Source of the DNA: Escherichia coli
Lineage (GTDB): Bacteria > Pseudomonadota > Gammaproteobacteria > Enterobacterales > Enterobacteriaceae
Assembly (NCBI RefSeq): GCF_003019035.1
Contig: NZ_CP027447.1
Strand: one strand, 5' to 3'
Length of the DNA stretch: 64,000 nucleotides
A program made the position numbers and the translations under genes. A model generated the notes under the pieces. The model saw only the letters and a list, made by a program, of their open reading frames with translations, had not been told where the DNA came from and made no database searches. Shown one piece after another: positions 1 through 64,000 of the stretch. The number at the start of each line of letters is the position of its first letter. Within the stretch, counting starts at the first letter, position 1.

Positions 1-1395
1 AACCAGCGTGTCATCGAGGGAGAAAAGCAGCGTTTTGTTTTGCATCGCCAGCGACACGCGGAAAAAATAATCCGACATTAATTGATCGGGTTGCGCCGCC
101 TGCGCTTTCGGATACTGGCCGTATCGGGAACTCACTTCGCGACGCCAGATTTGCGCTTCGCCCTGCTGAGTCCGGTTTACCGGCAAAACACCTTCTGGCG
201 CTTTGCTTTCGTGCGCACCAATATTTTGCGTAAACAGTTTTCCTGGCAATTGCACTTGTTCGGCAGAACCATCAAACTGACCGACAAACAGCGGAGTTTG
301 CAATTTTGAATCTTCATACCAGCACAGCCCCGCGCCACCGTCTAACGCCCCGTTGAGCTTGTCGTTTTCCTGGCTGATGTGGGAAAGCATCTCTTCAGCA
401 ATACCATGTGAATAAGGCACCGCCACACAGAAGCTGGCCCCTGCAGGCATACTGTTCCATACCGGCGTAAAATCGAAACTGGCATCTACGCTTGCGGATT
501 CATCATTTAACGCTAGAAAACTGTGCCAGCCGTCGTTGCTCATTTCGAAGCGTACGCCAGCAAAAGAAGGCATTAATCGCTGGTAGCCAAACCCCAGCAA
601 CCTGGCGCTGACCACGATGCGCTGGCGTACTGGCGTTTTTTCAGCAGCACGCTCTTCCAGGCCAAAGCTGGCTTGCCAGCGTTTTTTACCGCTCAACAAA
701 TCACTTGCGATCGCCGTGGCTTCGGTATCCTGCTGATCATCTTTAAACAGCATATCCGTGCTGGAAAATACCAGCATCTTGTCCTGATAAGTTGCGAACA
801 TCAGGGCGTTATTGCCGTTATAGCGCAACTGATAAACCGGGATGGTTTCACTATTTAGCTTAATACTACTGATTTCCGTTTTACTTAACTGGCTGTCGCT
901 GGTAGCGGCAAACAGCAATGGCTCCAGCAGCTTGCTTAAACCACTGCGCTGGATCAGCACCATATAATGAGAAAGATGGCCTTGTTTATCGTGCCATAGC
1001 GCCGCCTGCGCGGGCTGATCTAAGAGTGACGAAAAGAGCTTATCTTTTAGTGTGAGATCGTGTTCGTAGACAATGCGGCGAATGCTGCCTTCAATGCCCA
1101 GACGATCGGCATGATTCTGATAATAGAAAACGAAATCTTCACTCAGAACATCGTGGAGAAACGGAATGGTAAGGAGGTCTTTGGGAAGCTGGCTCAGAGA
1201 GTCGCTGTCGAGAAAGAGGTCCGGCTCATTGAGATCGATTTGCAGATTGTTGTGCACCACCAGCGGCGACAACGTTTTTTCTGGCCCACTGCCAGCATAT
1301 TGCAACGCCCAGACGCCAGCGGAAAGCAGTACTATTGCGCCCAAACCTACAAGACCATAGAACCGCCAGCCTTTCGCCTTTTTTTCACCACTCAT
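1..1395 (-). CDS. yfaA: DUF2138-family protein YfaA-like; N-terminal ~465 codons, 3' end lies beyond window start
   Basis: Minus-strand frame opens at ATG 1393-1395 (MSGEKKAKGWRFYGLVGLGAIVLLSAGVWALQYAGSGPEKTLSPL) with AAGGA Shine-Dalgarno upstream. The ORF track shows no minus-strand ORF closing in 1-1400, consistent with a frame running off the window edge. Identity is from recollection of YfaA and its position next to gyrA. Confidence 0.6.
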   Translation of the reverse strand, partial: MSGEKKAKGWRFYGLVGLGAIVLLSAGVWALQYAGSGPEKTLSPLVVHNNLQIDLNEPDLFLDSDSLSQLPKDLLTIPFLHDVLSEDFVFYYQNHADRLGIEGSIRRIVYEHDLTLKDKLFSSLLDQPAQAALWHDKQGHLSHYMVLIQRSGLSKLLEPLLFAATSDSQLSKTEISSIKLNSETIPVYQLRYNGNNALMFATYQDKMLVFSSTDMLFKDDQQDTEATAIASDLLSGKKRWQASFGLEERAAEKTPVRQRIVVSARLLGFGYQRLMPSFAGVRFEMSNDGWHSFLALNDESASVDASFDFTPVWNSMPAGASFCVAVPYSHGIAEEMLSHISQENDKLNGALDGGAGLCWYEDSKLQTPLFVGQFDGSAEQVQLPGKLFTQNIGAHESKAPEGVLPVNRTQQGEAQIWRREVSSRYGQYPKAQAAQPDQLMSDYFFRVSLAMQNKTLLFSLDDTLV

Positions 1396-1543
1396 TGCCA
1401 CATTCCTTGTGTAAAGCCAGCCATTTTTTACGAGCACAGCAAAACTTTACCGCGCCCTAATACGACAAAAGCCCAGACTTTGCAGCCTGGACTTTTCAAT
1501 TCAAACAAGGGAGATATCTCCCTTTTGGCATGAAGACGTAAAA

Positions 1544-4171
1544 TTATTCTTCTTCTGGCTCGTCGTCAACGTCCACTTCCGGAGCGATTTCATCGTCCCC
1601 TTCCGCGGCACTGCCGTCGATGGTATCCAGATCTTCCTCGTCAACCGGTTCAGCAACACGTTGCAGACCCACTACGTTTTCATCTTCCGCAGTACGGATG
1701 AGGATCACACCCTGGGTGTTACGGCCCACGATGCTGATTTCTGAAACGCGAGTACGTACCAGCGTACCGGCATCGGTGATCATCATGATCTGGTCGCAGT
1801 CATCTACCTGCACTGCGCCAACCACTAAACCGTTACGTTCGGTAACCTTGATGGAAATAACCCCTTTCGTCGCACGCGACTTGGTTGGGTATTCCGCCAC
1901 TGCGGTACGTTTACCATAACCGTTCTGCGTTGCGGTGAGGATTGCGCCATCACCACGAGGTACGATCAGAGAGACGACTTTATCGCCTTCGCCTAAACGA
2001 ATACCGCGAACACCGGTGGTGTTGCAGCCCATCGCACGGACAGAAGACTCTTTAAAGCGCACCACTTTACCTTCAGCGGAGAACAGCATTACTTCATCTT
2101 CGCCACTGGTCAGGTCAACGCCGATCAGCTCATCGCCTTCAACCAGTTTGATCGCCACTTTACCGGCAGTACGCAGACGGTTGAATTCGGTGAGGACGGT
2201 TTTCTTCACAGTTCCGTTAGCGGTCGCCATGAAGACTTTCACGCCTTCTTCAAACTCGGTCACTGGCAGGATCGCAGTGATACGTTCGTCTTGCTCCAGC
2301 GGCAGCAGGTTGACGATCGGACGACCGCGCGCGCCACGAGTAGCTTCTGGCAACTGGTAGACCTTCATCGAATAGACGCGACCACGGCTGGAGAAGCACA
2401 GAATATGGTCGTGGGTATTCGCCACCAGCAGTCGGTCGATAAAGTCTTCTTCTTTAATACGTGCGGCAGATTTACCTTTACCGCCACGACGCTGCGCTTC
2501 GTATTCAGAAAGCGGCTGATACTTCACGTAGCCCTGGTGAGAGAGCGTCACGACCACATCTTCCTGGGTGATCAGATCTTCCAGGTTGATGTCTGCGCTG
2601 TTGGCGGTGATTTCAGTACGACGTTTGTCACCGAACTGTTCACGAACCAGCTCCAGCTCTTCGCGGATCACTTCCATCAGACGATCGGCGCTACCAAGAA
2701 TACGCAACAGTTCCGCGATCTGATCCAGCAGCTCTTTGTATTCGTCGAGCAGTTTTTCGTGCTCAAGGCCGGTCAGTTTCTGCAGACGCAGATCCAGAAT
2801 CGCCTGAGCTTGCTGTTCGGTCAGGTAGTACAGACCATCGCGCACGCCGAACTCTGGCTCCAGCCATTCCGGACGCGCAGCATCGTCGCCAGCACGTTCC
2901 AGCATCGCGGCAACGTTGCCCAGCTGCCACGGATTAGCAACCAGCGCGGTTTTCGCTTCTGCAGGCGTCGGCGCATGACGGATCAGTTCGATGATCGGGT
3001 CAATGTTCGCCAGCGCCACGGCTAATGCTTCAAGGATATGAGCACGATCGCGAGCTTTACGCAGTTCGAAAATAGTACGACGGGTCACCACTTCACGGCG
3101 GTGACGAACAAACGCCGCGATGATGTCTTTCAGGTTCATGATCTTCGGCTGACCATGGTGCAATGCCACCATGTTAATACCGAAAGAAACCTGCAACTGG
3201 GTCTGGGAGTAGAGGTTGTTGAGCACCACTTCACCGACCGCATCGCGTTTCACTTCAATCACGATGCGCATACCGTCTTTGTCAGACTCGTCACGCAGCG
3301 CGCTGATACCTTCCACGCGTTTTTCTTTTACCAGTTCCGCAATCTTCTCGATCAGGCGCGCTTTGTTCACCTGATACGGAATTTCATGGACGATAATGGT
3401 TTCACGTCCGGTTTTGGCGTCAACTTCCACTTCAGCACGGGCGCGGATATATACCTTGCCGCGACCGGTACGGTAAGCTTCTTCAATACCGCGACGACCA
3501 TTAATGATTGCCGCCGTCGGGAAGTCCGGCCCAGGAATGTGTTCCATCAGCCCTTCAATGCTGATGTCTTCATCATCGATATACGCCAGACAACCGTTGA
3601 TAACTTCCGTCAGGTTGTGCGGCGGGATGTTGGTTGCCATACCTACGGCGATACCGGAGGAACCGTTCACCAGCAGGTTAGGAATTTTGGTTGGCATGAC
3701 GTCCGGAATTTTTTCCGTGCCGTCATAGTTATCAACGAAATCGACCGTCTCTTTTTCGAGATCGGCCATCAGTTCATGGGCAATTTTCGCCAGACGGATT
3801 TCCGTATAACGCATTGCCGCCGCAGAGTCGCCGTCGATGGAACCGAAGTTACCCTGACCGTCTACCAGCATGTAACGCAGCGAGAATGGCTGCGCCATAC
3901 GGACGATCGTGTCATAAACCGCCGAGTCACCATGGGGATGGTATTTACCGATTACGTCACCAACGACACGGGCAGATTTTTTATAGGCTTTGTTCCAGTC
4001 ATTGCCTAGTACGTTCATGGCGTAAAGTACGCGACGGTGTACCGGCTTCAGGCCATCTCGGACATCCGGCAGCGCACGGCCAACAATGACCGACATCGCA
4101 TAATCCAGATAGGAGCTCTTCAGCTCTTCCTCAATGTTGACCGGTGTAATTTCTCTCGCAAGGTCGCTCAT
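1544..4171 (-). CDS. gyrA: DNA gyrase subunit A
   Basis: 875-aa ORF with the canonical E. coli GyrA sequence ([47 protein letters not shown]; active-site region; acidic C-terminal tail). QRDR reads [11 protein letters not shown], i.e. Ser83 and Asp87. Confidence 0.97.
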
Positions 4172-4384
4172 CTAACCGCTATCCCTCTACTGTATCCCGG
4201 ATTCAAAGGTCGGAGATTATAACACAATCGCTTGCGGACGGGTAAACGTAATGCAGGCTTCCGGGCGCTGTAGATCTACTGCGTTTTACCCCACCGCCAG
4301 CACACATCGCGCTGGCGGTGAACGACAAAGGAACAAAGACCGCAACACGCTTCCTGTGCCTCAATAAACACCAGAAATAATGGC

Positions 4385-4548
4385 TATACTCGTCATACTT
4401 CAAGTTGCATGTGCTGCGTCTGCGGGTTATTCGGCCCATCCATGGGCCTCACCCCTTACGGGGCCGCTGCAAGCAGCGTTCAAATCCGCTCCATGCGGAT
4501 TTGTCGCTCACCCCAGTCACTTACTTATGTAAGCTCCTTGGGATTCAC
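4385..4548. repeat. ERIC (enterobacterial repetitive intergenic consensus / IRU) element
   Basis: Both classic ERIC ends are present: actcgtcatacttcaagttgcatgtgctgcg at the left, and cgctcaccccagtcacttacttatgtaagctccttgggattcac at the right. The right end contains the complements of the standard ERIC2 and ERIC1R primer sequences. It is intergenic, between the gyrA promoter region and the island. Confidence 0.8.
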
Positions 4549-4599
4549 TCGCTTGTCGCCTTCCTGCAACTCGAATTATTTAGAGTATATAAATCGCCG

Positions 4600-5802
4600 T
4601 TATTTGATCACATAGGCAAGATATTGTTGTACGATTTCATCGTTTAATTCCTGACCAAGCCCAGGCAACTCTGGCGCGACATAATAGCCATTCTCGGGTT
4701 GATAATCGTAAGTACAAAGTTCCCGAATACATGCTTTCATCGCATTGGTATGATGTTCATGAATAATAAAGTTAGGTATTGCAGTTTCCATATGCAGCGC
4801 CGCTACTGTTGAAACAGGCCCGCCACAAACATGTACCTGAACGGTTGTGTCATATATATTGGCATAATCACAAATTTTCTTTCCCTCTGTAATGCCACCA
4901 CAAAGACACAAATCAGGTTGAGCTACCGCAATTGATTGTTTTTCCAGTAAATCACGATATCCCCAGCGAGTATAAGAACGCTCACCTGTTGCTATCGGAA
5001 TCGATGTTGAACGGGCAACTTTCTGCATATTATCCGAATTTAATGGATGAATTGGCTCCTCATAGAGAAAAATACGATATTTCTCTATTGCTTTGGCAAA
5101 CTGGATCGCTGAATTTGTTCCTAGAAGAGAATGAATCTCTACAATAATATCAGCATCGTCGCCCATTGCTTCACGCATAGCGGCAATTCTTGTCTCGCCC
5201 ATTTTTAATTGTTCGGCCAGTAATAAGCCAGAGTAATTTCTATTTTTGTTCTGAAAGACACAATCGCCGCCATGCAGATCGATTTCAAGCGGATCAACTT
5301 TTATCGCATTATAACCTTCTGCAATAGCGGCACGCGCTGCCTCTGCATACTCTTCAGGCGTTACTAATATTTGCCTTTTTTCGCCCCAACCAAATTGTAA
5401 CTGACTGGCGTAAGTTCTCAATTTATCGTTAGTCTTTCCCCCCAGTAGTTGATAAACCGGCACGTTTAAATATTTACCTTTAATATCCCATAAGGCAATA
5501 TCAATAGCGCTCATACCTGCGTAAAAAACATTACCACCGCCCATTCCCCAAAATGTTTTCCTGAAGAGGAATTCCCAAATCTTCTCAATGTTCAACGGAT
5601 CTTCACCAATGATGAGAGGGGCTAAATCTCTGATAATACCAACACCAGATTTTGCACCTGCGCCATAGGCTAATCCTACTTCGCCAACACCACTTATTCC
5701 AGCATCGGTATTAACCCGAATAAGTACTGGATTATAAGAGGCCATAGTTTGATCTCTTTTTTTGAGTTCGCAGTCAAAAATTTCTACAGATGTAATCTTC
5801 AT
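4600..5802 (-). CDS. Enolase-superfamily acid-sugar dehydratase (mandelate racemase/muconate lactonizing enzyme fold; D-galactonate/D-mannonate dehydratase-like)
   Basis: ORF 4600-5814; preferred start is the second ATG at 5802 (MKITSVEIF...), which has a GAGG Shine-Dalgarno 6 nt upstream. Motifs such as AIDIALWDIKGKYLNVPVYQLLGG and GERSYTRWGYRDLLEKQSIAVAQPDLCLCGGITEGKKI resemble DgoD/RspA/RhmD-type dehydratases. Substrate cannot be assigned. Confidence 0.8.
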   Translation of the reverse strand: MKITSVEIFDCELKKRDQTMASYNPVLIRVNTDAGISGVGEVGLAYGAGAKSGVGIIRDLAPLIIGEDPLNIEKIWEFLFRKTFWGMGGGNVFYAGMSAIDIALWDIKGKYLNVPVYQLLGGKTNDKLRTYASQLQFGWGEKRQILVTPEEYAEAARAAIAEGYNAIKVDPLEIDLHGGDCVFQNKNRNYSGLLLAEQLKMGETRIAAMREAMGDDADIIVEIHSLLGTNSAIQFAKAIEKYRIFLYEEPIHPLNSDNMQKVARSTSIPIATGERSYTRWGYRDLLEKQSIAVAQPDLCLCGGITEGKKICDYANIYDTTVQVHVCGGPVSTVAALHMETAIPNFIIHEHHTNAMKACIRELCTYDYQPENGYYVAPELPGLGQELNDEIVQQYLAYVIK

Positions 5803-5814
5803 AAATAACCTCAT

Positions 5815-7143
5815 TTATTTAGCATGTGAAATAACATTGTCTTTCTGGGCGTTATCTTTTTTATTATCAATTTTCATTGATAACAAAATAGCTACGGCGA
5901 TAAAGCAAAGAATCGCCTCAACAATAAATATCCCCGTGGCTCCATAATGTGTAGAAACATAGCCAAGTGATTTATTGATCAGAAAACCACCCAAACTTGA
6001 ACAAGAGTTAATAAACGCAATACTGATTGCCAGGCCTGATGGTGAAAGTAAAGCTGAGGGTAAAGCCCAGTACGGACCGTAATAACTGAGAATGCCTACA
6101 CCGTATAATGTTAATCCCATCATGCGCAGCGTCATCGAAGGTACAAGTGCGATCATTAAAAAACCGCAACCTGCAACCAACATCGGTAGTGCGGCATGCC
6201 ATTTCCTTTCATTCTTTTTATCGGAATGCCATCCCCATAATGGCATACTGAACATCGCGAAAATAAACGGAATACTCATAATCAAACCGACATCGGTATC
6301 TGTGAAATCCGATGAAAATCCTTTAACCAACCCCGGTAACCAGTAATTTGCCGCCAACGCCGCTGCCTGAATAAACATATAAGCAAATGAGAGTTGTAGT
6401 AATACTGGATTTTTAATGATTGACAGAAAAGATGCATTTGTATTTTTATTTAATGCTGCGGCTTTTTCGTTATCAGAATTAAGTTTATCGACCAATGCGG
6501 TGACTTGCGATGGTGTAAGCCAGCGGGCTTTTTCCGGACGATCTGGCAGTAAATAAAAGGTCAGCGCCCCCAATAACACCGTAGGAATGCCTTCAATAGC
6601 AAAAAGCCAGCGCCATCCTTCATAGTTACCGGTATTCATATGTTCAATAATCCAACCAGACATTGGTGCCGCCAGCACAGATGCAACTGCGATTGATAAC
6701 ATAAAAAAGCTATTCACTTTTCCACGTTCACGCGCCGGGAACCAACATGCCAGGTAGTAAACCATGCCAGGGAAAAAACCCGCTTCAAATATTCCCAAAA
6801 AGACCCGAGCGAGCAATATATGCTGGGTGTCTTTGGCAAAGAAAATTAACGTTGTTACTGTTCCCCAACCAACAATAATGGCGCTAATCCATTTTCTTGC
6901 ACCTAACTTTTGCAATCCAATACTGCTCGGAATTTGAAAAATCAAATAGGACACAAAAAATATTGAAGATATATTAGCAAAATCCTCTGGAGTAATACCA
7001 AGGGATTCATTCATGCGTAAAGCGGCAAATCCGATGTTAACACGATCCATATAGTTAAAAAAATACAGAATAAATGCTAACGGAATAATCTTCCTTTTCA
7101 CAATAGAAATGGCGTCATACAAATCTTTCTGAGGACTGCTCAT
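5815..7143 (-). CDS. MFS transporter, anion:cation symporter (ACS) family, putative sugar-acid permease
   Basis: 442-aa ORF with good SD (AAAGGTGA). Hydrophobic multi-helix protein with ACS signature regions ([33 protein letters not shown]) paralogous to RhmT in this window. Its stop abuts the dehydratase start. Confidence 0.85.
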   Translation of the reverse strand: MSSPQKDLYDAISIVKRKIIPLAFILYFFNYMDRVNIGFAALRMNESLGITPEDFANISSIFFVSYLIFQIPSSIGLQKLGARKWISAIIVGWGTVTTLIFFAKDTQHILLARVFLGIFEAGFFPGMVYYLACWFPARERGKVNSFFMLSIAVASVLAAPMSGWIIEHMNTGNYEGWRWLFAIEGIPTVLLGALTFYLLPDRPEKARWLTPSQVTALVDKLNSDNEKAAALNKNTNASFLSIIKNPVLLQLSFAYMFIQAAALAANYWLPGLVKGFSSDFTDTDVGLIMSIPFIFAMFSMPLWGWHSDKKNERKWHAALPMLVAGCGFLMIALVPSMTLRMMGLTLYGVGILSYYGPYWALPSALLSPSGLAISIAFINSCSSLGGFLINKSLGYVSTHYGATGIFIVEAILCFIAVAILLSMKIDNKKDNAQKDNVISHAK

Positions 7144-7233
7144 TTTGTTTCACCTTTTGTGCTTCAATGAATAAGAGTACTGCCCGAAGTGGATATTACG
7201 TAAAAAATAATCCAGTTCAAAAGGTGATGTGTT

Positions 7234-7249
7234 ATATCTGATATATCAG
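7234..7249. promoter_or_regulatory. Candidate operator 1 in the divergent MFS/GntR promoter region; contains the perfect 12-bp palindrome CTGATATATCAG
   Basis: atatctgatatat at 7234-7246, with the palindrome ctgatatatcag at 7238-7249. The same 13-mer recurs at 7304-7316. Located between divergent genes, one of which is a GntR regulator. Confidence 0.5.
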
Positions 7250-7303
7250 CTTGATCATTGATTGAAACACTAAGCTACAACAATAAGATATATCATTTTT
7301 GTC

Positions 7304-7316
7304 ATATCTGATATAT
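7304..7316. promoter_or_regulatory. Candidate operator 2 (second copy of ATATCTGATATAT)
   Basis: Exact 13-bp direct repeat of the 7234-7246 motif, 70 bp downstream and about 65 bp upstream of the GntR start codon. Confidence 0.45.
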
Positions 7317-7380
7317 TAGACACCTTCATTGATAAAATGATTACATATAATGGACCAGCAGCTTAATAAGGGGCAAAGGA

Positions 7381-8079
7381 ATGAGAGATAAAGCGAAACG
7401 TGACTTAAGTCACATATCAATTGAGATACCAAAATCCGTAACACAGGTCATCAAAGAAAAAATCAGGGATATGATAATTCATGGCGATCTCAGTCTTGGG
7501 CAACCGATAAGTGAAAATGAACTTTCGAATATCCTGGCGGTAAGTAAAACACCTATTCGTGAAGCTTTTATTTTACTTAGTCACAATGAAAATCTGATCA
7601 ATATCATTCCACGCAGCGGAACATTCGTTTTTTCCGTAACAGATAAAGATATTAATGACCTCATAAAAATGCGAGTAATTCTGGAGCAGGGTGCAATTCG
7701 TGAAGCAATGGAAAAGAATGAAAACAATGTCATCATTGAATTAAGTAGCATACTATCAAAATCAGCAAAAATTAATGCCGAGCGTGATACTCAGGCTTAT
7801 CTTAAATTGGATCATGATTTTCATTATGTGTTTGTTAAATACGCTGCTAATAAATACATCTCTCAGGCACACCAATTGATATCCGCACGTTTACTTGCTA
7901 TTCGTTATCGACTGGATTTCACTACGGAATATATTACCAATTCAAATCGTGGCCATGCCACTATTTTAGATATGCTAAAAAATAATAACGTTGAAGGTGT
8001 TTGTAATTTTATTACTCATCACGTAAGTAGTGGATTTACCGAGCGTGCACGAAAAATTCTCTCGTTATCTACACAGTAA
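7381..8079 (+). CDS. GntR-family (FadR/FCD-type) transcriptional regulator
   Basis: 232-aa ORF with an N-terminal winged-HTH pattern (LSLGQPISENELSNILAVSKTPIREAF) and a helical C-terminal ligand-binding-like domain. Divergent to the transporter-dehydratase pair; AGGGG SD 8 nt upstream. Confidence 0.8.
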   Translation: MRDKAKRDLSHISIEIPKSVTQVIKEKIRDMIIHGDLSLGQPISENELSNILAVSKTPIREAFILLSHNENLINIIPRSGTFVFSVTDKDINDLIKMRVILEQGAIREAMEKNENNVIIELSSILSKSAKINAERDTQAYLKLDHDFHYVFVKYAANKYISQAHQLISARLLAIRYRLDFTTEYITNSNRGHATILDMLKNNNVEGVCNFITHHVSSGFTERARKILSLSTQ

Positions 8080-8156
8080 AATGTGAATGAGTTTATAACA
8101 CTGGCACTTTTCACCTGCTATACTGCCCGACAACCTTTATAGACTCTTATGTAACA

Positions 8157-8879
8157 ATGAACACTGAAAATCTCCTTAAAAACAATAACGTAGACCACGA
8201 AGAGATCGCTAAATTTGAAGCCGTCGCCTCCCGCTGGTGGGATCTTGAAGGTGAGTTCAAACCGCTGCACCGCATTAACCCGCTGCGTCTGGGCTATATT
8301 GCCGAGCGTGCTGGCGGTTTATTTGGCAAAAAGGTGCTCGATGTCGGTTGTGGCGGCGGCATTCTGGCCGAGAGTATGGCGCGCGAAGGCGCGACGGTGA
8401 CCGGTCTGGATATGGGCTTTGAGCCATTGCAGGTGGCAAAGTTGCACGCGCTGGAAAGTGGCATTCAGGTAGAGTACGTGCAGGAAACCGTGGAAGAGCA
8501 CGCGGCAAAACATGCCGGGCAGTATGACGTGGTGACCTGCATGGAGATGCTGGAGCACGTGCCCGATCCGCAGTCAGTGGTCAGAGCCTGTGCGCAACTG
8601 GTGAAACCGGGCGGCGATGTCTTTTTCTCGACGCTTAACCGCAACGGCAAGTCATGGCTGATGGCGGTAGTCGGCGCAGAATATATTTTGCGCATGGTGC
8701 CTAAAGGTACACATGATGTGAAGAAGTTTATTAAACCGGCAGAATTGCTGGGCTGGGTGGATCAGACAAGCCTTAAAGAGCGGCATATGACTGGGCTGCA
8801 TTACAACCCGATCACTAATTCCTTTAAGCTCGGCCCCGGCGTGGATGTGAACTATATGCTGCATACGCAGAATAAGTGA
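8157..8879 (+). CDS. ubiG: Bifunctional 3-demethylubiquinone-9 3-O-methyltransferase / 2-polyprenyl-6-hydroxyphenol methylase
   Basis: 240-aa ORF with SAM-binding motif [13 protein letters not shown] and an otherwise UbiG-typical sequence ([46 protein letters not shown]). Confidence 0.95.
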
Positions 8880-8914
8880 GGTTGTTGTTTGGATTCAGCC
8901 GACGACCGAGCCAA

Positions 8915-8996
8915 GCCTGATGCGACGCTTGCCGCGTCTTATCAGGCCTACAAATGCTCCCGTAGGCCAGATAAGGCGTTTACGCCGCATCCGGCA
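8915..8996. repeat. REP/BIME element (two inverted REP units)
   Basis: gcctgatgcgacgcttgccgcgtcttatcaggcctac followed by the inverted unit gtaggccagataaggcgtttacgccgcatccggca, lying between convergent ubiG and yfaL. Confidence 0.8.
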
Positions 8997-9017
8997 ACAG
9001 TGCCGGTCAGACAGCGA

Positions 9018-12000
9018 TTACCATTTCACTGTCATCGACAAAAACCCTGCCGTCTGGGCAAAATCATCACTCCCTTTCTGCCACGCCACGCTACCACGCA
9101 GCGAAACTCGCTGACTGATATTGCCCGTTATTCCCACTTTTATTTCACCCCGTTGCTTCACCGCATCGTCACTGATAGTGCTGCCATCTTCTTCAATTTC
9201 CGTCGCATGGGGATCGTGATAATAATTCAGATCTAATGTTGGTATGACACCAACCGCGGTACGCCATTCGCTGTGTAAACCCAGCCGCGTTTGAATATCA
9301 TCACCCTGCGATTGTGACACCCGCGCATGGTTAGCAGCGGTGAAATCATCCTGCTGCACGCCCTGATAAATCACCTGCGCCTGTGGTTCAATCACCACTC
9401 CATGCCCCGGTAACCACTGATACCCGGCTTCCAGCGAGGCGATAATCCCCGATGAGTGGTAATGATCCGCGCCATCTTCATGTTCGGAAACATCATTGTT
9501 AAACCACGCGTATTGCAGCCAGCTATCCAGCCAGGCCCCCTGCTTCTGATTACCGTGCTGGAACCAGCTTGAGGTCAGACCAACGGCATAACCGTGGTTC
9601 TGGTTATCGGCGCGAGTTCCGGTCATATTCGAGCGGCTGTCGCCCTGGTTATCACTGTAGCCACCAACCGCCCCAAGCATCCACTCGCCATCCATGCCCC
9701 AGCGCCCGCTAAACAAGTCGCCGCTAAGCTGCACCGTAGAAGTGTCTTCATGCTGAGCCAGTTGCCCCGCTGCTGTGTAATGATAATCTCCGCCGATAAC
9801 ACGTAAATTCAGCGTCTGACCATCGCCACCAGCGTGATCGCGTCGCTCCATCACAAATGCCTGATTTGCCGCACGTAGGTTATTGAGATAGCCACCAACT
9901 TTGGCATTCAGCACCGGCTGGTAGGCAGGCGTAGGGGCTGGAGCCGGGTCGGGTGTTGGATCAGGATCCGGCGTAGGATCAGGATCTGGAGTCGGGTCTG
10001 GATCGGGCGGCGATGGTGGCGTTACTTCTTGCGATCGCAGATACCAGTCGTTGTTATCTTCCACCAGCGTGTAGTCATACGCTCCCATATTGACGTAGCC
10101 GCTGCCCGCCAGACTGAACTGCGCATTGTTTTGAAATTGCGTTGGATCGGCTGCGAAATCAACCACTTTAATGCCCGTAGATGTCGGCTCACCAATACCC
10201 GTAATGGGATTAATTACCACGGTCGTGTTGCCAGCAGTATTACCGTTCAACACCAGTTGGTCGCTTGCCGAGTCATCGCCGTTTAATTCGCTGTCGAGAA
10301 ACAACGTACCGCCACCGGTGTAATCACCGTTTACCGTGAGCGTGTCGCCAGCAACGCCATTTTGCAGACTGACAGCACCGGAAGTATTAGTTAGATCACC
10401 ATTGACCGTCACGTCTGAAAGATAAGTCAGGCTGTCAGTTTCAAGGTTGGTATTAAGCTCGCCTGTCAGCGTCACACCATCGGTGGCATTCACCAACGTA
10501 CCGTCGCCGCTAAACAGCGAGGCATCCAGCGCCTGGTTCGTATCCTGCTGCGTCAATCGCAACACAGTACCATCGGTTATGTCGATATCGCCGCCAGAGG
10601 TGGCATCGATTGAACGAATATCCTGATTTTGCCCGGTTTCAAAAACACCGTCTTCCCCCACCCACAGTGAAGAAACATAAGGAATAATATTCTCCGCTTC
10701 ACCTTTTAGCGTTCCGTCCTCCACACGTACCGCAGACGTCGCAGTGCCGCTGGCGGTCAACTCCAGCGTCCCGCCGCCACTTTTAGTCAACGTGCTTACG
10801 CTATCCAGTTGTTGCCCGGTACTATCCGCCATCAACCCGCCCCATTGCGTATCTACGCCATCCTCAACGTGTATTTCGCCATCAGCGCGCATTTCAATAT
10901 TCCTGCCCTGACCTGTTGTAGCCGAGCGAGTGTCAACATCAGTCGTCACATCCATTTCACTGTGTTGTTGGGGATCTGTGAAGATCACTGAACGGTTGTA
11001 ACTTGTGTCCCCCAATTGCGAATTATCGCTGACTTCAAGCGTACCGGAGGCGATTTGCGTATTACCGAGATAACCGTTGTTATTCGCCAGCGTTACGCGC
11101 TGATCCCCCGCATTAATGACGACATAAACGCCATTCTGGCTGGCATCACTGCCGCCAATATGTAAATCATCGCCACTGCTGATATCAACGACATCATTAC
11201 TACCAATCACTGTCCCCCCGCTGCCGCTGATTTGCAGACCGTCATTGTATGAGCTATCGCCATCCCAGGTGGTGAAATCAGAGAGATCCAATACTCCGCC
11301 ATTTAGCACGATCGATTGCGGATCGCTCTGCATTGCCCGTAAATCGGCCTGATTCCCCGCCAGCGACAATACGGCGTTATCTTCCACCACAATATCGCCG
11401 GTTAATGCCATCGACTGCGCCCCTGTCAGGAGATAGCTGCCATCTTGCGCTACCGTCAACTGTCCTTCACCCTGAATCGAGCCGGAAAAACCGCCCTGGT
11501 TTACGGTAACATTGCCGCCTGCGTCGATATTCAAAATGCCATTAGCAAAACCGGTTAATGAGTGCACAAACGTTTGTTGTGTATTGCCAACATTCAGTTC
11601 TGCCTGATACTCAGAATGAACAGTGCTGCCGACCATCAGACCAAAGCAATCCTGCGGATCGCTCTGACAGTGCGTGTCGCCGACATTCATTAACTCATCG
11701 CTGCGCCCCAACGTCACCTCGCCATTCTGGATACTCATCTCGCCGGTAAACGCATTATTGTCGGCATTGAGGACTAACTCTCCCGCTCCCTCTTTAACGA
11801 TGACTCCCGTTCCGGCAAGAGAATCAATCGCGCCATCGTTGCTGGTATTGCCTATTACCAGCGTTTTATCGGCGGCAATGTTAAATTCAGCCACACTATG
11901 ACCGATATACATAAAGCCCCCCGCCGCTGCCGTCGCCGAATGGTCATATCCCGAGGCGCTGTTATTTTCATCAATCATCACACCATTGTTTTGGTCATAA

Positions 12001-12782
12001 TTATCATCAACAGAAATATCAATAAGATACGGGGATGTGGTGCTGCTGGTATAAATTGCTCCGCCATAACCTTCTGCATAGTTATTGGTAAAGGAGGTAT
12101 TATTAATTATCGTTTTTCCTGAAAGATGTGTGTTATCCGTACTATTATCCGTAACATCAATGGCACCGCCGTCCCCATCACTATAGCTGGTTGATGTATA
12201 TGCCTGATTATTATCAAAAATGACATCACTTAAATAAATATCATTATTGATAGAATAAATAGCGCCACCTTTACCATCATTGGCGATATTATTCGCAAAT
12301 ATTGCATTAGTGATATTTAAATCCATATCACCGGCATCGTTTGTTCCCGCAGAATAGATTGCTCCGCCATAGCCTCCTGCAACGTTACTGTCGAAAATAA
12401 CATTCGCAAGATTTATCATTGAGTTTTCTTTAGCAAAGATAGCTCCGCCATTATTATATTCGCCACTAATCGAGTTATTAGCAAACAGGGTCATCCCTGT
12501 TTCATTTTGTGGTGATATCGTAAATTCAGCACTTTGCTGCAAAAATACGGCGCCACCGCTGGCATTATTGGCCATACCCGAAAAAATCACCCATTGCCCA
12601 TCGGCGATGCTCCAGTCCTGCGTAATGCCTGAAAGGCTTTGCCTGCTGGCCTGACAACTCGCTTTGATATCATATCCCTGGCATGAATCCAAAACCTCCG
12701 CGACACTGTTAACAGAGAAAAGAGATGCAATCATTGACGGGAGTAAAGATAAATACTCCTTGCGTAGAAAAATAATCCGCAT
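9018..12782 (-). CDS. yfaL: Autotransporter adhesin (AIDA-I type, YfaL/EhaC)
   Basis: 1254-aa ORF with signal peptide, a long Gly/Asn/Thr-rich beta-helix passenger domain, a Pro-rich linker (PPSPPDPDPTPDPDPTPDPDPTPDPAPAPTP) and a C-terminal beta-barrel translocator ending in W. Confidence 0.9.
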   Translation of the reverse strand: MRIIFLRKEYLSLLPSMIASLFSVNSVAEVLDSCQGYDIKASCQASRQSLSGITQDWSIADGQWVIFSGMANNASGGAVFLQQSAEFTISPQNETGMTLFANNSISGEYNNGGAIFAKENSMINLANVIFDSNVAGGYGGAIYSAGTNDAGDMDLNITNAIFANNIANDGKGGAIYSINNDIYLSDVIFDNNQAYTSTSYSDGDGGAIDVTDNSTDNTHLSGKTIINNTSFTNNYAEGYGGAIYTSSTTSPYLIDISVDDNYDQNNGVMIDENNSASGYDHSATAAAGGFMYIGHSVAEFNIAADKTLVIGNTSNDGAIDSLAGTGVIVKEGAGELVLNADNNAFTGEMSIQNGEVTLGRSDELMNVGDTHCQSDPQDCFGLMVGSTVHSEYQAELNVGNTQQTFVHSLTGFANGILNIDAGGNVTVNQGGFSGSIQGEGQLTVAQDGSYLLTGAQSMALTGDIVVEDNAVLSLAGNQADLRAMQSDPQSIVLNGGVLDLSDFTTWDGDSSYNDGLQISGSGGTVIGSNDVVDISSGDDLHIGGSDASQNGVYVVINAGDQRVTLANNNGYLGNTQIASGTLEVSDNSQLGDTSYNRSVIFTDPQQHSEMDVTTDVDTRSATTGQGRNIEMRADGEIHVEDGVDTQWGGLMADSTGQQLDSVSTLTKSGGGTLELTASGTATSAVRVEDGTLKGEAENIIPYVSSLWVGEDGVFETGQNQDIRSIDATSGGDIDITDGTVLRLTQQDTNQALDASLFSGDGTLVNATDGVTLTGELNTNLETDSLTYLSDVTVNGDLTNTSGAVSLQNGVAGDTLTVNGDYTGGGTLFLDSELNGDDSASDQLVLNGNTAGNTTVVINPITGIGEPTSTGIKVVDFAADPTQFQNNAQFSLAGSGYVNMGAYDYTLVEDNNDWYLRSQEVTPPSPPDPDPTPDPDPTPDPDPTPDPAPAPTPAYQPVLNAKVGGYLNNLRAANQAFVMERRDHAGGDGQTLNLRVIGGDYHYTAAGQLAQHEDTSTVQLSGDLFSGRWGMDGEWMLGAVGGYSDNQGDSRSNMTGTRADNQNHGYAVGLTSSWFQHGNQKQGAWLDSWLQYAWFNNDVSEHEDGADHYHSSGIIASLEAGYQWLPGHGVVIEPQAQVIYQGVQQDDFTAANHARVSQSQGDDIQTRLGLHSEWRTAVGVIPTLDLNYYHDPHATEIEEDGSTISDDAVKQRGEIKVGITGNISQRVSLRGSVAWQKGSDDFAQTAGFLSMTVKW
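9933..10015. repeat. Short tandem repeat inside yfaL encoding the (PDPDPT)n linker
   Basis: Repeating ggatcaggatc / ggatctggagtcgggtctggatc units on the plus strand, corresponding to the PDPDPTPDPDPTPDPDPTPDP linker on the coding strand. Confidence 0.6.
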
Positions 12783-13315
12783 ATTAATCTGACCATCATT
12801 TTCTATAAGACGGCATATTTAATCGCATTATACGATATGGGTTATTTTTCTTTTGTAAATTGTTCAACCCGGTGCAATGGCTATTTTGTTATTATTTCAT
12901 GAATAATATCAGTGCGTCATAATTCAAGTTAATCACCTTAAGGGATATCAGTTATGTTTAAACTGAATTAAAGTAATGAATAATTTTCTTATAATATAAG
13001 GTAAATTAACAAAATGGCTTCGCATTTAACAACAACCGAAGAGAAAACAACCATTTCGACATCAACAATCGCTTACATTCGCTTATATATTGACCATAAC
13101 TGATACATCAGATTATGTGATGACTCGTGCTTAGATCAATTTTTGCAATCATTAGCCAAAAGATTAATAAACCATCTATATCAATTTATCTAACCTATTC
13201 TTCCGTTCAAGAAATCGCCGAACAGTTATTTTTAACAAATTTTTCTCTTCCCATTGACTTTCCCGGACACCTTGTCTGACCTAAGGTGCGCGAAAGCCAC
13301 TTTTTCCTTCCTGAG

Positions 13316-13324
13316 TTATCCACA
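13316..13324 (+). promoter_or_regulatory. DnaA box (TTATCCACA) in the nrdAB promoter region
   Basis: Perfect 9-mer consensus ttatccaca about 150 bp upstream of the nrdA start. Confidence 0.6.
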
Positions 13325-13353
13325 AAGTTATGCACTTGCAAGAGGGCCATTTT

Positions 13354-13400
13354 CACACTATCTTGCAGTGAATCCCAAACATACCCCCTATATATAGTGT
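13354..13400 (+). promoter_or_regulatory. Tandem NrdR-box-like palindromes upstream of nrdA
   Basis: cacactatcttgcagtg (13354-13370) and ccctatatatagtgt (13385-13400) resemble the 16-bp NrdR consensus; centres are about 31 bp apart (three helical turns). Confidence 0.55.
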
Positions 13401-13477
13401 TCTAAGCAGCTTCCCTCACTACAGGTAGTCTGCATGAAACTATTGCGGAAAGAATTCCAAAAACAGGTACGACATAC

Positions 13478-15763
13478 ATGAATCAGAATCTGCTGGTGAC
13501 AAAGCGCGACGGTAGCACAGAGCGCATCAATCTCGACAAAATCCATCGCGTTCTGGATTGGGCGGCAGAAGGACTGCATAACGTTTCGATTTCCCAGGTC
13601 GAACTGCGCTCCCACATTCAGTTTTATGACGGTATCAAGACCTCTGACATCCACGAAACCATTATCAAGGCTGCCGCAGACCTGATCTCCCGTGATGCGC
13701 CGGATTATCAGTATCTCGCCGCGCGCCTGGCGATCTTCCACCTGCGTAAAAAAGCCTACGGCCAGTTTGAGCCGCCTGCGCTGTACGACCACGTGGTGAA
13801 AATGGTCGAGATGGGCAAATACGATAATCATCTGCTGGAAGACTACACGGAAGAAGAGTTCAAGCAGATGGACACGTTTATCGATCACGACCGTGATATG
13901 ACCTTCTCTTATGCTGCCGTTAAGCAGCTGGAAGGCAAATATCTGGTGCAGAACCGTGTGACCGGCGAAATCTACGAAAGCGCCCAGTTCCTTTATATTC
14001 TGGTTGCCGCGTGCCTGTTCTCGAACTACCCGCGTGAAACGCGCCTGCAATACGTGAAGCGTTTTTACGACGCGGTTTCCACATTTAAAATTTCGCTGCC
14101 GACGCCAATCATGTCCGGCGTGCGTACCCCGACTCGTCAGTTCAGCTCCTGCGTACTGATCGAGTGCGGCGACAGCCTGGATTCCATCAACGCCACCTCC
14201 AGCGCGATTGTTAAATACGTTTCCCAGCGTGCCGGGATCGGCATCAACGCCGGGCGTATTCGTGCGCTGGGTAGCCCGATTCGCGGTGGCGAAGCGTTCC
14301 ATACCGGTTGTATTCCGTTCTATAAGCATTTCCAGACAGCGGTGAAATCCTGCTCTCAGGGCGGTGTGCGTGGCGGTGCGGCTACGCTGTTCTACCCGAT
14401 GTGGCATCTGGAAGTTGAAAGCCTGCTGGTGTTGAAAAACAACCGTGGGGTGGAAGGCAACCGCGTGCGTCATATGGACTACGGGGTACAAATCAACAAA
14501 CTGATGTATACCCGTCTGCTGAAAGGTGAAGATATCACTCTGTTCAGCCCGTCCGACGTACCGGGGTTGTACGACGCGTTCTTCGCCGATCAGGAAGAGT
14601 TTGAACGCCTGTATACCAAATATGAGAAAGACGACAGCATCCGCAAGCAGCGTGTGAAAGCCGTTGAGCTGTTCTCGCTGATGATGCAGGAACGTGCGTC
14701 TACCGGTCGTATCTATATTCAGAACGTTGACCACTGCAATACCCATAGCCCGTTTGATCCGGTCATCGCGCCAGTGCGCCAGTCTAACCTGTGCCTGGAA
14801 ATCGCCCTGCCGACCAAACCGCTGAACGACGTCAACGACGAGAACGGTGAAATCGCGCTGTGTACGCTGTCTGCTTTCAACCTGGGCGCAATTAACAGCC
14901 TGGATGAACTGGAAGAGCTGGCAATTCTGGCGGTTCGCGCACTCGACGCACTGCTGGATTATCAGGATTACCCGATCCCGGCCGCTAAACGTGGAGCGAT
15001 GGGGCGTCGTACGCTGGGTATTGGTGTGATCAACTTCGCTTACTACCTGGCGAAGCACGGTAAACGCTACTCCGACGGCAGCGCCAACAACCTGACGCAT
15101 AAAACCTTCGAAGCCATTCAGTATTACCTGCTGAAAGCGTCTAATGAGCTGGCGAAAGAGCAAGGCGCGTGCCCGTGGTTTAACGAAACCACTTACGCGA
15201 AAGGGATCCTGCCGATCGATACCTATAAGAAAGATCTGGATGCCATCGCTAATGAGCCGCTGCATTACGACTGGGAAGCACTGCGTGAGTCAATCAAAAC
15301 GCACGGCCTGCGTAACTCCACGCTTTCTGCTCTGATGCCGTCAGAGACTTCTTCGCAGATCTCTAACGCCACTAACGGTATTGAACCGCCGCGTGGTTAC
15401 GTCAGCATCAAAGCGTCGAAAGACGGTATTCTGCGCCAGGTGGTGCCGGACTACGAGCATCTGCACGACGCCTATGAGCTGCTGTGGGAAATGCCGGGTA
15501 ACGATGGCTATCTGCAACTGGTGGGTATCATGCAGAAATTTATCGATCAGTCGATCTCTGCTAACACCAACTACGATCCATCACGTTTCCCGTCAGGAAA
15601 AGTGCCGATGCAGCAGTTGCTGAAAGACCTGCTCACCGCCTACAAATTCGGGGTCAAAACGCTGTATTATCAGAACACCCGTGACGGTGCTGAAGACGCA
15701 CAAGACGATCTGGTGCCGTCAATCCAGGACGATGGCTGCGAAAGCGGCGCATGTAAGATCTGA
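13478..15763 (+). CDS. nrdA: Ribonucleoside-diphosphate reductase 1 alpha subunit
   Basis: 761-aa ORF with ATP-cone N-terminus (MNQNLLVTKRDGSTERINLDKIHRVLDWAAEG) and the class Ia RNR catalytic core. Confidence 0.97.
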   Translation: MNQNLLVTKRDGSTERINLDKIHRVLDWAAEGLHNVSISQVELRSHIQFYDGIKTSDIHETIIKAAADLISRDAPDYQYLAARLAIFHLRKKAYGQFEPPALYDHVVKMVEMGKYDNHLLEDYTEEEFKQMDTFIDHDRDMTFSYAAVKQLEGKYLVQNRVTGEIYESAQFLYILVAACLFSNYPRETRLQYVKRFYDAVSTFKISLPTPIMSGVRTPTRQFSSCVLIECGDSLDSINATSSAIVKYVSQRAGIGINAGRIRALGSPIRGGEAFHTGCIPFYKHFQTAVKSCSQGGVRGGAATLFYPMWHLEVESLLVLKNNRGVEGNRVRHMDYGVQINKLMYTRLLKGEDITLFSPSDVPGLYDAFFADQEEFERLYTKYEKDDSIRKQRVKAVELFSLMMQERASTGRIYIQNVDHCNTHSPFDPVIAPVRQSNLCLEIALPTKPLNDVNDENGEIALCTLSAFNLGAINSLDELEELAILAVRALDALLDYQDYPIPAAKRGAMGRRTLGIGVINFAYYLAKHGKRYSDGSANNLTHKTFEAIQYYLLKASNELAKEQGACPWFNETTYAKGILPIDTYKKDLDAIANEPLHYDWEALRESIKTHGLRNSTLSALMPSETSSQISNATNGIEPPRGYVSIKASKDGILRQVVPDYEHLHDAYELLWEMPGNDGYLQLVGIMQKFIDQSISANTNYDPSRFPSGKVPMQQLLKDLLTAYKFGVKTLYYQNTRDGAEDAQDDLVPSIQDDGCESGACKI

Positions 15764-15770
15764 TTTTGAG

Positions 15771-15886
15771 ATGCCGGATGCGGCGTGAACGCCTTATCTG
15801 GCCTACGGCTCGGTTTGTAGGCCTGATAAGACGCGCCAGCGTCGCATCAGGCACAGGATGCGGCGTAAAATGCCTTATCCGGCATT
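15771..15886. repeat. REP/BIME cluster in the nrdA-nrdB intergenic region
   Basis: Three REP-like units: gatgccggatgcggcgtgaacgccttatctggcctac, gtaggcctgataagacgcgccagcgtcgcatcaggc and ggatgcggcgtaaaatgccttatccggca. Confidence 0.8.
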
Positions 15887-15908
15887 AAACTCCCAACAGG
15901 ACACATTC

Positions 15909-17039
15909 ATGGCATATACCACCTTTTCACAGACGAAAAATGATCAGCTGAAAGAACCGATGTTCTTTGGTCAGCCGGTCAACGTGGCTCGCTACGATCA
16001 GCAAAAATATGACATCTTCGAAAAGCTGATCGAAAAGCAGCTCTCTTTCTTCTGGCGTCCGGAAGAAGTTGACGTTTCTCGTGACCGTATCGATTACCAG
16101 GCACTACCTGAACACGAAAAACACATCTTTATCAGCAACCTGAAATATCAGACGCTGCTGGACTCCATTCAGGGTCGCAGCCCGAACGTGGCACTGCTGC
16201 CGCTGATCTCGATCCCGGAACTGGAAACCTGGGTAGAAACCTGGGCGTTCTCAGAAACGATTCATTCCCGCTCCTATACCCATATCATCCGTAATATCGT
16301 TAACGATCCGTCGGTTGTGTTTGACGATATCGTCACTAACGAGCAGATCCAGAAACGTGCGGAAGGGATCTCCAGCTATTACGATGAACTGATCGAAATG
16401 ACCAGCTACTGGCATCTGCTGGGCGAAGGCACCCACACCGTCAACGGTAAAACCGTGACCGTTAGCCTACGTGAGCTGAAGAAAAAACTGTATCTCTGCC
16501 TGATGAGCGTTAACGCGCTGGAAGCGATTCGTTTCTATGTCAGCTTTGCTTGTTCTTTCGCATTTGCGGAACGCGAACTGATGGAAGGCAACGCCAAGAT
16601 TATTCGCTTGATTGCCCGTGACGAAGCCCTACACCTGACCGGCACCCAGCATATGCTGAATCTGCTGCGCAGCGGCGCGGATGATCCGGAGATGGCGGAA
16701 ATTGCCGAAGAATGTAAGCAGGAGTGCTATGACCTGTTTGTCCAGGCGGCACAGCAAGAGAAAGACTGGGCGGATTATCTGTTCCGTGATGGTTCGATGA
16801 TTGGTCTGAATAAAGACATCCTCTGCCAGTACGTTGAATACATCACCAATATCCGTATGCAGGCAGTCGGTTTGGATCTGCCGTTCCAGACGCGCTCCAA
16901 CCCGATCCCGTGGATCAACACCTGGCTGGTGTCTGATAACGTGCAGGTTGCTCCGCAGGAAGTGGAAGTCAGTTCTTATCTGGTCGGTCAGATTGACGCG
17001 GAAGTGGACACCGACGATTTGAGTAACTTCCAGCTCTGA
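15909..17039 (+). CDS. nrdB: Ribonucleoside-diphosphate reductase 1 beta subunit
   Basis: ORF 15858-17039. Preferred start is ATG 15909 ([37 protein letters not shown]), giving 376 aa; di-iron/tyrosyl-radical protein sequence. Confidence 0.95.
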
Positions 17040-17293
17040 TGGCCCGCGTTACCCTGCGCATTACTGGCACACAACTGCTGTGCCAGGATGAACACCCTTC
17101 CCTTCTGGCGGCGCTGGAATCCCACAATGTGGCGGTTGAGTACCAGTGCCGCGAAGGTTACTGCGGCTCCTGTCGCACCCGACTGGTCGCAGGCCAGGTG
17201 GACTGGATTGCCGAACCGTTAGCTTTTATTCAGCCGGGGGAAATTTTGCCCTGTTGTTGCCGGGCAAAAGGCGATATTGAAATCGAGATGTGA
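17039..17293 (+). CDS. yfaE: 2Fe-2S ferredoxin involved in NrdB cofactor maintenance
   Basis: 84-aa ORF with cysteine ligands (CREGYCGSCR ... CCC). Its start overlaps the nrdB stop (TGATG). Confidence 0.9.
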   Translation: MARVTLRITGTQLLCQDEHPSLLAALESHNVAVEYQCREGYCGSCRTRLVAGQVDWIAEPLAFIQPGEILPCCCRAKGDIEIEM

Positions 17294-17304
17294 ATTGGTT
17301 TTAA

Positions 17305-17342
17305 CGCCAGATACGACGCTTATACGTCTTATCTGGCCTACA
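17305..17342. repeat. REP-like palindromic unit
   Basis: cgccagatacgacgcttatacgtcttatctggcctaca between convergent yfaE and inaA. Confidence 0.6.
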
Positions 17343-17346
17343 ACGA

Positions 17347-17997
17347 TTACATAGCGTAGTAATATGCTTTCACCTGCTCCCAGTCCGCTTTGGGGATCGG
17401 CTCCAGATATTTTTCCAGCTGGCGGAAGTCATGATTAATCGCTTTATCACGACGCAAGCGGCGACGACTTTTCTCCAGGTCAAGAAATCCAGCTTCTGCC
17501 TTACCTTCTGTTTTCACATAGATATGGCGAACATAACAACAGCCATGCTGACGATTAACGCTATGCATTTTCTTAAACGCCAGCGCCACTGCTTTCAACA
17601 TGGCTTGCCGTACTTCGTCAGAATAAGGCGATACTGCATGCCGGGCATACCAGTCAGCAATGCTGATGAACCCCGCCATATCTTCAGTCACCAGCAACGC
17701 GCGCCATTCCCCCTCAATTTTCACCGCTTCACCAAAAACGATCTTCGGCACGATGACACCAGCCCGTTCCAGTTCTTTAATTACCGCAACCTCACGGACA
17801 ATCGTTGGTCGACCGAACGGATAACGTACGGAATGAAACAGATGATGCGTCATGCGCTTTACATATAGCTTTTTGCCGTTGCGCTCGACGCATTGCACCC
17901 CGCTCATACCATTACGGCGATAGTTAGGCTCTTCAACCCAGTCGCCCTCTGTTGCCCACCAGTGATTAAATTCGTCGTGCTTTGCTGAAACTGCCAT
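17347..17997 (-). CDS. inaA: Acid-inducible Kdo/WaaP-family kinase-like protein InaA
   Basis: 216-aa ORF (MAVSAKHDEFNHWWATEGDWVEEPNYRRNGMSGVQCVERNGKKLYVKRM) in the expected genomic position. Confidence 0.9.
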   Translation of the reverse strand: MAVSAKHDEFNHWWATEGDWVEEPNYRRNGMSGVQCVERNGKKLYVKRMTHHLFHSVRYPFGRPTIVREVAVIKELERAGVIVPKIVFGEAVKIEGEWRALLVTEDMAGFISIADWYARHAVSPYSDEVRQAMLKAVALAFKKMHSVNRQHGCCYVRHIYVKTEGKAEAGFLDLEKSRRRLRRDKAINHDFRQLEKYLEPIPKADWEQVKAYYYAM

Positions 17998-18077
17998 ACC
18001 CTATCGCCTGTCATTTTTTATTTACGACAATGACTATAGGTGGTTACCTGCGAAAAATCTTAATGAAACGTGTCGTA

Positions 18078-19268
18078 TTAATGAATTTCTTTTGCCGCTA
18101 CTAGCATGACACCGCTTTTGCCCTTCATTTGCAGCGCATAGACTCCACCAGCCACTACCACTAATAGTGCACCCAGCAGATAAATCATTCGGTAGCCAGT
18201 ATGTGCAACCATCATCCCCATCACACAGGCTCCCAGCGCCAGGCCTGCATCCATCGCATTGAAGAAGAGGGAGTTTGCGACACCGATTTTATGCGGTTCC
18301 ACTGAACTGATAATCTGCGTCTGAAAAACTGGCGTCACGGAACCATACCCGATACCAATCAACGCGCCAGAAACAACCATCATTATGCTTCCCTGGGTGT
18401 AGCCGAGAACCACCAGTCCAACCGTAAAGAACACAAGGCAAGGGTAAACCACATATTTCGGTCCTTTTTTGTCGCAGACATTGCCGGTAAAGGTACGGCA
18501 GATCATCAGGAAGATAGCGTAGCAAAGCAGGAAATTACTGGCTGCCGACATCAGGTTAAGTTCGCGTGCATAAAGCGCCAGAAAAGCAGAAACCCCGGCA
18601 TACGAAAAGGTCATAAAAAAGGTGACCATCGCAAATGGCAACGCCGCGCGATCGAACATGGCGGCGAAGCCCATTTTCGGCGTTGAACCATCAGCATGGC
18701 TGATAACCGGCGGCACTGTCATAATCAGCGACAGAATAATCCCCACCGCTGCCACGCCGGTGCATAACCAGAAAGCCATATTAAAGGCCTCCCAGCGCGC
18801 CATATTCAGGCCAATCCACGGCCCGACCACCATTGCCAGCCCCATTGCCAGAGAGAAAAAACTGATGCCCTCCCCACGTCGGGAGGCCGGGATCAGCCGC
18901 GCGGAAATCGTTCCTTTTACCGTAGTGATAACCCCGAAGGTAATACCATGAAGCACCCGAATAAAAAGCAGTGATTCAATTGAGTGGCAAAAAGGATACA
19001 GCGCAGTGACCACCAAGAAGGCCAGAGAAGAGAGCCCCAGAATAGTTTTATTCGAATATTTGCCCACCCATTGCCCGGCAAAGGGGCGAATAACAATGGC
19101 GGCAATTAAAAATAAAGTCACCAACAAACCTGCTTTATCAGGAGAGGCATGCAAGCGGTCTGAGATATAAATTGGCAACAATGTTAGTAAAACATAAAAG
19201 ACGAAGAAAATAATAAAACTGATGATGGTTATTGCCCAAAAATCCTTCGTCCATAACTTCTCTTTCAT
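18078..19268 (-). CDS. MFS transporter (12-TM, drug/metabolite:H+ antiporter-like)
   Basis: 396-aa highly hydrophobic ORF with MFS loop motifs (GQWVGKYSNK, RLIPASRRGEG). Divergent from a LysR regulator. Confidence 0.8.
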   Translation of the reverse strand: MKEKLWTKDFWAITIISFIIFFVFYVLLTLLPIYISDRLHASPDKAGLLVTLFLIAAIVIRPFAGQWVGKYSNKTILGLSSLAFLVVTALYPFCHSIESLLFIRVLHGITFGVITTVKGTISARLIPASRRGEGISFFSLAMGLAMVVGPWIGLNMARWEAFNMAFWLCTGVAAVGIILSLIMTVPPVISHADGSTPKMGFAAMFDRAALPFAMVTFFMTFSYAGVSAFLALYARELNLMSAASNFLLCYAIFLMICRTFTGNVCDKKGPKYVVYPCLVFFTVGLVVLGYTQGSIMMVVSGALIGIGYGSVTPVFQTQIISSVEPHKIGVANSLFFNAMDAGLALGACVMGMMVAHTGYRMIYLLGALLVVVAGGVYALQMKGKSGVMLVAAKEIH

Positions 19269-19419
19269 ACCCTACCGCCTGTCAGGATGACGCACGCAGA
19301 CAACACTCCCGTTACTGCGGTTGCGTCAAATTGTGATGTACTTTGCAGAACAGAAGTATAAATGGCGGCATGCTATTAGAGAAATTAATCGTTTTAATAT
19401 TATTGATTAGCAAACTCTA

Positions 19420-20319
19420 ATGACTCTTACCCAAATAAATTCTTTACTCGCCGTGCTGGATTACGGTGGCTTTACTGAAGCCAGCAAGCGATTGTTCATG
19501 ACGCAGTCGGCGGTAAGTCAGGCAATTGCTGCCCTCGAACAAGAACTTGGCGTGAATATACTGTTACGCGATCGCCGTAAAGCTATACAACTGACCTCTG
19601 CAGGTCACCGCATTATGCATCATCTGCGCGCCATTAATCGGGAAGTGAACGCAGTAAAAGAGATAGCCGAGCAGGAAAAGCAGAACCCTCAAAGAACGCT
19701 GAGACTTGGTTGTTTCCCCAGCGTCTGCGCCTGTATCTTACCGGCTGTGATTCGCTACTTTGAAATTCATCATCCGAATATAAAAATTATTCCTTTTGAG
19801 GAAAATAGCACAGCGATTATTGATTCCCTTCAGAATGAATCCATTGATGCCGGTTTTGTTCATTTTCCGGTGAGCGGAATGTACTCCGTGCCCATTTATC
19901 AGGATAAATTCACCGTAGTGTTACCGCCCAACCATGCTCTGGCAAAAAACAGCACTATTACAGTGGAAGAGTTAATGGGTGAACCATTAATTATTAGTAA
20001 AGGACGCTATGAATTAAGCATTATGGCACTATTTAAAGAAAAGAATATTACCCCACAGATAAAATATGAATTTAATCACCCGGATACAGCGATCAGTTTT
20101 ATTCGACAGGGATTAGGCATCGCCTTATTACCAGAGTTAACGCTGAAAACCATTGCAGATGAATTGTGTTCCGTTCCTCTCGAACCAACCTTCTATCGAC
20201 AGATTTCGTTGCTGACTAAAGAAAAGCCGGTAGAAGGCAGTCCACTGTTTTTACTACAAATGTGCACAGAACAATTAGTGGAGAGTGGAAAATTTGATAT
20301 GAGACAGGATGGCGCATGA
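19420..20319 (+). CDS. LysR-family transcriptional regulator
   Basis: 299-aa ORF with N-terminal HTH (GGFTEASKRLFMTQSAVSQAIAALEQELGVNILLRDRRK) and a LysR substrate-binding domain. As I recall, K-12 has only the pseudogene fragment yfaH at this position. Confidence 0.8.
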   Translation: MTLTQINSLLAVLDYGGFTEASKRLFMTQSAVSQAIAALEQELGVNILLRDRRKAIQLTSAGHRIMHHLRAINREVNAVKEIAEQEKQNPQRTLRLGCFPSVCACILPAVIRYFEIHHPNIKIIPFEENSTAIIDSLQNESIDAGFVHFPVSGMYSVPIYQDKFTVVLPPNHALAKNSTITVEELMGEPLIISKGRYELSIMALFKEKNITPQIKYEFNHPDTAISFIRQGLGIALLPELTLKTIADELCSVPLEPTFYRQISLLTKEKPVEGSPLFLLQMCTEQLVESGKFDMRQDGA

Positions 20320-20338
20320 ACGCCATCCTGCAGTAGCA

Positions 20339-21415
20339 TTACTCTTTATTAAGGAATTTTACTGCCTTATCAGGGAAATCAGTAAACAGCCCATTTACAC
20401 CCGCTTTGTTATACAGAGCATCATATAACTGATTCACATCAGTAGTGTATTCAGGCAGCTTATCTGACCGCACGGTGTAAGGATGTACTACCAGTTTATT
20501 CTGCTGAGCATCCTGCACCATGCCAGTGAGTTTGATATTACCCGGCTGCGATGTCTCCTCAATCAACATATGGTAATCCGGACCAATACCATCAGCATAT
20601 TCCGCCACCTGTTTCATGGCCCCCGGCGTAAACATCCAGTCGTAGTTGTAATTAACCCAGCTTCCGTCCGGTTGTTTCTGCTGAGTTTCGTTCCAGTCGG
20701 TATAGGCAATCAGCTGTACCAGATTGAGGTCCATGCCCATTTTAGGTTCCAGCTCATTCTTAATACGCTTCAGTTCATCGGCATCAAAACATTGCAAATA
20801 AACTTTGTCGTCCTTATCGGTGTAACCATATTTCTTCAGCACTTCCAGCGTTTTTGCCGCAATATCCTTCCCCTCCTGATGATGGAACCACGGCGCTTTA
20901 ATTTCTGGATAGATACCGATATTTTTCCCGGTAGAGTGATTTAACCCCTGAACAAATTCAATCTCTTCTTCGAAAGTGTGTACCCGGAAGTCAGATTTAC
21001 CCATCGGGAAACGCCCCGGATAAGTCTGTACTTTCTTACCGTTTTCAATATCGAAACCTTCGGTAAATTTCAGTGACTTAATTTCATCGAGCGTGAAATC
21101 TATCGCGTAGTAACGACCGTCTTTGCGCGCCCGATCCGGGAAACGATCGGCAACATCAGTAACACGATCGAGATAATGGTCATGCAGAACAACCAGATGG
21201 TCGTCTTTGGTCATCACCAAATCCTGTTCCAGATAATCCGCTCCCTGCGCATACGCCATCGCTTTTGCTGGCAGCGTATGCTCCGGCAAATATCCACTGG
21301 CACCGCGATGGGCGATGACTATTTTTTCGTTGCTGTCCGCCGCCATTGCACTGCTTCCCATGATCATTCCACTCATCATGATCGCCATGCTAAGGTTTTT
21401 CAGCGTCAATTTCAT
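20339..21415 (-). CDS. glpQ: Periplasmic glycerophosphodiester phosphodiesterase
   Basis: ORF 20339-21472. Preferred start is ATG 21415 (MKLTLKNLSMAIMMSGMIMGSSAMAADSNEKIVIAHRGASGYLPEHTL), giving 358 aa with a signal peptide. Confidence 0.95.
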   Translation of the reverse strand: MKLTLKNLSMAIMMSGMIMGSSAMAADSNEKIVIAHRGASGYLPEHTLPAKAMAYAQGADYLEQDLVMTKDDHLVVLHDHYLDRVTDVADRFPDRARKDGRYYAIDFTLDEIKSLKFTEGFDIENGKKVQTYPGRFPMGKSDFRVHTFEEEIEFVQGLNHSTGKNIGIYPEIKAPWFHHQEGKDIAAKTLEVLKKYGYTDKDDKVYLQCFDADELKRIKNELEPKMGMDLNLVQLIAYTDWNETQQKQPDGSWVNYNYDWMFTPGAMKQVAEYADGIGPDYHMLIEETSQPGNIKLTGMVQDAQQNKLVVHPYTVRSDKLPEYTTDVNQLYDALYNKAGVNGLFTDFPDKAVKFLNKE

Positions 21416-21419
21416 GCCA

Positions 21420-22778
21420 TTAGCCTCCGTTGCGTTTTTGCAGTAATTCCTGATGGCGACGTTTTTCGCCAATCATCACAACAATCAACAAGATAACCGC
21501 CAGAATGCTGCCGCCAATCATTACCATAAAGCCGCCATCCCAGCCGAAGAAGTCCACGGTGTAGCCAACAATCGCGCTCGCCGCCACCGAACCGCCCAGG
21601 TAACCAAACAGCCCGGTAAAGCCCGCTGCCGTACCTGCCGCTTTTTTCGGTGCCAGTTCCAGCGCATGCAGACCGATCAGCATCACAGGGCCGTAGATCA
21701 GGAAGCCGATAACAATCATACAAATCATATCTACGGTTGGGTTACCTGCCGGGTTCATCCAGTAAACGATAGTCGCGATGGTCACCAGTGTCATAAAGAA
21801 GACGCCGGTGGCCCCACGGTTGCCACGGAAGACTTTATCCGACATCCAGCCGCACAGCAGGGTGCCCGGAATGCCCGCATACTCATAGAAGAAGTAGGCC
21901 CAGGAGGATTTATCCAGCGCGAAGTGTTTCACCTCTTTCAGATAAGTCGGTGACCAGTCGAGGATGCCGTAACGCAGCAGATAAACGAACACGTTGGCGA
22001 TAGCGATGTACCACAGCAGTTTGTTCGGCAGCACGTACTGCATGAAGATTTGCTTCGCCGTCAGCTCCTGTTCCGCTTTTTCGTTATAGTCGTCCGGATA
22101 ATCATTTTTGTACTCTTCGATCGGCGGCAGGCCACAGGATTGCGGGGTATCGCGCATCATCGCAAAGGCGAACAGTGCCACCAGAATGGCGCAGAAAGCG
22201 GGCATATAGAGCGCCGCGTGCCAGTCATTGAACCAGGCCATCCCCAGCAGGAACAGCAGCGGCGGAATACCACCACCGACGTTGTGCGCACAGTTCCACA
22301 CTGACACAATGCCGCCACGTTCTTTCTGCGACCACCAGTGCACCATAGTACGACCGCACGGCGGCCATCCCATCCCCTGGAACCAACCGCAGAGGAACAA
22401 CAGTACAAACATCACCGCGATGCTCGACGTCGCCCACGGCACAAAGCCCATAAACAACATCACTGCCGCCGCCAGAATCAAACCTGCGGGCAGGAAAACG
22501 CGCGGATTCGAGCGATCCGATACCGAACCCATGATGAATTTCGAAAATCCATAAGCAATCGAGATCCCCGAAAGGGCAAAACCTAAATCACCGCGTGAGA
22601 ATCCCTGCTCAACCAGATAAGGCATAGCGAGCGCAAAGTTCTTACGAACCAAATAGTAAGCAGCATAGCCAAAGAATATCCCCAGGAAAATTTGCCAGCG
22701 CAATCGACGATAAGTCGGATCGATCTCCGCGGCAGGTAAGCGCGCTTTGTGTGGCGCTGGTTTAAAAATACTCAACAT
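21420..22778 (-). CDS. glpT: Glycerol-3-phosphate:phosphate antiporter
   Basis: 452-aa MFS protein ([48 protein letters not shown]). Confidence 0.96.
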
Positions 22779-22888
22779 TGATAGCCTCCGTGGCCCGTGG
22801 TCTTATTTATGATTAACAGCCTGATTCAGTGGGAGAACCTGCCGTTTCTTGAGTTGCCGCGATGTTAAGAAAACATTCATAAATTAAA

Positions 22889-22904
22889 TGTGAATTACCG
22901 CACA
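22889..22904. promoter_or_regulatory. CRP-binding-site-like motif in the divergent glpTQ / glpACB control region
   Basis: tgtgaattaccgcaca matches TGTGA-N6-TCACA at 4 of 5 positions in the second half-site. GlpR-operator-like repeats (atgttcagaatgacgcat, tgagcgaatatgcgcgaaat) lie nearby. Confidence 0.5.
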
Positions 22905-23050
22905 CATTATTAAATACGATGGTTTAAATGTTCAGAATGACGCATGAAATCACGTTTCACTTTCGAATTGTGAGCGAATATGCGCGAAATCAAACAATTC
23001 ATGTTTTTACTATGGCTAAATGGTAAAAAACGAACTTCAGAGGGATAACA

Positions 23051-27115
<4,065 letters not shown>

Positions 27116-27126
27116 ACTCCTTTCTG

Positions 27127-27160
27127 ATGCCCGGTAAGCATGTTGTTACCGGGCATTTTT
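27127..27160 (+). terminator. Rho-independent terminator downstream of glpC
   Basis: Stem atgcccggtaa / ttaccgggcat with an 8-nt loop, followed by TTTT. Confidence 0.7.
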
Positions 27161-27307
27161 GCGTACACGATTCCGTGCCCAATGTATACGTTGCAACGCA
27201 GTGAAAATTCCTCTGAAAACGTCTCGCAAAGGCTGAAACTGGCAGATGTCAAAGGCCCGGGATAACCGTAATGTCGCGTCATCATAAATATCAGGTGACG
27301 GACAACC

Positions 27308-28222
27308 ATGACCGAATCAACAACCTCCTCCCCGCATGATGCGGTATTTAAAACCTTTATGTTCACACCCGAAACCGCACGGGATTTTCTGGAAATACAT
27401 CTACCAGAGCCGCTGCGCAAGCTTTGCAACCTGCAAACCTTACGCCTGGAACCCACCAGTTTTATTGAAAAAAGTTTACGCGCTTACTACTCGGATGTTT
27501 TGTGGTCTGTGGAAACCAGCGACGGTGACGGCTATATCTACTGCGTGATTGAACATCAAAGCTCTGCAGAAAAGAATATGGCTTTTCGGCTAATGCGCTA
27601 TGCCACTGCCGCCATGCAACGTCATCTGGACAAAGGCTATGACAGAGTCCCGCTGGTGGTACCATTGCTGTTTTATCATGGCGAAACCTCGCCCTACCCG
27701 TACTCACTCAACTGGCTGGATGAGTTTGACGATCCGCAACTTGCCCGGCAGTTGTACACCGAAGCTTTTCCGTTGGTGGATATCACCATCGTACCTGACG
27801 ATGAGATCATGCAACATCGGCGTATAGCTCTGCTGGAACTGATTCAAAAGCATATTCGCGACCGCGATTTAATCGGTATGGTCGACAGGATCACCACGCT
27901 TTTGGTTAGAGGCTTCACTAATGACAGCCAGCTACAAACACTGTTTAATTATCTGCTGCAATGCGGCGATACCTCCCGTTTCACCCGTTTTATTCAGGAG
28001 ATTGCCGAACGTTCACCACTACAAAAGGAGAGATTAATGACTATTGCTGAACGGCTACGGCAGGAAGGACATCAAATTGGCTGGCAGGAGGGTAAATTAG
28101 AAGGCATGCATGAACAAGCCATTAAAATTGCCTTGCGCATGCTGGAACAGGGCATTGATCGTGACCAGGTGCTCGCGGCCACTCAGCTAAGCGAAGCCGA
28201 TCTGGCAGCGAATAACCACTAA
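27308..28222 (+). CDS. yfaD: Rpn-family recombination-promoting nuclease (YhgA-like, PD-(D/E)XK, transposase_31 fold)
   Basis: 304-aa ORF ([36 protein letters not shown] ... YSDVLWSV ... YCVIEHQS) typical of the RpnA-E family. No flanking inverted repeats seen. Confidence 0.85.
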
Positions 28223-28262
28223 TTAACACAGGCCCACAGCCGATCCCCATGGGCCTTTGATA

Positions 28263-29066
28263 TCAATAACTACCTTTTACGCGTGGCCCATTTTTGCCTG
28301 ATTCAAACATCGCCAGTCGTTGATCCAGGGCATCGCTGTAGAGCATCGTGTCAACGCCAACAGCGACAAAGTTCGCTCCCCACGCCAGGCATTGCTGCGC
28401 CATATCAGGAGCCACAGCCAGAAAACCAGCAGCTTTACCCGCAGCACGGATCCGCCGAATACTGGTTTCAATAATTCGCTGCACTTCCGGGTGCCCGGCG
28501 TTATCCGGGTAGCCCAACGACGCAGAAAGATCCGCAGGTCCAATAAACACGCCATCAATCCCTTCGACGTCGAGGATTTCGTCCAGGTTATCCAGTGCCG
28601 TCTTACTTTCCACCTGCACCAACAGACAAAGCGAATCGTTGACGTGCGCCATGTAATTCTCAATGCGTCCCCAGCGAGCAGCCCGTGCCACACTGGCCCC
28701 AACACCACGCTCACCGTAGGGAGGATAGCGCGTGGCAGACACCACCTGACGTGCCTGATCGGCAGTATCGACCATCGGGATCAGTAGAGTTTGCGCGCCA
28801 ATATCCAGGACTTGTTTAATCAGCGACTTACTGGCTTCCACCGGACGGATCACGGGTTGGCTGGCATAGGGCGCTACCGCCTGTAGCTGGTGATAAAGAT
28901 CCTGAATGGTGTTTGGCGCGTGCTCCCCGTCAATCAGCAACCAGTCATAACCGGAGGTGGCGGCAATTTCTGCCATATAAGAAGTAGTCGAGCTTAACCA
29001 CAGACCAATTTGCACTTCGCCCTTGCGTAAACGTTCTTTAAAGGGATTGCTTAATAATGCGTTCAT
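28263..29066 (-). CDS. rhmA: 2-keto-3-deoxy-L-rhamnonate aldolase
   Basis: ORF 28263-29369. Preferred start is ATG 29066 ([26 protein letters not shown]), giving 267 aa; HpcH/HpaI aldolase family. Confidence 0.9.
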
Positions 29067-29083
29067 CGTGTTCCTTAACCTAT

Positions 29084-30373
29084 TTAATGATGTGCCACGT
29101 CGGTCTGCGCAACAGTGCGATTTACACGCAGAGTGAAAATAATCAGCGAACCGATGACCGCCACCGCTGCCAGCGTCAGTAATCCCGCCGCATCGCTGGA
29201 AAATAACGTTTCTGCTTTCACGCGCAGGATCGGGGCAATAAACCCGCCCACTGCACCAAACAGGTTTACAAAACCAATCCCCGCAGCCAGCGCCGTACCG
29301 GAAAGCAGTTGTGTCGGCATCGTCCAGAACACCGGCTGCACGGCAATAAACCCGATGGCTGCAACACACAGCGCTACGATCGCCAGTACTGGAGAAAGCA
29401 GCCCGGACAGACCAATACCAATGCCCGCCGCCAGTAATGTCAGCGCTGCGACATTACGCCGTTCGCCGGTTTTATCGGAATAGCGCGGAATAAGCCAGGT
29501 TCCAAACAAGGCCGCAACCCACGGAATGGCGGTGACCACCGACGCCGTAAAGCCCACTTTTGTCCCCAGCAATGCAGCAACCTGGGTCGGCAGGAAGAAA
29601 ATTAATCCGTAAACCGCTACCTGAATGGTCAGGTAGATAATCGCCAGTTGCCAGACTCGCCCATTACGCAGCGCATCGCTCAGTCGGGAAGTCACTTTCT
29701 GTTGTTCTTCACTTGCCAGTTGGTTGATAAGCAACGTTTTTTCTTCTTTACTCAGAAAACGTGCCTGCTCCGGTGTGTCATCAAGCCAAAAGAATGTGAA
29801 TACCCCAGCGCCGACTGCCAACAATCCTTCAATAACAAACATCCAGAACCAGCCGGGATGCCCCATAAATCCATGCATCTCCAGCAGCGCGCCAGAAAGC
29901 GGTGATCCCAGTGTTAACGCCAGCGGTGCGCCCATATAGAACAGCCCCATAATGCTGGCGCGATTACGCTGCGGAAACCATTGCGAGGTGAGATAAATCA
30001 TACCAGGGAAAAACCCAGCCTCCGCAGCACCAAGCAGAGTGCGAACAATCAGAAATTTCGCTTCAGTATCGGCCCATGCCATGGCAGCCGAAAGAAATCC
30101 CCACAGCAGTGTTGTCGTACCAATCCAGGTTCTTGCCCCCAGTTTGCGCATCAAAAGATTCGCCGGAACCCCCAGAAACGCGTATACCACAAAGAAAATG
30201 CCTGCTCCCAGCGCATAAGCTTCATTACTCAGCCCGGTATCAATCTGGTAGGTCTGTTTGGCAAAACCAATATTCGAACGGTCGAGAAACGCCAGCACAT
30301 ACAGCGCCAACATAAACGGAATTAAACGCGCGCGGTTTTTCTTCACCACGGCGTCAAGCAAAGCGGTGCTCAT
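29084..30373 (-). CDS. rhmT: L-rhamnonate transporter (MFS, ACS family)
   Basis: ORF 29084-30412. Preferred start is ATG 30373 ([38 protein letters not shown]), giving 429 aa. Confidence 0.9.
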
Positions 30374-30429
30374 AAAAAGCTCCTTAGAATATGTGGGCGT
30401 TACCGTTGTCACAGCAACGCCCGGAGTGA

Positions 30430-31635
30430 TTAGTGGCTGTAGGGGCGTTTCAAATTGCAGTCACGATTGAGTTCGACGCCGAAACCGGGTTTATCAAGCA
30501 CTGATTTATGAATACGACCATTCACCGGAACCGGCTCATTAAGCAGAATCGGATCAAATTGCGGACGCATCGTTGAACAATCCGGGCTGGTCATCAGGAA
30601 TTCACTGAATGGCGTATTGGTGAAGGTGATCACCGCATGGTGGGAGTAAACAGACGAACCGTGCGGCACCACCAGTTGCCCTCTGGATTTGGCGATTGCG
30701 GCAATTTCCACCAGCGTGGTTAAGCCACCGCACCAGCCAACATCCGGCTGCATAATGTCGATACCGGTTTCTGAAAGCGTACGGAAAGATTGCAATGTGC
30801 CGTGGTGCTCACCGCTGGTGACCATCATCCCCGCTGGTGCGTTGCGTTTCAGTTCGCGATAACCTTCATACTGCTGTGGCGGCAGGCACTCTTCGATCCA
30901 TTTCAGGTTATAGGGCGCGCAAGCGTGGGCCAGTTTGGTGGCATAGTTCACGTCCTGACTCATCCAGCAGTCGAGCATTAACCAGAAATCCTCACCGCAT
31001 TTTTCACGCATATCCGCGACCATAGCGGCATCTTTGCGGATCCCCGCATCGCCATCATGTGGCCCCCAGTGCGTCGGCATTTTGCCACCGATAAAGCCCA
31101 TCTCTTTTGCCAGATCCGGACGCGCACCTGTGGCGTAGAACTGAATCTCATCACGAACCGCGCCGCCTAAAAGTTTATAAACCGGAAGCCCAACCACTTT
31201 GCCGAACAGATCCCACAGAGCCAGATCGACACAGGAAATCGTATTCATCACCAGGCCACCAGAGCCGGAGTAATACAGGGTGGCATTGAGCATTTGATCG
31301 TGGATCAGTTTGATATCACTGACACATTTACCCTCAATGAAACGGTTAAGGTGTTTTTCGACAATAAAACAGCCCATTTCACCGGCTGTCGAAACGGCGA
31401 ATCCGGTCTGGCCGTTTTCTGCTTCGACTTCAACAATCAACGTGCCAAGAACGTTAATGCCAAATGACTGGCGTGACTGCTCATAATCGCGGTATTTACT
31501 CATCGGGGTGGCAATATGATCGTCAATCCAGTGATTCGCCCCCTGGTCGTGATAATCACCGCCGCCAGCGCCTTTTTCTGCTGTCGCACCGCCAGTAAAC
31601 CAGGCGCGAACCTGTTTGATTTTTGGTAGGGTCAT
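30430..31635 (-). CDS. rhmD: L-rhamnonate dehydratase (enolase superfamily)
   Basis: ORF 30430-31647. Preferred start is ATG 31635 ([13 protein letters not shown]) with GGAG SD, giving 401 aa. Confidence 0.92.
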
Positions 31636-31649
31636 GCTGTTCTCCATTG

Positions 31650-32432
31650 TTATGAGGCCTGTAAGTCAAAGGGACTTTTCCATCCCAACAGACGTGAAAT
31701 ATCCCTGGCGCAGGCAATGGCCTTGCCCGCCAGATAATCACGGTATTCTTCATTGATTTGTAAGCGGGTACCGACCACCGAGATCGCAGCGGTAAGCTCG
31801 TTATTGGCGTTAAACACCGGCGCAGCGACACAACGGACATCGGCGTAATCTTCGCCGTTGTCATAGCTCCAGCCCTGACGGCGAATACGCGCCAGTTCTT
31901 CGTGAAGTTGCTGTGGATGAGTAATCGTTGTGGGTGTCGCCTGCTCCCAGATCAGCCCTTCGATAATACTTTGCTGTACAGCTGCAGGTTGCCAGGCAAG
32001 CAGGCATTTCCCGATGCCGGAGCGATAAAGCGAAAGGCTTTTTCCTTCATGGGAACGCACGCTGATAGTGGCTGATGACTCCACTTTCAAAATGTAATAA
32101 GCGCTGCCGTTATCAATAATCCCCAGGTGACATAACAGCCCGGTGGTATCCATCAGTTGCGTCAAACGCGGTCGAGCCAGTTCCCGGAGATCCATCTTGC
32201 TTAACGCATGACCGGAAAGCTCCACCAGCTTGGTCCACAAACAAAAATTTTCCTGGTGATCAAGGCTAAGAAAACGCTGACGCCTGAGTTCATTAAGCAG
32301 CAAATAGGCCGTGCTTTTAGGGATCCCCAATGTGTCAATGATCGTCGCAGCACTACAGGGGCCAATGCGGGCAATCAAATTGAGAATATCAATAGCCCGT
32401 GTCAGGGCGGGAACTTTGCTTGATTCCAACAT
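31650..32432 (-). CDS. rhmR: IclR-family transcriptional regulator of the rhm operon
   Basis: 260-aa ORF with N-terminal HTH ([41 protein letters not shown]) and an IclR effector domain. Confidence 0.9.
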
Positions 32433-32651
32433 ACTGGACTCCAGTCTTAGATACTGGAATCAGTCTCGTTGCTCAGGGGGAGTAAAATTGTGAAGCGCAT
32501 CAAATCCCGCTCCTCGTCCAGCGGACTGGAGAAATTACGCACAAATTTGTGAATCAGCGCACGGATTTTTTCTTATTGAGTACAACAGGTTGGACAAATT
32601 TTGCCGGAGGGGGAATGTGCCGGTGCAGTAAACCGGCACAGAGTGGCGGAA

Positions 32652-33854
32652 TCAGACAGATAAGGTCATGGACTCAACAACCTCAATCCAGCCATGCTCA
32701 CTGGCGATGTCCTGGCCGTTTAACCAACGGCGCAGCATATTCAGTGCCATCATTGCGCACACTTCCTGACGGATAGCCAGGCTGTAGCGCGTAGTGCTGA
32801 AACGCACACGCAGAGCGAAAGTGCCGTCTGGCGTGGCTAGCGCAAAGTTGAGATGCTCGTTCTCGAAACCCGAAACAGCCAGTGCCAGCCCGGCAAAATG
32901 GTTGGCCCGCCGTTCTGTCATCCAGTGCGCAGTTTGCGCCAGGGTTTCTTCCTGTGAAGGAACCACTTCACACGCCAGCAATGGAGCACCTGCGCGAGAA
33001 AGTTGCAAAGCCAATAAACCGCCGGTGAATTGCTCGCTCAACGTCAGGCTGAACTGGCGGTTTTGCAATTCGCGACTGATCTGCGCGGGCAGTCCTTCGG
33101 TGCCTTCGAAAATCACGCTCTGTCCGGCAACTCGTTTAACGTCCAGCCACAGTTTTTCCATCGCCTGTTGCTCGCTTGCCGGTCCGGTGAGCTTCAGTTC
33201 GATGATCGGCATTGAGGAGCGATAGCCCATTGTTACGCCCGGCGGCAGTTGTAGAGTGTCCAGGCTTTGTGCCAGATCGCTTTCCGAACGACCAAAGGTA
33301 GTCAAACGCAGACAAACCGGCGGCTGCGGTAAAGAAAAACGCTCGCGCAAGCGCGGCAGGATTTCGTGCTCGACCATCACCTTAAATTCTGACGGTACGC
33401 CGGGAGTAAAGAACATCAGGCAACGATTAAGCTGCACGGCAAAACCACAGGCGGTGCCTACCGGGTTATTGATAAATTCAGCACTGGCAGGCAGCTCCGC
33501 TTGTTTACGGTTGCTCGGTGCCATTACTCGTCCACGTTCGTGGAAATAGCGTTCCATCTCTTTGAGCCAGGCCTCATGCAGCACCAGGCCTTCACCTTTT
33601 GCTGTCGCAGCGGCGAGTGCGCTTAAATCATCGCTGGTCGGTCCCAGCCCGCCGTTAACGATCAGCACATCGGCGTGCTGACTACGTTCGCGAAGAATGG
33701 TGACTAAGTCATCAAGGTTATCCCCCACCGTATTGCGGCGAGATAATGGCAGCCCCTGATGAAAGAAAAAATCGGCCAGCCAGGCAGCGTTAGTGTCAAC
33801 GATTTGCCCGTGTAACACTTCATCCCCGGTGGATAACATTTCCACTTTTAACAT
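32652..33854 (-). CDS. yfaY: CinA-family protein (MoCF-binding domain)
   Basis: 400-aa ORF (MLKVEMLSTGDEVLHGQIVDTNAAWLADFF ... LIVNGGLGPTSDD). Confidence 0.88.
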   Translation of the reverse strand: MLKVEMLSTGDEVLHGQIVDTNAAWLADFFFHQGLPLSRRNTVGDNLDDLVTILRERSQHADVLIVNGGLGPTSDDLSALAAATAKGEGLVLHEAWLKEMERYFHERGRVMAPSNRKQAELPASAEFINNPVGTACGFAVQLNRCLMFFTPGVPSEFKVMVEHEILPRLRERFSLPQPPVCLRLTTFGRSESDLAQSLDTLQLPPGVTMGYRSSMPIIELKLTGPASEQQAMEKLWLDVKRVAGQSVIFEGTEGLPAQISRELQNRQFSLTLSEQFTGGLLALQLSRAGAPLLACEVVPSQEETLAQTAHWMTERRANHFAGLALAVSGFENEHLNFALATPDGTFALRVRFSTTRYSLAIRQEVCAMMALNMLRRWLNGQDIASEHGWIEVVESMTLSV

Positions 33855-33953
33855 GGTTATCTCCTGCTTTTGTTATCGAATCACTATAACGCAAAGGGAG
33901 ATAAGGCGTAGCAAGAAACTGAATGGCGCGGCAGAATGCCGCGCCGGAAGGGA

Positions 33954-34496
33954 TCAGAAACTGGCGTTAACCCCCACATACGGGCCGTCAGCCACGGCGT
34001 TGTCGCGGTTACCGTCTTTACCCGACAGATTCAGGTAGCGATAGCCCGCCTCAATACTGACTGGACGCATAATGGTGTAACGCGCGCCAGCATTCGCTTC
34101 CTCATAACTTTGAATACCGCTGGAGAGCGAATCCGGAGAGTAGTAATACTCGCCAAACAGACGGAAACTGTTGCCAATTTTCCACTGCAAACCACCTCCT
34201 ACCGCTGCGGCATAACCTTCATCGCCGTAATTCGGGTTGGTGTAAACGCCTTTTCCGCCAACGGTCGCCATTAACGGCCCGAGAGGCAGATTCAACCCCA
34301 GCCCCACGCCCGCGACGTCACCGTCGTCGTCGTTATGTGTCCAGTTACCGCTTAACGCCAGGCCCGTCGATTCAGTCCCAAAACCGACACCAATATTGGT
34401 GTATTCTTTACCCGCCTGACCGCTGATGCTCATTGCATTGACCGATGCAGAAACCAACAGCATTCCGGCCAGACCTGCTAGCGCAATTTTTTTCAT
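33954..34496 (-). CDS. yfaZ: Outer-membrane beta-barrel protein YfaZ
   Basis: 180-aa ORF with signal peptide (MKKIALAGLAGMLLVSASVNA), Gly/Tyr-rich beta strands and a C-terminal aromatic residue (F). Confidence 0.88.
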   Translation of the reverse strand: MKKIALAGLAGMLLVSASVNAMSISGQAGKEYTNIGVGFGTESTGLALSGNWTHNDDDGDVAGVGLGLNLPLGPLMATVGGKGVYTNPNYGDEGYAAAVGGGLQWKIGNSFRLFGEYYYSPDSLSSGIQSYEEANAGARYTIMRPVSIEAGYRYLNLSGKDGNRDNAVADGPYVGVNASF

Positions 34497-34773
34497 ATCC
34501 CCTTTCCCACAAGCAATTAATCAAAATTCCCAAAGCTGCGGGATTGTACTGCCTGGCACAGAGGATTCAATGAGCGAAAAAAGGGATCTAGTCACTTATT
34601 GTAACTAAATACTTCTTAAATAATTAAACGCCGAAAAAATAAACACACTTTATCGATACACACAAAAATAATAATAAGTACAGTTATCATCGCAAAAGAG
34701 ATTACTGTCACTTTCACATATTTCTGAGTTACCGTATTCTCATGGTTTCTTTTTATTTATAAGGAATACCCCT

Positions 34774-35199
34774 GTGCGACAACGGACTATTGTATGCCCT
34801 TTGATTCAAAATGATGGTGCTTATTTGCTGTGTAAAATGGCCGACGATCGCGGCGTTTTCCCCGGTCAATGGGCGCTTTCGGGTGGCGGCGTAGAGCCTG
34901 GCGAACGAATTGAAGAGGCACTACGCCGCGAAATTCGCGAAGAACTGGGAGAACAGCTGCTTTTGACAGAAATCACGCCGTGGACCTTCAGCGATGATAT
35001 TCGCACCAAGACGTATGCAGATGGTCGCAAGGAAGAGATTTATATGATTTACCTGATTTTTGACTGCGTTTCTGCCAACCGAGAAGTGAAAATAAACGAA
35101 GAGTTTCAGGACTACGCGTGGGTAAAACCTGAAGATCTGGCGCACTATGATTTGAATGTCGCCACCCGAAAAACGTTACGTTTGAAAGGTCTTCTGTAA
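34774..35199 (+). CDS. nudI: Nudix hydrolase (nucleoside triphosphatase NudI)
   Basis: 141-aa ORF with Nudix box [24 protein letters not shown]. Confidence 0.92.
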
Positions 35200-35237
35200 T
35201 AATGATGACAGCCATTACTGGCTGTCAGATTGAAAAT

Positions 35238-35840
35238 TTAGTGGTTAACGAATTCCCCATCCAGATAAACTTTGCCTTTTTCCACATGCATGACTAAACC
35301 ATCCAGATAATCAGGTTTAAATGTCGCATCACGCTTATCTTTAGCAATATATGTCAGGCAATGATTATGGGTGAAAATAACGATATTTTTATCAGGCGCT
35401 TTGCTTTGTAAGTCTTTAATTGCACTATAGATCTCATTACCGCACTGAAGAAGTCGTTTATCTACCGTCAGCTTTTTACCCGCTGAAAACCAGGTCGCCG
35501 ACTGAATGGTCCGGACGGTATTACTGGAATAAAGATCGAAATCAGGGATATCAGCACTAAAAGCGTTGCCCAGTTCACGGGCATCCTGGGTACCTTTGAC
35601 CGTAATACCTGTTTTATCTGACAAGCATTGATTGGTTGAACGATCGCAACGTTCAGCATGGCGAAACAAAACGACAACCGGATGCTGCTGTGCCAGTCTG
35701 GCCAGCGTTTTATTGTCGATACGTGGCAAACCATTGCTACTCCAGGCGGCATGAGTACCCAGTCCGGCAATTGCAGCGAGCGCCAGTAAAATGATGAAAT
35801 ATTTTTTTGACTTCAACGAAGAGCGGCAAAAAGCTAACAC
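35238..35840 (-). CDS. ais: Lipopolysaccharide core heptose(II)-phosphate phosphatase-like, aluminium-inducible protein Ais
   Basis: ORF 35238-35897. Preferred start is GTG at 35840 ([23 protein letters not shown]...), with a GGTGGAG SD upstream, giving 200 aa; histidine-phosphatase RHAE motif. Confidence 0.85.
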
Positions 35841-36032
35841 GTAAACTCCACCTATAGACAAGCGCAACCAGACAATTACCGTGAAATTGAGCGACATTTC
35901 TGGCGATAATTAGCAGTTGGTGTAATATTAAAAATCCTACGATGCCGGCAAAATGCCTCAAAATTTTGCCAAATGCAAAGCCTAAATAAGAAAAAATATA
36001 AAAATTTCAATATTTACGTCTAATATTAGTTT

Positions 36033-36049
36033 CTTAAGGTTAAGTTAAT
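36033..36049 (+). promoter_or_regulatory. PmrA (BasR) box upstream of arnB
   Basis: cttaag-gttaa-gttaat: two hexamer half-sites separated by 5 bp (consensus CTTAAT-N5-CTTAAT), about 95 bp upstream of the arnB start. Confidence 0.7.
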
Positions 36050-36129
36050 ATTCTATCCTTAAAATTTCGCTCCAAATGGCAAAATATACACAACACTCTT
36101 TATAGCAAATATAAGTGGACAGGTATTCA

Positions 36130-37287
36130 ATGGCGGAAGGAAAAGCAATGTCAGAATTTTTGCCTTTTTCGCGACCAGCAATGGGCGTAGAGGAACTCGC
36201 TGCAGTTAAAGAGGTTCTCGAATCCGGTTGGATCACAACCGGTCCGAAGAATCAGGCGCTTGAACAAGCCTTTTGCCAGTTGACGGGAAATCAGCATGCC
36301 ATCGCGGTCAGTTCAGCCACCGCCGGAATGCATATCACGCTAATGGCGTTGGAAATTGGCAAGGGCGATGAAGTGATTACGCCTTCCATGACCTGGGTTT
36401 CAACCCTCAATATGATTTCCTTGCTGGGTGCAACGCCGGTAATGGTGGATGTCGACCGCGATACGCTGATGGTCACGCCTGAAGCGATCGAGTCAGCCAT
36501 TACGCCACGCACTAAAGCCATCATTCCGGTGCATTATGCCGGTGCGCCAGCAGATATTGACGCCATTCGCGCCATTGGCGAACGTTACGGCATCGCAGTT
36601 ATCGAAGATGCTGCCCATGCCGTCGGTACGTATTACAAAGGGCGACATATTGGCGCAAAAGGTACCGCTATTTTTTCATTTCATGCCATTAAAAATATTA
36701 CCTGTGCTGAAGGTGGCCTGATTGTAACTGATAATGAAAACCTTGCCCGCCAGCTACGGATGCTGAAATTTCACGGTCTGGGTGTCGATGCCTATGACAG
36801 ACAAACCTGGGGCCGTGCACCGCAAGCTGAAGTCTTAACACCGGGCTATAAGTACAATCTGACCGATATTAACGCCGCGATTGCCCTGACCCAGTTAGCC
36901 AAATTAGAGCACCTCAACACCCGTCGGCGCGAAATTGCCCAGCAATATCAGCAAGCACTGGCAGCTCTCCCCTTTCAGCCATTAAGCCTTCCCGCCTGGC
37001 CGCACGTTCACGCCTGGCATCTGTTTATTATTCGTGTCGATGAACAACGTTGTGGTATCAGTCGCGATGCGTTGATGGAAGCGTTAAAAGAAAGAGGCAT
37101 TGGTACCGGGTTACATTTCCGCGCCGCTCACACACAAAAATATTATCGCGAGCGTTGTCCCACGCTGTCGTTACCGAATACCGAATGGAATAGCGAACGC
37201 ATCTGTTCGTTGCCGCTGTTCCCGGATATGACCACCGCCGATGCCGACCGCGTCATCACAGCCCTTCAGCAACTCGCAGGACAATAA
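36130..37287 (+). CDS. arnB: UDP-4-amino-4-deoxy-L-arabinose--oxoglutarate aminotransferase
   Basis: ORF from GTG 36115. ATG 36130 gives 385 aa ([10 protein letters not shown]...); an alternative ATG at 36148 has a stronger AAGGA SD. DegT/ArnB PLP aminotransferase. Confidence 0.93.
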
Positions 37288-38258
<971 letters not shown>

Positions 38259-38259
<1 letters not shown>

Positions 38260-40241
38260 TGAAAACCGTCGTTTTTGCCTACCACGATATGGGATGCCTC
38301 GGTATTGAAGCCCTGCTGGCTGCCGGTTACGAAATTAGCGCCATTTTTACCCATACCGATAATCCCGGTGAAAAAGCCTTTTATGGTTCGGTGGCTCGTC
38401 TGGCGGCGGAAAAAGGCATTCCGGTTTATGCGCCGGATAACGTTAATCATCCGCTGTGGGTGGAACGTATTGCCCAACTCTCACCAGAGGTGATTTTCTC
38501 TTTTTATTATCGCCATCTTATTTGCGACGAGATTTTGCAGCTCGCTCCCGCAGGTGCATTTAATCTGCATGGTTCGCTGTTACCAAAATATCGTGGTCGC
38601 GCGCCGCTGAACTGGGTGCTGGTGAACGGTGAAACGGAAACTGGCGTTACATTGCACCGAATGGTGAAACGTGCCGATGCCGGGGCCATTGTGGCGCAAC
38701 TGCGCATTGCCATTGCGCCAGACGATATCGCCATTACGCTGCATCATAAGTTATGTCATGCCGCGCGCCAGCTACTGGAGCAGACATTACCCGCCATTAA
38801 ACACGGTAATATTCTGGAAATCGCCCAGCGCGAAAACGAAGCCACCTGTTTTGGTCGCAGAACACCGAAAGACAGTTTCCTCGAATGGCATAAACCGGCA
38901 TCCGTGCTGCACAACATGGTGCGTGCCGTTGCCGATCCGTGGCCGGGTGCCTTCAGCTATGTTGGTAATCAGAAATTTACCGTCTGGTCGTCACGCGTGC
39001 ATTCTCATGCGCCCGCAGCACAACCGGGGAGCGTGATTTCTGTTGCGCCACTGCTGATTGCCTGTGGCGATGGCGCGCTGGAAATCGTCACTGGACAGGC
39101 GGGCGACGGCATTACTATGCAGGGCTCGCAATTAGCGCAGACGCTGGGCCTGGTGCAAGGTTCACGCTTGAATAGCCAGCCTGCCTGTGCCGCCCGACGC
39201 CGTACCCGGGTACTCATCCTCGGGGTGAATGGCTTTATTGGCAACCATCTGACAGAACGCCTGCTGCGCGAAGATCATTATGAAGTTTACGGTCTGGATA
39301 TTGGCAGCGATGCGATAAGCCGTTTTCTGAATCATCCGCATTTTCACTTTGTCGAAGGCGATATCAGTATTCATTCCGAATGGATTGAGTATCACGTCAA
39401 AAAATGTGATGTCGTCTTGCCTTTGGTGGCGATAGCCACGCCGATTGAATATACCCGCAACCCGCTGCGCGTATTTGAACTCGATTTCGAAGAGAATCTG
39501 CGCATTATCCGCTACTGCGTGAAGTACCGTAAGCGAATCATCTTCCCGTCGACTTCAGAAGTTTATGGGATGTGTAGCGATAAATACTTCGATGAGGACC
39601 ATTCTAATTTAATCGTCGGCCCGGTGAATAAACCACGCTGGATTTATTCGGTGTCTAAACAATTACTTGATCGAGTGATCTGGGCCTATGGCGAAAAAGA
39701 AGGTTTACAGTTCACCCTCTTCCGCCCGTTTAACTGGATGGGGCCACGACTGGATAACCTTAATGCAGCGCGAATTGGCAGCTCCCGCGCTATTACGCAA
39801 CTCATTCTCAATCTGGTAGAAGGTTCACCGATTAAGCTGATTGATGGCGGAAAACAAAAACGCTGCTTTACTGATATTCGGGATGGTATCGAGGCGTTAT
39901 ACCGCATTATCGAAAATGCGGGAAATCGCTGCGATGGCGAAATTATCAACATTGGCAATCCTGAGAACGAAGCGAGCATTGAAGAACTGGGGGAGATGCT
40001 GCTGGCGAGCTTCGAAAAACATCCGCTGCGCCATTACTTCCCACCGTTTGCGGGCTTTCGTGTTGTCGAAAGTAGCAGCTACTACGGCAAAGGATATCAG
40101 GACGTAGAGCATCGTAAACCGAGCATCCGCAATGCCCGCCGCTGCCTGGACTGGGAACCGAAAATTGATATGCAGGAAACCATCGACGAAACGCTGGATT
40201 TCTTCCTGCGCACCGTTGATCTTACGGATAAACCATCATGA
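38259..40241 (+). CDS. arnA: Bifunctional UDP-glucuronic acid decarboxylase / UDP-Ara4N formyltransferase
   Basis: 660-aa ORF with an N-terminal formyltransferase domain and a C-terminal SDR decarboxylase domain ([14 protein letters not shown]); ATGA overlap with arnC. Confidence 0.96.
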
Positions 40242-41128
40242 CCAAAGTCGGCTTACGCATTGATGTCGATACCTTTCGTGGCACCCGTGAAGGCGTGCCG
40301 CGTCTGCTGGAAATCTTGAGTAAGCATAATATTCAGGCCAGCATTTTTTTCAGCGTCGGCCCGGACAATATGGGCCGCCATCTCTGGCGACTGGTGAAGC
40401 CACAGTTTTTGTGGAAGATGCTGCGCTCAAACGCGGCATCGCTTTATGGCTGGGATATTTTACTGGCAGGTACGGCCTGGCCAGGTAAAGAGATTGGTCA
40501 TGCCAATGCCGATATCATTCGTGAAGCGGCTAAATACCACGAAGTCGGCCTGCACGCCTGGGATCACCACGCCTGGCAAGCCCATAGCGGCAACTGGGAT
40601 CGGCAAACGATGGTCGACGATATTGCACGAGGCCTTCGTACCCTGGAAGAGATTATCGGCCAACCAATAACCTGCTCCGCTGCCGCTGGCTGGCGTGCCG
40701 ACCAACAGGTGATCGAAGCAAAAGAAGGGTTCCATTTGCGCTACAACAGCGATTGTCGTGGGGTGATGCCGTTTCGTCCCTTGCTCGACTCAGGAAAACC
40801 CGGCACTGCGCAAATCCCGGTGACCTTACCCACCTGGGATGAAGTGATTGGTCGGGATGTGAAAGCAGAAGATTTTAACGGTTGGTTACTCAACCGCATC
40901 CAGCGAGATAAAGGCACGCCGGTTTACACCATTCATGCCGAAGTTGAAGGCTGCGCTTATCAGCATAATTTTGTGGATCTCCTGAAACGCGCAGCTCAGG
41001 AAGGCGTGACATTTTGCCCTTTAAGCGAACTGTTATCAGGGATGTTGCCGCTCGGACAAGTTGTTCGCGGAAATATTGCCGGACGTGAAGGCTGGCTGGG
41101 TTGCCAACAAATTGCGGGTAGTCGCTGA
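40238..41128 (+). CDS. arnD: 4-deoxy-4-formamido-L-arabinose-phosphoundecaprenol deformylase
   Basis: 296-aa polysaccharide-deacetylase-family ORF; overlaps the arnA stop. Confidence 0.94.
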
Positions 41129-42780
41129 TGAAATCGGTACGTTACCTTATCGGCCTCTTCGCGTTTATTGCCTGCTATTACCTGTTACCGATCAGCACGC
41201 GTCTGCTATGGCAACCCGATGAAACGCGTTATGCGGAAATCAGTCGGGAAATGCTGGCTTCCGGCGACTGGATTGTGCCTCATCTGTTAGGGCTACGTTA
41301 TTTCGAAAAACCCATTGCCGGATACTGGATTAACAGCATTGGGCAATGGCTATTTGGCGCGAATAACTTTGGTGTGCGGGCAGGCGTTATCTTTGCGACC
41401 CTGTTAACTGCCGCGCTGGTGATCTGGTTTACTCTGCGCTTATGGCGCGATAAACGTCTGGCACTACTCGCCGCTGTCATTTATCTCTCGCTGCTTATTG
41501 TCTACGCCATCGGCACTTATGCCGTGCTCGATCCGTTTATTGCCTTCTGGCTGGTGGCGGGAATGTGTAGCTTCTGGCTGGCAATGCAGGCACAGACGTG
41601 GAAAGGCAAAAGCGCGGGATTTTTACTGCTGGGAATCACCTGCGGCATGGGGGTGATGACCAAAGGTTTTCTCGCCCTTGCCGTGCCGGTATTAAGCGTG
41701 CTTCCATGGGTTGCAACGCAAAAACGCTGGAAAGATCTCTTTATTTACGGCTGGCTGGCGGTTATCAGTTGCGTACTGACGGTTCTCCCCTGGGGACTGG
41801 CGATAGCGCAGCGGGAGCCTGACTTCTGGCACTATTTTTTCTGGGTTGAGCATATTCAACGCTTTGCAATGGATGATGCTCAGCATAGAGCTCCGTTCTG
41901 GTACTACTTGCCGGTCATCATTGCCGGTAGCCTGCCGTGGCTGGGATTACTCCCCGGAGCACTGTACGCAGGCTGGAAAAACCGCAAGCATTCCGCAACC
42001 GTCTATTTGTTGAGCTGGACGATAATGCCGCTGCTGTTTTTCTCCGTCGCTAAAGGCAAATTGCCCACCTATATTCTTTCCTGCTTTGCACCTCTGGCAA
42101 TGCTGATGGCGCATTACGCTTTGCTGGCAGCAAAAAATAATCCTCTGGCGCTGCGGATTAATGGCTGGATTAACATCGCTTTTGGTGTCACTGGCATTAT
42201 TGCCACATTTGTGGTCTCCCCATGGGGACCAATGAACACGCCAGTGTGGCAAACCTTCGAGAGCTATAAAGTCTTTTGTGCCTGGTCGATTTTTTCGCTA
42301 TGGGCATTTTTCGGCTGGTACACCTTAACAAACGTCGAAAAGACCTGGTCTTTTGCCGCGCTTTGCCCGCTGGGGCTGGCGTTGCTGGTAGGATTTTCAA
42401 TTCCTGACAGAGTCATGGAAGGAAAACATCCGCAATTTTTTGTCGAGATGACACAAGAATCACTTCAGCCAAGCCGCTATATTCTTACTGATAGCGTCGG
42501 TGTTGCCGCAGGTCTGGCATGGAGCCTGCAACGCGATGACATCATCATGTATCGCCAGACAGGTGAGTTGAAATACGGCCTTAATTATCCGGATGCGAAA
42601 GGGAGATTTGTCAGCGGTGATGAGTTCGCAAACTGGCTTAATCAACATCGTCAGGAGGGGATTATTACACTCGTACTTTCGGTTGACCGCGATGAAGATA
42701 TCAACAGTCTCGCCATTCCGCCCGCAGATGCCATCGATCGTCAGGAGCGTCTGGTGCTGATTCAGTATCGTCCCAAATGA
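41128..42780 (+). CDS. arnT: Undecaprenyl phosphate-alpha-4-amino-4-deoxy-L-arabinose arabinosyl transferase
   Basis: 550-aa polytopic membrane glycosyltransferase (GT83). Confidence 0.95.
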
Positions 42781-43112
42781 TCTGGCTAACATTAGTCTTT
42801 GCCAGCTTGCTTAGCGTTGCCGGGCAGTTGTGTCAGAAACAGGCAACCTGCTTTGTGGCGATAAACAAACGGCGCAAACATATCGTGCTGTGGCTGGGAC
42901 TGGCGCTGGCTTGTCTTGGTCTTGCCATGGTGCTCTGGCTGCTGGTCTTGCAGAACGTACCGGTAGGCATTGCCTACCCGATGTTAAGTCTGAATTTTGT
43001 CTGGGTGACGCTGGCTGCAGTAAAACTGTGGCACGAACCGGTATCGCCGCGTCACTGGTGTGGGGTGGCGTTCATTATTGGTGGCATTGTGATCCTCGGG
43101 AGTACCGTGTAA
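42777..43112 (+). CDS. arnE: Undecaprenyl-phosphate-Ara4N flippase subunit ArnE
   Basis: 111-aa 4-TM small multidrug resistance-like protein; overlaps the arnT stop. Confidence 0.9.
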
Positions 43113-43498
43113 TGGGCCTGATGTGGGGATTATTCAGCGTCATTATCGCCTCCGCTGCGCAATTAAGCCTGGGTTTTGCGGCGAGTCATCTGCCGCCGAT
43201 GACGCACTTATGGGATTTTATCGCGGCGCTGTTAGCTTTTGGCCTGGATGCCCGGATACTGTTACTCGGGCTGCTGGGTTATCTGCTTTCCGTTTTTTGT
43301 TGGTATAAAACACTACATAAACTTGCACTAAGCAAAGCCTATGCCTTGCTCAGTATGAGTTATGTGCTGGTATGGATTGCTTCAATGGTACTTCCCGGCT
43401 GGGAAGGAACTTTTTCGCTGAAAGCACTACTGGGAGTAGCCTGTATTATGAGCGGGTTGATGCTGATTTTCCTGCCCACGACAAAACAACGTTACTGA
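43112..43498 (+). CDS. arnF: Undecaprenyl-phosphate-Ara4N flippase subunit ArnF
   Basis: 128-aa ORF starting [23 protein letters not shown], read in a frame inside the track ORF 42830-43498; TAATG overlap with arnE. Confidence 0.88.
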
Positions 43499-43758
43499 GT
43501 TTTCCCTGCCACTTTACACTGCCGTTCCCACTCATCGGGGCTGTAGCTGCTTGCCGAGAGGACTTTCACCGTATGCAGCTTTTCACGATTAATACAATAA
43601 AGCGCATTCTGCAAAGGCGAGAGTAAATCCCCCACTTTCACGGCGAAGTCACTCTTCACTTCGGCAATCATTTTTATCGTGCCACCAGCATCACAAAGCT
43701 TAAGTACATGTCTGTTATCTTGTTTATCACAGCATGACTTTTTAACCAGCCATTCCAT
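43492..43758 (-). CDS. pmrD: Signal transduction connector protein PmrD
   Basis: ORF 43492-43788. Preferred start is ATG 43758 ([26 protein letters not shown]), giving 88 aa; convergent with arnF and overlapping its 3' end by 7 nt. Confidence 0.9.
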
Positions 43759-43867
43759 TGCACCACCCTGTTTGATAAGAATTTTCACATTAATTTACAG
43801 ATTAACAGATAAACCTATTATCAACGGCAATGGAATGGCAAAATTGCGAAGTGAAACTAATGATTTC

Positions 43868-45223
43868 TTAATCCTGGCGTTGCACCCACTCTTTTAGCGC
43901 CCGACGTGAAATTTTAATACCGCCGTTTTTCAGTTCTGATGGTAACGTTAACCAACGCACCGGTTGCTGAAAACGAGCCAACTTGTCTTTCACCCATTCG
44001 TCAAGATCAACGGTTTGCTGGTCATACTCCACCACCGCTACCGGCCGATGACCAAACTCCTTGTCGGCAACGGGGACGATAAACACCTGCAAAACCGCAG
44101 GATGTGCAGCAATAACGCGCTCGACTTCTTCCGGCTGAATACCCTCACCGCCACTGAAGAATAGATTGTCTAAACGTCCGACAATGGTCAGCTTGCCATT
44201 ATGCATCTCACCGCGATCGCGCGTGGCGTACCAGCCTTCGTCATTAACCAGTGGAACCCGTTGCCCGTTACGCCAGTAACCTTCTGCCATACTGGCAGCC
44301 CGCAGCCACACTTCATCATTAACGATTTTCACTTCCCGACCCGGCAGCGGCGAACCAACGTCCGCCAGGCCGTCGGCTTCTTTCGCACACACCGTGGAGG
44401 CAAACTCGGTCAGACCATAGCCGCAAAAGCAACGAATCCCCTGCTCGCGCGCCTGTTCCGTCAACTCGACCGGGATAGCCGCGCCGCCAAGTAAAACCGC
44501 TTTCAGGGAAACGGAACTACGGTTAACCAGCAAACGCCAGAGTTGTGTTGGCACCAGTGAAGCGTGAGTACAGCCTGCCAGCATTTGCTCCAGGGGCTGT
44601 TTATCACGTACCGTCATCCGCGCACCAGCGTATAACCAGCGCCACATAATCCCCTGACCGGAGACGTGAAACAGCGGTAAAGAGAGCAACCAGTCATCGT
44701 GCTCGCCAAACGGTATCAGCGATAACACACCTTGCGCACTGGCAAGATGGGCCTGATAAGTATGAACAGCGGCTTTCGGCAAACCGGTAGAGCCGGAGGT
44801 CAACGTCATTGAGCACAGACGCGTCGGCTGCCACGCAGCGGCATGTGCGCCTTCAACCAGCTGAATGTGCAGCGACGTTAACGCCGGAAACGTGTTTTCC
44901 CCATCCGGCACCAGCGCAAATTGCAGCGTCAGATTGGGCAGCAATTCCTCAAGCAACGGTTGCGGCAGTTGAGGGTTCACGGGCAGCACCCGCGCCCCGC
45001 ATTGCAGTAACGCCAGCCAAGCGAGCAGCGTTTGCGGCGTATTCCACGCCCGCAACATCACGCCGCTGCCCTCAACAACGCCCTGTGCCACAAAGCCGGA
45101 GGCTAATTCATCGACGCGAGCACAAAGCTCGCGCCAGTTAAGTTGCTCGTCATTAAGACGTAAGGCGATGGCTTCTCCCCGCACTTGCCGCCAGTGGCGC
45201 CACGGCCAGTCAGAGAAGATCAT
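43868..45223 (-). CDS. menE: o-Succinylbenzoate--CoA ligase
   Basis: 451-aa ANL-superfamily ORF with AMP-binding motif ([12 protein letters not shown]). Confidence 0.95.
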
Positions 45224-46182
45224 AACAGCCGCTCCAGTGCATCAACTTCCACTAACGGCAGTGGGCTCCCCGGCCAGCGACGAACCTGCTGCGCCTGCAT
45301 CAGATCCAGCGTGTCCAGCCCCGGAATGGTGTCTGGCGTTAACCAGGCGGCAATCCGCGCCAGTTGCGTTAAGCCTAAGCTCGACTCAATAGAAGAACTG
45401 ATCACCGCCGTCAGCCCCAACGCGTGCGCCGCCTGCACCTGCTCGCGTACTTTATCCAGGCTGCCCGTAAGCGTGGGTTTGATAACTACCGCGCGCACAC
45501 CTTTTTCCGCCACAAAGGCAAAATCCGGCTCACGCAGGCTTTCATCCCAGGCAATGGCAATGCCGGTTTCACGGGCAAACGCACGCGAATCATCGCGGGT
45601 TTTGCACGGCTCTTCGAGAAAAGCAATGCGGTGGCGATAATCCGGGTTAACGTATTTGGCAAACTGCTGGCCTTTCAGCGGTGTCCAGGCGCGATTCGCG
45701 TCAAGACGCAAATGCAGATCCGGAATTGCCTCCAGCAACAGATTCACCACCATGCCGTCGCGCACGGCTTCGTACAATCCCACTTTGACCTTCGCCACTT
45801 TCTCGCCCGGCATATCGGCAAGTTTGAGGATCAGATCGTCCGGATCGCCATTACACAGCGGTGCCGCACGGTAGTTGGCTGCTTGCGGCAACGCATCGGT
45901 CAGTTCTGCCAATGCACAGCTTACGCCAAAGGCCACGGAAGGCATCTGCGGTAGCTCGCAATCGCCTGCCAGCCAGTTATTTACCCAGGCAAGCAGCACG
46001 CTTTGCGCCTCTTCCCAGGTTTCCTGGCTGAAGCCCGGCAGTGGGGAGATCTCCCCCCACCCTTCGCGCTCGCCCTCACGCAGGCAAACGTACAGCCCGT
46101 CGCGGGTTTTTAACCGCCTGTCGCGCAGAACCACCCCCGCGTCCATGGGGATCTGCCAGCGGTATACCTGCGCGCTACGCAT
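45220..46182 (-). CDS. menC: o-Succinylbenzoate synthase (enolase superfamily)
   Basis: 320-aa ORF ([54 protein letters not shown]). Confidence 0.95.
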
Positions 46183-47039
46183 TACGGATTCCGTTTAAAT
46201 TTGCTGAAGTCAGGCTGACGTTTCTGGTTGAAGGCGTTGCGACCTTCCTGACCTTCTTCCGTCATGTAGAACAGCATGGTGGCGTTGCCCGCCAGCTCCT
46301 GCAGACCTGCCTGACCGTCACAGTCGGCGTTCAGTGCAGCTTTCAGGCAGCGCAGCGCCATCGGGCTGTTTTGCAGCATTTCACGGCACCAGCGCACGGT
46401 TTCTTTTTCCAGATCCGCCAGCGGTACCACGGTGTTTACAAGGCCCATATCCAGCGCCTGTTTCGCGTCGTACTGACGGCACAGGAACCAGATTTCACGC
46501 GCTTTTTTCTGTCCGACGATGCGCGCCATGTAGGAAGCGCCCCAGCCGCCGTCGAAGGAACCGACTTTCGGGCCAGTCTGACCGAAGATGGCATTATCTG
46601 CCGCGATAGTCAGGTCGCACATCATGTGCAGAACGTGACCGCCGCCGATGGAGTAGCCAGCCACCATCGCGACAACCGGTTTCGGACAGGTACGGATCTG
46701 ACGCTGGAAGTCCAGCACGTTCAGGTGATGTACGCCGGAATCATCTTTATAGCCGCCGTAATCGCCACGCACTTTCTGGTCACCACCGGAGCAGAACGCT
46801 TTATCGCCTGCACCAGTCAGAATGATCACGCCGATGTTGTCGTCATAACGCGCATCCGCCAGCGCCTGGATCATCTCTTTTACCGTCAGAGGACGGAAGG
46901 CATTGCGCACCTGCGGACGATTAATGGTGATTTTTGCGATACCGTCGGTGGATTTTTCATAACGAATGTCCTCAAAACCTTCGGAGCAGTCGTGCCATTC
47001 AACCGGTGCGTAAAGCATTGCTTCATCAGGATAAATCAT
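46182..47039 (-). CDS. menB: 1,4-dihydroxy-2-naphthoyl-CoA synthase
   Basis: 285-aa crotonase-fold ORF ([42 protein letters not shown]). Confidence 0.96.
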
Positions 47040-47053
47040 ATTGTGTCCTTTAG

Positions 47054-47812
47054 TCAGAAACGCAAGATCTGCGCCAGACTTGCGATTACGCCAGCGGGAT
47101 TTTCCCGGTGCGCGTTATGTCCGGCGCGAGGAATGACATGGCATTCGGCAGCCAGTTCCGCCGCCAGAGCGCGGAATTTGCTGTCACGTTCACCACATAA
47201 ATAATAAAACGCAAATGTGCGGGCGCTAAGGTTAGCACGTAAATCGGGCTGGACGGCGAGAGAAGTCGCCTCCAGCATGGCGGCAAGCGTTGCGCCATTA
47301 TTGTTGCTGCGCAGCGCAACCAGCTCCCGGCGTTGTTCGTCATTGAGTGAGGCAAAAACAGGCTGTTGATACCAATCAGCAAATACCGCCGTTAACGGTT
47401 CTGTGCGAAAACGCTGCGCCCATTGGCGATCGGAACGCTGACGTTGCGTGCGTTGTTCAGCATTTTGCAACCCAGGATGCCCGCCTTCGACAACAACCCC
47501 ACAAAGCCCCGCCAGCCCCTGGCAAGCCGCCATCATCGCCACCCGTCCGCCAAGCGAGTACCCCACCAGCCAGAAGTCAAGGATGTTGTAACTAACCAAG
47601 GTTTTACACAGTAAGCCGGTGACATCATCAAATCCATCGACGCTAATCGCCGCCGAACCACCGTGACCAGGGAGATCAACATACAACCGTGAGTAGTCGG
47701 CAAACACCTCGCCCACTTCTTGCCATTCATGGCAATCGCCGGAAAAACCGTGCAAAAACACCAGCCAGGGTAAACCTGGTTTACCGTGTTTTGCCTGCGC
47801 GTGCAGGATCAT
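47054..47812 (-). CDS. menH: 2-succinyl-6-hydroxy-2,4-cyclohexadiene-1-carboxylate synthase (alpha/beta hydrolase)
   Basis: 252-aa ORF with GYSLGGR nucleophile-elbow motif. Confidence 0.93.
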
Positions 47813-49479
47813 AAATGGCTTACCTGCGCCAGCAGTTGCTGGAGGGTTTGCGCACCATCGGTGTCGTTAACCACCATTTCAATTACCGTGGTGGTCGGCG
47901 TGCGCCAGGCGTCGGCAAGTGCCGTTTCAAGTTCCTGCCAGTTTTGCGGACGATGATATTTCAGCTCGAACATCGCGGCGGCGTGCTCAAAATGGACGTT
48001 TTGCGGCATCAGGTAAAAACGCTCGCGCTCGCTTTTCGGCGTTGGCAACAGCGAAAAAATTTGCCCGCCGTTGTTGTTCACCACAATTAATACCAGCGGC
48101 GCGGAAACCTGGCGCAATAATGCCAGCGCGTTGAGATCGTAAAGTGCGGAGAGATCGCCCACAATCGCCAGCGTCGGTTTGCCGCTGGCCCGCTGAACGC
48201 CGGCGGCAGTCGAGAGCAGCCCGTCGATACCGCTGGCACCACGGTTGCTGTACACCGGGTAACCTGCCGGAAGTTGCGAAAGCGCATCAATCAGACGCAC
48301 CACCAGGCTGTTACCGACAAACAATTGCCCCTGTTCAGGCAAGTAGTCGCTGATGCGATGCGCCAGTTGCGCTTCGCCAAACGCATCGCGACGGGCAATA
48401 ACCGCCTGCATTGCCTGTTCCGCCAGGCGCGGGATTTCAACGCACCAGGGCTGGCGTTTTTCTGCCGGATGCAGCTCCAGCCAGTCGGCAATATTGGCAA
48501 TTAAGCGACGTCCGCGATGATGTGCCGGATCAAGTCGCCCTTCGATGTCATCAACAATCCAGTACTCTTCCGGTTCACAGCTTGCCTGCCATTGCAGGAG
48601 CCGTTTGCCCGTCAGGCTGCTTCCCAGTTGCACCACAATTTGCGCCTGTTGCAGTTCGCTGGTCGCTTTGGCATTGCCTAACCAGAGATCGGCACACGGC
48701 AGCGGCTGTCCGGTTTGCGACAGCACATCGCCAATCAGCGGCCAGCCAAGAGTTTGCGCCCACAGTGCGACTTTTTTGCCTTCTTCCGCACTCATGCGCC
48801 CGGCAACCACCACGCCGCGCTTTTGTCGCCAGAAGAACCAGTCGCGCTGTTTTTCACTTTCCAGACGAGGCGCTTCACGCAGCCACGGCTTATCGTCCTG
48901 CCACCAGTCGCCCAGACGCTGTTGCCAGCTAAGCCCGGTGTCGTCCATTTCGCCATACAGCGGTTCGGCAAACGGACAGTTGATATGGACTCCACCAGCA
49001 TGAAGCGTACCGAGAGCGTGGTCGATGGTAGAAACCAGCCAACGTGCGGGGATATCCTGGGTCGGGCGCGGCAATGAAATACTGTGCGTGGGGTGAGAGG
49101 CGAACATTCCCGGCTGACGAATCGCCTGATTCGCGCCGCAGTCAATGAGCTCCGGCGGGCGATCGGCGGTTAACAGGATCAGTTTTTCTCCGGTTAACCC
49201 GGCTTCAATCAGTGCCGGATAGAGATTTGCTACCGCCGTGCCGGAGGTCACAATCACAGCCACCGGCTGCTTGCTGACTTTCGCCAGCCCCAGCGCCAGA
49301 TGCCCCAGTCCACGCTCATCGAAATGGGTGTGGTGAATGAATGCGGAATTCTCCGCCGCCGCTAACGTTAACGGTGTAGAACGCGAGCCAGGGGCGATAC
49401 AGATGTGTCTGACGCCGTGACGCGTTAATGCTTCCAGAATGACCGCCGCCCAGCGTCGGTTAAATGCGCTTACTGACAT
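47809..49479 (-). CDS. menD: 2-succinyl-5-enolpyruvyl-6-hydroxy-3-cyclohexene-1-carboxylate synthase (ThDP-dependent)
   Basis: ORF 47809-49830. Preferred start is ATG 49479 ([42 protein letters not shown]), giving 556 aa; the longer ORF-track start runs antisense into menF. Confidence 0.93.
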
Positions 49480-49567
49480 GAGTTTGTCCGGTATCAATAT
49501 TGCGGCTAAGTATAAGGAGCTACAAAAATAGATTATTGATATGAATCGGTAATGATGCGACTCATTA

Positions 49568-59339: not shown

Positions 59340-61181
59340 TCAACGCAGTACCATCAACAGTGCCAGCACCACGACCGCACCGATGCTCATGGATGCCACA
59401 TACCAGCGCAGATAACCGTTCTCGCTTAACAGCAGACCTTTACCTGCAAAGCGGGAAAGGACAGCCGGGATGTTCATCATTGAGTTCAGCGGATCGCGTT
59501 TCAGCAACCAGGCAATACCCAGGAACGGCTTGACGAACACTTTGTCGTACAGCCAGTCAAAGCCCCAGGCGTTGTACCACCAGGTGCCTAGCAGACGGCC
59601 CGGCGCACTGTTGGCGATGGAGGTCACCAGAGTACGTTTACCCAGCCACAGCCAGGCTGCCAGCAGAATGCCGACCACCGCGACCACACCAGAGGTAATT
59701 TCCAGGGTCAACATGCTGCCGTGCGCCAGCTCCGTCGTTTGCGGAAGTACGCCCTGCAGCGGCGGTACAATCAGTGCGCCAACGAAGGTGGAAAGGATCA
59801 GCAGCACAATCAGCGGCAGGCTGTGAGTTACCCCTTTCACGGCGTGAGCGTGAATTTGTTCTTTTCCGTGGAAGACGATGAAAATCATACGGAAGGTGTA
59901 GAGCGAGGTCATAAACGCACCGACCAGACCTGCCACCATCAGATTGATATGACCATTCGCCATCGCACCCGCGAGGATCTCATCCTTACTGAAGAAGCCC
60001 GCAGTGACCAGCGGCAGTGCCGACAGTGCTGCGCCGCCCACCAAGAAGCAGAGATAAACCAGCGGAATAGATTTACGCAGACCGCCCATCTTGAAGATGT
60101 TCTGTTCGTGATGGCAGGCCAGAATGACGGAACCGGATGCCAGGAACAGCAGCGCTTTAAAGAACGCGTGAGTCATCAAGTGGAAAATCGCCGCATCCCA
60201 TGCCTGCACGCCAAGCGCGAGGAACATGTAGCCAATCTGGCTCATGGTAGAGTAAGCGAGAACACGTTTGATATCGGTCTGTACCAGCGCGGCAAAACCG
60301 GCCAGCAGCAGCGTAACCGCCCCAACAATGCCCACCAGATGCAGAACTTCCGGCGTCATCAGGAACAGGCCGTGGGTACGGGCGATCAGGTAGACACCCG
60401 CGGTTACCATCGTTGCGGCGTGGATCAGCGCGGAGACAGGCGTCGGGCCCGCCATCGCGTCGGCAAGCCATGTCTGCAACGGCAACTGCGCAGATTTACC
60501 GACCGCACCGCCCAGCAGCATCAGCGTCGCCCACATCAGCATGTTATTGCCATCAGCAAAGTGCGCTGGTGCCAGTTCCACCATTTCGCGGAAGTTCAGG
60601 GTGCCCAGTTCGTTGTAGAGAATGAACAGCGCGAAAGCGAGGAACACGTCACCCACACGGGTCACGACGAACGCTTTCATTGCCGCTGCGCCATTCTTCG
60701 GATCGGTGTAATAGAAACCGATCAGCAGATAGGAGCACAGGCCCACGCCTTCCCAGCCGAGGTACATCAGCAGCAGGTTGTCGGCAAGCACCAGAACCAC
60801 CATGCTGGCGATGAACAGGTTAGTGTAGGCGAAGAAGCGAGAGTAGCCCTCTTCACCGCGCATGTACCAGGAGGCGTACATGTGGATCAGGAAACCCACA
60901 CCTGTGACCACCGAGAGCATAGTCAGCGACAGGCCGTCCAGCACCAGGTTAAAACCGATGTTAAAGTCGCCTACCGACATCCACGTCCACAGCGGCTGGC
61001 TGTATGCCTGCTCGCCGTTAGCGAAGAAGTCGACGCCAATAAAGGCAGTTACCAGCGCCGCCAGGCCTACAGAGCCAACGCCCACGATCGCCGAGACGTT
61101 TTCAGACCAGCGCCCACGGGAGAACGCCAGCAGGACGAAGCCAATCAATGGCAAAATAATGGTTAAGGCAAGCATGTTCAT
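59340..61181 (-). CDS. nuoL: NADH-quinone oxidoreductase subunit L
   Basis: 613-aa antiporter-like subunit with C-terminal long-helix region. Confidence 0.96.
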
Positions 61182-61480
61182 CCGCGCATCTCACTTACTG
61201 AATCGATGTTCAGGTTCTGGCGACGACGGTGAAGTTGCAGCAGCAGCGCAAGGCCGATACTCGCTTCTGCCGCCGCGAGGCTGATAGCGAGAATGTACAT
61301 CACCTGACCGTCGGTCTGGCCCCAGTAGCTTCCGGCGACCACAAAGGCCAGCGCGGAGGCGTTAATCATGATTTCCAGACCAATCAGCATAAACAGCAGA
61401 TTGCGACGGATAACCAGACCAGTTAAGCCAAGAACGAATAAGATTGCCGCGAGGATCAGTCCATGTTGTAAGGGGATCAT
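61178..61480 (-). CDS. nuoK: NADH-quinone oxidoreductase subunit K
   Basis: 100-aa 3-TM subunit ([41 protein letters not shown]). Confidence 0.95.
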
Positions 61481-62031
61481 GCGTGCTCCTCCGTTTTTCT
61501 TTTCGCGCTGTCGTCTTTACGATTGCTCAGCACTTCACCCGCACGCTCTTCACGACCAACGTGGAAGGCCACAACCAGACCCGCGAGCAGCAGCATAGAA
61601 GCCAGTTCCACCGCCAGTACGTAAGGCCCGAACAGCGTAATACCCACTGCTTTAGCACTGATTGGCGTACCGTCGATACCCTGATCATTAACACCAAGGA
61701 TGGCGTAAACAATCACCACCAGCATGATGGCCGACAAAATTGCCGGACCAATCCACACCTGCGGTTTCAGCCACTGGCGTTCCTGTTCGATTTCTGAACC
61801 GCCCAGGTTGAGCATCATCACCACGAACACGAACAGCACCATAATGGCACCCGCGTAGACGATAATTTCCAGCGCACCGGCGAAGTAAGCGCCCAGTGAG
61901 AAGAACACCCCAGAAATCGCCAGCAGCGAAATAATCAGGTACAGCAGTGCGTGTACCGGATTGGTATGGGTGATCACTCGCAAGGTCGCAAGTATGGCTA
62001 TCAGGCCACAGATATAAAAAGCGAACTCCAT
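61477..62031 (-). CDS. nuoJ: NADH-quinone oxidoreductase subunit J
   Basis: 184-aa membrane subunit ([33 protein letters not shown]). Confidence 0.95.
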
Positions 62032-62042
62032 TGCCCCTCTCC

Positions 62043-62585
62043 TTACGGTAACAGGCTCTTGACGTCGATAGGCTTGGCTTCGTTCTCTGCTTCACCCTTA
62101 TCTTTGCCGTCGATTGCCATACCTGCCATCCGGTAGAAGTTATATTCCGGGTATTTGCCCGGACCGGAGATCAGCAGATCCTCTTTTTCGTAAACCAGAT
62201 CCTGGCGCTTGTATTCCCCCATTTCGAAATCCGGGGTTAACTGAATCGCCGTGGTCGGACAGGCTTCTTCGCACAGACCACAGAAAATGCAGCGTGAGAA
62301 GTTGATGCGGAAAAATTCCGGATACCAGCGACCGTCTTTGGTTTCTGCCTTTTGCAGCGAGATACAGCCGACCGGGCAGGCTACCGCACAGAGGTTACAG
62401 GCTACGCAACGCTCTTCGCCGTCCGGGTCGCGGGTCAGAACGATACGACCACGATAACGGGGCGGCAGATAGACCGGCTCTTCCGGGTACATTCGCGTTT
62501 CGCGTTTGGCGAACGCGTGCAGGCCGATCATCCAGATACTACGAACCTGGGTGCCGAAACCTACTAACAATTCTTTTAAGGTCAT
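62043..62585 (-). CDS. nuoI: NADH-quinone oxidoreductase subunit I (2x[4Fe-4S] ferredoxin)
   Basis: 180-aa ORF with two CxxCxxCxxxCP motifs ([24 protein letters not shown]). Confidence 0.96.
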
Positions 62586-62599
62586 GGTCTTATTGCCCC

Positions 62600-63577
62600 T
62601 TATTGCGCCTGCCAGAGAATGACAGCCGCCGTTACCAGCAAGTTGATCAGCGTCAGCGGCAGGCAGATTTTCCAGCCGAAGGACATTACCTGGTCATAAC
62701 GCGGACGCGGTAACGACGCACGAATCAAAATGAACATCATCATAAAGAACGCGGTTTTCAGCGCGAACCAGATGAATGGCGGTAACAACGGGCCTTGCCA
62801 GCCACCGAAGAACAGCGTCACCATCAGTGCAGAGATGGTCACAATCCCGATGTACTCACCCACGAAGAACAGACCGAACTTCATACCGGAATATTCAATG
62901 TGGTAACCATCCGCCAGTTCCTGCTCGGCTTCCGGCTGGTCAAACGGGTGACGGTGACACACCGCCACGCCCGCGATGGCAAAGGTAATAAAACCAAAGA
63001 ATTGCGGGATGACGTTCCACACATGCGCCTGGCTGTTGACGATGTCGGTCATGTTGAATGAACCGGCTTGCGCCACCACGCCCATCAGGGAAAGCCCGAG
63101 GAACACTTCGTAGCTCAGGGTCTGCGCAGAAGCACGCATCGCGCCCAGCAGCGAGTATTTGTTGTTACTTGACCAGCCCGCAAACAGCACCGCGTAAACC
63201 GCCAGACCGGCCATCATCAGGAAGAACAAAATCCCGATGTTCAGGTCGGCAACCACCCAACCCGGACTGACTGGCACAATCGCAAAGGCCAGCAGCAGCG
63301 AGGTAAAGGCAATCATCGGTGCCAGGGTAAAGATGACGCGATCCGAGAATTTCGGGATCCAGTCTTCTTTAAAGAACATTTTGATCATGTCCGCAACCAG
63401 CTGGAGCGAACCGCCCCAGCCAACACGGTTAGGTCCGTAACGGTTCTGGAACAGCCCCAGCAGGCGACGTTCGCCAAAGCTCATGAATGCCCCACAGGTG
63501 ACTACCACCAGCAGGATAACCACCGCTTTGAGGATGGTCAGCAGGATCTCAATCAGTTCCGGTGATATCCAACTCAT
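62600..63577 (-). CDS. nuoH: NADH-quinone oxidoreductase subunit H
   Basis: 325-aa membrane subunit ([56 protein letters not shown]). Confidence 0.96.
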
Positions 63578-64000
63578 TGTTGTGCCTCCTTGAGATCCTC
63601 AAGATGCGCGCCCGCCAGCACCGGAGCAATGCCGGACATACCCATCGGCAAGCCCACCTGCCCTGCCGTCAGCCCTTCGGCGATTTCAACCGGCAGCGTG
63701 ACCGTGTTGCCATCGTAACTAAAGGAGACGCGTGTACCCGCATTCACACCCAACTTCGCGGCATCCGCTGGGTTGAGTTTGATGTATGGCTGTGGCATAC
63801 GGCTCTGGAAGACCGGAGCTCGCTGTGACAATTCATCGCTGCCAAACAGGTGGTAGTACGGCGCGATACGCCATTTCCCGTCCTGCGGCTGGAAGCGTGC
63901 CGGTACGCTGGTGAAGTAATCCAGACCATTTTCGCTGGTTTCAAACAGACGCACGCCCGGATCGCCAAAGCGCAGTTTGCCGCCCACTTCGTCCTGGAAT
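63574..64000 (-). CDS. nuoG: NADH-quinone oxidoreductase subunit G, C-terminal part (5' end beyond window)
   Basis: Minus-strand frame ending at 63574 encodes a NuoG-like C-terminus (...[44 protein letters not shown]). Its stop overlaps the nuoH start, and the frame is open to the window edge. Confidence 0.9.

Follow-up and report, generated by a model that had tools for sequence, protein, structure and literature searches.

The gyrA quinolone-resistance-determining region of an Escherichia coli strain nearly identical to the commensal SCU-301 is wild type

The question raised by the gyrA gene in this 64-kb stretch of Escherichia coli DNA (the whole of the stretch analysed being referred to here as the window) is whether the quinolone-resistance-determining region (QRDR) of its product carries the residues of a drug-susceptible gyrase, as an earlier note on this DNA had claimed, and how far such a reading informs on the quinolone susceptibility of the strain. 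The coding sequence of DNA gyrase subunit A (875 aa) was placed at 1544..4171 on the minus strand by the list of open reading frames with their translations, by profile searches and by structure alignment, and it consists of a single uninterrupted reading frame of 875 codons with its ATG at 4171. In the profile searches with the translated protein, the NCBIfam equivalog model for gyrA (TIGR01063) scored 1309.7 bits against a cutoff of 877, and the GyrA model NF004043 scored 1258.7 bits against a cutoff of 902. The alignment with full-length E. coli GyrA (PDB 6rks_A) is gap-free from end to end (1-875/1-875), with 874/875 identical residues (E = 0, 1917 bits), and because of this the E. coli GyrA numbering is directly valid for the window. 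The K-12 protein (NP_416734.1, b2231; PDB 6rks chain A) has the same length of 875 aa and an identical QRDR, Tyr122, GyrA box and acidic tail, and differs from the protein encoded here only by D678E, outside the QRDR.

All three of the latter elements were located on the minus strand. The catalytic tyrosine is encoded by codon 122 (TAT, 3806..3808) and was found by translation in the context AAMRYTE (residues 118-124); the GyrA box QRRGGKG (residues 560-566) was found by motif search at 2474..2494; and the acidic C-terminal tail (residues 844-875), which is the same as in the reference according to translation and the 6rks_A alignment, is encoded at 1547..1642. By nucleotide match to the window gene, GyrA is annotated in 5425 of 5,426 complete E. 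coli genomes, and in all of these as gyrA. The chromosomal order yfaA-gyrA-ubiG is that of K-12, with an extra insert of 3.9 kb on the ubiG side. Near-identity to the characterized protein suggests that this GyrA would have negative-supercoiling activity together with GyrB.

The QRDR is taken here in the definition of Yoshida et al. 1990, as cited in PMC7407071, i.e. as codons 67-106. Translation of the minus strand at 3854..3973 gives exactly these codons, from Ala67 to Gln106, so that the position proposed in the earlier note, which had left the strand unstated, is borne out. Over this region the alignment to the reference GyrA, which the note had suggested as a check, was run and revealed no substitution at residue 83 or 87; the protein is identical to that of K-12, with the DNA agreeing at 117/120 nt. 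Codon 83 (3923..3925, minus strand) translates from TCG to serine, where S83L would be read as TTG, and codon 87 (3911..3913, minus strand) translates from GAC to aspartate, where D87N would be AAC; by the E. coli numbering, then, both residues are wild type, as had been claimed. The 19-residue peptide that the note quoted spans residues 76-94 (window 3890-3946), and a translation of the window in six frames contains it only this once.

Translation also showed wild-type residues at the minor GyrA positions A51, A67, G81, D82, A84, Q106, A119 and A196, which are further sites reported to affect quinolone susceptibility. As a positive control, the gyrA of strain SMS-3-5 was read by the same script and gave TTG (Leu83) and AAC (Asn87); since the procedure returns S83L/D87N for that strain, it is able to tell mutant from wild type. 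The gene and its residues were identified directly in this analysis, which found none of the known GyrA resistance substitutions. It is thus almost certain that the stretch is the QRDR of an E. coli gyrA which is intact and functional and has the ancestral, drug-susceptible sequence, and that the strain is to be predicted quinolone-susceptible as far as gyrA goes. The earlier note had also held this to be a useful genotype call for the strain; the call itself is correct, but it is routine, being the standard read-out of tools of the PointFinder/AMRFinder type, and its practical value is limited.

At the DNA level, the gyrA of the window differs from that of K-12 at 58 nucleotides (97.8% identity), and because 57 of the 58 differences are synonymous, strong purifying selection in the gyrA frame is indicated. 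Three of the silent changes lie in the QRDR, namely (from K-12 to the window) GTC to GTT in codon 85 (3917), CGC to CGT in codon 91 (3899) and TAT to TAC in codon 100 (3872). A full-text search of the literature for these three silent polymorphisms found no paper that names them; in a comparison restricted to four strains (the window, K-12, SMS-3-5 and WB61) they appear to be common lineage markers. The one change that alters the protein, D678E, is located in the C-terminal domain, where codon 678 (2138..2140, minus strand) reads GAA (Glu) in the alignment to 6rks_A and K-12. This substitution has been tabulated for several sequence types, in the presence as well as in the absence of S83L/D87N (PMC10638923), and its distribution is as expected for a lineage polymorphism.

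The allele as a whole is rare. Among the 5,426 complete E. coli genomes, 5,425 of which gave a match, the nucleotide identity to the window gyrA is 100% in SCU-301 only (gene product WP_001281251.1) and at most 98.9% in the other 5424. The relationship to SCU-301 extends well beyond this gene, as all 64 kb of the window correspond, in reverse complement, to positions 1664766-1728765 of that genome (NZ_CP051751.1), save for two SNPs, at window 14890 (nrdA) and 45020 (menE), and two 1-nt indels, both in elaD; gyrA is free of differences. SCU-301 is a human commensal of phylogroup F that was isolated from a rectal swab of a healthy student (PMC7407071, PMC11251922). On its sequence type the two papers disagree, with 67 in Table S1 of PMC7407071 against ST967 in PMC11251922, a conflict that is probably typographical. 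The combination of a rare gyrA DNA allele with a near-invariant protein arises because the strain belongs to this phylogroup F commensal lineage, to whose representative SCU-301 it is essentially identical.

The next-best genomes over the first 25 kb of the window, with 99.0% identity, are SMS-3-5 (NC_010498.1) and its relatives. SMS-3-5 has a phylogroup F backbone and shares with the window the gene order, including the insert between gyrA and ubiG, as well as the silent QRDR background GTT85/CGT91/TAC100; its gyrA differs in carrying S83L (TTG), D87N (AAC) and D678, with 42 nucleotide differences over the gene. The mismatches between the two strains are patchy, amounting to ~2% per kb over gyrA (2001-4000) and ~0.2% in the adjoining insert (4001-7000), which suggests the recombination mosaic that is usual in E. 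coli. It is possible, though on balance doubtful, that the rare gyrA allele was acquired by a local recombination import rather than simply inherited vertically within a rare lineage. Such an import would explain the uneven mismatch density against the closest backbone, but could equally well have occurred into SMS-3-5, the gyrA of which combines S83L/D87N with a K-12-like D678; moreover, gyrA is no outlier for its lineage, given that the 25-kb block overall shares no more than 99.0% identity with the next genome. A phylogroup F lineage that has been sampled only sparsely, together with ordinary mosaic recombination, is an adequate explanation for the rarity of the allele, and the direction of an import, whichever way it went, leaves the wild-type residue call unchanged.

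A different objection concerns not the residues but what they are taken to mean. With the QRDR wild type, susceptibility could still be reduced by qnr, aac(6')-Ib-cr, qepA/oqxAB or by efflux mutations in marR, acrR or soxR, in which case the "susceptible" call would be misleading. The 64-kb window is without any of these loci, with marR, acrR, soxR and ompF lying outside it, and it can be seen from published isolates that the situation does arise, since two of 25 quinolone-resistant isolates had no known gyrA/parC mutations and qnrS was present in one isolate (PMC7407071). The annotation of the 64-kb region lists no qnr, aac(6')-Ib-cr, qepA or oqxAB. The genes for the other drug targets, parC, parE and gyrB, are also outside the window and were therefore read in SCU-301, where the known target positions have wild-type residues (for ParE 416-529, for GyrB 426/447). 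It has to be noted that these data, like those on plasmid content and phenotype, come from SCU-301 as a proxy, from which the window strain differs at four sites in 64 kb.

In detail, the parC of SCU-301 encodes A56, S57, G78, S80 and E84, and its product differs from that of K-12 only by D475E; parE encodes L416, I444, L445, S458, E460, I464, D475, D476 and I529, the sole difference from K-12 being T172A; and gyrB encodes D426, K447 and S464, with S492N, A618T and E656D as the only differences. The one plasmid of SCU-301, the mobilizable pSCU-301-1 (5.9 kb; 5,892 bp), codes for mobilization and replication proteins, and neither qnr nor other resistance genes were found on it. The strain is moreover recorded without a resistance phenotype or resistance genes: its row in Table S1 of PMC7407071 has "-" for both, with an empty ResFinder result. 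The disk panel of that study included nalidixic acid and norfloxacin, and other isolates in it are marked "NAL" with "gyrA S83L" (PMC7407071). Genotype and published phenotype are thus consistent for the near-identical strain. Against this background a reduced susceptibility hidden behind the wild-type QRDR is very improbable, and the reading as a quinolone-susceptible strain, as far as gyrA goes, is retained.

The region upstream of gyrA offers a further way in which the residues might not tell the whole story. The extended -10 element TGTTATAAT, at 4216..4224 on the minus strand, is conserved in the comparison with K-12 and is presumably part of the gyrA promoter. The high identity to K-12 extends only to 4226, a short way upstream of this element, with weak similarity continuing to ~4243, and the promoter discriminator differs from that of K-12 by 3 nt. 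The spacer between gyrA and ubiG measures 146 bp in K-12, as against ~3.9 kb of inserted DNA here (window ~4227-8156), so that what lies upstream of the gyrA -10/-35 region in K-12 has given way to the insert. The latter contains the gene of an enzyme of the MR/MLE (mandelate racemase/muconate-lactonizing) family (4600-5814, minus strand), for which the best model, galactonate dehydratase, scored 248.9 bits and thus under its cutoff of 311; that of an MFS transporter (5815-7143, minus strand); and that of a frameshifted GntR regulator (7337-8079, plus strand). This insert of sugar-acid genes is present at full length in only 140 of the 5,426 complete E. coli genomes.

An ERIC/IRU repeat, which includes the exact ERIC2 primer sequence AAGTAAGTGACTGGGGTGAGCG, is situated at ~4385-4598, separating the gyrA promoter from the 3' end of the MR/MLE gene. 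The repeat is multi-copy in every genome, with a median of 6 places per genome for the query as a whole; the version found in SMS-3-5 is 71 bp longer than that of the window, at ~4545. Judging from the sequence, the insert and the ERIC element upstream of about -40, the changed discriminator and D678E could conceivably alter the expression of gyrA or its supercoiling-responsive control, a prospect to which we attach only a very slight probability. If this were true, the altered control of gyrA could shift the quinolone susceptibility or the supercoiling set-point of the strain despite a wild-type QRDR.

A reading of the locus that is barely conceivable would have the feature belong on the plus strand, where an open reading frame of 323 aa (3038-4009) overlaps the QRDR in antisense orientation and would be a real gene. 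The frame is open in the window and likewise in K-12, SMS-3-5 and WB61, but it is absent from the annotation of every record compared, and the 20 nucleotide differences from K-12 within 3038-4009 lead to 19 amino acid changes in the antisense protein and to none in GyrA. Because 19 of its codons are changed by 20 differences, against none in gyrA, the plus-strand frame is to be regarded as non-coding, and its candidacy as a gene was ruled out on the ground that nearly each nucleotide difference alters the antisense protein while none alters GyrA.

The GyrA box separates GyrA from ParC, from which it is absent. That the gene might be parC or another paralogue among the type IIA topoisomerases, with the E. 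coli GyrA numbering inapplicable as a consequence, can be dismissed, for although E. coli ParC has a homologous type IIA cleavage core with a near-identical HPHGDS motif (as read in the SCU-301 protein) and residues Ser80/Glu84 corresponding to GyrA Ser83/Asp87, and although the NCBIfam parC models give significant E-values on the window protein, the latter scores only 581.5 bits with TIGR01062 (parC_Gneg), under the cutoff of 628.9, far exceeds the cutoffs of the gyrA models with its scores there, is identical to E. coli GyrA over its full length at all but one residue, possesses the QRRGGKG box that ParC lacks and is encoded in the conserved yfaA-gyrA-ubiG order, the true parC being located elsewhere in the near-identical genome of SCU-301.

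Several other loci of the window were observed in passing. The elaD gene, for a deubiquitinase of the ElaD/SseL family, is an intact frame of 405 aa (52936-54153, plus strand), and is annotated as frameshifted in SCU-301 owing to two 1-nt deletions near window 53848 and 53887, which may be assembly errors or real differences between the strains. At 18078-20319, between inaA and glpQ, there is a pair of genes for a LysR regulator (299 aa, plus strand) and an MFS transporter (396 aa, minus strand), the latter resembling drug-efflux families only weakly and below cutoff; the K-12 counterpart of this pair is the yfaH pseudogene remnant, and the LysR protein has a match to the 68-aa YfaH model NF007272 at residues 226-291. 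The annotation of SCU-301 places an rpnE / ISNCY-family transposase at 27308-28222 (plus strand), between glpC and yfaU. The arnBCADTEF operon, pmrD and ais are contained in window 36115-43500, with several of the Arn proteins having strain-specific accessions; arn and pmrD serve the aminoarabinose modification of lipid A, which is relevant to polymyxin resistance.

As to the meaning of the wild-type residues, Ser83 and Asp87 belong to helix alpha-4 in the winged-helix domain of GyrA, close to the catalytic Tyr122, and coordinate the water-Mg2+ bridge to the keto-acid of the quinolone in the cleavage complex, a bridge which is broken by S83L and D87N. With both residues intact, the gyrase of this strain would be expected to stay the fully sensitive primary target of fluoroquinolones. 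This mechanism of drug binding, and with it the susceptible phenotype, we infer from established knowledge of the enzyme. Codons 83 and 87 of gyrA are the first-step targets of fluoroquinolone resistance in E. coli, and therefore a wild-type QRDR predicts that there is no target-mediated resistance. The call made here for the window is already known, in that it agrees with what has appeared in print on SCU-301, a commensal essentially identical to this strain, and it raises no new question of biology. For the strain itself, a wild-type gyrA QRDR alone argues against high-level resistance mediated by the drug target, and is compatible with a susceptibility reduced by efflux or by plasmid-borne determinants.

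What the first reader, a model, noticed from the sequence alone, without database searches (positions are those of the whole stretch)
4203..8156. AT-rich three-gene sugar-acid module (GntR regulator, ACS-type MFS permease, enolase-superfamily dehydratase) inserted between gyrA and ubiG
In the K-12 reference layout, as I recall it, gyrA and ubiG are adjacent across a short intergenic region. Here they are about 3.98 kb apart. The intervening DNA looks noticeably AT-richer than the flanks by eye and carries a divergently organised regulator / transporter-dehydratase unit. The transporter stop abuts the dehydratase start, suggesting co-translation. The module has an uptake system and a dehydratase but no aldolase, kinase or dehydrogenase of its own, so its 2-keto-3-deoxy product would have to be processed by enzymes encoded elsewhere. 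That makes it an incomplete, probably horizontally acquired catabolic cassette whose substrate cannot be named from sequence. This is the strongest candidate in the window for an uncharacterised function.
Basis: partly seen in the sequence, partly recalled or inferred. Interest (0 to 1): 0.62.

Follow-up and report, generated by a model that had tools for sequence, protein, structure and literature searches.

The report
Orphan acid-dehydratase cassette between gyrA and ubiG
This E. coli strain carries, between gyrA and ubiG, a regulator–transporter–dehydratase trio that is the counterpart of Salmonella genes STM2273–STM2275; the trio looks functional and has a solved structure, but nobody has found its substrate.

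Summary
gyrA and ubiG are 3,985 bp apart here, against 146 bp in K-12. The extra DNA has 39% GC, against about 52% in the flanks. It encodes a GntR/FCD regulator divergent from an MFS permease–enolase-superfamily dehydratase operon.

It is not a strain-specific insertion:
- Salmonella enterica has the same three genes, in the same order, at the same site, with the same ERIC repeat downstream.
- The dehydratase is 92% identical to PDB 2GL5/4E6M ("putative dehydratase").
- Divergence from Salmonella matches that of the flanking core genes, so the two copies are old orthologues under purifying selection.
- E. coli is cleanly dimorphic at this site: 141 of 5,426 complete genomes carry the module and 5,283 carry the K-12 junction. 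Every carrier I could type is phylogroup F.

The same transporter–dehydratase–regulator unit recurs at other sites in about 18 contexts, and never with a recognisable sugar-acid aldolase or kinase. "Incomplete cassette" is therefore the wrong reading: the unit is self-contained.

The catalytic residues match D-galactonate dehydratase, but the protein fails every curated family cut-off. I found no functional study, so the substrate is unknown.

- The dehydratase starts at 5802, not 5814.
- The right junction lies inside ubiG (8179/8180).
- RefSeq's "frameshifted" regulator is intact.

The find is ordinary but useful.

The parts
4172..4226 (.). gyrA upstream region shared with K-12 and Salmonella. 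Left homology with K-12 ends at 4226.
   Evidence: BLASTN against the MG1655 interval gives 173/176 identity ending at 4226. The first 55 nt upstream of gyrA are 96-100% identical among window, K-12 and Salmonella.
4227..4384 (.). Module-type non-coding DNA next to gyrA. It holds a GC-rich 10-bp-stem inverted repeat at 4292-4320.
   Evidence: This stretch has no close K-12 counterpart: identity is only about 59% with the K-12 intergenic region. The sequence was read. It is identical in IAI39.
4385..4589 (.). ERIC/IRU repeat, long form, with a 78-nt internal segment at about 4425-4502. It lies immediately downstream of the dehydratase stop.
   Evidence: Query positions 212-423 hit 2-12 places in 5,425 of 5,426 E. 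coli genomes. Alignment with IAI39 (canonical 127-nt form) and with Salmonella (same site, different internal deletion) is.
4600..5802 (-). Enolase-superfamily dehydratase (mandelate-racemase subgroup), 400 aa. It is the orthologue of Salmonella STM2273 (PDB 2GL5/4E6M).
   Evidence: - Pfam MR_MLE_N plus MR_MLE_C.
- E = 1e-259 to 4E6M, 92% identity.
- The catalytic positions E222/E248/E274, H224, D297 and H324 align with those of DgoD.
- Every NCBIfam equivalog is below its cut-off.
5803..5814 (-). 12-nt spacer between the MFS stop and the dehydratase start. It holds the GAGG Shine-Dalgarno (5811-5808) and an upstream in-frame ATG (5814-5812) that is unlikely to be used.
   Evidence: Sequence, RefSeq start, and homologue N-termini.
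5815..7143 (-). MFS permease, 442 aa, most similar to the anion:cation symporter (ACS) family. It is the orthologue of STM2274.
   Evidence: - Pfam MFS_1.
- The best NCBIfam hits are HpaX (271 bits) and TIGR00893 D-galactonate-transporter subfamily (270 bits), both below cut-off.
- 23% identity to E. coli DgoT.
- 89% identity to the Salmonella protein.
7144..7380 (.). Divergent control region with two copies of a 12-bp palindrome: O1 CTGATATATCAG at 7238-7249 and O2 CTGATATATTAG at 7308-7319, 70 nt apart.
   Evidence: Direct-repeat family D2 has 20 nt at 90% identity. Both sites are conserved in Salmonella and in the L038 cassette while the surrounding intergenic DNA diverges.
7381..8079 (+). 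GntR-family regulator of the FadR/FCD type, 232 aa, intact. It is the orthologue of STM2275.
   Evidence: - Pfam GntR covers model positions 3-64 of 64 and FCD covers 1-124 of 125.
- The start codon and Shine-Dalgarno position are conserved with Salmonella and L038.
- The 232-aa form is annotated as intact in many GenBank records.
- RefSeq's "frameshifted" call reflects a 294-aa Salmonella reference.
8080..8179 (+). Module-type ubiG promoter region and ubiG codons 1-8. The right junction with K-12-type sequence is at 8179/8180.
   Evidence: - K-12 homology resumes at 8180.
- The upstream 77 nt are 57% identical to K-12 and 70% identical to Salmonella.
- A promoter-like site with TG-TATACT lies at 8095-8124.
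- ubiG differences from K-12 are listed by position.

Best explanation
**What it is.** The interval holds a self-contained, substrate-inducible catabolic cassette.
- A FadR/FCD-type GntR repressor (7381-8079) probably binds two palindromic operators in the divergent control region. It would release them when it binds the substrate or product.
- An ACS-type MFS symporter (5815-7143) imports an organic anion.
- A Mg2+-dependent enolase-superfamily enzyme (4600-5802) removes the alpha-proton with a His324-Asp297 dyad. It expels the beta-hydroxyl with His224 as the acid, as D-galactonate dehydratase does. The product is a 2-keto-3-deoxy (alpha-keto) acid.

**Where the product goes.** No partner enzyme ever accompanies the unit. 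The product must therefore be used by enzymes the host already has. My first choice is 2-keto-3-deoxygluconate through KdgK and Eda. Alternatively the product is itself a central keto acid.

**Origin.** The locus is the positional orthologue of Salmonella STM2273-STM2275. It was already at gyrA-ubiG in a common ancestor, or in a close relative, of Escherichia and Salmonella. In E. coli it survives only in a minority lineage, phylogroup F. It most likely reached that lineage by homologous recombination through the gyrA upstream region and the start of ubiG.

**Shown:** gene families, catalytic residues, orthology, distribution, and operator conservation.
**Inferred:** repression logic, the direction of the recombination event, and the fate of the product.
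**Unknown:** the substrate.
For: **Families and domains**
-.

**Catalytic set**
- It aligns with DgoD D183/H185/E209/E235/D258/H285 and is invariant across 9 family members.

**Orthology with Salmonella**
- The exact 4E6M sequence is encoded in the order nrdAB-ubiG-GntR|MFS-dehydratase-gyrA-rcsC.
- The ERIC insertion site is shared.
- Amino-acid identity is 92/89/88%.
- dN is 0.046-0.071, against 0.048-0.058 for gyrA and ubiG.
- dS is 1.4-2.8, which is saturated, and dN/dS is about 0.03.

**Dimorphism in E. coli**
- 141 genomes have the module and 5,283 have the K-12 junction, out of 5,426.
- SCU-301, which is 100% identical to the window, is phylogroup F/ST967 (PMC11251922).
- IAI39 and SMS-3-5 also carry the module.

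**Sharp junctions with deeply diverged boundary segments**
- The boundary segments are 57-59% identical, while ubiG nt 29-284 show a single difference.

**A recurring minimal unit**
- L038, an unidentified enterobacterium, carries it between yhjC and yhjD at 87% identity.
- Budvicia and Limnobaculum carry it between gltI and lnt.
- It is also seen in Morganella, Caballeronia, Gilliamella, Pleomorphomonas, Enterobacter and Salmonella serovar India.
- TRAP-transporter versions occur in Synergistaceae.

**Operators**
-.

**Composition**
- The cassette is foreign in composition in Enterobacteriaceae (39-41% against 52-54% GC).
- It matches the host in Budviciaceae, at about 45% GC.
Against: - No experiment links the genes to any substrate. 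Literature searches found only incidental mentions.
- The protein has had a structure since 2006 and still carries the name "putative dehydratase". From my own knowledge of how such structural-genomics targets were screened, this suggests that common acid sugars may have been tried without success. That weakens the KDG-producing guess.
- Homologues 54-58% identical sit beside LarA-type 2-hydroxyacid racemases, UxaA/GarD-type dehydratases and a tautomerase. This points to small hydroxy acids rather than hexonates.
- RefSeq marks the regulator as a pseudogene.
- The phylogroup assignment rests on three typed strains.
- My scan of other genera was incomplete: it missed Salmonella itself.
Confidence: 0.75

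Rival explanations
1. One reading: a recent, strain-level horizontal insertion (a small genomic island) carrying an incomplete pathway.
For: - The cassette has 39% GC against 52% in the flanks, and GC3 of 0.28-0.37.
- It is absent from 97% of E. coli genomes.
- The same cassette occurs at other chromosomal sites in other genera, once next to an integrase and once among IS elements.
Against: - Salmonella has the same site, the same order and the same ERIC remnant.
- Divergence from Salmonella is saturated at synonymous sites and equal to the flanks at non-synonymous sites. No near-identical donor exists, so the event is old.
- No integrase, tRNA gene or flanking direct repeat is present.
- The 140 complete copies among the 141 carrier genomes are 98.8-100% identical to the window, as core genes are.
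- The three-gene unit is conserved as such in about 18 contexts, so it is not a fragment.
Confidence: 0.12
2. The module is ancestral to E. coli and was lost once. The 146-bp K-12-type junction then spread through the species by recombination, and phylogroup F simply kept the old state.
For: - Positional orthology with Salmonella.
- The K-12 intergenic region is colinear with the outer ends of the Salmonella interval: GGTAAAC...GCTTTATTC on the left and CCTG(A/C)TATACT on the right.
Against: - The retained boundary segments (the ubiG promoter and codons 1-8, and gyrA upstream nt 56-146) are only 57-71% identical between the two E. coli haplotypes. DNA just outside them is 96-100% identical. 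A simple deletion within E. coli cannot produce that pattern, so one haplotype was imported from a distant relative.
- The K-12 type is found in 5,283 genomes of every other lineage. Import into F is therefore the more economical reading, though not a proven one.
Confidence: 0.3
3. The cassette is a complete one-enzyme pathway for a small hydroxy-(di)carboxylate. Candidates are a tartrate isomer giving oxaloacetate, glycerate or a 3-substituted lactate giving pyruvate, or threonate. The product would be a central keto acid, not a 2-keto-3-deoxy sugar acid.
For: - No recognisable sugar-acid aldolase or kinase appears in any of about 18 contexts.
- The partner transporters are types used for carboxylates: ACS-type MFS, TRAP, TTT, and a polar-amino-acid-type ABC system.
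- Relatives 54-58% identical neighbour LarA-type 2-hydroxyacid racemases, split UxaA/GarD-type dehydratases and a 4-OT tautomerase.
- Salmonella ST313 strains with a ttdA pseudogene still respire meso-tartrate (PMC4372345). A TtdAB-independent tartrate enzyme therefore exists somewhere in Salmonella.
Against: - The evidence is purely circumstantial.
- The informative neighbourhoods belong to distant relatives that may differ in specificity.
- Tartrates were, to my knowledge, part of the standard acid-sugar screening libraries, and no activity was ever reported for this protein.
- D-tartrate dehydratase uses a beta2 lysine base. This protein lacks it: it has K168-x-D170.
Confidence: 0.2
4. It is a second D-galactonate (or D-gluconate) dehydratase system, an isozyme of DgoD with its own permease.
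For: - The best NCBIfam hits are galactonate dehydratase (249 bits) and the bifunctional gluconate/galactonate dehydratase (239 bits).
- The catalytic residues are identical in kind to those of DgoD.
Against: - The score is below the 311-bit equivalog cut-off, and identity to DgoD is 31%.
- The permease is 23% identical to DgoT.
- About 40 extra residues lie in the barrel region.
- E. coli and Salmonella already have the dgo operon.
- The name "galactonate dehydratase" on some homologues comes from automatic annotation only.
Confidence: 0.12
5. The module is a decaying, non-functional remnant in E. coli.
For: - RefSeq annotates the regulator as frameshifted in SCU-301 and IAI39.
- Two of 141 genomes have IS damage.
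- The MFS gene is reported as a pseudogene in S. Gallinarum (PMC8538453).
Against: - All three ORFs are full length with complete Pfam domains.
- The regulator's start is conserved, and the "frameshift" lies upstream of it.
- dN/dS is about 0.03.
- The operators are conserved.
- 139 of 141 copies are undisrupted.
Confidence: 0.06

Closest known systems
Salmonella enterica STM2273-STM2275 (dehydratase structures PDB 2GL5 and 4E6M, "putative dehydratase protein")
   Same: - Same three genes, same order and orientation, same chromosomal site between gyrA and ubiG, and the same ERIC remnant.
- 92/89/88% amino-acid identity.
- Locus-tag products agree: dehydratase, MFS transporter and transcriptional regulator.
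   Different: - About 20% nucleotide divergence.
- The E. coli copy has a long-form ERIC.
- ubiG codons 2-10 differ.
- In Salmonella the module appears species-wide (the exact protein is indexed in 33,100 blocks of the assembly collection). In E. coli it is in 2.6% of complete genomes.
- The function is unassigned in both species.
E. coli D-galactonate dehydratase DgoD and the dgoRKADT operon
   Same: - Enolase superfamily.
- The same kinds of catalytic residues at the same barrel positions: metal ligands at beta3/4/5, a His acid at beta3, and an Asp-His dyad at beta6/7.
- A GntR/FCD regulator and an ACS-type MFS permease in the same locus.
   Different: - 31% identity, and the first metal ligand is Glu rather than Asp.
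- About 40 extra residues.
- The score is below the equivalog cut-off.
- There is no DgoK kinase or DgoA aldolase.
- The permease is only 23% identical to DgoT.
E. coli L-rhamnonate system RhmD/RhmT/RhmR/RhmA (present in this same window at about 28-32.4 kb)
   Same: An enolase-superfamily dehydratase plus an ACS-type MFS permease plus a regulator, for an acid sugar.
   Different: - The Rhm locus includes its own aldolase.
- RhmD passes its equivalog (823 bits against a cut-off of 393), whereas the module's enzyme scores 125 on that model.
D-mannonate dehydratase (ManD) subgroup, including RspA
   Same: Same superfamily. Many members are also orphans with low or no activity. That last point is my own knowledge of the ManD literature.
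   Different: The score is 204 bits against a 550 cut-off for ManD, and 196 against 430 for the PRK15072 subfamily.
Structural-genomics orphans PDB 2O56 (Salmonella), 2OX4 and 2POZ
   Same: They are the next-closest solved structures, with E = 1e-148 to 1e-80. All carry only generic names.
   Different: They are more distant paralogues. None has an assigned substrate, so they add no functional information.

Membership tests
Enolase superfamily | N-terminal capping domain plus C-terminal modified TIM barrel (Pfam MR_MLE_N, MR_MLE_C) | tested here: met
   MR_MLE_N E = 2e-22 and MR_MLE_C E = 4e-58. 92% identical to solved structures 2GL5 and 4E6M.
Enolase superfamily | Three carboxylate ligands for the essential divalent metal at the ends of barrel strands 3, 4 and 5 | tested here: met
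   E222, E248 and E274 align with DgoD D183, E209 and E235 (DgoD residue numbers from my own knowledge of the published enzyme). All three are invariant in the family.
Mandelate racemase subgroup | His-Asp dyad at strands 7 and 6 | tested here: met
   H324 and D297 are invariant and align with DgoD H285 and D258.
Mandelate racemase subgroup | KxK motif at strand 2, where the second Lys is the S-specific base | tested here: not met
   The sequence is K168-V-D170, and DgoD has K-L-N at the same place. This argues against racemase, FucD-type or TarD-type chemistry.
D-galactonate dehydratase DgoD (NCBIfam NF010624) | Whole-protein score at or above the curated cut-off of 311 bits | tested here: not met
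   248.9 bits. 31% identity to E. coli DgoD.
D-galactonate dehydratase DgoD | General acid His two residues after the first metal ligand | tested here: met
   H224 aligns with DgoD H185 and is invariant.
D-galactonate dehydratase DgoD | Operon context with the DgoK kinase and DgoA aldolase | tested here: not met
   Neither is present here or in any of about 18 homologous contexts.
D-mannonate dehydratase ManD (NF043051) / PRK15072 subfamily | Curated cut-offs of 550 and 430 bits | tested here: not met
   203.6 and 196.4 bits.
L-rhamnonate dehydratase (NF011968) | Curated cut-off of 393 bits | tested here: not met
   125.2 bits. As a positive control, the window's own RhmD scores 822.6.
Anion:cation symporter (ACS) family of MFS (TIGR00893 subfamily) | Score at or above the 395-bit cut-off, with best similarity to known ACS members | tested here: inconclusive
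   269.7 bits, and 270.7 bits on HpaX. These are the best two hits, and both are ACS members. The bona fide ACS member RhmT scores only 251.8 on the same model, so the cut-off is too strict to exclude membership.
GntR family, FadR/FCD subfamily | N-terminal GntR winged helix-turn-helix plus C-terminal FCD ligand-binding domain | tested here: met
   GntR covers model positions 3-64 of 64 (E = 1.5e-13) and FCD covers 1-124 of 125 (E = 5e-21).
GntR family, FadR/FCD subfamily | Binding to palindromic operators near its own or the divergent promoter | not testable with these tools
   Two conserved 12-bp palindromes are candidates. Binding itself was not shown.
Classical genomic island | Integrase or transposase, tRNA-adjacent insertion, and flanking direct repeats | tested here: not met
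   No such genes are annotated in the interval. No tRNA gene lies in 1-14000. No bracketing direct repeat exists.
Classical genomic island | Base composition that departs from the host | tested here: met
   38.8% against 52% GC.

The most novel reading that the evidence does not exclude
The cassette may be a complete one-enzyme catabolic route, consisting of import followed by a single beta-elimination. The substrate would be a small hydroxy-(di)carboxylate that yields a central keto acid directly, either oxaloacetate or pyruvate. One example would be an oxygen-tolerant, iron-sulfur-independent tartrate-type dehydratase. That would explain why no recognisable sugar-acid aldolase or kinase accompanies the unit anywhere. 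It would also assign a function to a Salmonella-wide orphan enzyme, and give E. coli phylogroup F a metabolic trait it shares with Salmonella.
Probability: 0.2. Interest if true: 0.55.

Novelty: new member of a known kind. Interest (0 to 1): 0.33.

Why it matters
**The enzyme.** It belongs to a well-conserved, widely spread family: at least 60% identity from Enterobacterales to Synergistaceae, plus a few fungi. The Salmonella orthologue's exact sequence is indexed in 33,100 blocks of the assembly collection. Two crystal structures exist, yet no substrate is assigned. Naming the substrate would close a gap in Salmonella and E. coli metabolic models. It might also reveal a nutrient used in the gut, since the MFS gene is reported as a pseudogene in the host-restricted serovar Gallinarum.

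**E. coli population genetics.** The locus is a clean presence/absence marker. It separates a minority lineage, phylogroup F as far as I could type, from the rest of the species. It is also a tidy example of a whole operon exchanged through flanking homology in two essential-gene neighbourhoods (gyrA and ubiG).

None of this would surprise a specialist. Orphan "regulator + permease + enolase-superfamily enzyme" units are common.

Tried and rejected
1. **Literature.**
   - I searched for the Salmonella locus tags and PDB codes, arabinonate dehydratase, 2O56/2OX4/2POZ, gyrA+ubiG+mandelate racemase, C3-C4 acid dehydratases, meso-tartrate, and fungal D-galactonate dehydratases.
   - Only incidental mentions of the genes turned up. 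No functional study did.
2. **Link to Aspergillus niger D-galactonate dehydratases DgdA/DgdB.** The fungal homologues are a handful of sporadic sequences nested among bacterial ones, and no A. niger protein appeared. The original paper is not held. I dropped this lead.
3. **My recollection that this might be a "D-arabinonate dehydratase".** I rejected it. That substrate needs an S-specific lysine base at strand 2, which is absent, and I found no supporting source.
4. **meso-Tartrate by matching R/S labels to D-galactonate.** I rejected this as reasoning. By relative configuration, the threo C2/C3 arrangement of D-galactonate corresponds to L-(+)-tartrate, not to meso-tartrate. Only circumstantial hints remain.
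5. **Known RNA families in 4000-8400.** Nothing reached threshold.
6. **tRNA genes, flanking direct repeats and mobility genes.** None were found.
7. **Plasmid carriage.** The only close plasmid hits are about 500-kb Salmonella records that carry gyrA, nrdAB and rcsC. They are chromosome pieces.
8. **Scan of one genome per species.** It found Budviciaceae and distant relatives but missed Salmonella itself. It cannot be used to claim absence from other Enterobacteriaceae or other Escherichia species.
9. **Neighbourhoods of 52-58% homologues**. These are suggestive but too distant to transfer specificity.

Full report
**1. What is in the sequence**

The window is E. coli. Over 4172-8156 it is 100% identical to the chromosome of strain SCU-301.

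| Feature | Coordinates | Strand |
|---|---|---|
| gyrA | 1544-4171 | - |
| Enolase-superfamily ORF | 4600-5814 | - |
| MFS permease | 5815-7143 | - |
| GntR-family regulator | 7381-8079 | + |
| ubiG | 8157-8879 | + |
| yfaL | 9018-12782 | - |

- In MG1655, gyrA and ubiG are separated by 146 bp. Here the gap is 3,985 bp.
- GC in 500-bp windows falls to 34-43% across the three genes and is 52-56% in gyrA and ubiG.
- The cassette as a whole has 38.8% GC.
- GC3 is 0.28-0.37 in the three genes and 0.58-0.63 in gyrA and ubiG.

**2. Three corrections of detail**

*Junctions.* A BLASTN comparison with the MG1655 interval places the junctions at 4226/4227 and 8179/8180.
- 3,953 bp here replace 114 bp of K-12.
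- The right junction is inside ubiG. The protein begins [10 protein letters not shown] here, MNAEKSPVNH in K-12 and MNTEKPSVAH in Salmonella.

*Dehydratase start.* On the coding strand the MFS stop is followed by ATGAGGTTATTTATGAAG.
- The first ATG abuts the stop, but it overlaps a GAGG Shine-Dalgarno placed six bases before the second ATG, at 5802.
- Every homologue begins MKIT..., and RefSeq starts the gene at 5802.
- The protein is therefore 400 aa, and the two genes are 12 nt apart. They are still clearly one operon.

*ERIC repeat.* Positions 4385-4589 are an ERIC/IRU repeat that hits 2-12 places in 5,425 of 5,426 E. coli genomes.

**3. It is the Salmonella STM2273-STM2275 locus**

- The dehydratase matches PDB 4E6M and 2GL5 ("putative dehydratase protein") at E = 1e-259.
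- The exact 4E6M sequence is indexed in 33,100 blocks of the assembly collection. The four loci shown all read nrdB-nrdA-ubiG-GntR | MFS-dehydratase-gyrA-rcsC.
- A record labelled Salmonella enterica serovar Infantis shows the same annotated order.
- Papers give STM2273 as "dehydratase", STM2274 as "MFS transporter" and STM2275 as a transcriptional regulator.
- The non-coding DNA agrees too. An ERIC element sits at the same place downstream of the dehydratase in SCU-301, IAI39 and Salmonella, as three different internal-deletion variants of one insertion.

| Gene | aa identity to Salmonella | nt identity | dN | dS |
|---|---|---|---|---|
| Dehydratase | 92% | 82% | 0.046 | 1.43 |
| MFS | 89% | 79% | 0.071 | 2.20 |
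| Regulator | 88% | 80% | 0.065 | 2.84 |
| gyrA | – | – | 0.048 | 0.67 |
| ubiG | – | – | 0.058 | 2.62 |

The module is thus as old as the E. coli-Salmonella split, or came from a lineage equally distant. It evolves under strong purifying selection, with dN/dS of about 0.03 (approximate, because dS is saturated).

**4. Distribution in E. coli**

- Of 5,426 complete genomes, 141 carry the module. It is single copy and chromosomal, and the 140 complete copies are 98.8-100% identical to the window.
- 5,283 genomes carry the K-12-type junction. The two states account for all but two genomes.
- SCU-301 is phylogroup F/ST967 (PMC11251922).
- IAI39 and SMS-3-5 also carry it. From general knowledge, both are phylogroup F references.
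- Two carriers have IS damage.

The two haplotypes differ by more than an indel.

| Segment | Window vs K-12 |
|---|---|
| 77 nt upstream of ubiG | 57% identical |
| ubiG codons 1-8 | 71% identical |
| gyrA upstream nt 56-146 | 59% identical |
| gyrA upstream nt 1-55 | 96% identical |
| ubiG nt 29-284 | 1 difference |

- A deletion arising inside E. coli would not leave such diverged boundaries. One haplotype was exchanged by homologous recombination with a distant relative that had the same synteny.
- Because every other lineage has the K-12 type, I favour import into the ancestor of phylogroup F. Ancestral retention with a swept deletion is not excluded.
- There is no integrase, IS, tRNA gene or bracketing direct repeat.

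**5. The three-gene unit recurs elsewhere**

| Host | Identity | Context |
|---|---|---|
| Unidentified enterobacterium (its KdgK clusters with Kosakonia/Phytobacter) | 87% | Same divergent cassette, between yhjC and yhjD |
| Budvicia, Limnobaculum | 78% | MFS-dehydratase-GntR between gltI and lnt |
| Morganella | 66% | Next to an integrase |
| Enterobacter | 62% | Among IS fragments |
| Salmonella serovar India (paralogue) | 56% | Next to an integrase |
| Caballeronia, Gilliamella | 71%, 64% | Same minimal unit |
| Pleomorphomonas | 69% | Same unit, with three tandem dehydratase paralogues |
| Synergistaceae | 66% | TRAP transporter in place of the MFS |

- None of these contexts, nor the more distant ones I examined, has a recognisable sugar-acid aldolase or kinase.
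- In Enterobacteriaceae the cassette has 39-41% GC against flanks of 52-54%. In Budviciaceae it matches the host at about 45%. The composition is consistent with an origin in lower-GC Enterobacterales.
- My conclusion is that the unit is not "incomplete". Selection keeps exactly these three functions together, so the enzyme's product must be handled by housekeeping enzymes or be a central metabolite.

**6. Mechanism**

*Domains.* Pfam finds MR_MLE_N and MR_MLE_C in the enzyme, MFS_1 in the permease, and a complete GntR plus FCD pair in the regulator.

*Catalytic residues.* In an alignment with E. coli DgoD:
- E222, E248 and E274 occupy the metal-ligand positions.
- H224 occupies the general-acid position.
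- D297 and H324 occupy the Asp-His dyad.
- All are invariant in nine family members.
- Strand 2 reads K168-x-D170, not KxK.

*What follows from established enolase-superfamily chemistry.*
- This set performs R-specific proton abstraction by His and anti elimination of the beta-hydroxyl, as in D-galactonate dehydratase.
- It is not suited to two-base racemisation, or to the Lys-initiated reactions of L-fuconate and D-tartrate dehydratases.
- Substrates with the D-galactonate-like threo arrangement at C2/C3 are therefore favoured. These include D-gluconate, D-galactonate, D-xylonate, L-arabinonate, L-threonate and L-(+)-tartrate. This is an inference.

*Membership in named families fails.*

| NCBIfam model | Score (bits) | Cut-off (bits) |
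|---|---|---|
| DgoD | 249 | 311 |
| Gluconate/galactonate dehydratase | 239 | 750 |
| ManD | 204 | 550 |
| RhmD | 125 | 393 |

- The window's own RhmD scores 823 on its model, which serves as a positive control.
- The permease's best hits are two ACS-family models at about 270 bits, below cut-off. The genuine ACS member RhmT scores lower on the same model.
- The permease is 23% identical to DgoT.

**7. Regulation**

- The 237-bp divergent region holds two copies of a 12-bp palindrome, CTGATATATCAG at 7238-7249 and CTGATATATTAG at 7308-7319. Their centres are 70 nt apart.
- Both are conserved in Salmonella and in the L038 cassette, while the surrounding DNA diverges.
- They are the likely operators of the FCD-type regulator. 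Binding was not tested.

RefSeq calls the regulator "frameshifted" in SCU-301 and IAI39.
- The Salmonella reference is annotated 294 aa long, starting from an upstream ATG.
- The conserved start, with a GGAGG-type Shine-Dalgarno in Salmonella, corresponds to ATG 7381 here.
- The 232-aa protein has complete domains and is annotated intact in many GenBank records.
- I regard the gene as intact.

**8. Substrate**

I found no experimental assignment.
- The fungal homologues are sporadic and do not connect to the characterised A. niger D-galactonate dehydratases.
- More distant relatives (54-58% identical) point towards small hydroxy acids:
  - On a Sporomusa plasmid and in a Clostridia MAG, they neighbour LarA-type 2-hydroxyacid racemases.
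  - In Sporomusa and Oxalobacter, they neighbour split UxaA/GarD-type dehydratases.
  - They sit beside TTT, TRAP or ABC carboxylate transporters.
  - In Oxalobacter a 4-OT tautomerase is also present.
- Salmonella ST313 strains with a ttdA pseudogene still use meso-tartrate (PMC4372345). An unassigned tartrate enzyme therefore exists in Salmonella, but nothing ties it to this gene.

I commit to this statement: the enzyme is a DgoD-like beta-eliminating dehydratase acting on an imported hydroxy-carboxylate.

My split for the product is:
- about 40% a 2-keto-3-deoxy sugar acid that enters KdgK/Eda or a similar core route;
- about 20% a central keto acid formed in one step;
- the rest unknown chemistry.

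**9. Verdict**

The feature is real and functional-looking. It is already present in databases and in the PDB as an orphan. It is a new (unassigned) member of a known kind. It is moderately useful as a target for function discovery and as a lineage marker, but it is not surprising.

**Limits**
- Phylogroup typing rests on three strains.
- The cross-species scan was incomplete.
- dS is saturated.
- All functional statements beyond family and catalytic residues are inference.

Noticed in passing
window 4385-4589: The ERIC/IRU repeat downstream of the dehydratase is a long form. It has a 78-nt internal segment (about 4425-4502) that IAI39 lacks. Salmonella keeps that segment but lacks the ERIC core. 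These are three deletion variants of one old insertion.
   Followed up: partly
window 8157-8186: ubiG codons 2-10 ([10 protein letters not shown]) differ from both K-12 (MNAEKSPVNH) and Salmonella (MNTEKPSVAH). The haplotype boundary therefore falls inside an essential-pathway gene and changes its N-terminus.
   Followed up: partly
window 54154-54539 and 55512-56182: Compared with MG1655, the window lacks yfbK (between elaD and yfbL). It also lacks yfbM-yfbN-yfbO-yfbP (between yfbL and nuoN). The gaps are 386 and 671 bp where K-12 has about 1.9 and 3.2 kb.
   Followed up: partly
window 12000-13500: An AT-rich stretch (GC 0.30-0.38) covers the 5' end of yfaL and the region upstream of nrdA. I did not examine it further.
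   Followed up: no
window 4292-4320: A GC-rich inverted repeat with a 10-bp stem (CACCGCCAGC...GCTGGCGGTG) lies in the module-type DNA next to the gyrA promoter. No T-run follows it, so it is not a canonical terminator.
   Followed up: no
L004 (E. coli AF57) and hit H127 (E. coli TH9F11): Two of the 141 carriers have IS damage. In AF57 an IS1-associated deletion removes the MFS gene and parts of both neighbours. In TH9F11 an IS5 interrupts the dehydratase gene.
   Followed up: partly
L045 (Sporomusa plasmid), L017 (Clostridia MAG), L042 (Oxalobacter): Relatives 54-58% identical (57% to the fungal query P0082 for Oxalobacter) sit next to LarA-type 2-hydroxyacid racemases and split UxaA/GarD-type dehydratases. 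They also neighbour TTT, TRAP or ABC carboxylate transporters and, in Oxalobacter, a 4-OT tautomerase. This recurring association is unexplained.
   Followed up: partly
L025; hits H116-H118 / L048: There are data-quality oddities. A 444-bp, 1x-coverage contig in a Terrisporobacter assembly is 99% identical to the dehydratase, which looks like contamination. Three Salmonella "plasmids" of about 500 kb in PLSDB match the dehydratase at about 92%; the one I opened (L048) carries gyrA, nrdAB and rcsC, so it is a chromosome fragment.
   Followed up: partly
protein cluster: In the 90%-identity protein collection, the MFS permease and the dehydratase fall in one cluster whose representative is an MFS protein. 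A fused gene call presumably bridges them. This hid the E. coli and Salmonella dehydratases from the homology search.
   Followed up: no

Follow-up and report, generated by a model that had tools for sequence, protein, structure and literature searches.

The ERIC elements, or IRUs, of enterobacteria are reportedly 127-bp miniature inverted-repeat elements, and their description is attributed to Sharples and Lloyd in 1990 and to Hulton et al. in 1991. For ERICs, insertions of about 70 bp at particular sites within the element are said to have been reported in 1997 by Sharp and by Cromie, Collins and Leach (Mol Microbiol 24), and Wilson and Sharp reportedly summarized these insertions of about 70 bp in 2006. 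The rttR repeat units of the Escherichia coli tyrT-tyrV operon, which correspond to RtT RNA (RF00391), are in turn said to go back to Bosl and Kersten in 1991. The locus described here touches all of these systems. It lies between gyrA and ubiG in a window of 64,000 nucleotides of E. coli DNA (NZ_CP027447.1, positions counted from the first nucleotide of this stretch), which is 100% identical to strain SCU-301. The element at this locus is an ordinary ERIC that contains an insertion of the class already known. Taken together, the observations are very probably explained by a canonical 127-bp ERIC with one nested module, here called module A, forming a composite noncoding mobile repeat that entered the gyrA-ubiG island late.

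The assignment to the ERIC family, already made in the first-pass annotation, was borne out, as both primer sites and the terminal repeats are present and the element matches a multicopy family. The reverse complement of the ERIC2 primer matches positions 4505-4526 exactly, while the ERIC1R primer matches 21 of 22 bases at 4527-4548, the one mismatch being a T at 4539 (primer sequences from PMC3696847). A 29-nt ERIC core occurs once in the 64-kb window, where shuffled sequence gives an expectation of 0. When the element was compared by megablast, it was found at 28,489 places in 5,425 of 5,426 complete E. coli genomes, with a median of five per genome, and relatives were also found in Escherichia, Citrobacter, and Serratia.

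The limits of the element had first been drawn at 4385-4548, a span of about 164 bp said to hold both termini. Because ERIC-PCR primers point outward from the centre of the palindrome, position 4548 is the centre of the element and not its end. That interval includes only the left terminus and the central core; the right arm and the terminal GAGTATA fall outside it, and the element is therefore 205 bp long, from 4385 to 4589. It opens with TATACTC (4385-4391) and closes with GAGTATA (4583-4589), followed by TA at 4590-4591. The further claim that the element is an internal insertion variant longer than 127 bp proved right, since the orthologous allele measures 127 bp against 205 bp here. The extra sequence is not central, as had been supposed, and consists of one contiguous net insertion of 78 bp within the left arm, at 4425-4503.

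The left arm up to the insertion point (...GCTGCGTCTGCG) occupies 4385-4424 and is identical in the 127-bp allele. Module A follows on the minus strand at 4425-4503, where 79 nt stand in place of one canonical T, and contains four hairpins (4433-4448, 4452-4463, 4465-4478, and 4481-4503). The central core at 4504-4548 holds the ERIC2 and ERIC1R sites and, at 4544-4545 between GGGAT and TCAC, a vacant site, termed B, at which 32 other genomes carry the 71-bp module B. The right arm at 4549-4589 includes a further vacant site, C (GTCGCC-TT-CCTGC, at about 4560-4562), which is filled in E. albertii, E. whittamii, and Serratia sp. DD3. Apart from module A and a G-to-T change at 4539, the element is the same as the 127-bp orthologous allele of strains AF57 and IAI39. 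Since this orthologue is exactly 127 bp long, the copy in the window is a canonical ERIC plus a 78-bp block. Short open reading frames over the ERIC (4405-4647, 4409-4615, and 4203-4439) were set aside as spurious, being annotated in no RefSeq record.

Three lengths of ERIC are found at this locus, namely 127 bp (AF57 and IAI39), 205 bp (SCU-301), and 276 bp (ECCNB12-2 and SMS-3-5). The longest form carries both modules and occurs at the locus in 32 genomes, while the 205-bp form with module A alone is present only in SCU-301 among 5,426 genomes. Module B is a seamless addition of 71 bp between GGGAT and TCAC with no target duplication. The T at 4539 is found in seven genomes, all of them at this locus, comprising the window allele and six 127-bp alleles, and an exact 28-mer search found no ERIC with this T at any other E. 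coli locus.

Both modules are found in ERICs well beyond the gyrA-ubiG locus. There are 648 genomes that carry module A and 616 that carry module B, usually as one copy per genome, and copies of either are 96-100% identical among unrelated loci and phylogroups. Each occupies a fixed site in a fixed orientation, and ERICs with neither module, with A, with B, and with both all occur. Module A is found at yehL-yehK in UTI89, at preT-yeiS in WCHEC005237, and, with substitutions and an internal deletion, at the same site in the yajO-dxs ERIC; module B stands alone at rpnC-panC in O157:H7; and A and B occur together at argP-rpiA in E2348/69. The A+B composite at gyrA-ubiG is about 99% identical to this last one, which is consistent with insertion as a composite. 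The junction of module A is the same at argP-rpiA, yehL-yehK, and preT-yeiS, the three other loci that are fully readable, and the sharing of so odd a junction by every such locus suggests templated copying from one original event. At preT-yeiS, three tiers are again seen (an empty site, a 127-bp ERIC, and an ERIC with module A), and here the ERIC has a clean TA duplication. The third site, C, in the right arm, is filled in E. albertii, E. whittamii, and Serratia; in Serratia sp. DD3, one ERIC carries A, B, and C nested at three internal sites (about 4590-4960 of the locus read). In Escherichia sp. MOD1-EC7003, the central core and some of the right arm are missing from the preT-yeiS ERIC with module A (...CACCCCAGTCACTTGTCGCC..., about 2400-2560 of the locus read), an internal deletion of the sort reported for ERICs.

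As to how the 205-bp allele arose, the evidence leans toward stepwise erasure (276 to 205 to 127 bp) over the gain of module A. A 276-bp composite with both modules would have lost module B to give the window allele, the loss occurring through gene conversion from the abundant canonical ERIC copies in the genome, and the window allele would thus be an intermediate in the stepwise removal of modules. Erasure is favoured because the SCU-301 genome has a single copy of module A, leaving no internal donor for a gain, because canonical ERIC donors are abundant, and because the odd junction of module A, being the same at every locus, suggests templated copying. The T at 4539 fits equally well with erasure and with the gain of module A by a T-marked 127-bp ERIC. 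An attempt to root the alleles on the 25-kb flanks of eight genomes gave a mosaic, with 200-380 SNPs per pair and no consistent nearest neighbour, and the 3 kb around the ERIC held almost no sites informative for rooting. A simple crossover, with an A+B left half joined to a T-marked 127-bp right half, found no support, as the right flanks of the window resemble those of A+B strains and not those of SCU-172.

The strongest alternative, which we nevertheless regard as rather unlikely, is that module A was inserted, or ectopically converted, into a resident T-marked 127-bp ERIC, the modules being currently mobile and homing to fixed sites. The restriction of the T to the window allele and six 127-bp alleles would follow from such a gain, and the preT-yeiS locus has the look of a recent one, in that its A-bearing alleles form a tight group (flanks 99.7% identical) and its 127-bp alleles are more diverse. 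The near-identity of A and B copies over unrelated loci and phylogroups, and the seamless presence or absence of the 71-bp module B with no target duplication, point the same way. Against these stand the want of a second copy of module A in SCU-301 to act as donor and the single copy found in most A-bearing genomes. The idiosyncratic junction, in which 79 nt replace one T in the same manner across loci, also argues for templated copying over repeated independent transposition.

The minus-strand RNA of the element is predicted to fold at -93.4 kcal/mol (z = -8.5), with the ERIC arms pairing across the module. An alignment of 15 hand-curated ERIC modules, ranging from Escherichia to Serratia, resolves into four hairpins separated by conserved linkers, with 97.2% of the alignment cells paired. 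Double-sided changes occur in 15 of 24 base pairs, a level that none of 500 shuffles reached. Modules A and B therefore have a conserved four-helix fold with compensatory changes, and this covariation fits selection on RNA and selection on single-stranded DNA alike.

The modules were also compared with Rfam families. A scan of the region against Rfam returned nothing above the gathering score, and weak partial matches to RF02818 V_AS5, isrH, isrK, and CRISPR-DR36 were discarded. On the minus strand, module A aligns over the full model of AaHKsRNA22 (RF02902) with 28.5-29.1 bits (E of 0.0006-0.002), below the gathering score of 39.8, while the ERIC module of Serratia sp. DD3 reaches 48.5 bits with the same model and exceeds that score. 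The RtT model (RF00391, gathering score 45), which gives the RtT units of K-12 133-137 bits, had no match in 4400-4530 even at E values up to 10. A covariance model built from ERIC modules only, R1, whose calibration is rough, scores the window module A at 103 bits and assigns 33 and 31 bits (E of about 1e-5) to units in Dokdonella that Rfam calls RtT. R1 also finds all four RtT units of K-12 at the correct place and strand, with 15.4-16.3 bits and, under this rough calibration, an E of about 0.001 in a 2-kb region, the match covering hairpins II-IV only. Since the Rfam RtT model is silent and the RF02902 match falls short of the gathering score, the link to E. coli RtT rests on R1, on the linker motifs, and on transitive similarity through Dokdonella.

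When representative genomes were scanned with a pattern built on module A, a choice that biases the sample for the non-enteric examples, ERICs were found in other enterics and tandem units in Dokdonella, other Lysobacterales, and Mariprofundus. These tandem units are complete or partial tRNA copies with a module placed exactly between TTCGA of the T-loop and ATCC. Copies of tRNA-Tyr, tRNA-Ser, and tRNA-Gln are interrupted in this way, an intact copy of the same tRNA adjoins, and the interrupting modules are 78-84 nt long with four hairpins (8464-9180 and 3776-4137 on the Dokdonella locus; 58-375 in Mariprofundus). The tRNA-Gln units of Dokdonella are RtT RNA by Rfam, above the gathering score, and the K-12 tyrT-tyrV-rttR repeats have the same layout, with GGUUCGA before the core and AUCCUUCCCCCACCACCA after it. 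Read in the sense of the module, the ERIC sites are GAGTGA^ATCC (B), GAGCGA^(A)CGC (A), and GCAGGA^AGG (C), and by their sequence the three can be classed as T-loop-like half-sites. The Delihas RU-3 repeat was considered as a match and set aside, being a different 103-bp element.

From these sequence comparisons, the ERIC modules appear to be related to the core of RtT RNA and to the tRNA T-loop modules. No paper linking RtT with ERIC inserts was found in the literature searched, the 1997 letters on ERIC insertions being outside its coverage. A broader reading is held tentatively, at somewhat less than even probability. Here, the four-hairpin block of about 70-85 nt would constitute a distinct family, widespread in the Proteobacteria, that encodes no protein, is native to the T-loops of spare tRNAs, and is the source of RtT-type RNAs. 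It would have colonised ERICs at three GA^A(U/C)C sites and would still be gained or erased within single E. coli lineages. If this is true, the tyrT RtT repeats, the ERIC insertions, and sRNA22 of Aggregatibacter are one family with site-specific insertion, and the enterobacterial case is a mobile element nested in a mobile element.

In the sense of the minus strand, the ERIC begins 10 nt past the stop codon of a gene of the enolase superfamily (mandelate racemase / muconate lactonizing enzyme family; 4600-5814, minus strand), and so lies in the presumed 3′ untranslated region of that gene. The gene for an MFS transporter is next to it (5815-7143, minus strand). No intrinsic terminator was found between the enolase-family gene and gyrA (1544-4171, minus strand), and consensus scans of 4100-4750 for promoters and terminators were empty. 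Judging from this arrangement, the ERIC is probably co-transcribed as the 3′ end of the operon for the transporter and the enolase-family protein. The 3′ RNA of the operon is predicted to form the long ERIC hairpin, from which the module branches off as four hairpins. Any effect would be on the stability or processing of the mRNA 3′-end, or would shield the gyrA promoter from read-through. In Yersinia, reviews describe ERICs that change mRNA stability in a manner dependent on their orientation, and by analogy the ERIC in the window could alter 3′-end stability or shield the gyrA promoter. Because close strains carry no module, one, or two, or have no ERIC, any such effect of the ERIC or its module is dispensable, and selfish persistence of both is the default view.

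A departure from that default, in which the module is kept because it supplies a functional RNA and the ERIC is a mere carrier, is considered improbable. What is released from the 3′ untranslated region of the operon would then be a small RNA like RtT, or a signal for processing or stability. From Escherichia to Serratia, the four helices of the module are retained, with compensatory changes, its sense on the transcribed (minus) strand is that of RtT and RF02902, and RtT itself is described in the literature as a stable, processed RNA from the tyrT operon. The orientation-dependent effects of the Yersinia ERICs on mRNA stability may be added to this side. On the other side, the module is dispensable at the locus, given that close strains range from two modules down to none or lack the ERIC altogether, and only about 12% of E. 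coli genomes have even one copy of module A. Moreover, selection on DNA structure for mobility would also maintain the covariation of the hairpins.

The ERIC lies within an island that is absent from K-12, in which the gyrA-ubiG spacer measures 146 bp and contains no ERIC. Common to both is a gyrA promoter-like region on the minus strand at 4216-4247, identified by sequence motifs only (TGTTATAAT at 4216-4224 and GTTTACC at 4241-4247); a consensus promoter scan made no call at 4216-4247, probably owing to too long a spacer. Similarity to K-12 breaks directly upstream of the gyrA -35-like hexamer, at about 4251/4252, leaving 134 bp between the break and the ERIC, and returns at about 8186, at codon 10 of ubiG (8157-8879, plus strand), the right breakpoint thus falling inside ubiG with no repeat. 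From this break in similarity, the island can be described as a 3.9-kb replacement segment. It extends over 4252-8185 and comprises a spacer, the ERIC, the enolase-family and MFS genes, a gene for a GntR/FCD regulator (7381-8079, plus strand), and an alternative ubiG promoter with the first nine codons of ubiG. Over codons 1-9 (8157-8185), ubiG reads MNTENLLKN in island strains and MNAEKSPVN in K-12, and the sequence upstream differs as well, so that the ubiG start and promoter come with the island.

Several features of individual island strains were recorded alongside. In every RefSeq record examined, the GntR-family regulator of the island (7337-8079 in the window) is annotated as a frameshifted pseudogene; in the window, it is nevertheless an intact open reading frame of 232 amino acids with GntR and FCD domains. 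In strain AF57, IS1 takes the place of most of the island (the MFS gene and parts of the enolase-family and GntR genes; IS1 at 2023-3687 within the AF57 locus read), and the 127-bp ERIC is left intact. Compared with all other island strains, the window differs by 12-30 SNPs per kb over 6966-8962, which covers the GntR gene and ubiG, and by 1-7 per kb over 4037-6965, and this rise in density points to a recombination tract of its own in SCU-301.

Positions 4252-4384, between the ERIC and the gyrA promoter region, form the island-specific spacer, and a query with 4237-4384 was present in 142 of 5,426 genomes. The spacer includes, at 4292-4320, a perfect hairpin with a 10-bp stem (CACCGCCAGC...GCTGGCGGTG) and no run of T after it. 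Both flanks of the ERIC were joined as one query, and the distance between them was taken in each genome for a sample of 60 rows of the 142 island-bearing genomes. The flanks span 595 bp in 14 rows, corresponding to the 276-bp ERIC, and 446 or 443 bp in 28 rows, corresponding to the 127-bp ERIC, while in 17 rows they span 320 or 321 bp, the island being complete and the ERIC absent. The empty site, read at three loci, is ...AATAATGGCCTTAAATCGCC..., and compared with it the ERIC site lacks 2 nt (CT) of a perfect TA duplication. The haplotypes at these three loci are more divergent, their flanks being 96.9-98.8% identical to the window. Since divergent island-bearing strains show an empty site, the ERIC entered after the island, and the simplest reading is a single insertion into an island already present.

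The first-pass annotation had placed the repeat at the exact boundary between the accessory module and the conserved sequence upstream of gyrA, and had taken it to mark or to have helped create the insertion junction, for instance as a substrate for recombination. The ERIC does lie within the leftmost 340 bp of the 3.9-kb variable segment, and for other genera, it has been proposed that such repeats promote plasticity (PMC3184786). Homology to K-12, however, ends at about 4251, 134 bp to the left of the ERIC, the right breakpoint in ubiG has no repeat, and the ERIC is the only one in the whole 64-kb window. The gyrA-ubiG spacer of island-free genomes is uniformly short and holds no ERIC, the repeat has no positional relation to the junction, and the site is empty in divergent island strains, so that a role at the boundary is very unlikely indeed. 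It is just as implausible that the 205-bp allele is an artefact of the SCU-301 assembly in which a 71-bp block collapsed within a palindromic repeat; the allele is a singleton among 5,426 genomes and long palindromes are prone to assembly error, but module B is missing exactly and in register, the T at 4539 nearby recurs independently in six other assemblies, and ERICs with module A only are found at other loci in many genomes.

As it was originally stated, the finding carries little weight, the ERIC having played no role in how the gyrA-ubiG island formed. What adds interest is the allelic series and the apparent kinship of the ERIC inserts with RtT and the T-loop modules. The locus offers a near-isogenic series of no island, an island with an empty site, and ERICs of 127, 205, and 276 bp. 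As this series lies immediately upstream of the gyrA promoter, it provides a ready system for the effects of ERICs and their inserts on mRNA ends and on a neighbouring essential promoter. A link among the inserts, RtT, and the T-loop would join an orphan RNA of 1991, the ERIC insertions of 1997, and an sRNA family of Rfam, and would point to an unrecognised process of site-specific insertion at T-loop-like DNA.

Compared with the known systems, the element resembles the standard ERIC/IRU in having both primer sites in its core and TATAC...GTATA terminal repeats flanked by TA. It is likewise intergenic, located at the 3′ end of a gene, multicopy, able to form a long RNA hairpin by prediction, and polymorphic for filled and empty sites. 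It differs from the standard form in measuring 205 bp instead of 127 bp, on account of the nested 78-bp module, and in its imperfect TA duplication, from which 2 nt are missing. The modules agree with the ERIC insertions ascribed to 1997 in size class (78 and 71 bp), in their fixed internal sites, in the retention of the long hairpin, and in being well folded themselves. To our knowledge, those reports include neither orthologous alleles with no module, with A, and with A+B inside one E. coli lineage, nor site C and a Serratia ERIC with A, B, and C, nor a kinship of the inserts with RtT and the tRNA T-loop modules.

Analogies may also be drawn with the PATEs, hairpin-ended miniature elements derived from IS200/IS605, and with REP/REPIN elements, all mobilised by HUH Y1 transposases, which the modules resemble in outline in having hairpins at their ends and no terminal inverted repeats. 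The seamless entry of module B without target duplication and the orientation fixed to a short target, GA^A(U/C)C, would also suit such elements. In contrast, the junction of module A replaces a base, and the cleavage-site logic of that family is not recognised in the module. With AaHKsRNA22 (RF02902), the four hairpins and the linkers ACAAA...UUUGAACG...CCCC.AAGGGG.GAG...CGA align over the full model, the window copy remaining under the gathering score (28.5-29.1 versus 39.8 bits). In relation to RtT, the differences are that the sequence of hairpin I is not the same, that the Rfam RtT model gives the window module no score, and that the module is flanked by ERIC sequence (GAGCGA before and CGCAG after, minus strand) with no tRNA gene adjacent, whereas RtT is flanked by the halves of a tRNA T-arm and the acceptor end (...GGUUCGA, the core, then AUCCUUCCCCCACCACCA). 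The window module nevertheless shares with RtT the linker motifs, the sense on the transcribed strand, and the order of the core, in which GA is followed by a hairpin, GAAC, a second hairpin, a third hairpin of the form GGCCC..GGG, GAG, a fourth hairpin, and GA(A/G)UAA.

Follow-up and report, generated by a model that had tools for sequence, protein, structure and literature searches.

A described system that resembles the locus studied here in composition is the dgoRKADT operon of E. coli for D-galactonate, which like it combines a GntR/FCD regulator (DgoR), an ACS-family MFS transporter (DgoT) and a dehydratase of the enolase superfamily. The rhmRDTA operon also joins an enolase-superfamily dehydratase to an ACS transporter, in this case one of the TtuB-like branch, but its regulator is of the IclR and not the GntR type and an HpcH-type aldolase is present. 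The TtuB-like branch leads to a third system, the original ttu operon of A. vitis, which contains a tartrate dehydrogenase and not an enolase-type dehydratase. Here we have analysed a window of 64,000 nucleotides from E. coli (contig NZ_CP027447.1) that carries both the rhm locus and a small island encoding a regulator, a transporter and a dehydratase. The original prediction was that the transporter/dehydratase pair of the island is paralogous to rhmT-rhmD.

The gyrA-ubiG island and its Salmonella counterpart

In an alignment to the gyrA-ubiG intergenic region of E. coli K-12, homology stops at position 4226 of the window and resumes at about 8186, leaving 4227 to ~8186 as an extra segment. 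Its GC content is 34–43% versus 52–55% for the flanks. The island contains three genes only:

4227–8186, no strand: island (variable segment), between the gyrA 5′ region and about codon 10 of ubiG; low GC
4385–4598, no strand: ERIC/IRU-like repeat in the intergenic sequence immediately past the stop codon of the dehydratase gene
4600–5802, minus strand: dehydratase, 400 aa, enolase superfamily (mandelate racemase subgroup), assigned by Pfam MR_MLE_N and MR_MLE_C; STM2273 ortholog
5815–7143, minus strand: MFS transporter, 442 aa, TtuB-like branch of the ACS (anion:cation symporter) family, assigned by Pfam MFS_1, tree and motifs
7144–7380, no strand: control region separating the MFS-dehydratase operon from the divergently transcribed regulator gene; AT-rich (34% GC), with two palindromic repeats
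7230–7249, no strand: putative operator 1, TGTTATATCTGATATATCAG, palindromic core ATATC-T-GATAT
7300–7319, no strand: putative operator 2, TGTCATATCTGATATATTAG, 70 bp from operator 1 and 90% identical to it
7381–8079, plus strand: GntR-family regulator with an FCD ligand-binding domain (FadR subfamily), 232 aa, assigned by Pfam GntR and FCD; divergent

The predicted coordinates and gene content were confirmed, with open reading frames as claimed in both the island and the rhm locus. The dehydratase reading frame extends from 4600 to 5814 on the minus strand; the real start is at 5802 (MKITS), with a GAGG Shine–Dalgarno sequence ahead of it, and the PGAP annotation agrees. The MFS gene lies upstream of the dehydratase gene at a distance of 12 nt and the two are co-transcribed. 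The repeat at 4385–4598, which we take from its sequence to be an ERIC element, has several matching places in almost every E. coli genome and gives a weak Rfam match under the gathering score. A promoter scan found no enrichment over shuffled sequence, and both the operators and the promoter of the cassette are predictions.

The island is orthologous to the locus of Salmonella enterica Typhimurium LT2 that contains STM2273 (Q8ZNH1; PDB 2GL5 and 4E6M). A PDB search with the island dehydratase retrieved 4E6M with an E value of 4e-259, and Salmonella encodes precisely the native 4E6M sequence, with the gene order ubiG-GntR-MFS-dehydratase-gyrA; the adjacent MFS and GntR genes are presumably STM2274 and STM2275. 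At the amino acid level the three island genes are 92% (dehydratase), 89.5% and 88.6% identical to those of Salmonella, and the flanking ubiG and gyrA 91.2% and 91.4%. Judged by these values, the island is as diverged from Salmonella as its flanking genes. The cores of both putative operators are also kept there, while the sequence around them has diverged.

Of 5426 complete E. coli genomes, 141 (2.6%) carry the island; one of these is IAI39, which we take to be the phylogroup F reference strain. This rarity could suggest a decaying remnant, cryptic and non-functional in E. coli and lost from 97% of strains, especially since PGAP labels the regulator 'frameshifted', from 7337, in all four E. 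coli records examined, and one of the 141 carriers has an IS1 insertion. However, 140 of the genomes retain at least 80% of its length at 95–100% identity, and in each of the four carriers for which we read the annotation, namely SCU-301, IAI39, ECCNB12-2 and OkiPb01700, the dehydratase and MFS genes are recorded as intact. The catalytic residues of the dehydratase are likewise intact. As to the regulator, the reading frame from 7381 spans the whole N-terminal winged HTH (Pfam GntR, E 6.5e-14) and FCD domain (E 3.5e-21), is full length in comparison with seven cassette orthologs, none of which is longer, and begins at an ATG whose position is common to Salmonella, with an AAGGGG Shine–Dalgarno sequence 7 nt upstream. 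The Asp/His metal site of the FCD domain (D144, H148, H192, H214) is invariant in eight cassette regulators. In Salmonella the annotated regulator has a longer N-terminus than that of the island. The frameshift flag is most likely an artefact of an over-long reference. We thus consider decay of the island most improbable.

Relationship of the island genes to the rhm locus

The rhm locus in the same window served for comparison:

28263–29066, minus strand: rhmA (yfaU), 2-keto-3-deoxy-L-rhamnonate aldolase, from translation and RefSeq; 44% identical to GarL
29084–30373, minus strand: rhmT (yfaV), ACS-family MFS transporter, from RefSeq
30430–31635, minus strand: rhmD, L-rhamnonate dehydratase, from RefSeq and NCBIfam NF011968 (822 bits, cut-off 393)
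31650–32432, minus strand: rhmR (yfaX), IclR-family regulator, from translation and annotation

Both homologies on which the prediction was built are real. Over 436 aa the island MFS shares 31% identity with RhmT (E 1e-70), and over 362 aa the island enzyme shares 25% with RhmD (E 1e-22), which is far beyond chance. Both dehydratases match MR_MLE_N and MR_MLE_C as members of the enolase superfamily should; for the island enzyme the E values are 1e-22 for the N-terminal capping domain and 3e-58 for the C-terminal modified TIM barrel. The regulators differ as had been stated (GntR plus FCD by Pfam in the island, IclR by record annotation for rhmR), and the island indeed has no aldolase while the rhm locus has its own in rhmA.

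All four motifs quoted for the two transporters are found in the translations, DRVNIGFA in that of the island MFS. They do not, however, point to a duplication within the region: they mark the whole TtuB-like branch of the ACS family, other phyla included. The island MFS (Pfam MFS_1, E 1e-55) clusters with TtuB-like proteins in a neighbour-joining tree, carries the motifs DRxN[IV]GF and EAGFFPG, and is 36–50% identical to proteins named 'ACS family tartrate transporter' by their sources, including some from Firmicutes and Actinobacteria. DgoT, GarP and GudP have EAPxFP where the TtuB-like branch has EAGFFPG. The scores against TIGR00893, the D-galactonate transporter subfamily (269.7 bits, cut-off 395), and HpaX (270.7 bits, cut-off 615) fall short; since the genuine RhmT is also below cut-off (252 bits), the cut-offs of these models do not cover this branch. 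The lesson is that motifs common to MFS transporters mark sub-branches and not recent duplications.

The dehydratase gives a different picture. Its bit scores against the K-12 paralogs are 164 for DgoD, 159 for RspA and 86 for RhmD, and in a bootstrapped neighbour-joining tree the island enzyme forms a clade with DgoD and RspA, leaving RhmD outside. Among the best 60 of 73 PDB matches, ManD and galactonate dehydratases are found at E values of about 1e-45 and rhamnonate dehydratases at 1e-31, in about 46th place. The enzyme scores 249 bits against the galactonate dehydratase model NF010624 (cut-off 311) and 125 bits against the rhamnonate model NF011968 (cut-off 393), and passes no dehydratase model of NCBIfam at its curated cut-off. 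The absence of a passed dehydratase cut-off, like the PGAP flag on the regulator, is an observation that speaks against a dehydration cassette. Paralogy with the rhm pair therefore stands for the transporter, which shares the TtuB-like branch with RhmT, and fails for the dehydratase, which belongs to another subfamily than RhmD. Placement in unrelated subfamilies had been named as evidence against the original prediction, and for the dehydratase this is what was observed. The trees of transporter and dehydratase are in conflict, so that the two genes were not duplicated together.

One could still imagine that the transporter and dehydratase genes of the island were duplicated as a unit from, or descended together with, rhmT-rhmD, and that the island offers a second way in, with RhmA cleaving the 2-keto-3-deoxy product. 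Each island protein is homologous to its rhm counterpart and the loci are only 23 kb apart; of the six K-12 ACS transporters that were compared with the island MFS, RhmT gives by far the best match (218 bits versus at most 96 for DgoT, LgoT, GarP, GudP and ExuT). RhmA has moreover been reported to be promiscuous, and in one family locus, L018, an aldolase of the HpcH/HpaI type (the RhmA/GarL fold) is encoded directly upstream of the dehydratase. However, this aldolase is 24% identical to GarL and gives no BLAST match to RhmA, and an HpcH gene is adjacent in this one locus of 47. The catalytic machinery also differs: RhmD has Trp at position 224, thus lacking the β3 His, and Ser at 349, where the island enzyme has H224 and E349. 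The RhmD-type active site, in which a single His acts as both acid and base, is thus absent from the island enzyme. The island MFS has nearer relatives than RhmT among the TtuB-like proteins from other phyla, and the foreign GC content and mobile-looking occurrence of the cassette in unrelated contexts do not favour a local origin either. A link to RhmA would further need co-induction because the rhm operon is under an IclR regulator of its own. Taken with the incongruent trees, these points make the whole reading, common descent and feeding of RhmA alike, highly improbable. Given the grouping with DgoD and RspA and the presence of DgoD-type residues, we conclude that the island and rhm modules were assembled independently; the island is only distantly related to the rhm genes and not a copy. 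The likeness is ordinary family-level homology between acid-sugar genes, and a second rhm-like module is no discovery.

Active site and genomic neighbours of the dehydratase

The catalytic residues, whose loss had been named as evidence against the original prediction, are intact. K168, E222, H224, E248, E274, D297, H324 and E349 are invariant in the family and also found in DgoD, except that DgoD has Asp in place of E222. The metal ligands E222, E248 and E274, at the ends of strands β3, β4 and β5, align with D183, E209 and E235 in DgoD numbering. The first of them is Glu in the island enzyme and Asp in the characterised relatives compared, an observation that counts against a dehydration cassette inasmuch as a different chemistry within the superfamily is possible. 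H224 aligns with the His that follows the first metal ligand by two residues in DgoD (H185) and RspA, and is kept in 37 of 38 tabulated relatives of at least 40% identity. The dyad of H324 (β7) and D297 (β6) is present and invariant in the family alignment; among relatives of at least 45% identity H324 is kept throughout, and D297 is replaced once, by Glu in L050. The KxK motif at the end of β2 is incomplete, with the second Lys (K168) only; position 166 is Ala, Cys or Ser in the island family, Thr in DgoD and Gly in RhmD. A lone K168 without the first Lys is typical of DgoD-like acid-sugar dehydratases and not of mandelate racemase itself. The family has its own signature, E-x-H ... H-E-H-H.

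The names that sources give to the enzyme are all generic, and the literature searched contained no function for STM2273, 2GL5 or 4E6M. It could be that the enzyme is a racemase, an epimerase or a cycloisomerase acting on the imported acid. Such activities exist in the superfamily, as in 3,6-anhydro-L-galactonate cycloisomerase, a PDB match at E 2e-30; no dehydratase model is passed, the Glu ligand at 222 is unusual, and the family has an HEHH motif of its own. We also know of no published function for the structural-genomics target STM2273 despite screens with acid-sugar libraries. Nevertheless, the full DgoD-type acid/base set (H224 and H324/D297) is conserved, the closest characterised relatives are all dehydratases, and a LarA-like racemase is already encoded as a separate neighbour in several loci. 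We therefore regard an activity other than dehydration as very unlikely.

A genome scan confirmed at least 595 relatives of the enzyme. The trio of regulator, transporter and dehydratase is also found in Budvicia, Caballeronia, Morganella, Gilliamella, Enterobacter and Pseudomonas, in places adjoining an integrase or IS elements. Of 47 family loci, 22 have a GntR/FCD gene no more than ~7 kb from the dehydratase gene, and the type of transporter varies freely (TtuB-like MFS, TRAP, TTT, APC and amino-acid-type ABC). Aldolase and kinase genes are scarce next to the dehydratase in these 47 loci: HpcH occurs in one, KDPG-type aldolases in two, DHDPS-type in none and KdgK in one, with a DgoA-like gene in two and a DgoK-like gene in none. 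Recurrent neighbours are D-2-hydroxyacid dehydrogenase, LarA-like, MmgE/PrpD and ApbA genes. The near-absence of aldolases and kinases fits the classical hexonate/pentonate route less well, and in this respect is at odds with a dehydration cassette.

These surroundings could be accounted for by a self-sufficient module with a true tartrate-type carrier, in which the dehydration product is itself a central metabolite and needs neither aldolase nor kinase. A tartrate isomer, for example, would give oxaloacetate, glycerate would give pyruvate, and a tetronate 2-oxo-4-hydroxybutyrate. Besides the scarcity of aldolases and kinases, the partner transporters are of types typical for di- and tricarboxylates and small acids, the recurring neighbours are enzymes of small 2-hydroxy and 2-keto acids, and homologs of the MFS bear the name of a tartrate transporter. 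By our own stereochemical reasoning, the C2/C3 arrangement of L-(+)-tartrate is that of D-galactonate. However, the transporter names are labels derived from homology, the characterised enolase-type D-tartrate dehydratase is not among the best 60 of 73 PDB matches, and the housekeeping KDG and KDGal routes of bacteria like E. coli and Salmonella make an aldolase within the cassette unnecessary. We found no experimental support for a self-sufficient module and hold it to be unlikely.

In the same direction, it is conceivable, if rather doubtful, that the family catalyses an undescribed reaction with a product that needs no aldolase. The enzyme might, for example, be an oxygen-stable dehydratase that works independently of Fe-S and turns a tartrate isomer or a dihydroxy acid of the C3/C4 type directly into oxaloacetate, pyruvate or 2-oxo-4-hydroxybutyrate. 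If true, this would explain the spread of a minimal regulator-transporter-enzyme cassette through Proteobacteria, Firmicutes and even fungi, and also why two crystal structures (2GL5 and 4E6M) have, to our knowledge, led to no functional assignment.

A model for the cassette and comparison with known systems

The reading that we prefer, and consider probable, is that positions 4600–8079 constitute a self-regulated uptake-and-dehydration cassette for a hydroxy-carboxylate and not a copy of the rhm genes. According to this model, the GntR/FCD protein would bind both ATATCTGATAT palindromes of the control region and repress the MFS-dehydratase operon until it has bound the substrate or the product. 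The TtuB-like ACS transporter would bring the acid in by proton symport, as other ACS members do. The dehydratase would hold Mg2+ through E222, E248 and E274, and, by the mechanism of D-galactonate dehydratase, the H324/D297 dyad would take the C2 proton while H224 would protonate the departing 3-OH. The expected product is a 2-keto-3-deoxy acid, presumably processed by enzymes encoded elsewhere in the genome. As to its history, the island dates back to about the split between E. coli and Salmonella, and most E. coli have lost it.

What is worth keeping is an orphan cassette that belongs to the core genome of Salmonella and turns up in many unrelated bacteria, with an enzyme family whose structures have been solved and whose catalytic residues are intact. 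Naming the substrate would give a function to a family with hundreds of relatives and add a catabolic trait separating Salmonella and a minority of E. coli, including IAI39, from other E. coli.

The Salmonella STM2273 locus is the orthologous system, with the three genes arranged identically between gyrA and ubiG, conserved operator cores and a related ERIC-like element at the same downstream position; it differs in being nearly universal in Salmonella (33,100 index blocks), compared with the small fraction of complete E. coli genomes given above. Among transporters, the island MFS resembles the TtuB-type branch in both identity and motifs, a branch whose 'tartrate transporter' label is homology-based and in which the island protein is placed by its sequence. 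With regard to the dgo operon, no K-12 paralog is closer to the island enzyme than DgoD (29% identity) and RspA; DgoD shares with it the His two residues past the first metal ligand as well as the His/Asp dyad. In contrast, DgoT belongs to a different ACS branch (23% identity, with EAPAFP against EAGFFPG in the island MFS), DgoR is only 23% identical to the island regulator, and the dgo operon, unlike the island, includes the kinase DgoK and the aldolase DgoA.

The island at the gyrA–ubiG site

The segment that differs from K-12 spans 4227 to ~8186 and ends within the first ten ubiG codons. The genes of the island, its flanks and the L-rhamnonate (rhm) locus of the same window are as follows.

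1544-4171, minus strand, gyrA, flank of the island
4600-5802, minus strand, enolase-superfamily enzyme (PGAP start; Pfam and PDB family match)
5815-7143, minus strand, MFS transporter
7381-8079, plus strand, divergent, GntR/FCD regulator
8157-8879, plus strand, ubiG, flank of the island
28263-32432, rhm locus, annotated yfaU/rhmA, yfaV/rhmT, rhmD and yfaX/rhmR

Genes, coordinates and motifs of the original prediction were all recovered, the four quoted motif strings being present in the translations. For the enzyme a mechanical ORF opens at 5814, four codons upstream of the MKITS start at 5802, which has a GAGG Shine–Dalgarno sequence and is also the start chosen by PGAP. E. coli SCU-301 (NZ_CP051751.1) is 100% identical to the window.

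In the PDB the island enzyme matches 4E6M and 2GL5, each a 'putative dehydratase' of Salmonella Typhimurium (E 4e-259). A scan of genome contigs gave at least 600 stretches, and the 80 loci studied were sampled haphazardly and include neither Salmonella nor Escherichia. Since Salmonella was absent from this sample, its locus was recovered by rebuilding the native 4E6M sequence from the PDB alignment and looking it up exactly. This sequence is Q8ZNH1_SALTY 'Dehydratase protein', that is STM2273; it occurs in 33,100 index blocks, and the gene order ubiG-GntR-MFS-dehydratase-gyrA is found among the places listed. Compared with Salmonella, the products of the E. coli island genes show 92%, 89.5% and 88.6% amino-acid identity (80–83% for the nucleotide sequences), values equal to those of the flanking ubiG (91.2%) and gyrA (91.4%). 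Salmonella, unlike K-12, also shares the ERIC-like repeat 3′ of the enzyme gene and the promoter region of ubiG. The GC content is 34–43% in the island and 52–55% in the flanks. Despite its low GC, the island appears to be about as old at this site as the E. coli–Salmonella split, and most E. coli have lost it. Of 5426 complete E. coli genomes, 141 carry it, IAI39 among them, always on the chromosome and in single copy, with one copy interrupted by IS1.

At 8080-8186 the ubiG promoter and the first ~10 ubiG codons differ from K-12, where the protein start reads MNAEKSPVNHNVDHEE; the promoter is similar to the one in Salmonella. The haplotype boundary therefore lies inside ubiG, and in island-positive strains this gene is driven by other upstream sequence. 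The ERIC/IRU-like repeat at 4385-4598, directly past the dehydratase stop, belongs to a type with a median of 6 matches per E. coli genome, and a related element occupies the same place in Salmonella. The single Rfam match (AaHKsRNA22, 29 bits, below the gathering score) falls within it.

A second accessory-looking pair lies at 18078-20319 between glpQ and inaA (LysR regulator, 19420-20319, plus strand; MFS transporter, 18078-19268, minus strand), a site that in K-12 presumably holds nothing but the yfaH pseudogene. Within the autotransporter adhesin gene yfaL (9018-12782, minus strand), GC drops to 39–43% at 11700-12900, in the 5′ (N-terminal) part, against ~52% elsewhere in the gene; its passenger domain may thus be mosaic or variable. 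The gene of the ElaD/SseL-family deubiquitinase, elaD (52936-54151, plus strand), carries a frameshifted-pseudogene annotation in the source strain, and rpnE (27308-28222, plus strand), annotated 'ISNCY family transposase', adjoins rhmA.

Descent of the transporter and the dehydratase

The island transporter and dehydratase had been predicted to be paralogs of RhmT and RhmD. Homology of both pairs is, by alignment, beyond doubt, with 31% identity between the MFS proteins (E 1e-70) and 25% between the dehydratases (E 1e-22). For the transporter, bit scores and tree uphold the prediction in part, at the level of a sub-branch. In a K-12 comparison set comprising DgoT, GarP, GudP, ExuT, LgoT, DgoD, GudD, GudX and RspA, the closest paralog of the island MFS protein is RhmT, with 218 bits against at most 96 for the other ACS (anion:cation symporter) transporters tested. 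A neighbour-joining tree places both in one branch with proteins source-labelled 'ACS family tartrate transporter', apart from a branch of DgoT, GarP, GudP and LgoT, with ExuT as the outgroup. Motifs EAGFFPG and DRxN[IV]GF occur in all members of the former branch, from Sporomusa to Streptomyces, and are therefore a signature of the sub-branch; DgoT, GarP and GudP carry EAPxFP in place of EAGFFPG. Many foreign TtuB-like (tartrate-transporter-like) proteins, 36–50% identical to the island MFS protein, are nearer to it than RhmT is.

The dehydratase ranks its relatives in the opposite order, with bit scores of 164 for DgoD, 159 for RspA and 86 for RhmD. Among NCBIfam models it scores 249 bits for galactonate dehydratase, 239 for gluconate/galactonate dehydratase, 204 for ManD and 125 for rhamnonate dehydratase; in the PDB ranking ManD and galactonate dehydratases stand near 1e-45, and rhamnonate dehydratases at about rank 46 (E 1e-31). 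The neighbour-joining tree unites it with DgoD and RspA and leaves RhmD outside. As outgroup we used menC (o-succinylbenzoate synthase, 45220-46182, minus strand), the third enolase-superfamily gene of the 64-kb window, very distant from both the island enzyme and RhmD. The idea that the island pair derived as a unit from or with rhmT–rhmD finds no support, because the gene trees disagree and the dehydratase is nearer to DgoD and RspA. Given this incongruence, the phylogeny indicates that the two modules were assembled independently.

RhmD itself, with 822 bits, lies well above the cut-off (393) of the equivalog model for L-rhamnonate dehydratase. The island enzyme stays below the thresholds curated for the DgoD and RhmD models alike, so it can be filed in neither family and is placed more broadly in the enolase superfamily (mandelate racemase subgroup, DgoD-like). 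Fungal homologs, 60–66% identical, carry the name 'galactonate dehydratase'; with DgdA and DgdB characterised in A. niger, they offer a lead only. The 90%-identity protein database cluster of the dehydratase also contains the neighbouring MFS transporter and has an MFS protein as its representative, presumably a clustering artefact of a fused gene call; as a result the closest relatives are absent from the dehydratase protein search.

Active site and control region

Alignment with DgoD, RspA and RhmD, a family alignment and a survey of 63 relatives found the catalytic residues of the family intact in the island enzyme. The end of beta-2 carries K168, and E222, E248 and E274 align as the metal ligands. 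H224, two residues past the first ligand, stands where DgoD has its general acid; the enzyme also retains E349 and the D297/H324 dyad. These eight residues are invariant or nearly so among relatives at least 45% identical. Their conservation makes it very likely that the enzyme is active, with machinery of the DgoD type and not of the RhmD type, RhmD having Trp in place of H224 and Ser in place of E349. Chemistry other than dehydration is improbable in our estimate. Two features are the family's own: the first metal ligand is Glu throughout the family (the island enzyme and loci L020–L058), and Asp in DgoD, RspA and RhmD; and there is a His-rich motif, H348-E349-H350-H351, which relatives below ~40% identity lack and in place of which more distant relatives have Q-E-x-x. 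The difference from the RhmD active site, together with the incongruent trees, also speaks against the island being a duplicated rhm-like unit that feeds RhmA; the homology of both protein pairs notwithstanding, we give this origin little chance.

PGAP calls the regulator 'frameshifted' and starts it at 7337 (7337-8079) in all four E. coli records examined. However, the ORF from 7381 spans complete wHTH and FCD domains, is at least as long as seven orthologous cassette regulators and retains the FCD metal-site residues D144, H148, H192 and H214. Its ATG, with AAGGGG 7 nt upstream, is conserved in Salmonella. The full-length ORF and the conserved ATG speak against a pseudogene, a reading that was rejected, and the flag is probably an artefact of an over-long reference protein. 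As the ORFs and the catalytic residues are intact, a decaying remnant seems very improbable.

The 237-bp divergent region contains two 20-nt repeats, TGTyATATCTGATATATyAG, at 7230-7249 and 7300-7319, whose palindromic cores Salmonella retains within otherwise diverged sequence; they are plausible as putative operators. A promoter and terminator scan gave no enrichment over shuffled sequence and was left out of the evidence.

Genomic context and proposed function

Neighbours of the 47 loci in which the enzyme is at least 45% identical were grouped by BLAST clustering and annotated by reference-protein searches and a Pfam scan. Downstream enzymes were searched with RhmA, GarL, DgoA, DgoK, YagE and KdgK as queries.

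Neighbours of the dehydratase among the 47 loci
GntR/FCD regulator: 22
ACS-type MFS transporter: 8
APC permease: 7
TRAP transporter: 5
TTT transporter: 3-4
D-2-hydroxyacid dehydrogenase: 6
MmgE/PrpD: 4
LarA-like: 3 + 3 (two clusters)
ApbA-like reductase: 3
HpcH-type aldolase: 1 (L018, directly upstream of the dehydratase)
KDPG-type aldolase: 2
DHDPS-type aldolase: 0
KDG kinase: 1 (6 kb away)

ABC transporters also occur. Regulator, transporter and enzyme also occur together in Budvicia, Caballeronia, Morganella (an integrase gene ~4.5 kb away), Gilliamella (with a non-MFS transporter), Enterobacter (IS fragments separating enzyme and regulator) and Pseudomonas. Aldolases are so rare in these loci that their lack characterises the family and is not particular to E. 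coli. Housekeeping enzymes may process the product further, or the 2-keto acid formed may itself be a central or near-central metabolite. The context statistics fit a self-sufficient module leading to a central metabolite, for instance from a tartrate isomer to oxaloacetate, which we nevertheless hold to be rather unlikely.

The reading we consider likely is a substrate-inducible cassette under control of the GntR/FCD protein. A hydroxy-carboxylate would be imported and then dehydrated as by DgoD: E222, E248 and E274 would bind Mg2+, H324/D297 would serve as the base and H224 as the acid. The 2-keto-3-deoxy product would be processed by enzymes encoded outside the cassette.

Other lineages show different arrangements. 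In Firmicutes and gut metagenome bins (L024, L029, L040, L042–L046, L048 and L056) two to four tandem dehydratase paralogs often adjoin APC-type amino-acid permeases, LarA-like racemases or MmgE/PrpD, a context very unlike the proteobacterial cassette. In Oxalobacter aliiformigenes (L016, 8001-14224) the ortholog is the first gene of an operon that also encodes an amino-acid-type ABC transporter, a 4-OT-family tautomerase and a split UxaA-type (SAF + GD_AH) dehydratase, with ETF genes next; the fuller pathway context there might reveal the substrate of the family.

Accessible papers and database names assign no substrate to the island enzyme. The literature searched held no functional paper on STM2273, 2GL5 or 4E6M, STM2273 figuring only as 'Dehydratase' in a SNP table, and that on enolase-superfamily tartrate dehydratases and acid sugars had nothing on this family. 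While the specific claim of paralogy turns out to be ordinary, the remaining interest is the substrate question of a widespread, structurally solved enzyme family.

Among known systems, the Salmonella STM2273 locus is the ortholog of the island, with structures solved and no function assigned. The closest characterised system in both architecture and mechanism is dgoRKADT, whose kinase and aldolase the island lacks. With the rhm operon, in contrast, the island has only the transporter sub-branch in common.

Follow-up and report, generated by a model that had tools for sequence, protein, structure and literature searches.

The described systems closest to the locus considered here are those of DgoR, LldR and FadR, together with the double-site divergons of the FadR and HutC subfamilies. 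DgoR acts through inverted-repeat operators and is induced by an acid sugar; in the dgo operon, which opens with dgoR itself, the operators are of the TTGTA(G/C)TACA(A/T) type and lie across the promoter. At lldPRD the operators of LldR (AATTGGT...ACCAATT) flank the promoter at approximately -100 and +30, and LldR is both repressor and activator. Sites of the FadR subfamily are A/T-rich palindromes with TKGT/ACMA boxes (PMC4494728). The FadR operator O_B of fadBA is one such site, with the sequence ATCTGGTACGACCAGAT in E. coli and ATCTGATACGACCAGAT in Salmonella Typhi (PMC4494728, supplement). Where arginine occupies the position of FadR Arg35, G is preferred in the site and A or T avoided (PMC4494728). 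For double-site divergons, Suvorova et al. (2015, PMC4494728) describe a class in which each of the two sites acts on the operon closer to it.

The pair of regulator and putative operators reported here is previously undescribed; it is an ordinary kind of bacterial switch with a mildly non-canonical half-site. It belongs to a three-gene island that is flanked, in the window (the whole 64-kb stretch of E. coli chromosome that was analysed), by gyrA on the minus strand (1544-4171) and ubiG on the plus strand (8157-8879). The genes of the island are as follows:

5815-7143, minus strand: MFS transporter of 442 aa, gene 1 of the divergent operon.
4600-5814, minus strand: acid-sugar dehydratase of the enolase superfamily (MR/MLE), gene 2 of the operon.
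7381-8079, plus strand: GntR-family regulator of the FadR/FCD subfamily, 232 aa, divergent from the operon and the presumed binder of both sites described below.

Of 5426 complete E. coli genomes, 140 (approximately 2.6%) carry the island, each as a single chromosomal copy, and Salmonella enterica carries the same three genes at the same gyrA–ubiG site. Positions 4400-9000 of the window are 100% identical to E. coli strain SCU-301. Most other island-positive strains have about 71 extra bp in the spacer between gyrA and the dehydratase gene (approximately 4172-4600), and in some the island is decaying: an IS5 element sits within the dehydratase gene of TH9F11 and the MFS gene of MS 21-1 is frameshifted.

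The dehydratase is near-identical to a protein of solved structure (PDB 2GL5/4E6M) deposited as a 'putative dehydratase protein', its Salmonella counterpart being STM2273. Its score of 248.9 bits falls below the galactonate dehydratase cut-off of 311. The transporter resembles the D-galactonate transporter and 4-hydroxyphenylacetate permease subfamilies, with scores below both cut-offs. A literature search on STM2273-2275, the PDB codes and the motif strings returned nothing on the regulator, the operator or the function of the dehydratase, and no reports of binding, expression or transcription starts for the locus; STM2275, the regulator of Salmonella LT2, did not appear in the portion of the supplementary tables of PMC4494728 that was covered. 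The island shares with dgo the combination of a FadR-subfamily regulator and an operon for an MFS acid-sugar transporter and an enolase-superfamily dehydratase. Unlike dgoR, the regulator gene is divergent from the operon, the motif is a different one, and the transporter-proximal site lies upstream of the -35 element.

The intergenic region spans 7144-7380, from the MFS start codon (7143, minus strand) to the regulator ATG (7381), and at 237 bp its length is that given in the preliminary description; its G+C content is 32%. That description had also placed here two exact copies of a 13-mer 70 bp apart, the first with a perfect 12-bp palindrome. Both features are present: ATATCTGATATAT occurs on the plus strand at 7234-7246 and 7304-7316 (their starts 70 bp apart), and the first of them overlaps a perfect 12-bp palindrome, CTGATATATCAG, at 7238-7249. 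The similarity is wider than the 13-mer, extending over 20 nt at 90% identity (7230-7249, TGTTATATCTGATATATCAG, versus 7300-7319, TGTCATATCTGATATATTAG).

One explanation for such a repeat is that it is a product of chance or of duplication in low-complexity A+T-rich DNA, and is devoid of function. The motif is mostly ATAT, and 11% of 5000 dinucleotide-preserving shuffles of the spacer yielded a perfect palindrome of 12 bp or more; in DNA this rich in A+T the palindrome alone is therefore unremarkable. The unusual feature is the repeat. Exact direct repeats of 13 nt or more appeared in 0.14% of the 5000 shuffles (P ~0.0014), which argues against chance.

The shared 13-mer proves to be the left arm and centre of an imperfect dyad of 16-20 bp with the consensus ATATCTGATATATCAGATAT (the cross-species consensus, ATCTGATATATCAGAT, is a perfect palindrome). 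It is this dyad, and not the 13-mer, that is the functional unit. The two putative operators, neither of which has a strand, are:

Core 7236-7251 (16 bp, ATCTGATATATCAGCT), extended dyad 7234-7253, centre 7243.5: candidate operator site 1, transporter-proximal, with the first 13-mer and CTGATATATCAG inside it.
Core 7306-7321 (16 bp, ATCTGATATATTAGAC), extended dyad 7304-7323, centre 7313.5: candidate operator site 2, regulator-proximal, with the second 13-mer inside it.

Within the 16-bp core, 14 of 16 positions pair in site 1 and 12 of 16 in site 2. The claim that the 13-mers themselves are twin palindromes thus needs amendment: both copies are indeed dyad-symmetric, the second imperfectly so, but the 13-mer covers only part of the symmetric element. 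Both sites have the symmetry of a dimer-type operator, namely two inverted half-sites within an A/T-rich palindrome of 15-20 bp. The boxes are TGAT and ATCA, separated by 2 nt with AT at the centre, and the GT...AC pair is found in neither E. coli site; the sites accordingly depart from the canonical GntR core NyGT-N(2-3)-ACNy (TKGT/ACMA boxes; PMC4494728). Like the E. coli dyads, O_B is an A/T-flanked palindrome for a dimer of a FadR-subfamily GntR protein; the two share the outer arms ATCTG...CAGAT, and in Salmonella Typhi one half-site of O_B is TGAT. Unlike them, O_B is 17 bp rather than 16 bp long, has TGGT/ACCA boxes and has 3 nt between GT and AC. The island regulator, for its part, is an FCD-type protein distantly related to FadR and lacks arginine at the Arg35 position.

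Orthologous islands were recovered via homologues of the regulator. Salmonella, with a regulator 87% identical to that of E. coli, has ATCTGATATATCAGCA and ATCTGATATATTAGAT; an enterobacterial-type island in a different genomic context (L005; regulator 72% identical) has GTCTAATATGTCAGAG and ATCTAATATATTAGAT. In both the sites are 70 bp apart, as in E. coli. When E. coli, Salmonella and L005 are aligned together, all three agree at 69% of positions in the core of site 1 and 88% in that of site 2, compared with 20% in the 50 bp between the sites and 25% in the regulator-proximal 57 bp. Taken pairwise, site 1 of E. coli is 94% identical to that of Salmonella and 69% identical to that of L005, against 60% and 30%, respectively, for the inter-site DNA. 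On these alignments both dyads are phylogenetic footprints.

Variation within E. coli is similarly confined. Among seven alleles (96-100% identical) the 13-mers are invariant, and the only polymorphism near site 1 is 7252 T/C, just outside the core. In site 2 the only polymorphism is 7321 C/T, at the outer position of the core, where T restores the consensus GAT arm. A third, partial copy of the motif (GATATATCA at 7288-7296) was considered as an operator and set aside: it is polymorphic among the E. coli alleles, is absent from Salmonella and scores only 11.7 bits against the matrix described below.

Beyond the enteric bacteria the motif recurs in company with the regulator. In Gilliamella apis (Orbaceae), which has a regulator with 42% identity and a transporter from another family, the spacer between the dehydratase and regulator genes contains ATATCTGATATATTAGATAT, a nearly perfect 20-bp palindrome, with AAATCTGATATATTATTTTT 85 bp away; the dyad cores are ATCTGATATATTAGAT and ATCTGATATATTATTT. 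In Caballeronia pedi and Burkholderia peredens (Burkholderiaceae) the regulator is approximately 40% identical and its gene is convergent with that of the dehydratase. Here a single site is found upstream of the MFS–dehydratase operon, GATCTGATGTATCAGATATC in C. pedi and its close variant GACTGATGTATCAGATATC in B. peredens, and a search upstream of the C. pedi regulator gene found no site. One site at the operon and none before the C. pedi regulator gene is the arrangement to be expected were site 1 devoted to the operon and site 2 to autoregulation. The Burkholderiaceae loci came from a regulator-alignment search of genome contigs that returned only distant relatives, Salmonella and Gilliamella being absent from its matches.

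Orthologous islands were where the preliminary description had proposed that the motif be sought, a lack of conservation there counting as refutation; the reading withstands this check, for dyads stand at the same positions in four lineages (Salmonella, L005, Gilliamella and, as a single copy, the Burkholderiaceae). The motif therefore follows the regulator, upstream of orthologous genes, through three proteobacterial families. The orthologous group is small, at 19 clusters with E <= 1e-30 among 1.84 billion representatives. In all relatives sampled, the regulator adjoins an MR/MLE dehydratase, an acid transporter or both; more distant relatives beside TRAP or ABC transporters have weaker look-alikes upstream (L024, L045 and L046). 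Retention of the sites amid inter-site DNA of such low three-way identity, and recurrence of the motif beside regulators that are only 40-42% identical, effectively refute the notion that the repeat is a functionless accident of composition.

To quantify the match, a position weight matrix (PWM) was built from non-E. coli sites only and applied to all 20-mers of the window (approximately 64,000 positions; background -24 +/- 8 bits). Site 2 ranks first, at 26.2 bits, and site 1 second, at 24.6 bits. The third-best match, at 20 bits, is ATAACTGATACATCAGATTA at 13096-13115, in the yfaL–nrdA spacer some 5.8 kb from the regulator. This stretch belongs to the core genome: 4992 of 5426 E. coli genomes have it, among them island-less derivatives of K-12 and B. 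Its palindrome is kept in C600, altered in EC08 and absent from the ubiG–nrdA spacer of Salmonella. On account of its presence in island-less strains and its absence from Salmonella we do not regard it as part of the GntR system, and it may be a site for another protein.

The occurrence of this match in strains without the island shows that similar sequence can exist independently of the regulator. Perhaps the dyads are promoter elements or are bound by some other protein – a global regulator such as CRP or one like Cra, or a nucleoid protein – and the GntR protein binds elsewhere. The spacer is very A+T-rich, and TATATT, which is kept in all copies of site 2, would pass for a -10 hexamer. Neither named regulator fits. 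Read as CRP sites (TGTGA-N6-TCACA) the dyads have mismatches at 3 of 10 positions, which is the chance level in the window (205 such matches found, 222 expected). The Cra consensus has 6 nt between its arms; in the dyads, judged by eye, 4 nt separate CTGA from TCAG. Moreover, a site for an unrelated protein would not readily explain why the motif follows regulator orthologues into Orbaceae and Burkholderiaceae despite different flanking genes and genome composition, nor the agreement, set out below, between a residue of the regulator and the bases of the half-site. We consider binding by another protein very improbable.

An element that does resemble a CRP site lies within the regulator gene. 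CGTGACTTAAGTCACA, at 7399-7414 (codons 7-12), differs from the CRP core TGTGA-N6-TCACA at one position; its counterparts are CGTGACTTTAGTCACA in Salmonella and a perfect TGTGACTTTAGTCACA in L005 (5019-5034). The promoter and terminator scan also marks 7399-7414 as terminator-like on the minus strand; the element may reflect either coding constraint or a role at the level of DNA.

The gene adjoining the sites encodes a protein with a GntR winged-helix domain (wHTH; PF00392) and an FCD domain (PF07729), as given by Pfam for near-identical cluster representatives and also by GntR and FCD matches in NCBIfam. Its closest solved structures are FCD-type GntR proteins, TM0439 (3SXY/3FMS) among them. 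In the alignment of homologues the FCD residues D144, H148, H192 and H214 are nearly invariant; these we take to be the Asp/His set that binds metal in FCD domains, and a metal-type set of this kind fits a carboxylate effector. A published study of UxuR and zinc (PMC8092373) may be compared.

In seven of the seven E. coli records inspected, the NCBI pipeline (PGAP) labels the regulator gene a 'frameshifted' pseudogene from about 7337. The 232-aa reading frame from 7381 aligns with its homologues from end to end, and the Salmonella gene call, at 294 aa, starts 189 bp upstream of the homologue-aligned start. We judge the label to be an artefact of an over-long reference start, the 'frameshift' lying in what is probably a non-coding N-terminal extension of the reference. 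Two Salmonella loci (L008 and L009, 5001-5696) fall 189 bp short of the length seen in L003, and their called regulator product has a Pfam match to FCD only. Much of the DNA-binding domain has thus apparently been lost through an in-frame deletion, whereas the operator region is unchanged.

The departure of the half-site from TGGT has a counterpart in a recognition residue of the regulator. In the HTH alignment, the position of FadR Arg35 is occupied by Asn in E. coli, Salmonella and L005, by Glu in Gilliamella and by Ala in the two Burkholderiaceae, and all of these regulators go with TGAT half-sites. The G+C-rich homologues P0014 and P0015 have Arg at this position, and at the P0015 locus CGATATACCA (that is, TGGTATATCG) occurs twice upstream of the MFS gene. 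In L012 the two copies of this 10-mer lie within 5270-5345, separated by about 60 bp; the spacer that holds them, upstream of the MFS gene, is otherwise G+C-rich. The regulator homologue there is 34% identical and has Arg at the FadR Arg35 position, and the repeat is probably a variant operator (TGGTATATCG). These pairings accord with the published preference of Arg for G. The TGAT form coincides with Asn, Glu or Ala in place of the G-contacting Arg, which looks like variant specificity rather than membership of a different family, and the agreement of residue and base is suggestive of the local regulator as the binding protein.

Taken together, the repeat, the dyad symmetry, the cross-lineage conservation and the GntR wHTH and FCD neighbour uphold the preliminary designation of the repeats as candidate GntR operators. 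Assignment to the adjacent regulator is well supported because the dyads are kept amid diverged DNA, follow the regulator and top the matrix scan. From these comparisons of sequence we infer physical binding of the GntR/FCD regulator to both sites as its operators, with a probability of about 0.8.

What binding at these positions might do depends on where transcription begins. Predicted promoters in the spacer are:

7193-7220, minus strand: predicted sigma-70 promoter of the MFS–dehydratase operon, TTGAAC-16-TAATAT, from our own PWM scan; site 1 would be centred at about -57.5.
7323-7351, plus strand: regulator promoter candidate 1, CCTTCA-17-TATAAT (TATAAT at 7346-7351), from the PWM scan; site 2 would lie at about -44.5, abutting the -35 element.
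7262-7289, plus strand: regulator promoter candidate 2, TTGAAA-16-TAAGAT, from the promoter scan; site 2 would lie at +17.5.
Inside site 2, plus strand: regulator promoter candidate 3, with TATATT as its -10 element; site 2 would lie at -10.5.

The transporter promoter was not listed by a separate, stricter consensus scan; among the minus-strand candidates it alone is conserved at the same offset in Salmonella (TTGAAT-16-TAACAT) and L005 (TTGTCT-16-TAACAT). A poly-A tract within it (7202-7207) varies between A6 and A7 among E. coli alleles, taking the promoter spacer from 16 to 17 bp. In Gilliamella (TTGACG-17-TACTAT) and C. pedi (TTGACC-17-TACCGT, identified by eye) the operon-proximal site would be centred at about -51.5 relative to the predicted promoter. 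In E. coli the core of site 1 ends 15 bp upstream of the predicted -35 element and so does not overlap the promoter as steric repression would have it. Site 1 thus appears, on these predictions, to lie consistently just upstream of the -35 element and not over the promoter; simple occlusion is not evident. For the regulator gene, the TATATT candidate scores well in Salmonella, L005 and Gilliamella and poorly in E. coli, but with any of the three predicted promoters site 2 would lie inside or against the footprint of the polymerase, which is compatible with autorepression.

Two further elements of the spacer deserve mention. A perfect 10-nt inverted repeat, TCACCTTTTG at 7150-7159 and CAAAAGGTGA at 7218-7227, would pair the ribosome-binding site (RBS) of the transporter gene with the -35 region if both were transcribed. 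An RNA element was considered and rejected: the fold has z = -2.1 in E. coli and is not kept in Salmonella, and an Rfam search of the spacer gave no family match, although sequestration of the RBS is possible.

Cooperation of the two sites through a DNA loop was considered, given the identical spacing in the three enteric lineages, but is not supported. The separation there of 70 bp (6.7 helical turns) is out of helical phase with the 85 bp of Gilliamella, and this favours one site for each promoter, an arrangement that corresponds to the 'separate sites' class of double-site divergon (PMC4494728). Like those divergons, the island has a regulator gene divergent from a structural operon and two palindromic sites in the spacer; unlike them, its motif departs from the TKGT/ACMA consensus given there. 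With LldR at lldPRD the island shares an FCD-type GntR protein and two separated palindromic operators, one of which, for LldR, is well upstream of the promoter. It differs in that both sites lie upstream of the transporter promoter, 70 bp apart.

The position of site 1 invites a second interpretation of what the regulator does at the transporter promoter. Activation or dual action is known for some FCD-type regulators, such as GlcC and LldR, and also for FadR at fabA. On this interpretation the adjacent regulator still binds the sites and still represses its own gene through site 2, but is an activator, or acts dually, at the transporter promoter, the effector-bound protein contacting RNA polymerase from -51 to -58. 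Consistent with this, a recognisable -35 element occurs just downstream of site 1 in every lineage (TTGAAC, TTGAAT and TTGTCT with the site at -57.5; TTGACG and TTGACC with the site at -51.5), and the predicted -10 elements (TAATAT, TAACAT, TACTAT and TACCGT) are weak. However, promoters that depend on an activator do not usually have -35 elements as good as these; the positions -57.5 and -51.5, themselves predictions, differ from the standard class I and class II positions (-61.5 and -41.5); and FadR-subfamily regulators of catabolic operons are mostly repressors released by effector. We regard activation or dual action as unlikely. Repression relieved by an effector, with autorepression of the regulator gene, is the mode that we favour with moderate confidence, the sign of regulation being one that we infer from the habit of the family and from the predicted promoters.

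Under effector-relieved repression, each imperfect palindrome of 16-20 bp would take one dimer of the regulator, each TCTGATA half-site being contacted by one winged helix-turn-helix. In the absence of inducer both sites would be occupied. Occupancy of site 2 would lead to autorepression of the regulator gene, and site 1, just upstream of the -35 element of the transporter–dehydratase promoter, would control that operon. The effector would be an acid sugar, imported by the MFS transporter and dehydrated by the MR/MLE enzyme, or else its 2-keto-3-deoxy product; on binding the metal-containing FCD domain it would cause the regulator to leave the DNA.

A bolder form of this proposal would hold that the specificity of the whole clade has shifted, such that TGAT is read instead of TGGT by way of Asn, Glu or Ala at the Arg35 position, and that action at -51 to -58 is fixed across enterobacteria, Orbaceae and Burkholderiaceae. 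A site fixed just upstream of the -35 element would imply activation, or interference with the C-terminal domain of the alpha subunit, in place of the usual promoter occlusion. We advance this combined proposal tentatively and think it somewhat doubtful.

In most respects the system is a conventional local switch in an accessory island of approximately 2.6% of complete E. coli genomes and of Salmonella. It is also a natural example of a change from G to A in a FadR-type half-site on loss of the Arg contact, which is useful for rules of specificity and for the design of biosensors. The dehydratase (STM2273, 2GL5/4E6M) is an orphan of structural genomics, and a defined regulator–operator pair offers a direct route to its substrate.

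Follow-up and report, generated by a model that had tools for sequence, protein, structure and literature searches.

Why does ubiG of one Escherichia coli chromosome begin with ten codons unlike those of K-12 and then continue as the same gene? In the stretch of DNA analysed here (the window; 64,000 nt of contig NZ_CP027447.1, assembly GCF_003019035.1), these codons form the right end of a tract at 4213-8184, delimited by the first and last sites that differ from K-12, which is unlike cassette-free E. coli along its whole length. Its contents are the gyrA promoter region, an ERIC-like repeat, a three-gene cassette and the start of ubiG, with its promoter, leader and codons 1 to 10. We consider it probable (roughly 70%) that an E. 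coli lineage acquired this tract of about 4 kb from a diverged enterobacterium through homologous recombination.

The ubiG coding sequence (8157-8879, + strand, 240 aa) has the same start in RefSeq (UbiG accessions WP_001091059.1 and WP_001091058.1). Its product, a predicted bifunctional ubiquinone O-methyltransferase, scored 303.1 bits against the NCBIfam equivalog TIGR01983 over residues 16-234 (curated cutoff, 102.95) and matched PDB 4kdc with an E value of 1.5e-158. The glycine-rich motif of class I SAM-methyltransferases is found at residues 60-68 (VLDVGCGGG), and all four residues described for the SAH pocket of UbiG (Val12, Ile17, Met86 and Met131; PMC4796655) are present in the translation. 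From the match to 4kdc and 95% identity to K-12 UbiG, the window protein is predicted to be an O-methyltransferase of ubiquinone synthesis.

The original prediction was that the first ten or so codons of ubiG may differ from the K-12 allele. We compared the window with MG1655 (NC_000913, 2336000-2345000; ubiG, b2232, at 2339567-2340289) and found that MG1655 UbiG begins with MNAEKSPVNHNVDHEE, exactly as the prediction had it, and that the N-termini do differ over this length. Twelve of the 28 nt in 8157-8184 are unlike K-12 (8162, 8163, 8165, 8171-8174, 8176-8179 and 8184), compared with one of 256 nt in 8185-8440, the next difference after 8184 being at 8246 (Fisher exact p = 8e-13). Hence, identity falls off sharply before codon 11 as predicted, with 8184 as the last differing site in the divergent, cassette-linked allele (codons 1 to 10, 8157-8186, + strand). 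At the protein level, residues 3-10 are unlike those of K-12 except for residue 4 (E) and residue 9 (N), whereas from codon 11 on the two proteins are the same save for D106E, I210M and T220S.

The start of the divergent allele resembles Salmonella: its first 14 nt, ATGAACACTGAAAA, are identical to those of Salmonella ubiG, so that codons 2 and 3 (AAC ACT) are Salmonella-like. Codons 5-10 (NLLKNN) are identical to K-12 at 17 of 30 nt and to Salmonella at 18 of 30, while K-12 and Salmonella share 21 of 30; the Salmonella N-terminus, MNTEKPSVAHN, is unlike that of the window. Since codons 5-10 are outlying relative to both K-12 and Salmonella, some in-situ change, before or after transfer, is also required. 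Beyond codon 10 the resemblance ends, as Salmonella ubiG is Salmonella-type throughout, whereas that of the window is of the cassette type in codons 1 to 10 only.

Upstream of ubiG, we found that the 77-nt leader (8080-8156, + strand), which is of the cassette type, gave a local alignment score of only 9 against K-12, at the level of shuffled sequences (7.2 ± 1.3; 9 was reached by 286 of 2000 shuffles). Apart from an extended -10 element, TGnTATACT, the similarity is not significant. Against Salmonella, the same leader scored 25 (shuffles, 7.0 ± 1.2; 25 was reached by 0 of 2000), and the sequence common to both comprises CACCTGCTATACTGCCC, TCTnATGTA and the 14-nt ubiG start. A promoter scan returned ATAACA-18-TATACT with TG in front; the extended -10 (TGCTATACT, 8116-8124) lies at an equal distance from the ATG in the window and in Salmonella, and it is kept across genera, in all haplotypes and in the deletion found in strain WB61 (described below). 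Hence, the ubiG core promoter is retained.

The sequence upstream of this promoter, the 5' UTR and the Shine-Dalgarno sequence are replaced. Cassette-free Enterobacteriaceae have AAGGAG or GGAG before ubiG (GGAG in the 146-bp gyrA-ubiG region of K-12, whose ubiG leader is unalignable with that of the window), whereas no Shine-Dalgarno sequence is recognisable in the window. The leader common to these cassette-free species reads GCTTTATTCAC-N13-CTGATATACT...AAGGAG...ATGAATGCC, ending in codons for MNAEK, an end also written as ATGAATGCCGAAAA. The original prediction that the promoter and ribosome-binding context of ubiG had been replaced therefore stands for all but the extended -10. Eight nucleotides 5' of the ubiG start is an ATG-TAA start-stop (8149-8154); at the position matching 8149, Salmonella has an ATG as well (ATG TAC TCA TGA), overlapping the ubiG ATG, and an evident Shine-Dalgarno sequence is absent from the Salmonella leader as from that of the window. 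No terminator was predicted in the 77 nt between the GntR gene of the cassette and ubiG, and an Rfam scan of 4000-9100 gave only sub-threshold REP-like and other weak hits, none of them in the ubiG leader.

The spacing between gyrA (- strand) and ubiG (+ strand) is 146 bp in K-12 and 3985 bp in the window, which carries an additional 3.9 kb. The window is identical to K-12 in the stretch that runs from the gyrA start codon (4169-4171) through 4212; differences are found at 4213 and 4215 and are continuous from 4227. The gyrA leader and promoter (4172-4260, - strand) contain an extended -10, TGTGTTATAAT (reverse complement of 4216-4226), and a -35, GTTTACC (reverse complement of 4241-4247). Between the -10 and the ATG, the genera compared show almost no variation in the gyrA leader. 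The window differs from K-12 there by 2 nt, its discriminator (4213-4215) reading CTCC in place of the TTGC that a multi-genus alignment shows in all other taxa compared (K-12, E. albertii, Salmonella, Kluyvera and Pseudocitrobacter), which have no further differences in this interval. In 4213-4260 the promoter region is replaced at the left end of the tract in such a way that the -35 and extended -10 are kept and the spacer sequence is different. Beyond the -35, the window and Salmonella have GCATTnCGTTTACC in common; the GCTTTATTCG box on the gyrA side is kept in Salmonella and not in the window.

Heterologous cassette sequence extends to the stop codon of the GntR gene (8079), and E. coli-type sequence resumes only at 8185. 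Hence, of the two features that the original prediction offered for the 5' end of ubiG, a recombination break point is there (the step at 8184/8185) and an island junction is not. Compared with a classical integrative island, the tract has the deviant base composition (39% GC in the cassette, 52-58% in the flanks) and lacks both a tRNA border and a mobility gene: ARAGORN found no tRNA or tmRNA in 1-16000, and neither a domain search of the three ORFs nor the RefSeq annotation revealed an integrase, transposase or other mobility gene in the cassette. A 13-nt direct repeat brackets the cassette (GAGATTATAACAC at 4213-4225 and GAGTTTATAACAC at 8089-8101) and is degenerate in Salmonella (7 of 13 by hand count); its left copy corresponds, on the opposite strand, to the gyrA -10 and discriminator, and the GAG in it is the change specific to the window. 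Considered as a possible integration scar, this repeat was not adopted as the explanation, since the divergent tract runs 83 nt past the right copy, which does not coincide with the right break; it is possibly due to chance.

The cassette appears to serve sugar-acid metabolism. Its first gene (4600-5814, - strand) encodes a predicted acid-sugar dehydratase of the enolase superfamily (MR/MLE; Pfam MR_MLE_N and MR_MLE_C) that scored below the cutoff of every NCBIfam equivalog and matched PDB 2gl5 and 4e6m, each a 'putative dehydratase protein', with E values of about 1e-258. Next to it is a predicted MFS transporter (5815-7143, - strand; MFS_1 domain) whose best matches, the D-galactonate-transporter and HpaX subfamilies, were both below their cutoffs. 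The third gene (7381-8079, + strand) encodes a predicted GntR/FCD regulator of the FadR type (Pfam GntR and FCD). RefSeq annotates the equivalent of 7337-8079 as a frameshifted pseudogene in strains SCU-301 and SMS-3-5; despite this call, an ORF of 232 aa runs from 7381, and both of its domains, GntR and FCD, are intact. In the divergent promoter region between the MFS and GntR genes are two 20-nt copies of TGTYATATCTGATATATYAG (7230-7249 and 7300-7319), 70 nt apart and each containing a palindrome, which are candidate operators for the regulator. Between gyrA and the cassette, at about 4382-4589, an imperfect palindromic repeat was read in the sequence, which we take to be ERIC/IRU-like. This repeat has a 71-nt internal insertion in SMS-3-5 and many other carriers and is about 78-80 nt shorter in yet others; a query with 4150-8250 matched a median of six places per E. 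coli genome.

Among 5426 complete E. coli genomes, we found the 120 nt at 8081-8200 at 99% identity or more in 142, of which 141 have the cassette; 7980-8400 is spanned in 141 genomes, all of them cassette carriers, and at least 80% of 4150-8250 is held by 140. The ubiG junction is one and the same in all carriers, and 141 genomes share both ends of the tract. These include SCU-301, which is 100% identical to the window, and SMS-3-5, which has the cassette-type ubiG 5' end and belongs to phylogroup F, ST354 (PMC11537424). The sole genome with the allele and without the cassette is that of WB61 (NZ_CP020025.1, 5880-6110), in which a clean deletion of about 3.84 kb joins window position ~4272 to ~8116 and keeps both TGCTATACT and a ubiG that begins MNTENLLK. 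Hence, the allele outlasts loss of the cassette, and the K-12-type intergenic region is not simply the cassette haplotype minus the cassette.

Outside E. coli, the closest relative of the GntR protein in protein clusters is from Salmonella enterica (88% aa identity), and Salmonella contigs have the order rcsC-gyrA-[dehydratase-MFS-GntR]-ubiG-nrdA, with the three cassette genes at the same site and in the same order and orientation. The ubiG leader of this locus is homologous to that of the window, with TGCTATACTGCCC and the start ATGAACACTGAAAA, and the Salmonella cassette is of similarly low GC (about 40%); downstream of ubiG, Salmonella has no yfaL, whereas the window does. Identity between the two cassettes is 92%, 89% and 88% in amino acids for the dehydratase, MFS and GntR proteins, and 82.4%, 78.8% and 79.7% in nucleotides for the respective genes; the flanking genes are 85.6% (gyrA), 80.2% (ubiG from codon 11) and 87.0% (nrdA) identical. 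Since the cassette has diverged as much as the core genes, the E. coli copy was not recently acquired from S. enterica. In LT2, the cassette genes presumably bear the tags STM2273-STM2275. Full-text searches with the locus tags of the Salmonella cassette gave incidental mentions only, with STM2273 listed as 'Dehydratase' (PMC5183578) and STM2275 as a transcriptional regulator (PMC3293720).

In other species, gyrA directly adjoins ubiG: this holds for E. albertii, for a divergent Escherichia lineage and for more than 30 other Enterobacterales among the matches listed, and among those matches no species representative besides E. coli or Salmonella has the cassette at this site. The 80 loci listed in a sample chosen by UbiG lack Salmonella, E. 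fergusonii, S. bongori and most Citrobacter, and its Citrobacter werkmanii locus was too short for context. By sequence, the gyrA-ubiG intergenic region falls into two deep classes, cassette-free and cassette-linked, with the window grouping with Salmonella against other Escherichia. The cassette-free neighbours and the leader common to cassette-free Enterobacteriaceae indicate that the K-12 type is the native Escherichia state.

E. coli is known to exchange accessory cassettes through conserved core flanks, leaving mosaic ends in core genes, as in the hitch-hiking seen beside the O-antigen cluster. The tract shares with such exchanges its sharp identity steps, its invariant junction and the absence of mobility genes; it differs in its small size (4 kb), in replacing the promoters of gyrA and ubiG, both of them central genes, and in that no donor was found. 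We found abrupt steps in conserved sequence on both sides, inner flanks, including the ubiG leader, that are homologous to Salmonella, junctions that do not vary among carriers, and no cassette at the site in other Escherichia or other Enterobacterales among the matches listed. Under homologous recombination, the donor would already have had the low-GC dehydratase/MFS/GntR cassette between gyrA and ubiG, as present-day S. enterica does. When recombination spans a heterologous insert, crossovers would be expected in the nearest conserved blocks, with everything between them replaced; the left crossover would lie within the near-invariant gyrA 5' leader and the right one where strong conservation of ubiG first sets in, at codon 11. 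The cassette would thus have brought along the donor's gyrA promoter together with its ubiG promoter, leader and first ten codons. We infer that E. coli was the recipient, as other Escherichia and the sampled cassette-free Enterobacteriaceae are of the K-12 type, and that a RecA-type mechanism was responsible.

The direction of events could also be the opposite, with the cassette haplotype retained vertically from the ancestor of Escherichia and Salmonella and the K-12-type region introduced, or reintroduced, from a cassette-free relative. That the cassettes of E. coli and Salmonella have diverged (79-82% nucleotide identity) to the same degree as the flanking core genes (80-87%) speaks for such retention, as does the failure to find a closer donor among species representatives, protein clusters and a metagenome scan. 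However, the K-12-type leader is 96.6% identical in E. albertii, is also present in the divergent Escherichia lineage and keeps the motifs conserved in cassette-free Enterobacteriaceae, and the cassette occupies this site in no listed species representative besides those of E. coli and Salmonella. Retention would therefore require that the polymorphism predate the genus, or that there was an additional transfer and sweep, and we regard it as unlikely, though as an explanation to be taken seriously.

Two further explanations were considered. In one, the cassette was inserted de novo by an illegitimate junction inside ubiG, the island DNA supplying by chance a promoter, a start codon and the first ten codons; the divergent codons share the AT-richness of the cassette, and 24 nt of the GntR gene (7583-7606) are 75% identical to 8161-8184. 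We rejected this 24-nt similarity as the source of the new codons, as it is at the chance level estimated for a 9-nt seed in 4.1 kb of AT-rich DNA. The homology of the leader and first 14 coding nucleotides to Salmonella ubiG largely refutes such an insertion, the extended -10 is at the same distance from the ATG, N-termini of the form MNxE are conserved across genera, and there is no integrase, transposase or tRNA; the probability of this explanation is slight indeed. In the other, codons 5-10 were hypermutated in situ with no break here, for example by a compensated frameshift in which an A was lost from GAAAAA and another gained in the downstream A-run. The window is an outlier in these codons, and a gapped hand alignment of 8166-8189 with K-12 raises the matches from 15 to 18 of 24, although three matches gained for two gaps make the frameshift speculative; the non-homologous 77-nt leader and the Salmonella-like codons 2-3 would be left unexplained. 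As a complete account hypermutation is very unlikely, and its only possible place is as a further event within the tract that was imported. That a sequencing or assembly artefact or a mis-called start is responsible has a negligible probability, as the sequence recurs in 142 complete genomes and two metagenome contigs, there is no alternative in-frame start upstream, and RefSeq has the same start.

Searches for the donor of the imported tract covered several collections. Species representatives, protein clusters and a metagenome scan gave no lineage with a ubiG divergent past codon 10, and in the collections searched the E. coli-type cassette was found only within E. coli-like sequence. Exact 8-residue patterns from the GntR protein matched none of the GTDB species representatives, a search that excludes near-identical copies alone, as it also missed the 88%-identical Salmonella protein. 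Two metagenome contigs that matched a degenerate UbiG N-terminal pattern were rejected as donor because they are 98% identical to E. coli through ubiG, and partial GntR clusters at 92% and 58% (P0009 and P0006) turned out to be Salmonella loci with frameshifted genes. A dehydratase search of plasmids gave no true plasmid copy; three 'Salmonella plasmids' of ~500 kb with a 92% match are apparently pieces of chromosome. In Logan contigs of another organism (L008-L012), an orthologue of the cassette (87%, 81% and 72-73% aa identity for the dehydratase, MFS and GntR proteins) has an unrelated context, with BrkB-like, LysR, SDR, HEPN_STY4199 and trehalase genes as neighbours. Hence, the cassette has moved between sites or lineages. 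Metagenome contig OGRO01003671.1 has an E. coli-like cassette, and the left 3.87 kb of the contig (1-3870) consists of unrelated low-GC DNA in which there are two long ORFs. The two parts meet at the right end of the ERIC-like repeat, a junction that may reflect either a chimeric assembly or another insertion.

For UbiG itself, the change at residues 3-10 is most probably neutral and leaves enzyme function unaltered, since the family model starts at residue 16, the N-terminal tail varies freely among genera at residues 3-10, and this variable tail is untraceable in a UbiG crystal structure. A functional effect, if any, is more likely on expression than on the enzyme. The tract might rewire the expression of gyrA and ubiG at once, such that gyrase or ubiquinone homeostasis is different in carriers, or UbiG synthesis is coupled in them to the sensing of sugar acids; this idea, which we consider very improbable, derives from the altered gyrA spacer and discriminator, the lost ubiG Shine-Dalgarno sequence, the upstream ATG, and the GntR gene 77 nt away with no predicted terminator.

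The ubiG mosaic is genuine, but the process behind it is well known and the case an ordinary one, and nothing in the known function of UbiG and gyrA is changed by it; the cassette, the UbiG variant and the Salmonella counterpart (2gl5 and 4e6m) are already in public databases. It provides a base-resolved example of an accessory cassette moving between diverged enterobacteria via conserved core flanks and dragging along promoter and 5'-coding sequence of its neighbours. For carrier strains, the ubiG and gyrA-upstream alleles are not phylogenetically informative, and the variant UbiG N-terminus should be taken neither as adaptive nor as an annotation error.

Within ubiG, a second mosaic patch has 26 differences from K-12 in 8441-8864, many at sites that are also unlike E. 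albertii. Relative to SMS-3-5, itself a cassette carrier, the window has 24 ubiG differences in 8246-8843 and none in 8047-8245, along with 20 differences across the cassette, 13 of them clustered in the GntR gene. Strain SCPM-O-B-8794, the divergent Escherichia lineage cited above (L077), has 74 ubiG differences from the window in 723 sites (E. albertii, 66), and its E. coli label probably conceals a cryptic Escherichia lineage. The ubiG-yfaL gap (8880-9034) contains REP/BIME-type repeats, with sub-threshold Rfam matches to naRNA4 on both strands. The yfaL autotransporter gene (9018-12782) is highly polymorphic, with amino acid identities of 83% to K-12, 91% to E. albertii and 100% to SCU-301.

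Follow-up and report, generated by a model that had tools for sequence, protein, structure and literature searches.

Pertactin is a textbook case of proline-rich repeats that vary in copy number, and alternating Pro-X tracts, such as the Glu-Pro/Lys-Pro region of TonB and the Ala-Pro hinge of OmpA, act as extended, stiffish connectors between envelope domains. For the adhesin TibA, Cote and Mourez reportedly found in 2011 that adhesion is impaired on deletion of the proline-rich region. In that protein, an additional proline-rich domain (residues 627-677) separates the junction region from the membrane-embedded C-terminal domain (PMC3835316). Among Bordetella pertactin alleles, the copy number of Pro-rich repeats varies (PMC8931430).

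We examined a Pro-rich coding repeat in the Escherichia coli autotransporter YfaL, overexpression of which is cited in PMC7251025 as enhancing biofilm in K-12 (Roux et al. 2005). The repeat lies in a 64-kb stretch of DNA that was analyzed as a whole, hereafter the window. Like YfaL, TibA is an AIDA-I-type monomeric autotransporter adhesin with a Pro-rich domain at the matching position, but the sequences differ, the domain measures ~50 aa in TibA against 31 aa in YfaL, and TibA is glycosylated and self-associating. The R1 (GGXXP)n and R2 (PQP)n tracts of pertactin are also in-frame, Pro-rich repeats of an autotransporter passenger, with a copy number that changes slowly from allele to allele and from species to species; their units differ from those of YfaL, however, and in PMC8931430 they are loops or part of the passenger C-terminus rather than the segment from autochaperone to pore helix. 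Pertactin variation is tied to vaccine-era epidemiology, a link with no known counterpart in YfaL. AIDA-I and IcsA share with YfaL an autochaperone ending in WYL(T/R)S and the helix-in-barrel arrangement, but AIDA-I passes from WYLTS to the helix in ~10 residues with no Pro-X repeat, whereas YfaL takes ~41, of which 31 form the Pro-rich tract. The TonB and OmpA spacers are periplasmic and belong to proteins unrelated to YfaL, and the likeness concerns a possible mode of action, not family. Our analysis makes it highly probable that the yfaL tract is an in-frame coding repeat serving as a Pro-rich inter-domain spacer, with rare slippage-driven length polymorphism and no phase switch.

Identity and domain layout of YfaL

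The gene in the window is yfaL/ehaC. It was identified as such because it scores 2746 bits (cut-off 1459) against the NCBIfam equivalog NF007285, with aa 1-1254 aligned to profile positions 1-1250, and because it lies in the expected gene order, nrdA-ypaB-yfaL-ubiG, as annotated in the 100% identical region of E. coli SCU-301. The gene itself is likewise 100% identical to yfaL of SCU-301, and yfaL was found in 5425 of 5426 complete E. coli genomes. The coordinates of the gene, its modules, and the repeat units are collected in Table 1.

Table 1. Features of yfaL and its Pro-rich linker, in window coordinates.
Feature	Position	Strand	Basis
yfaL/ehaC CDS, AIDA-I-type monomeric autotransporter adhesin, 1254 aa + stop	9018..12782	-	ORF list, translation, NF007285
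Autochaperone (junction) domain, aa 796-906	10065..10397	-	Pfam PF18883 AC_1, E=4.8e-18
WYLRS codons, aa 913-917, last autochaperone strand, upstream anchor of the linker	10032..10046	-	sequence
Whole Pro-rich linker, aa 922-952, PPSPPDPDPTPDPDPTPDPDPTPDPAPAPTP	9927..10019	-	computed coordinates
Three 18-bp PDPDPT units, CCCGATCCAGACCCGACT / CCAGATCCTGATCCTACG / CCGGATCCTGATCCAACA, aa 926-943	9954..10007	-	sequence; TRF
GATCCTGATCC copy 1, in unit 2	9976..9986	-	plus-strand letters GGATCAGGATC
GATCCTGATCC copy 2, in unit 3	9958..9968	-	sequence
Alpha-helical segment, aa 960-974, predicted inside the barrel pore, downstream anchor of the linker	9861..9905	-	AlphaFold model helix 170-184
Twelve-strand outer-membrane beta-barrel, aa 990-1253	9024..9815	-	Pfam PF03797, E=5e-33; model strands 200-463; 4MEE match

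The AIDA-I-type domain layout of YfaL was apparent from the two Pfam domains (PF03797 and PF18883), an AlphaFold model, and matches to the structures 4MEE and 3ML3. The model covered aa 791-1254 (mean pLDDT 92.9); in it, strands ending at aa 921 are followed by coil (aa 922-952), a helix (aa 960-974), and 12 strands. The autochaperone beta-strands run on in the model to aa 921, beyond the Pfam boundary at aa 906. The solved structures closest to the modules flanking the linker were the AIDA-I transport unit (4MEE; TM 0.91, rmsd 2.0 A) and the IcsA autochaperone (3ML3; TM 0.68). An earlier note on this DNA had described the repeat as encoding a linker between passenger and translocator domains, and the tract does fall between AC_1 (aa 796-906) and the beta-domain, for which PF03797 spans aa 993-1232. 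In the model, the linker joins the last autochaperone strand (aa 918-921) to the helix that plugs the 12-strand barrel. DSSP assigned coil to the linker (model residues 132-162), which is without secondary structure; its pLDDT is 70-84, with no clear disorder signature. In the YfaL of the window, Pro accounts for 46% of the 37 residues between WYLR and YQP. Within the WYLRS anchor, W and L were invariant and Y was conserved in at least 90% of a 61-sequence alignment, and the motif is also present in related representatives.

A comparison with relatives used the 150 best representatives at 50% identity, 126 of which were parsed. For the segment from WYL to the alpha-linker motif, the median was 37.5 aa in length (range 5-112) and 29% in Pro content, and Pro reached at least 25% in 92 of the 126. 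Judged by these sequences, a Pro-rich linker of variable length is widespread at this position in related autotransporters. Its position, composition, and family-wide conservation suggest that the YfaL linker is most likely a spacer or stalk: ~31 acidic, Pro-rich, non-globular residues that would extend from the surface and hold the passenger off the barrel mouth. The presence of a linker is conserved, with its exact sequence and length under loose constraint only. We found no functional data on the YfaL linker in the searchable literature.

The repeat tract

A tandem repeat at 9933-10015 encoding a (PDPDPT)n linker had been proposed for YfaL from the sequence. It is present, and that span covers the 9927..10019 tract well. 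Its minus-strand translation is TPPSPPDPDPT PDPDPT PDPDPT PDPAPAPTPAYQP. The periodicity is one of 6-bp Pro-X dipeptide units within an 18-bp PDPDPT super-period. Tandem Repeats Finder (TRF) reported an array at 9958..10009 (period 18, 2.9 copies, 79% matches, score 62), the sole array scoring at least 50 across the 64-kb window. Mononucleotide shuffling of the window, repeated 100 times, produced only 3 arrays scoring at least 62, corresponding to ~0.03 expected per window.

As protein, the three PDPDPT units form a perfect repeat; as DNA, the repeat is moderate. The units agree with one another at 13/18, 13/18, and 15/18 bases (72-83%), every mismatch falling at a third codon position. Calling the DNA units near-identical, as the earlier note did, was thus an overstatement, and the high inter-unit identity that signals recent amplification or homogenization was not seen. 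The longest exact repeat is the 11-bp GATCCTGATCC, which occurs in two copies 18 bp apart and is a likely direct-repeat substrate for slippage. An overlapping gene at the tract was considered and rejected: on both strands, no other ORF of at least 30 aa covers it.

Linker length among E. coli strains

Linker length was measured from WYLRS (TGGTATCTGCGATC) to YQP (TAYCAGCCG). Lengths of 30, 34, 36, 38, 39, 40, 42, 44, and 48 aa were found in E. coli, giving at least nine classes. An invariant repeat number across diverse strains had been named in advance as the outcome that would speak against length change; the observed range of 30-48 aa is the opposite. Two samples of 60 genomes each, drawn at even spacing from 5419, put the 42-aa class at ~67%, the 36-aa class at ~21%, the 44-aa class at ~7%, and the 34-aa class at ~2-3%; two synthetic queries complemented this sampling. 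Equal lengths had been reached by different routes, since at least three sequences fall in the 44-aa class, and the 34-aa and 36-aa classes hold two apiece.

The common length classes accompany divergent allele groups. Divergence between these groups is 5-11% over the 480 bp flanking the linker on each side, far above what is typical of E. coli core genes. As the main classes track divergent allele lineages, part of the variation between strains represents old alleles and intragenic recombination, not fresh slippage. Alleles L003, L004, and L005 differ by 1-3% in their flanks, yet have three linker lengths. The C-terminal 551 bp, which include the linker, are ~93% identical to K-12, against 82% for the whole gene.

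Two protein searches accompanied the genome comparison. A word-indexed search with the C-terminal 464 aa returned mainly draft-assembly fragments, notably from Shigella sonnei, along with five distant homologues and a small number of additional linker variants. Four full-length YfaL proteins had no exact match in a collection of 15 billion proteins, probably owing to other start-codon choices by gene callers.

Slippage events and their rarity

Several alleles carry length changes at the level of the repeat unit. Strain CFS3246 has an exact tandem duplication of the 18-bp GATCCTGATCCCACGCCG, WP2-S18-ESBL-08 has gained GATCCT (+6 bp), and UMNF18 together with five porcine ETEC strains has lost GATCCT (-6 bp); in all three cases, the flanks are 1/780 bases off K-12. 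Two further alleles, P0005 and L008, encode proteins that are 98.8% identical and exactly one hexapeptide apart. A larger change was seen in VTB97022v, an in-frame 168-bp deletion bounded by the two copies of an 11-bp direct repeat, TGATCCCACGC, with one copy inside unit 2. Comparison of the alleles demonstrates these events. Direct repeats as short as GATCCN, recurring at 6-bp steps, and GATCCTGATCC, at 18-bp steps, misalign now and then in replication. Such misalignment leads to in-frame gain or loss of 6, 18, or 24 bp, and at times to larger microhomology deletions.

Against these events stands the constancy of the tract within lineages. The linker span was identical in 37 of 37 genomes of the window's lineage, and 1921 genomes were at least 99% identical to the K-12 sequence over a 414-bp segment, an identity at which no indel can be present in those K-12-like genomes. 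Each of the 22 alleles examined kept the reading frame and carried the annotation of an intact CDS. Orthologous units were 16.5/18 identical across alleles, compared with 13.5/18 for paralogous units; the units therefore keep separate identities, and there is no concerted evolution. Length change by slippage or recombination between strains, as the earlier note had supposed, is borne out by the 18-bp duplication and the 6-bp gains and losses, with the refinement that it is not frequent. Changes in linker length are rare, lineage-level events, and the linker is a slowly evolving polymorphism, with most lineages fixed at one length.

Discussion

A tandem repeat in a surface-adhesin gene, with a copy number that depends on the strain, invites comparison with the repeats of Neisseria or Haemophilus surface proteins, in which case yfaL would be a contingency locus whose expression is toggled by frequent slippage. 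We regard phase variation as effectively refuted, and a role of this kind as extremely improbable. Units of 6 or 18 bp cannot shift the frame, and the tract is not a phase switch because all variants are in frame, every fetched allele being intact. The longest perfect repeat is only 11 bp, in units of 72-83% identity, and the stability of the 37 window-lineage and 1921 K-12-like genomes, none of which had changed length, does not agree with frequent slippage. No more credible is a role for the DNA itself, with the protein repeat secondary to a cluster of GATC sites acting in SeqA/Dam-dependent regulation. Five GATC sites (Dam methylation) do lie in the 93-bp tract, and GATC density in the window peaks at 6 sites in 93 bp, in a cluster beginning at 9959. 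The cluster arises because Asp-Pro codons are GAT-CCN, however, and we rejected it as a functional element in favor of a by-product of those codons: synonymous GAC-CCN is found freely in the tract and among alleles, distant homologues keep a Pro-rich peptide with PEP, PVP, and PQP and so do not require GATC, and the tract lies 2.8 kb into the CDS, far from the promoter.

Two further readings concern how length differences arise and why they might be kept. Homologous recombination among old yfaL alleles could account for strain differences in place of repeat slippage, a proposal that draws on the flank divergence between allele groups, on the association of common length classes with particular groups, and on the published mosaic evolution of yfaL (PMC12175518). 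Recombination shuffles existing variants but does not generate indels, though, and three exact repeat-unit duplications or deletions sit in flanks that are 1/780 off K-12, while L003, L004, and L005 have three lengths in flanks only 1-3% apart. As a substitute for slippage, allelic replacement is thus quite unlikely; it complements that explanation instead of replacing it. Adaptive antigenic variation, in which host antibodies hit the exposed linker and selection favors new lengths, as proposed for pertactin R1/R2, also seems quite unlikely to us. The copy-number differences among pertactin alleles (PMC8931430), reports of positive selection and mosaic evolution in yfaL (PMC9110714, PMC12175518), and the convergence of different routes on the 44-, 34-, and 36-aa lengths speak for it. 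The reported hypervariable regions of YfaL, however, are all in the N-terminal half (PMC12175518), and the C-terminal 551 bp bearing the linker are far more conserved than the whole gene. Moreover, one class dominates, and recent variants are confined to rare singletons or small clones. The reading that we favor remains that of a Pro-rich spacer altered by rare, in-frame slippage.

The yfaL linker repeat is real but ordinary, and belongs to known biology: the gene, its domain layout, and proline-rich linkers in this class of autotransporters were already established. What is added here is a catalogue of at least nine YfaL linker length classes, a few clearly recent products of slippage, and stability within lineages otherwise; literature searches found no published description of YfaL linker polymorphism. 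The 30-48 aa classes would give a stalk span of roughly 90-150 A if fully extended. We consider it a quite improbable idea that linker length is a tuned trait, the Pro-X stalk setting passenger height to match the O-antigen or capsule layer of the strain. Were it true, repeat slippage would slowly adjust the height of an adhesin that surface polysaccharide otherwise masks.

Many partial S. sonnei proteins end at the linker, which raised the suspicion of an IS insertion there. No evidence for an insertion was found: the one longer scaffold examined shows a 250-N assembly gap across the region, and the partial proteins look like an assembly artifact. Short-read assemblies can break at the tract, so apparent yfaL truncations at this site call for caution. 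For strain comparison, the tract is poor for fine typing, and PCR sizing can separate allele groups. From the natural range, YfaL surface-display constructs could probably accept linkers of 30-48 aa.

Identification of yfaL and its repeat tract

The product of the gene carrying the repeat matched the NCBIfam YfaL/EhaC equivalog end to end (2746 bits, cut-off 1459), with Pfam autochaperone (aa 796-906) and autotransporter beta-domains (aa 993-1232). YfaL is classed as a Group 8 autotransporter adhesin, alongside MisL, ShdA, EhaA, and IcsA (PMC9289746). A 100% identical gene is present in E. coli SCU-301, next to nrdA, ypaB, and ubiG, and yfaL was found in 5425 of 5426 complete E. coli genomes. 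Compared by sequence identity, its alleles are unusually divergent within the species. The window gene shares only ~82% DNA identity with the K-12-type allele of most genomes, and 4178 of the 5425 genomes fall in the 80-90% identity band, with only 37 at ≥99%. The C-terminal 551 bp, at ~93% identity to the K-12-type allele, are far more conserved than the whole gene, which concentrates the divergence in the passenger. The pattern fits the mosaic evolution already published for YfaL (PMC12175518), for which positive selection and hypervariable regions in the N-terminal half have also been reported (PMC12175518, PMC9110714).

Positions 9933-10015, where the earlier note had placed a tandem repeat coding for (PDPDPT)n, read on the coding strand as ...WYLRSQEVT-PPSPP-DPDPT-PDPDPT-PDPDPT-PDPAPAPT-PAYQPV..., and the repeat is indeed present there. 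Tandem Repeats Finder returned it as the sole array with a score ≥50 across the 64-kb window, with weaker 6- and 12-bp periodicities also in the tract. As only three arrays in 100 shuffled windows reached a score ≥62 (~0.03 expected per window), the repeat is real and beyond chance. No other ORF of ≥30 aa was found over the tract. In the protein the repeat is exact; in the DNA it is only moderate: the three 18-bp units share 13, 13, and 15 of 18 bases pairwise, all differences lie at third codon positions, and the longest exact repeat is 11 bp. Describing the DNA units as near-identical was therefore too strong.

Features of yfaL and its repeat tract
Feature	Position	Strand	Source
yfaL ORF, 3765 bp, 1254 aa	9018..12782	minus	ORF list and translation
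Whole proline-rich tract, aa 922-952	9927..10019	minus	Translation
Exact (PDPDPT)x3, aa 926-943	9954..10007	minus	Translation
Tandem array, period 18, 2.9 copies, 79% matches, score 62	9958..10009		Tandem Repeats Finder
11-mer GATCCTGATCC, longest exact repeat, two copies	9976..9986 and 9958..9968

Position of the linker and its conservation across relatives

Residues 791-1254 were aligned with 60 relatives of 30-40% identity, and their structure was predicted (mean pLDDT 92.9, pTM 0.88). In the model, autochaperone beta-strands run to aa 921, the WYLR strand being the last, and a segment without secondary structure (aa 922-952, pLDDT 70-84) coincides exactly with the proline-rich tract. A short strand, a helix (aa 960-974), and a barrel of twelve long strands follow. 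Barrel and helix superpose on the AIDA-I transport unit 4MEE (TM 0.91, rmsd 2.0 Å), as does the N-terminal part on the IcsA autochaperone 3ML3. The tract had been described as a linker between passenger and translocator, which is correct; more precisely, in the model it joins the autochaperone to the pore helix. Whereas WYLTS of AIDA-I is joined to the helix by only ~10 residues, the YfaL tract is longer, and is thus an expanded form of this connector.

With E≤0.001 as the threshold, HMMER identified 3548 relatives in a full scan of 1.84 billion representatives. The segment from the WYL motif to the alpha-linker motif ([YVL]RPExG.Y) could be parsed in 126 of the 150 best. These segments had a median length of 37.5 aa (range 5-112) and a median proline content of 29%, with 92 of 126 at ≥25%. 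PDP occurred in 48 segments and PEP in 53; examples from individual relatives include PDPEPTPDPDPTPDPEPTPDPDPT... (P0078), PEPVPPP repeats (P0128), and PQPQP repeats (P0121). Across the subfamily, a proline-rich connector is consistently present, with length and sequence drifting freely, which would mark it as a spacer and not as a site for specific binding.

Linker length among E. coli strains

Length was counted from WYLRS to YQP inclusive. Copy number was not invariant: as the earlier note proposed, it varies between strains, with linkers of 30-48 aa among E. coli alleles and a longer one still in an Escherichia sp. protein (P0001). In two evenly spaced samples of 60, drawn from 5419 matching genomes, 42 aa accounted for ~67%, 36 aa for ~21%, 44 aa for ~7%, and 34 aa for ~2-3%, the others being rare.

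Linker lengths by strain, nucleotide locus (L), or protein (P)
Length (aa)	Carriers	Remark
48	CFS3246
44	the window; L004/L015, L009/L013, L012, L021	≥3 different sequences
42	K-12 and most strains
40	UMNF18 and porcine ETEC
39	ws5-3
38	L023
36	L008; UTME-3	UTME-3 independently
34	L005/L007/L014; L024	L024 with a different sequence
30	P0005-P0008, P0018

Origin and rarity of the length changes

Querying the genomes with synthetic K-12 sequences bearing four or two units identified natural length variants. In CFS3246, WP2-S18-ESBL-08, and UMNF18, the 780 bp of flanking sequence match K-12 at all but one base, and the tract has respectively gained 18 bp (an exact tandem duplication of GATCCTGATCCCACGCCG), gained 6 bp (a duplicated GATCCT), and lost 6 bp (GATCCT). 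UTME-3 has lost 18 bp, and the 98.8% identical proteins of P0005 and locus L008 differ by exactly one hexapeptide. In VTB97022v (L016, NZ_CP178670.1), whose yfaL is otherwise identical to K-12, a 168-bp (56-codon) in-frame deletion at the equivalent of ~9980..10150 removes the autochaperone end (QFQNN...WYLRS) and the start of the linker; it is bounded by two 11-bp direct repeats TGATCCCACGC, in the autochaperone FAADPT-Q codons and in unit 2. These duplications and deletions are classic products of short-direct-repeat misalignment. The unit-sized gains and losses in near-K-12 flanks bear out the proposal that slippage alters linker length between strains, with the correction that such changes are rare. 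The same span was found in 37/37 genomes that match the window at ≥99% identity across 9700..10250, and 1921 genomes match the K-12 414-bp segment at ≥99% identity, a threshold incompatible with a 6-bp indel. Across six distinct three-unit alleles, the same unit is 16.5/18 identical between alleles and different units only 13.5/18; the three units therefore predate the allele split, without homogenization.

The common length classes go with allele groups whose flanks diverge by 5-11%, and linkers of 42, 44, and 34 aa occur together in one group of close relatives whose flanks diverge by only 1-3%. Two processes therefore act together: recombination redistributes old alleles, and now and then a new slippage event occurs.

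Several incomplete records were also observed. P0009, a 445-aa YfaL fragment from a metagenome contig, is without the entire linker and WYLRS strand (…GAYDYT|PAYQP…), which could be a real short-repeat deletion or an assembly artifact. Among partial YfaL proteins from S. sonnei drafts (P0024-P0110), dozens stop in or beside the linker, and some have NPNP for DPDP; in scaffold CWTN01000164.1 (L018), a 250-N gap (1913..2162) spans the linker region. Rather than real truncation, poor short-read coverage or faulty assembly at the tract seems the likely cause, and the scaffold gave no evidence of an IS insertion.

Alternative readings and known counterparts

A phase-variation switch was ruled out by the 6- and 18-bp units and by the alleles examined, all in frame and annotated intact. 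A DNA-level regulatory element is unlikely. GATC (Dam) sites are packed more densely here than anywhere else in the window (9959..10048, 6 in 93 bp against an average of 4.5 per kb), but this clustering follows directly from the GAT-CCN (Asp-Pro) codons; GAC variants occur freely in the tract, and distant relatives keep the peptide character using other residues. A BamHI site (GGATCC) is likewise present. We consider it very improbable that linker length is tuned to match the height of surface polysaccharides.

The tract is an ordinary feature, and known biology already accounts for it. TibA, of the same protein class, has in the same position "an additional proline-rich domain" (residues 627-677), located between the junction region and the membrane domain (PMC3835316). 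In Bordetella pertactin, alleles differ in the copy number of the proline-rich repeat regions R1 and R2, which changes slowly over time, and a stalk of polyproline type has been suggested for R2 (PMC8931430). We found no description of YfaL linker length polymorphism in the literature; it is an unsurprising case of a known phenomenon.

Two further observations concern the surroundings of yfaL. A probably spurious TTG-start ORF of 115 aa (8889..9236, plus strand), which the identical SCU-301 record does not annotate, overlaps its 3′ end antisense. Between ubiG and gyrA, ~4600..8079 holds three extra genes, coding for an MFS transporter, a mandelate racemase/muconate lactonizing family enzyme, and a GntR-family regulator whose gene carries a frameshift annotation in SCU-301, the identical strain. 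The segment is apparently a small, variable island adjoining yfaL; in the S. sonnei scaffold, gyrA directly follows ubiG.
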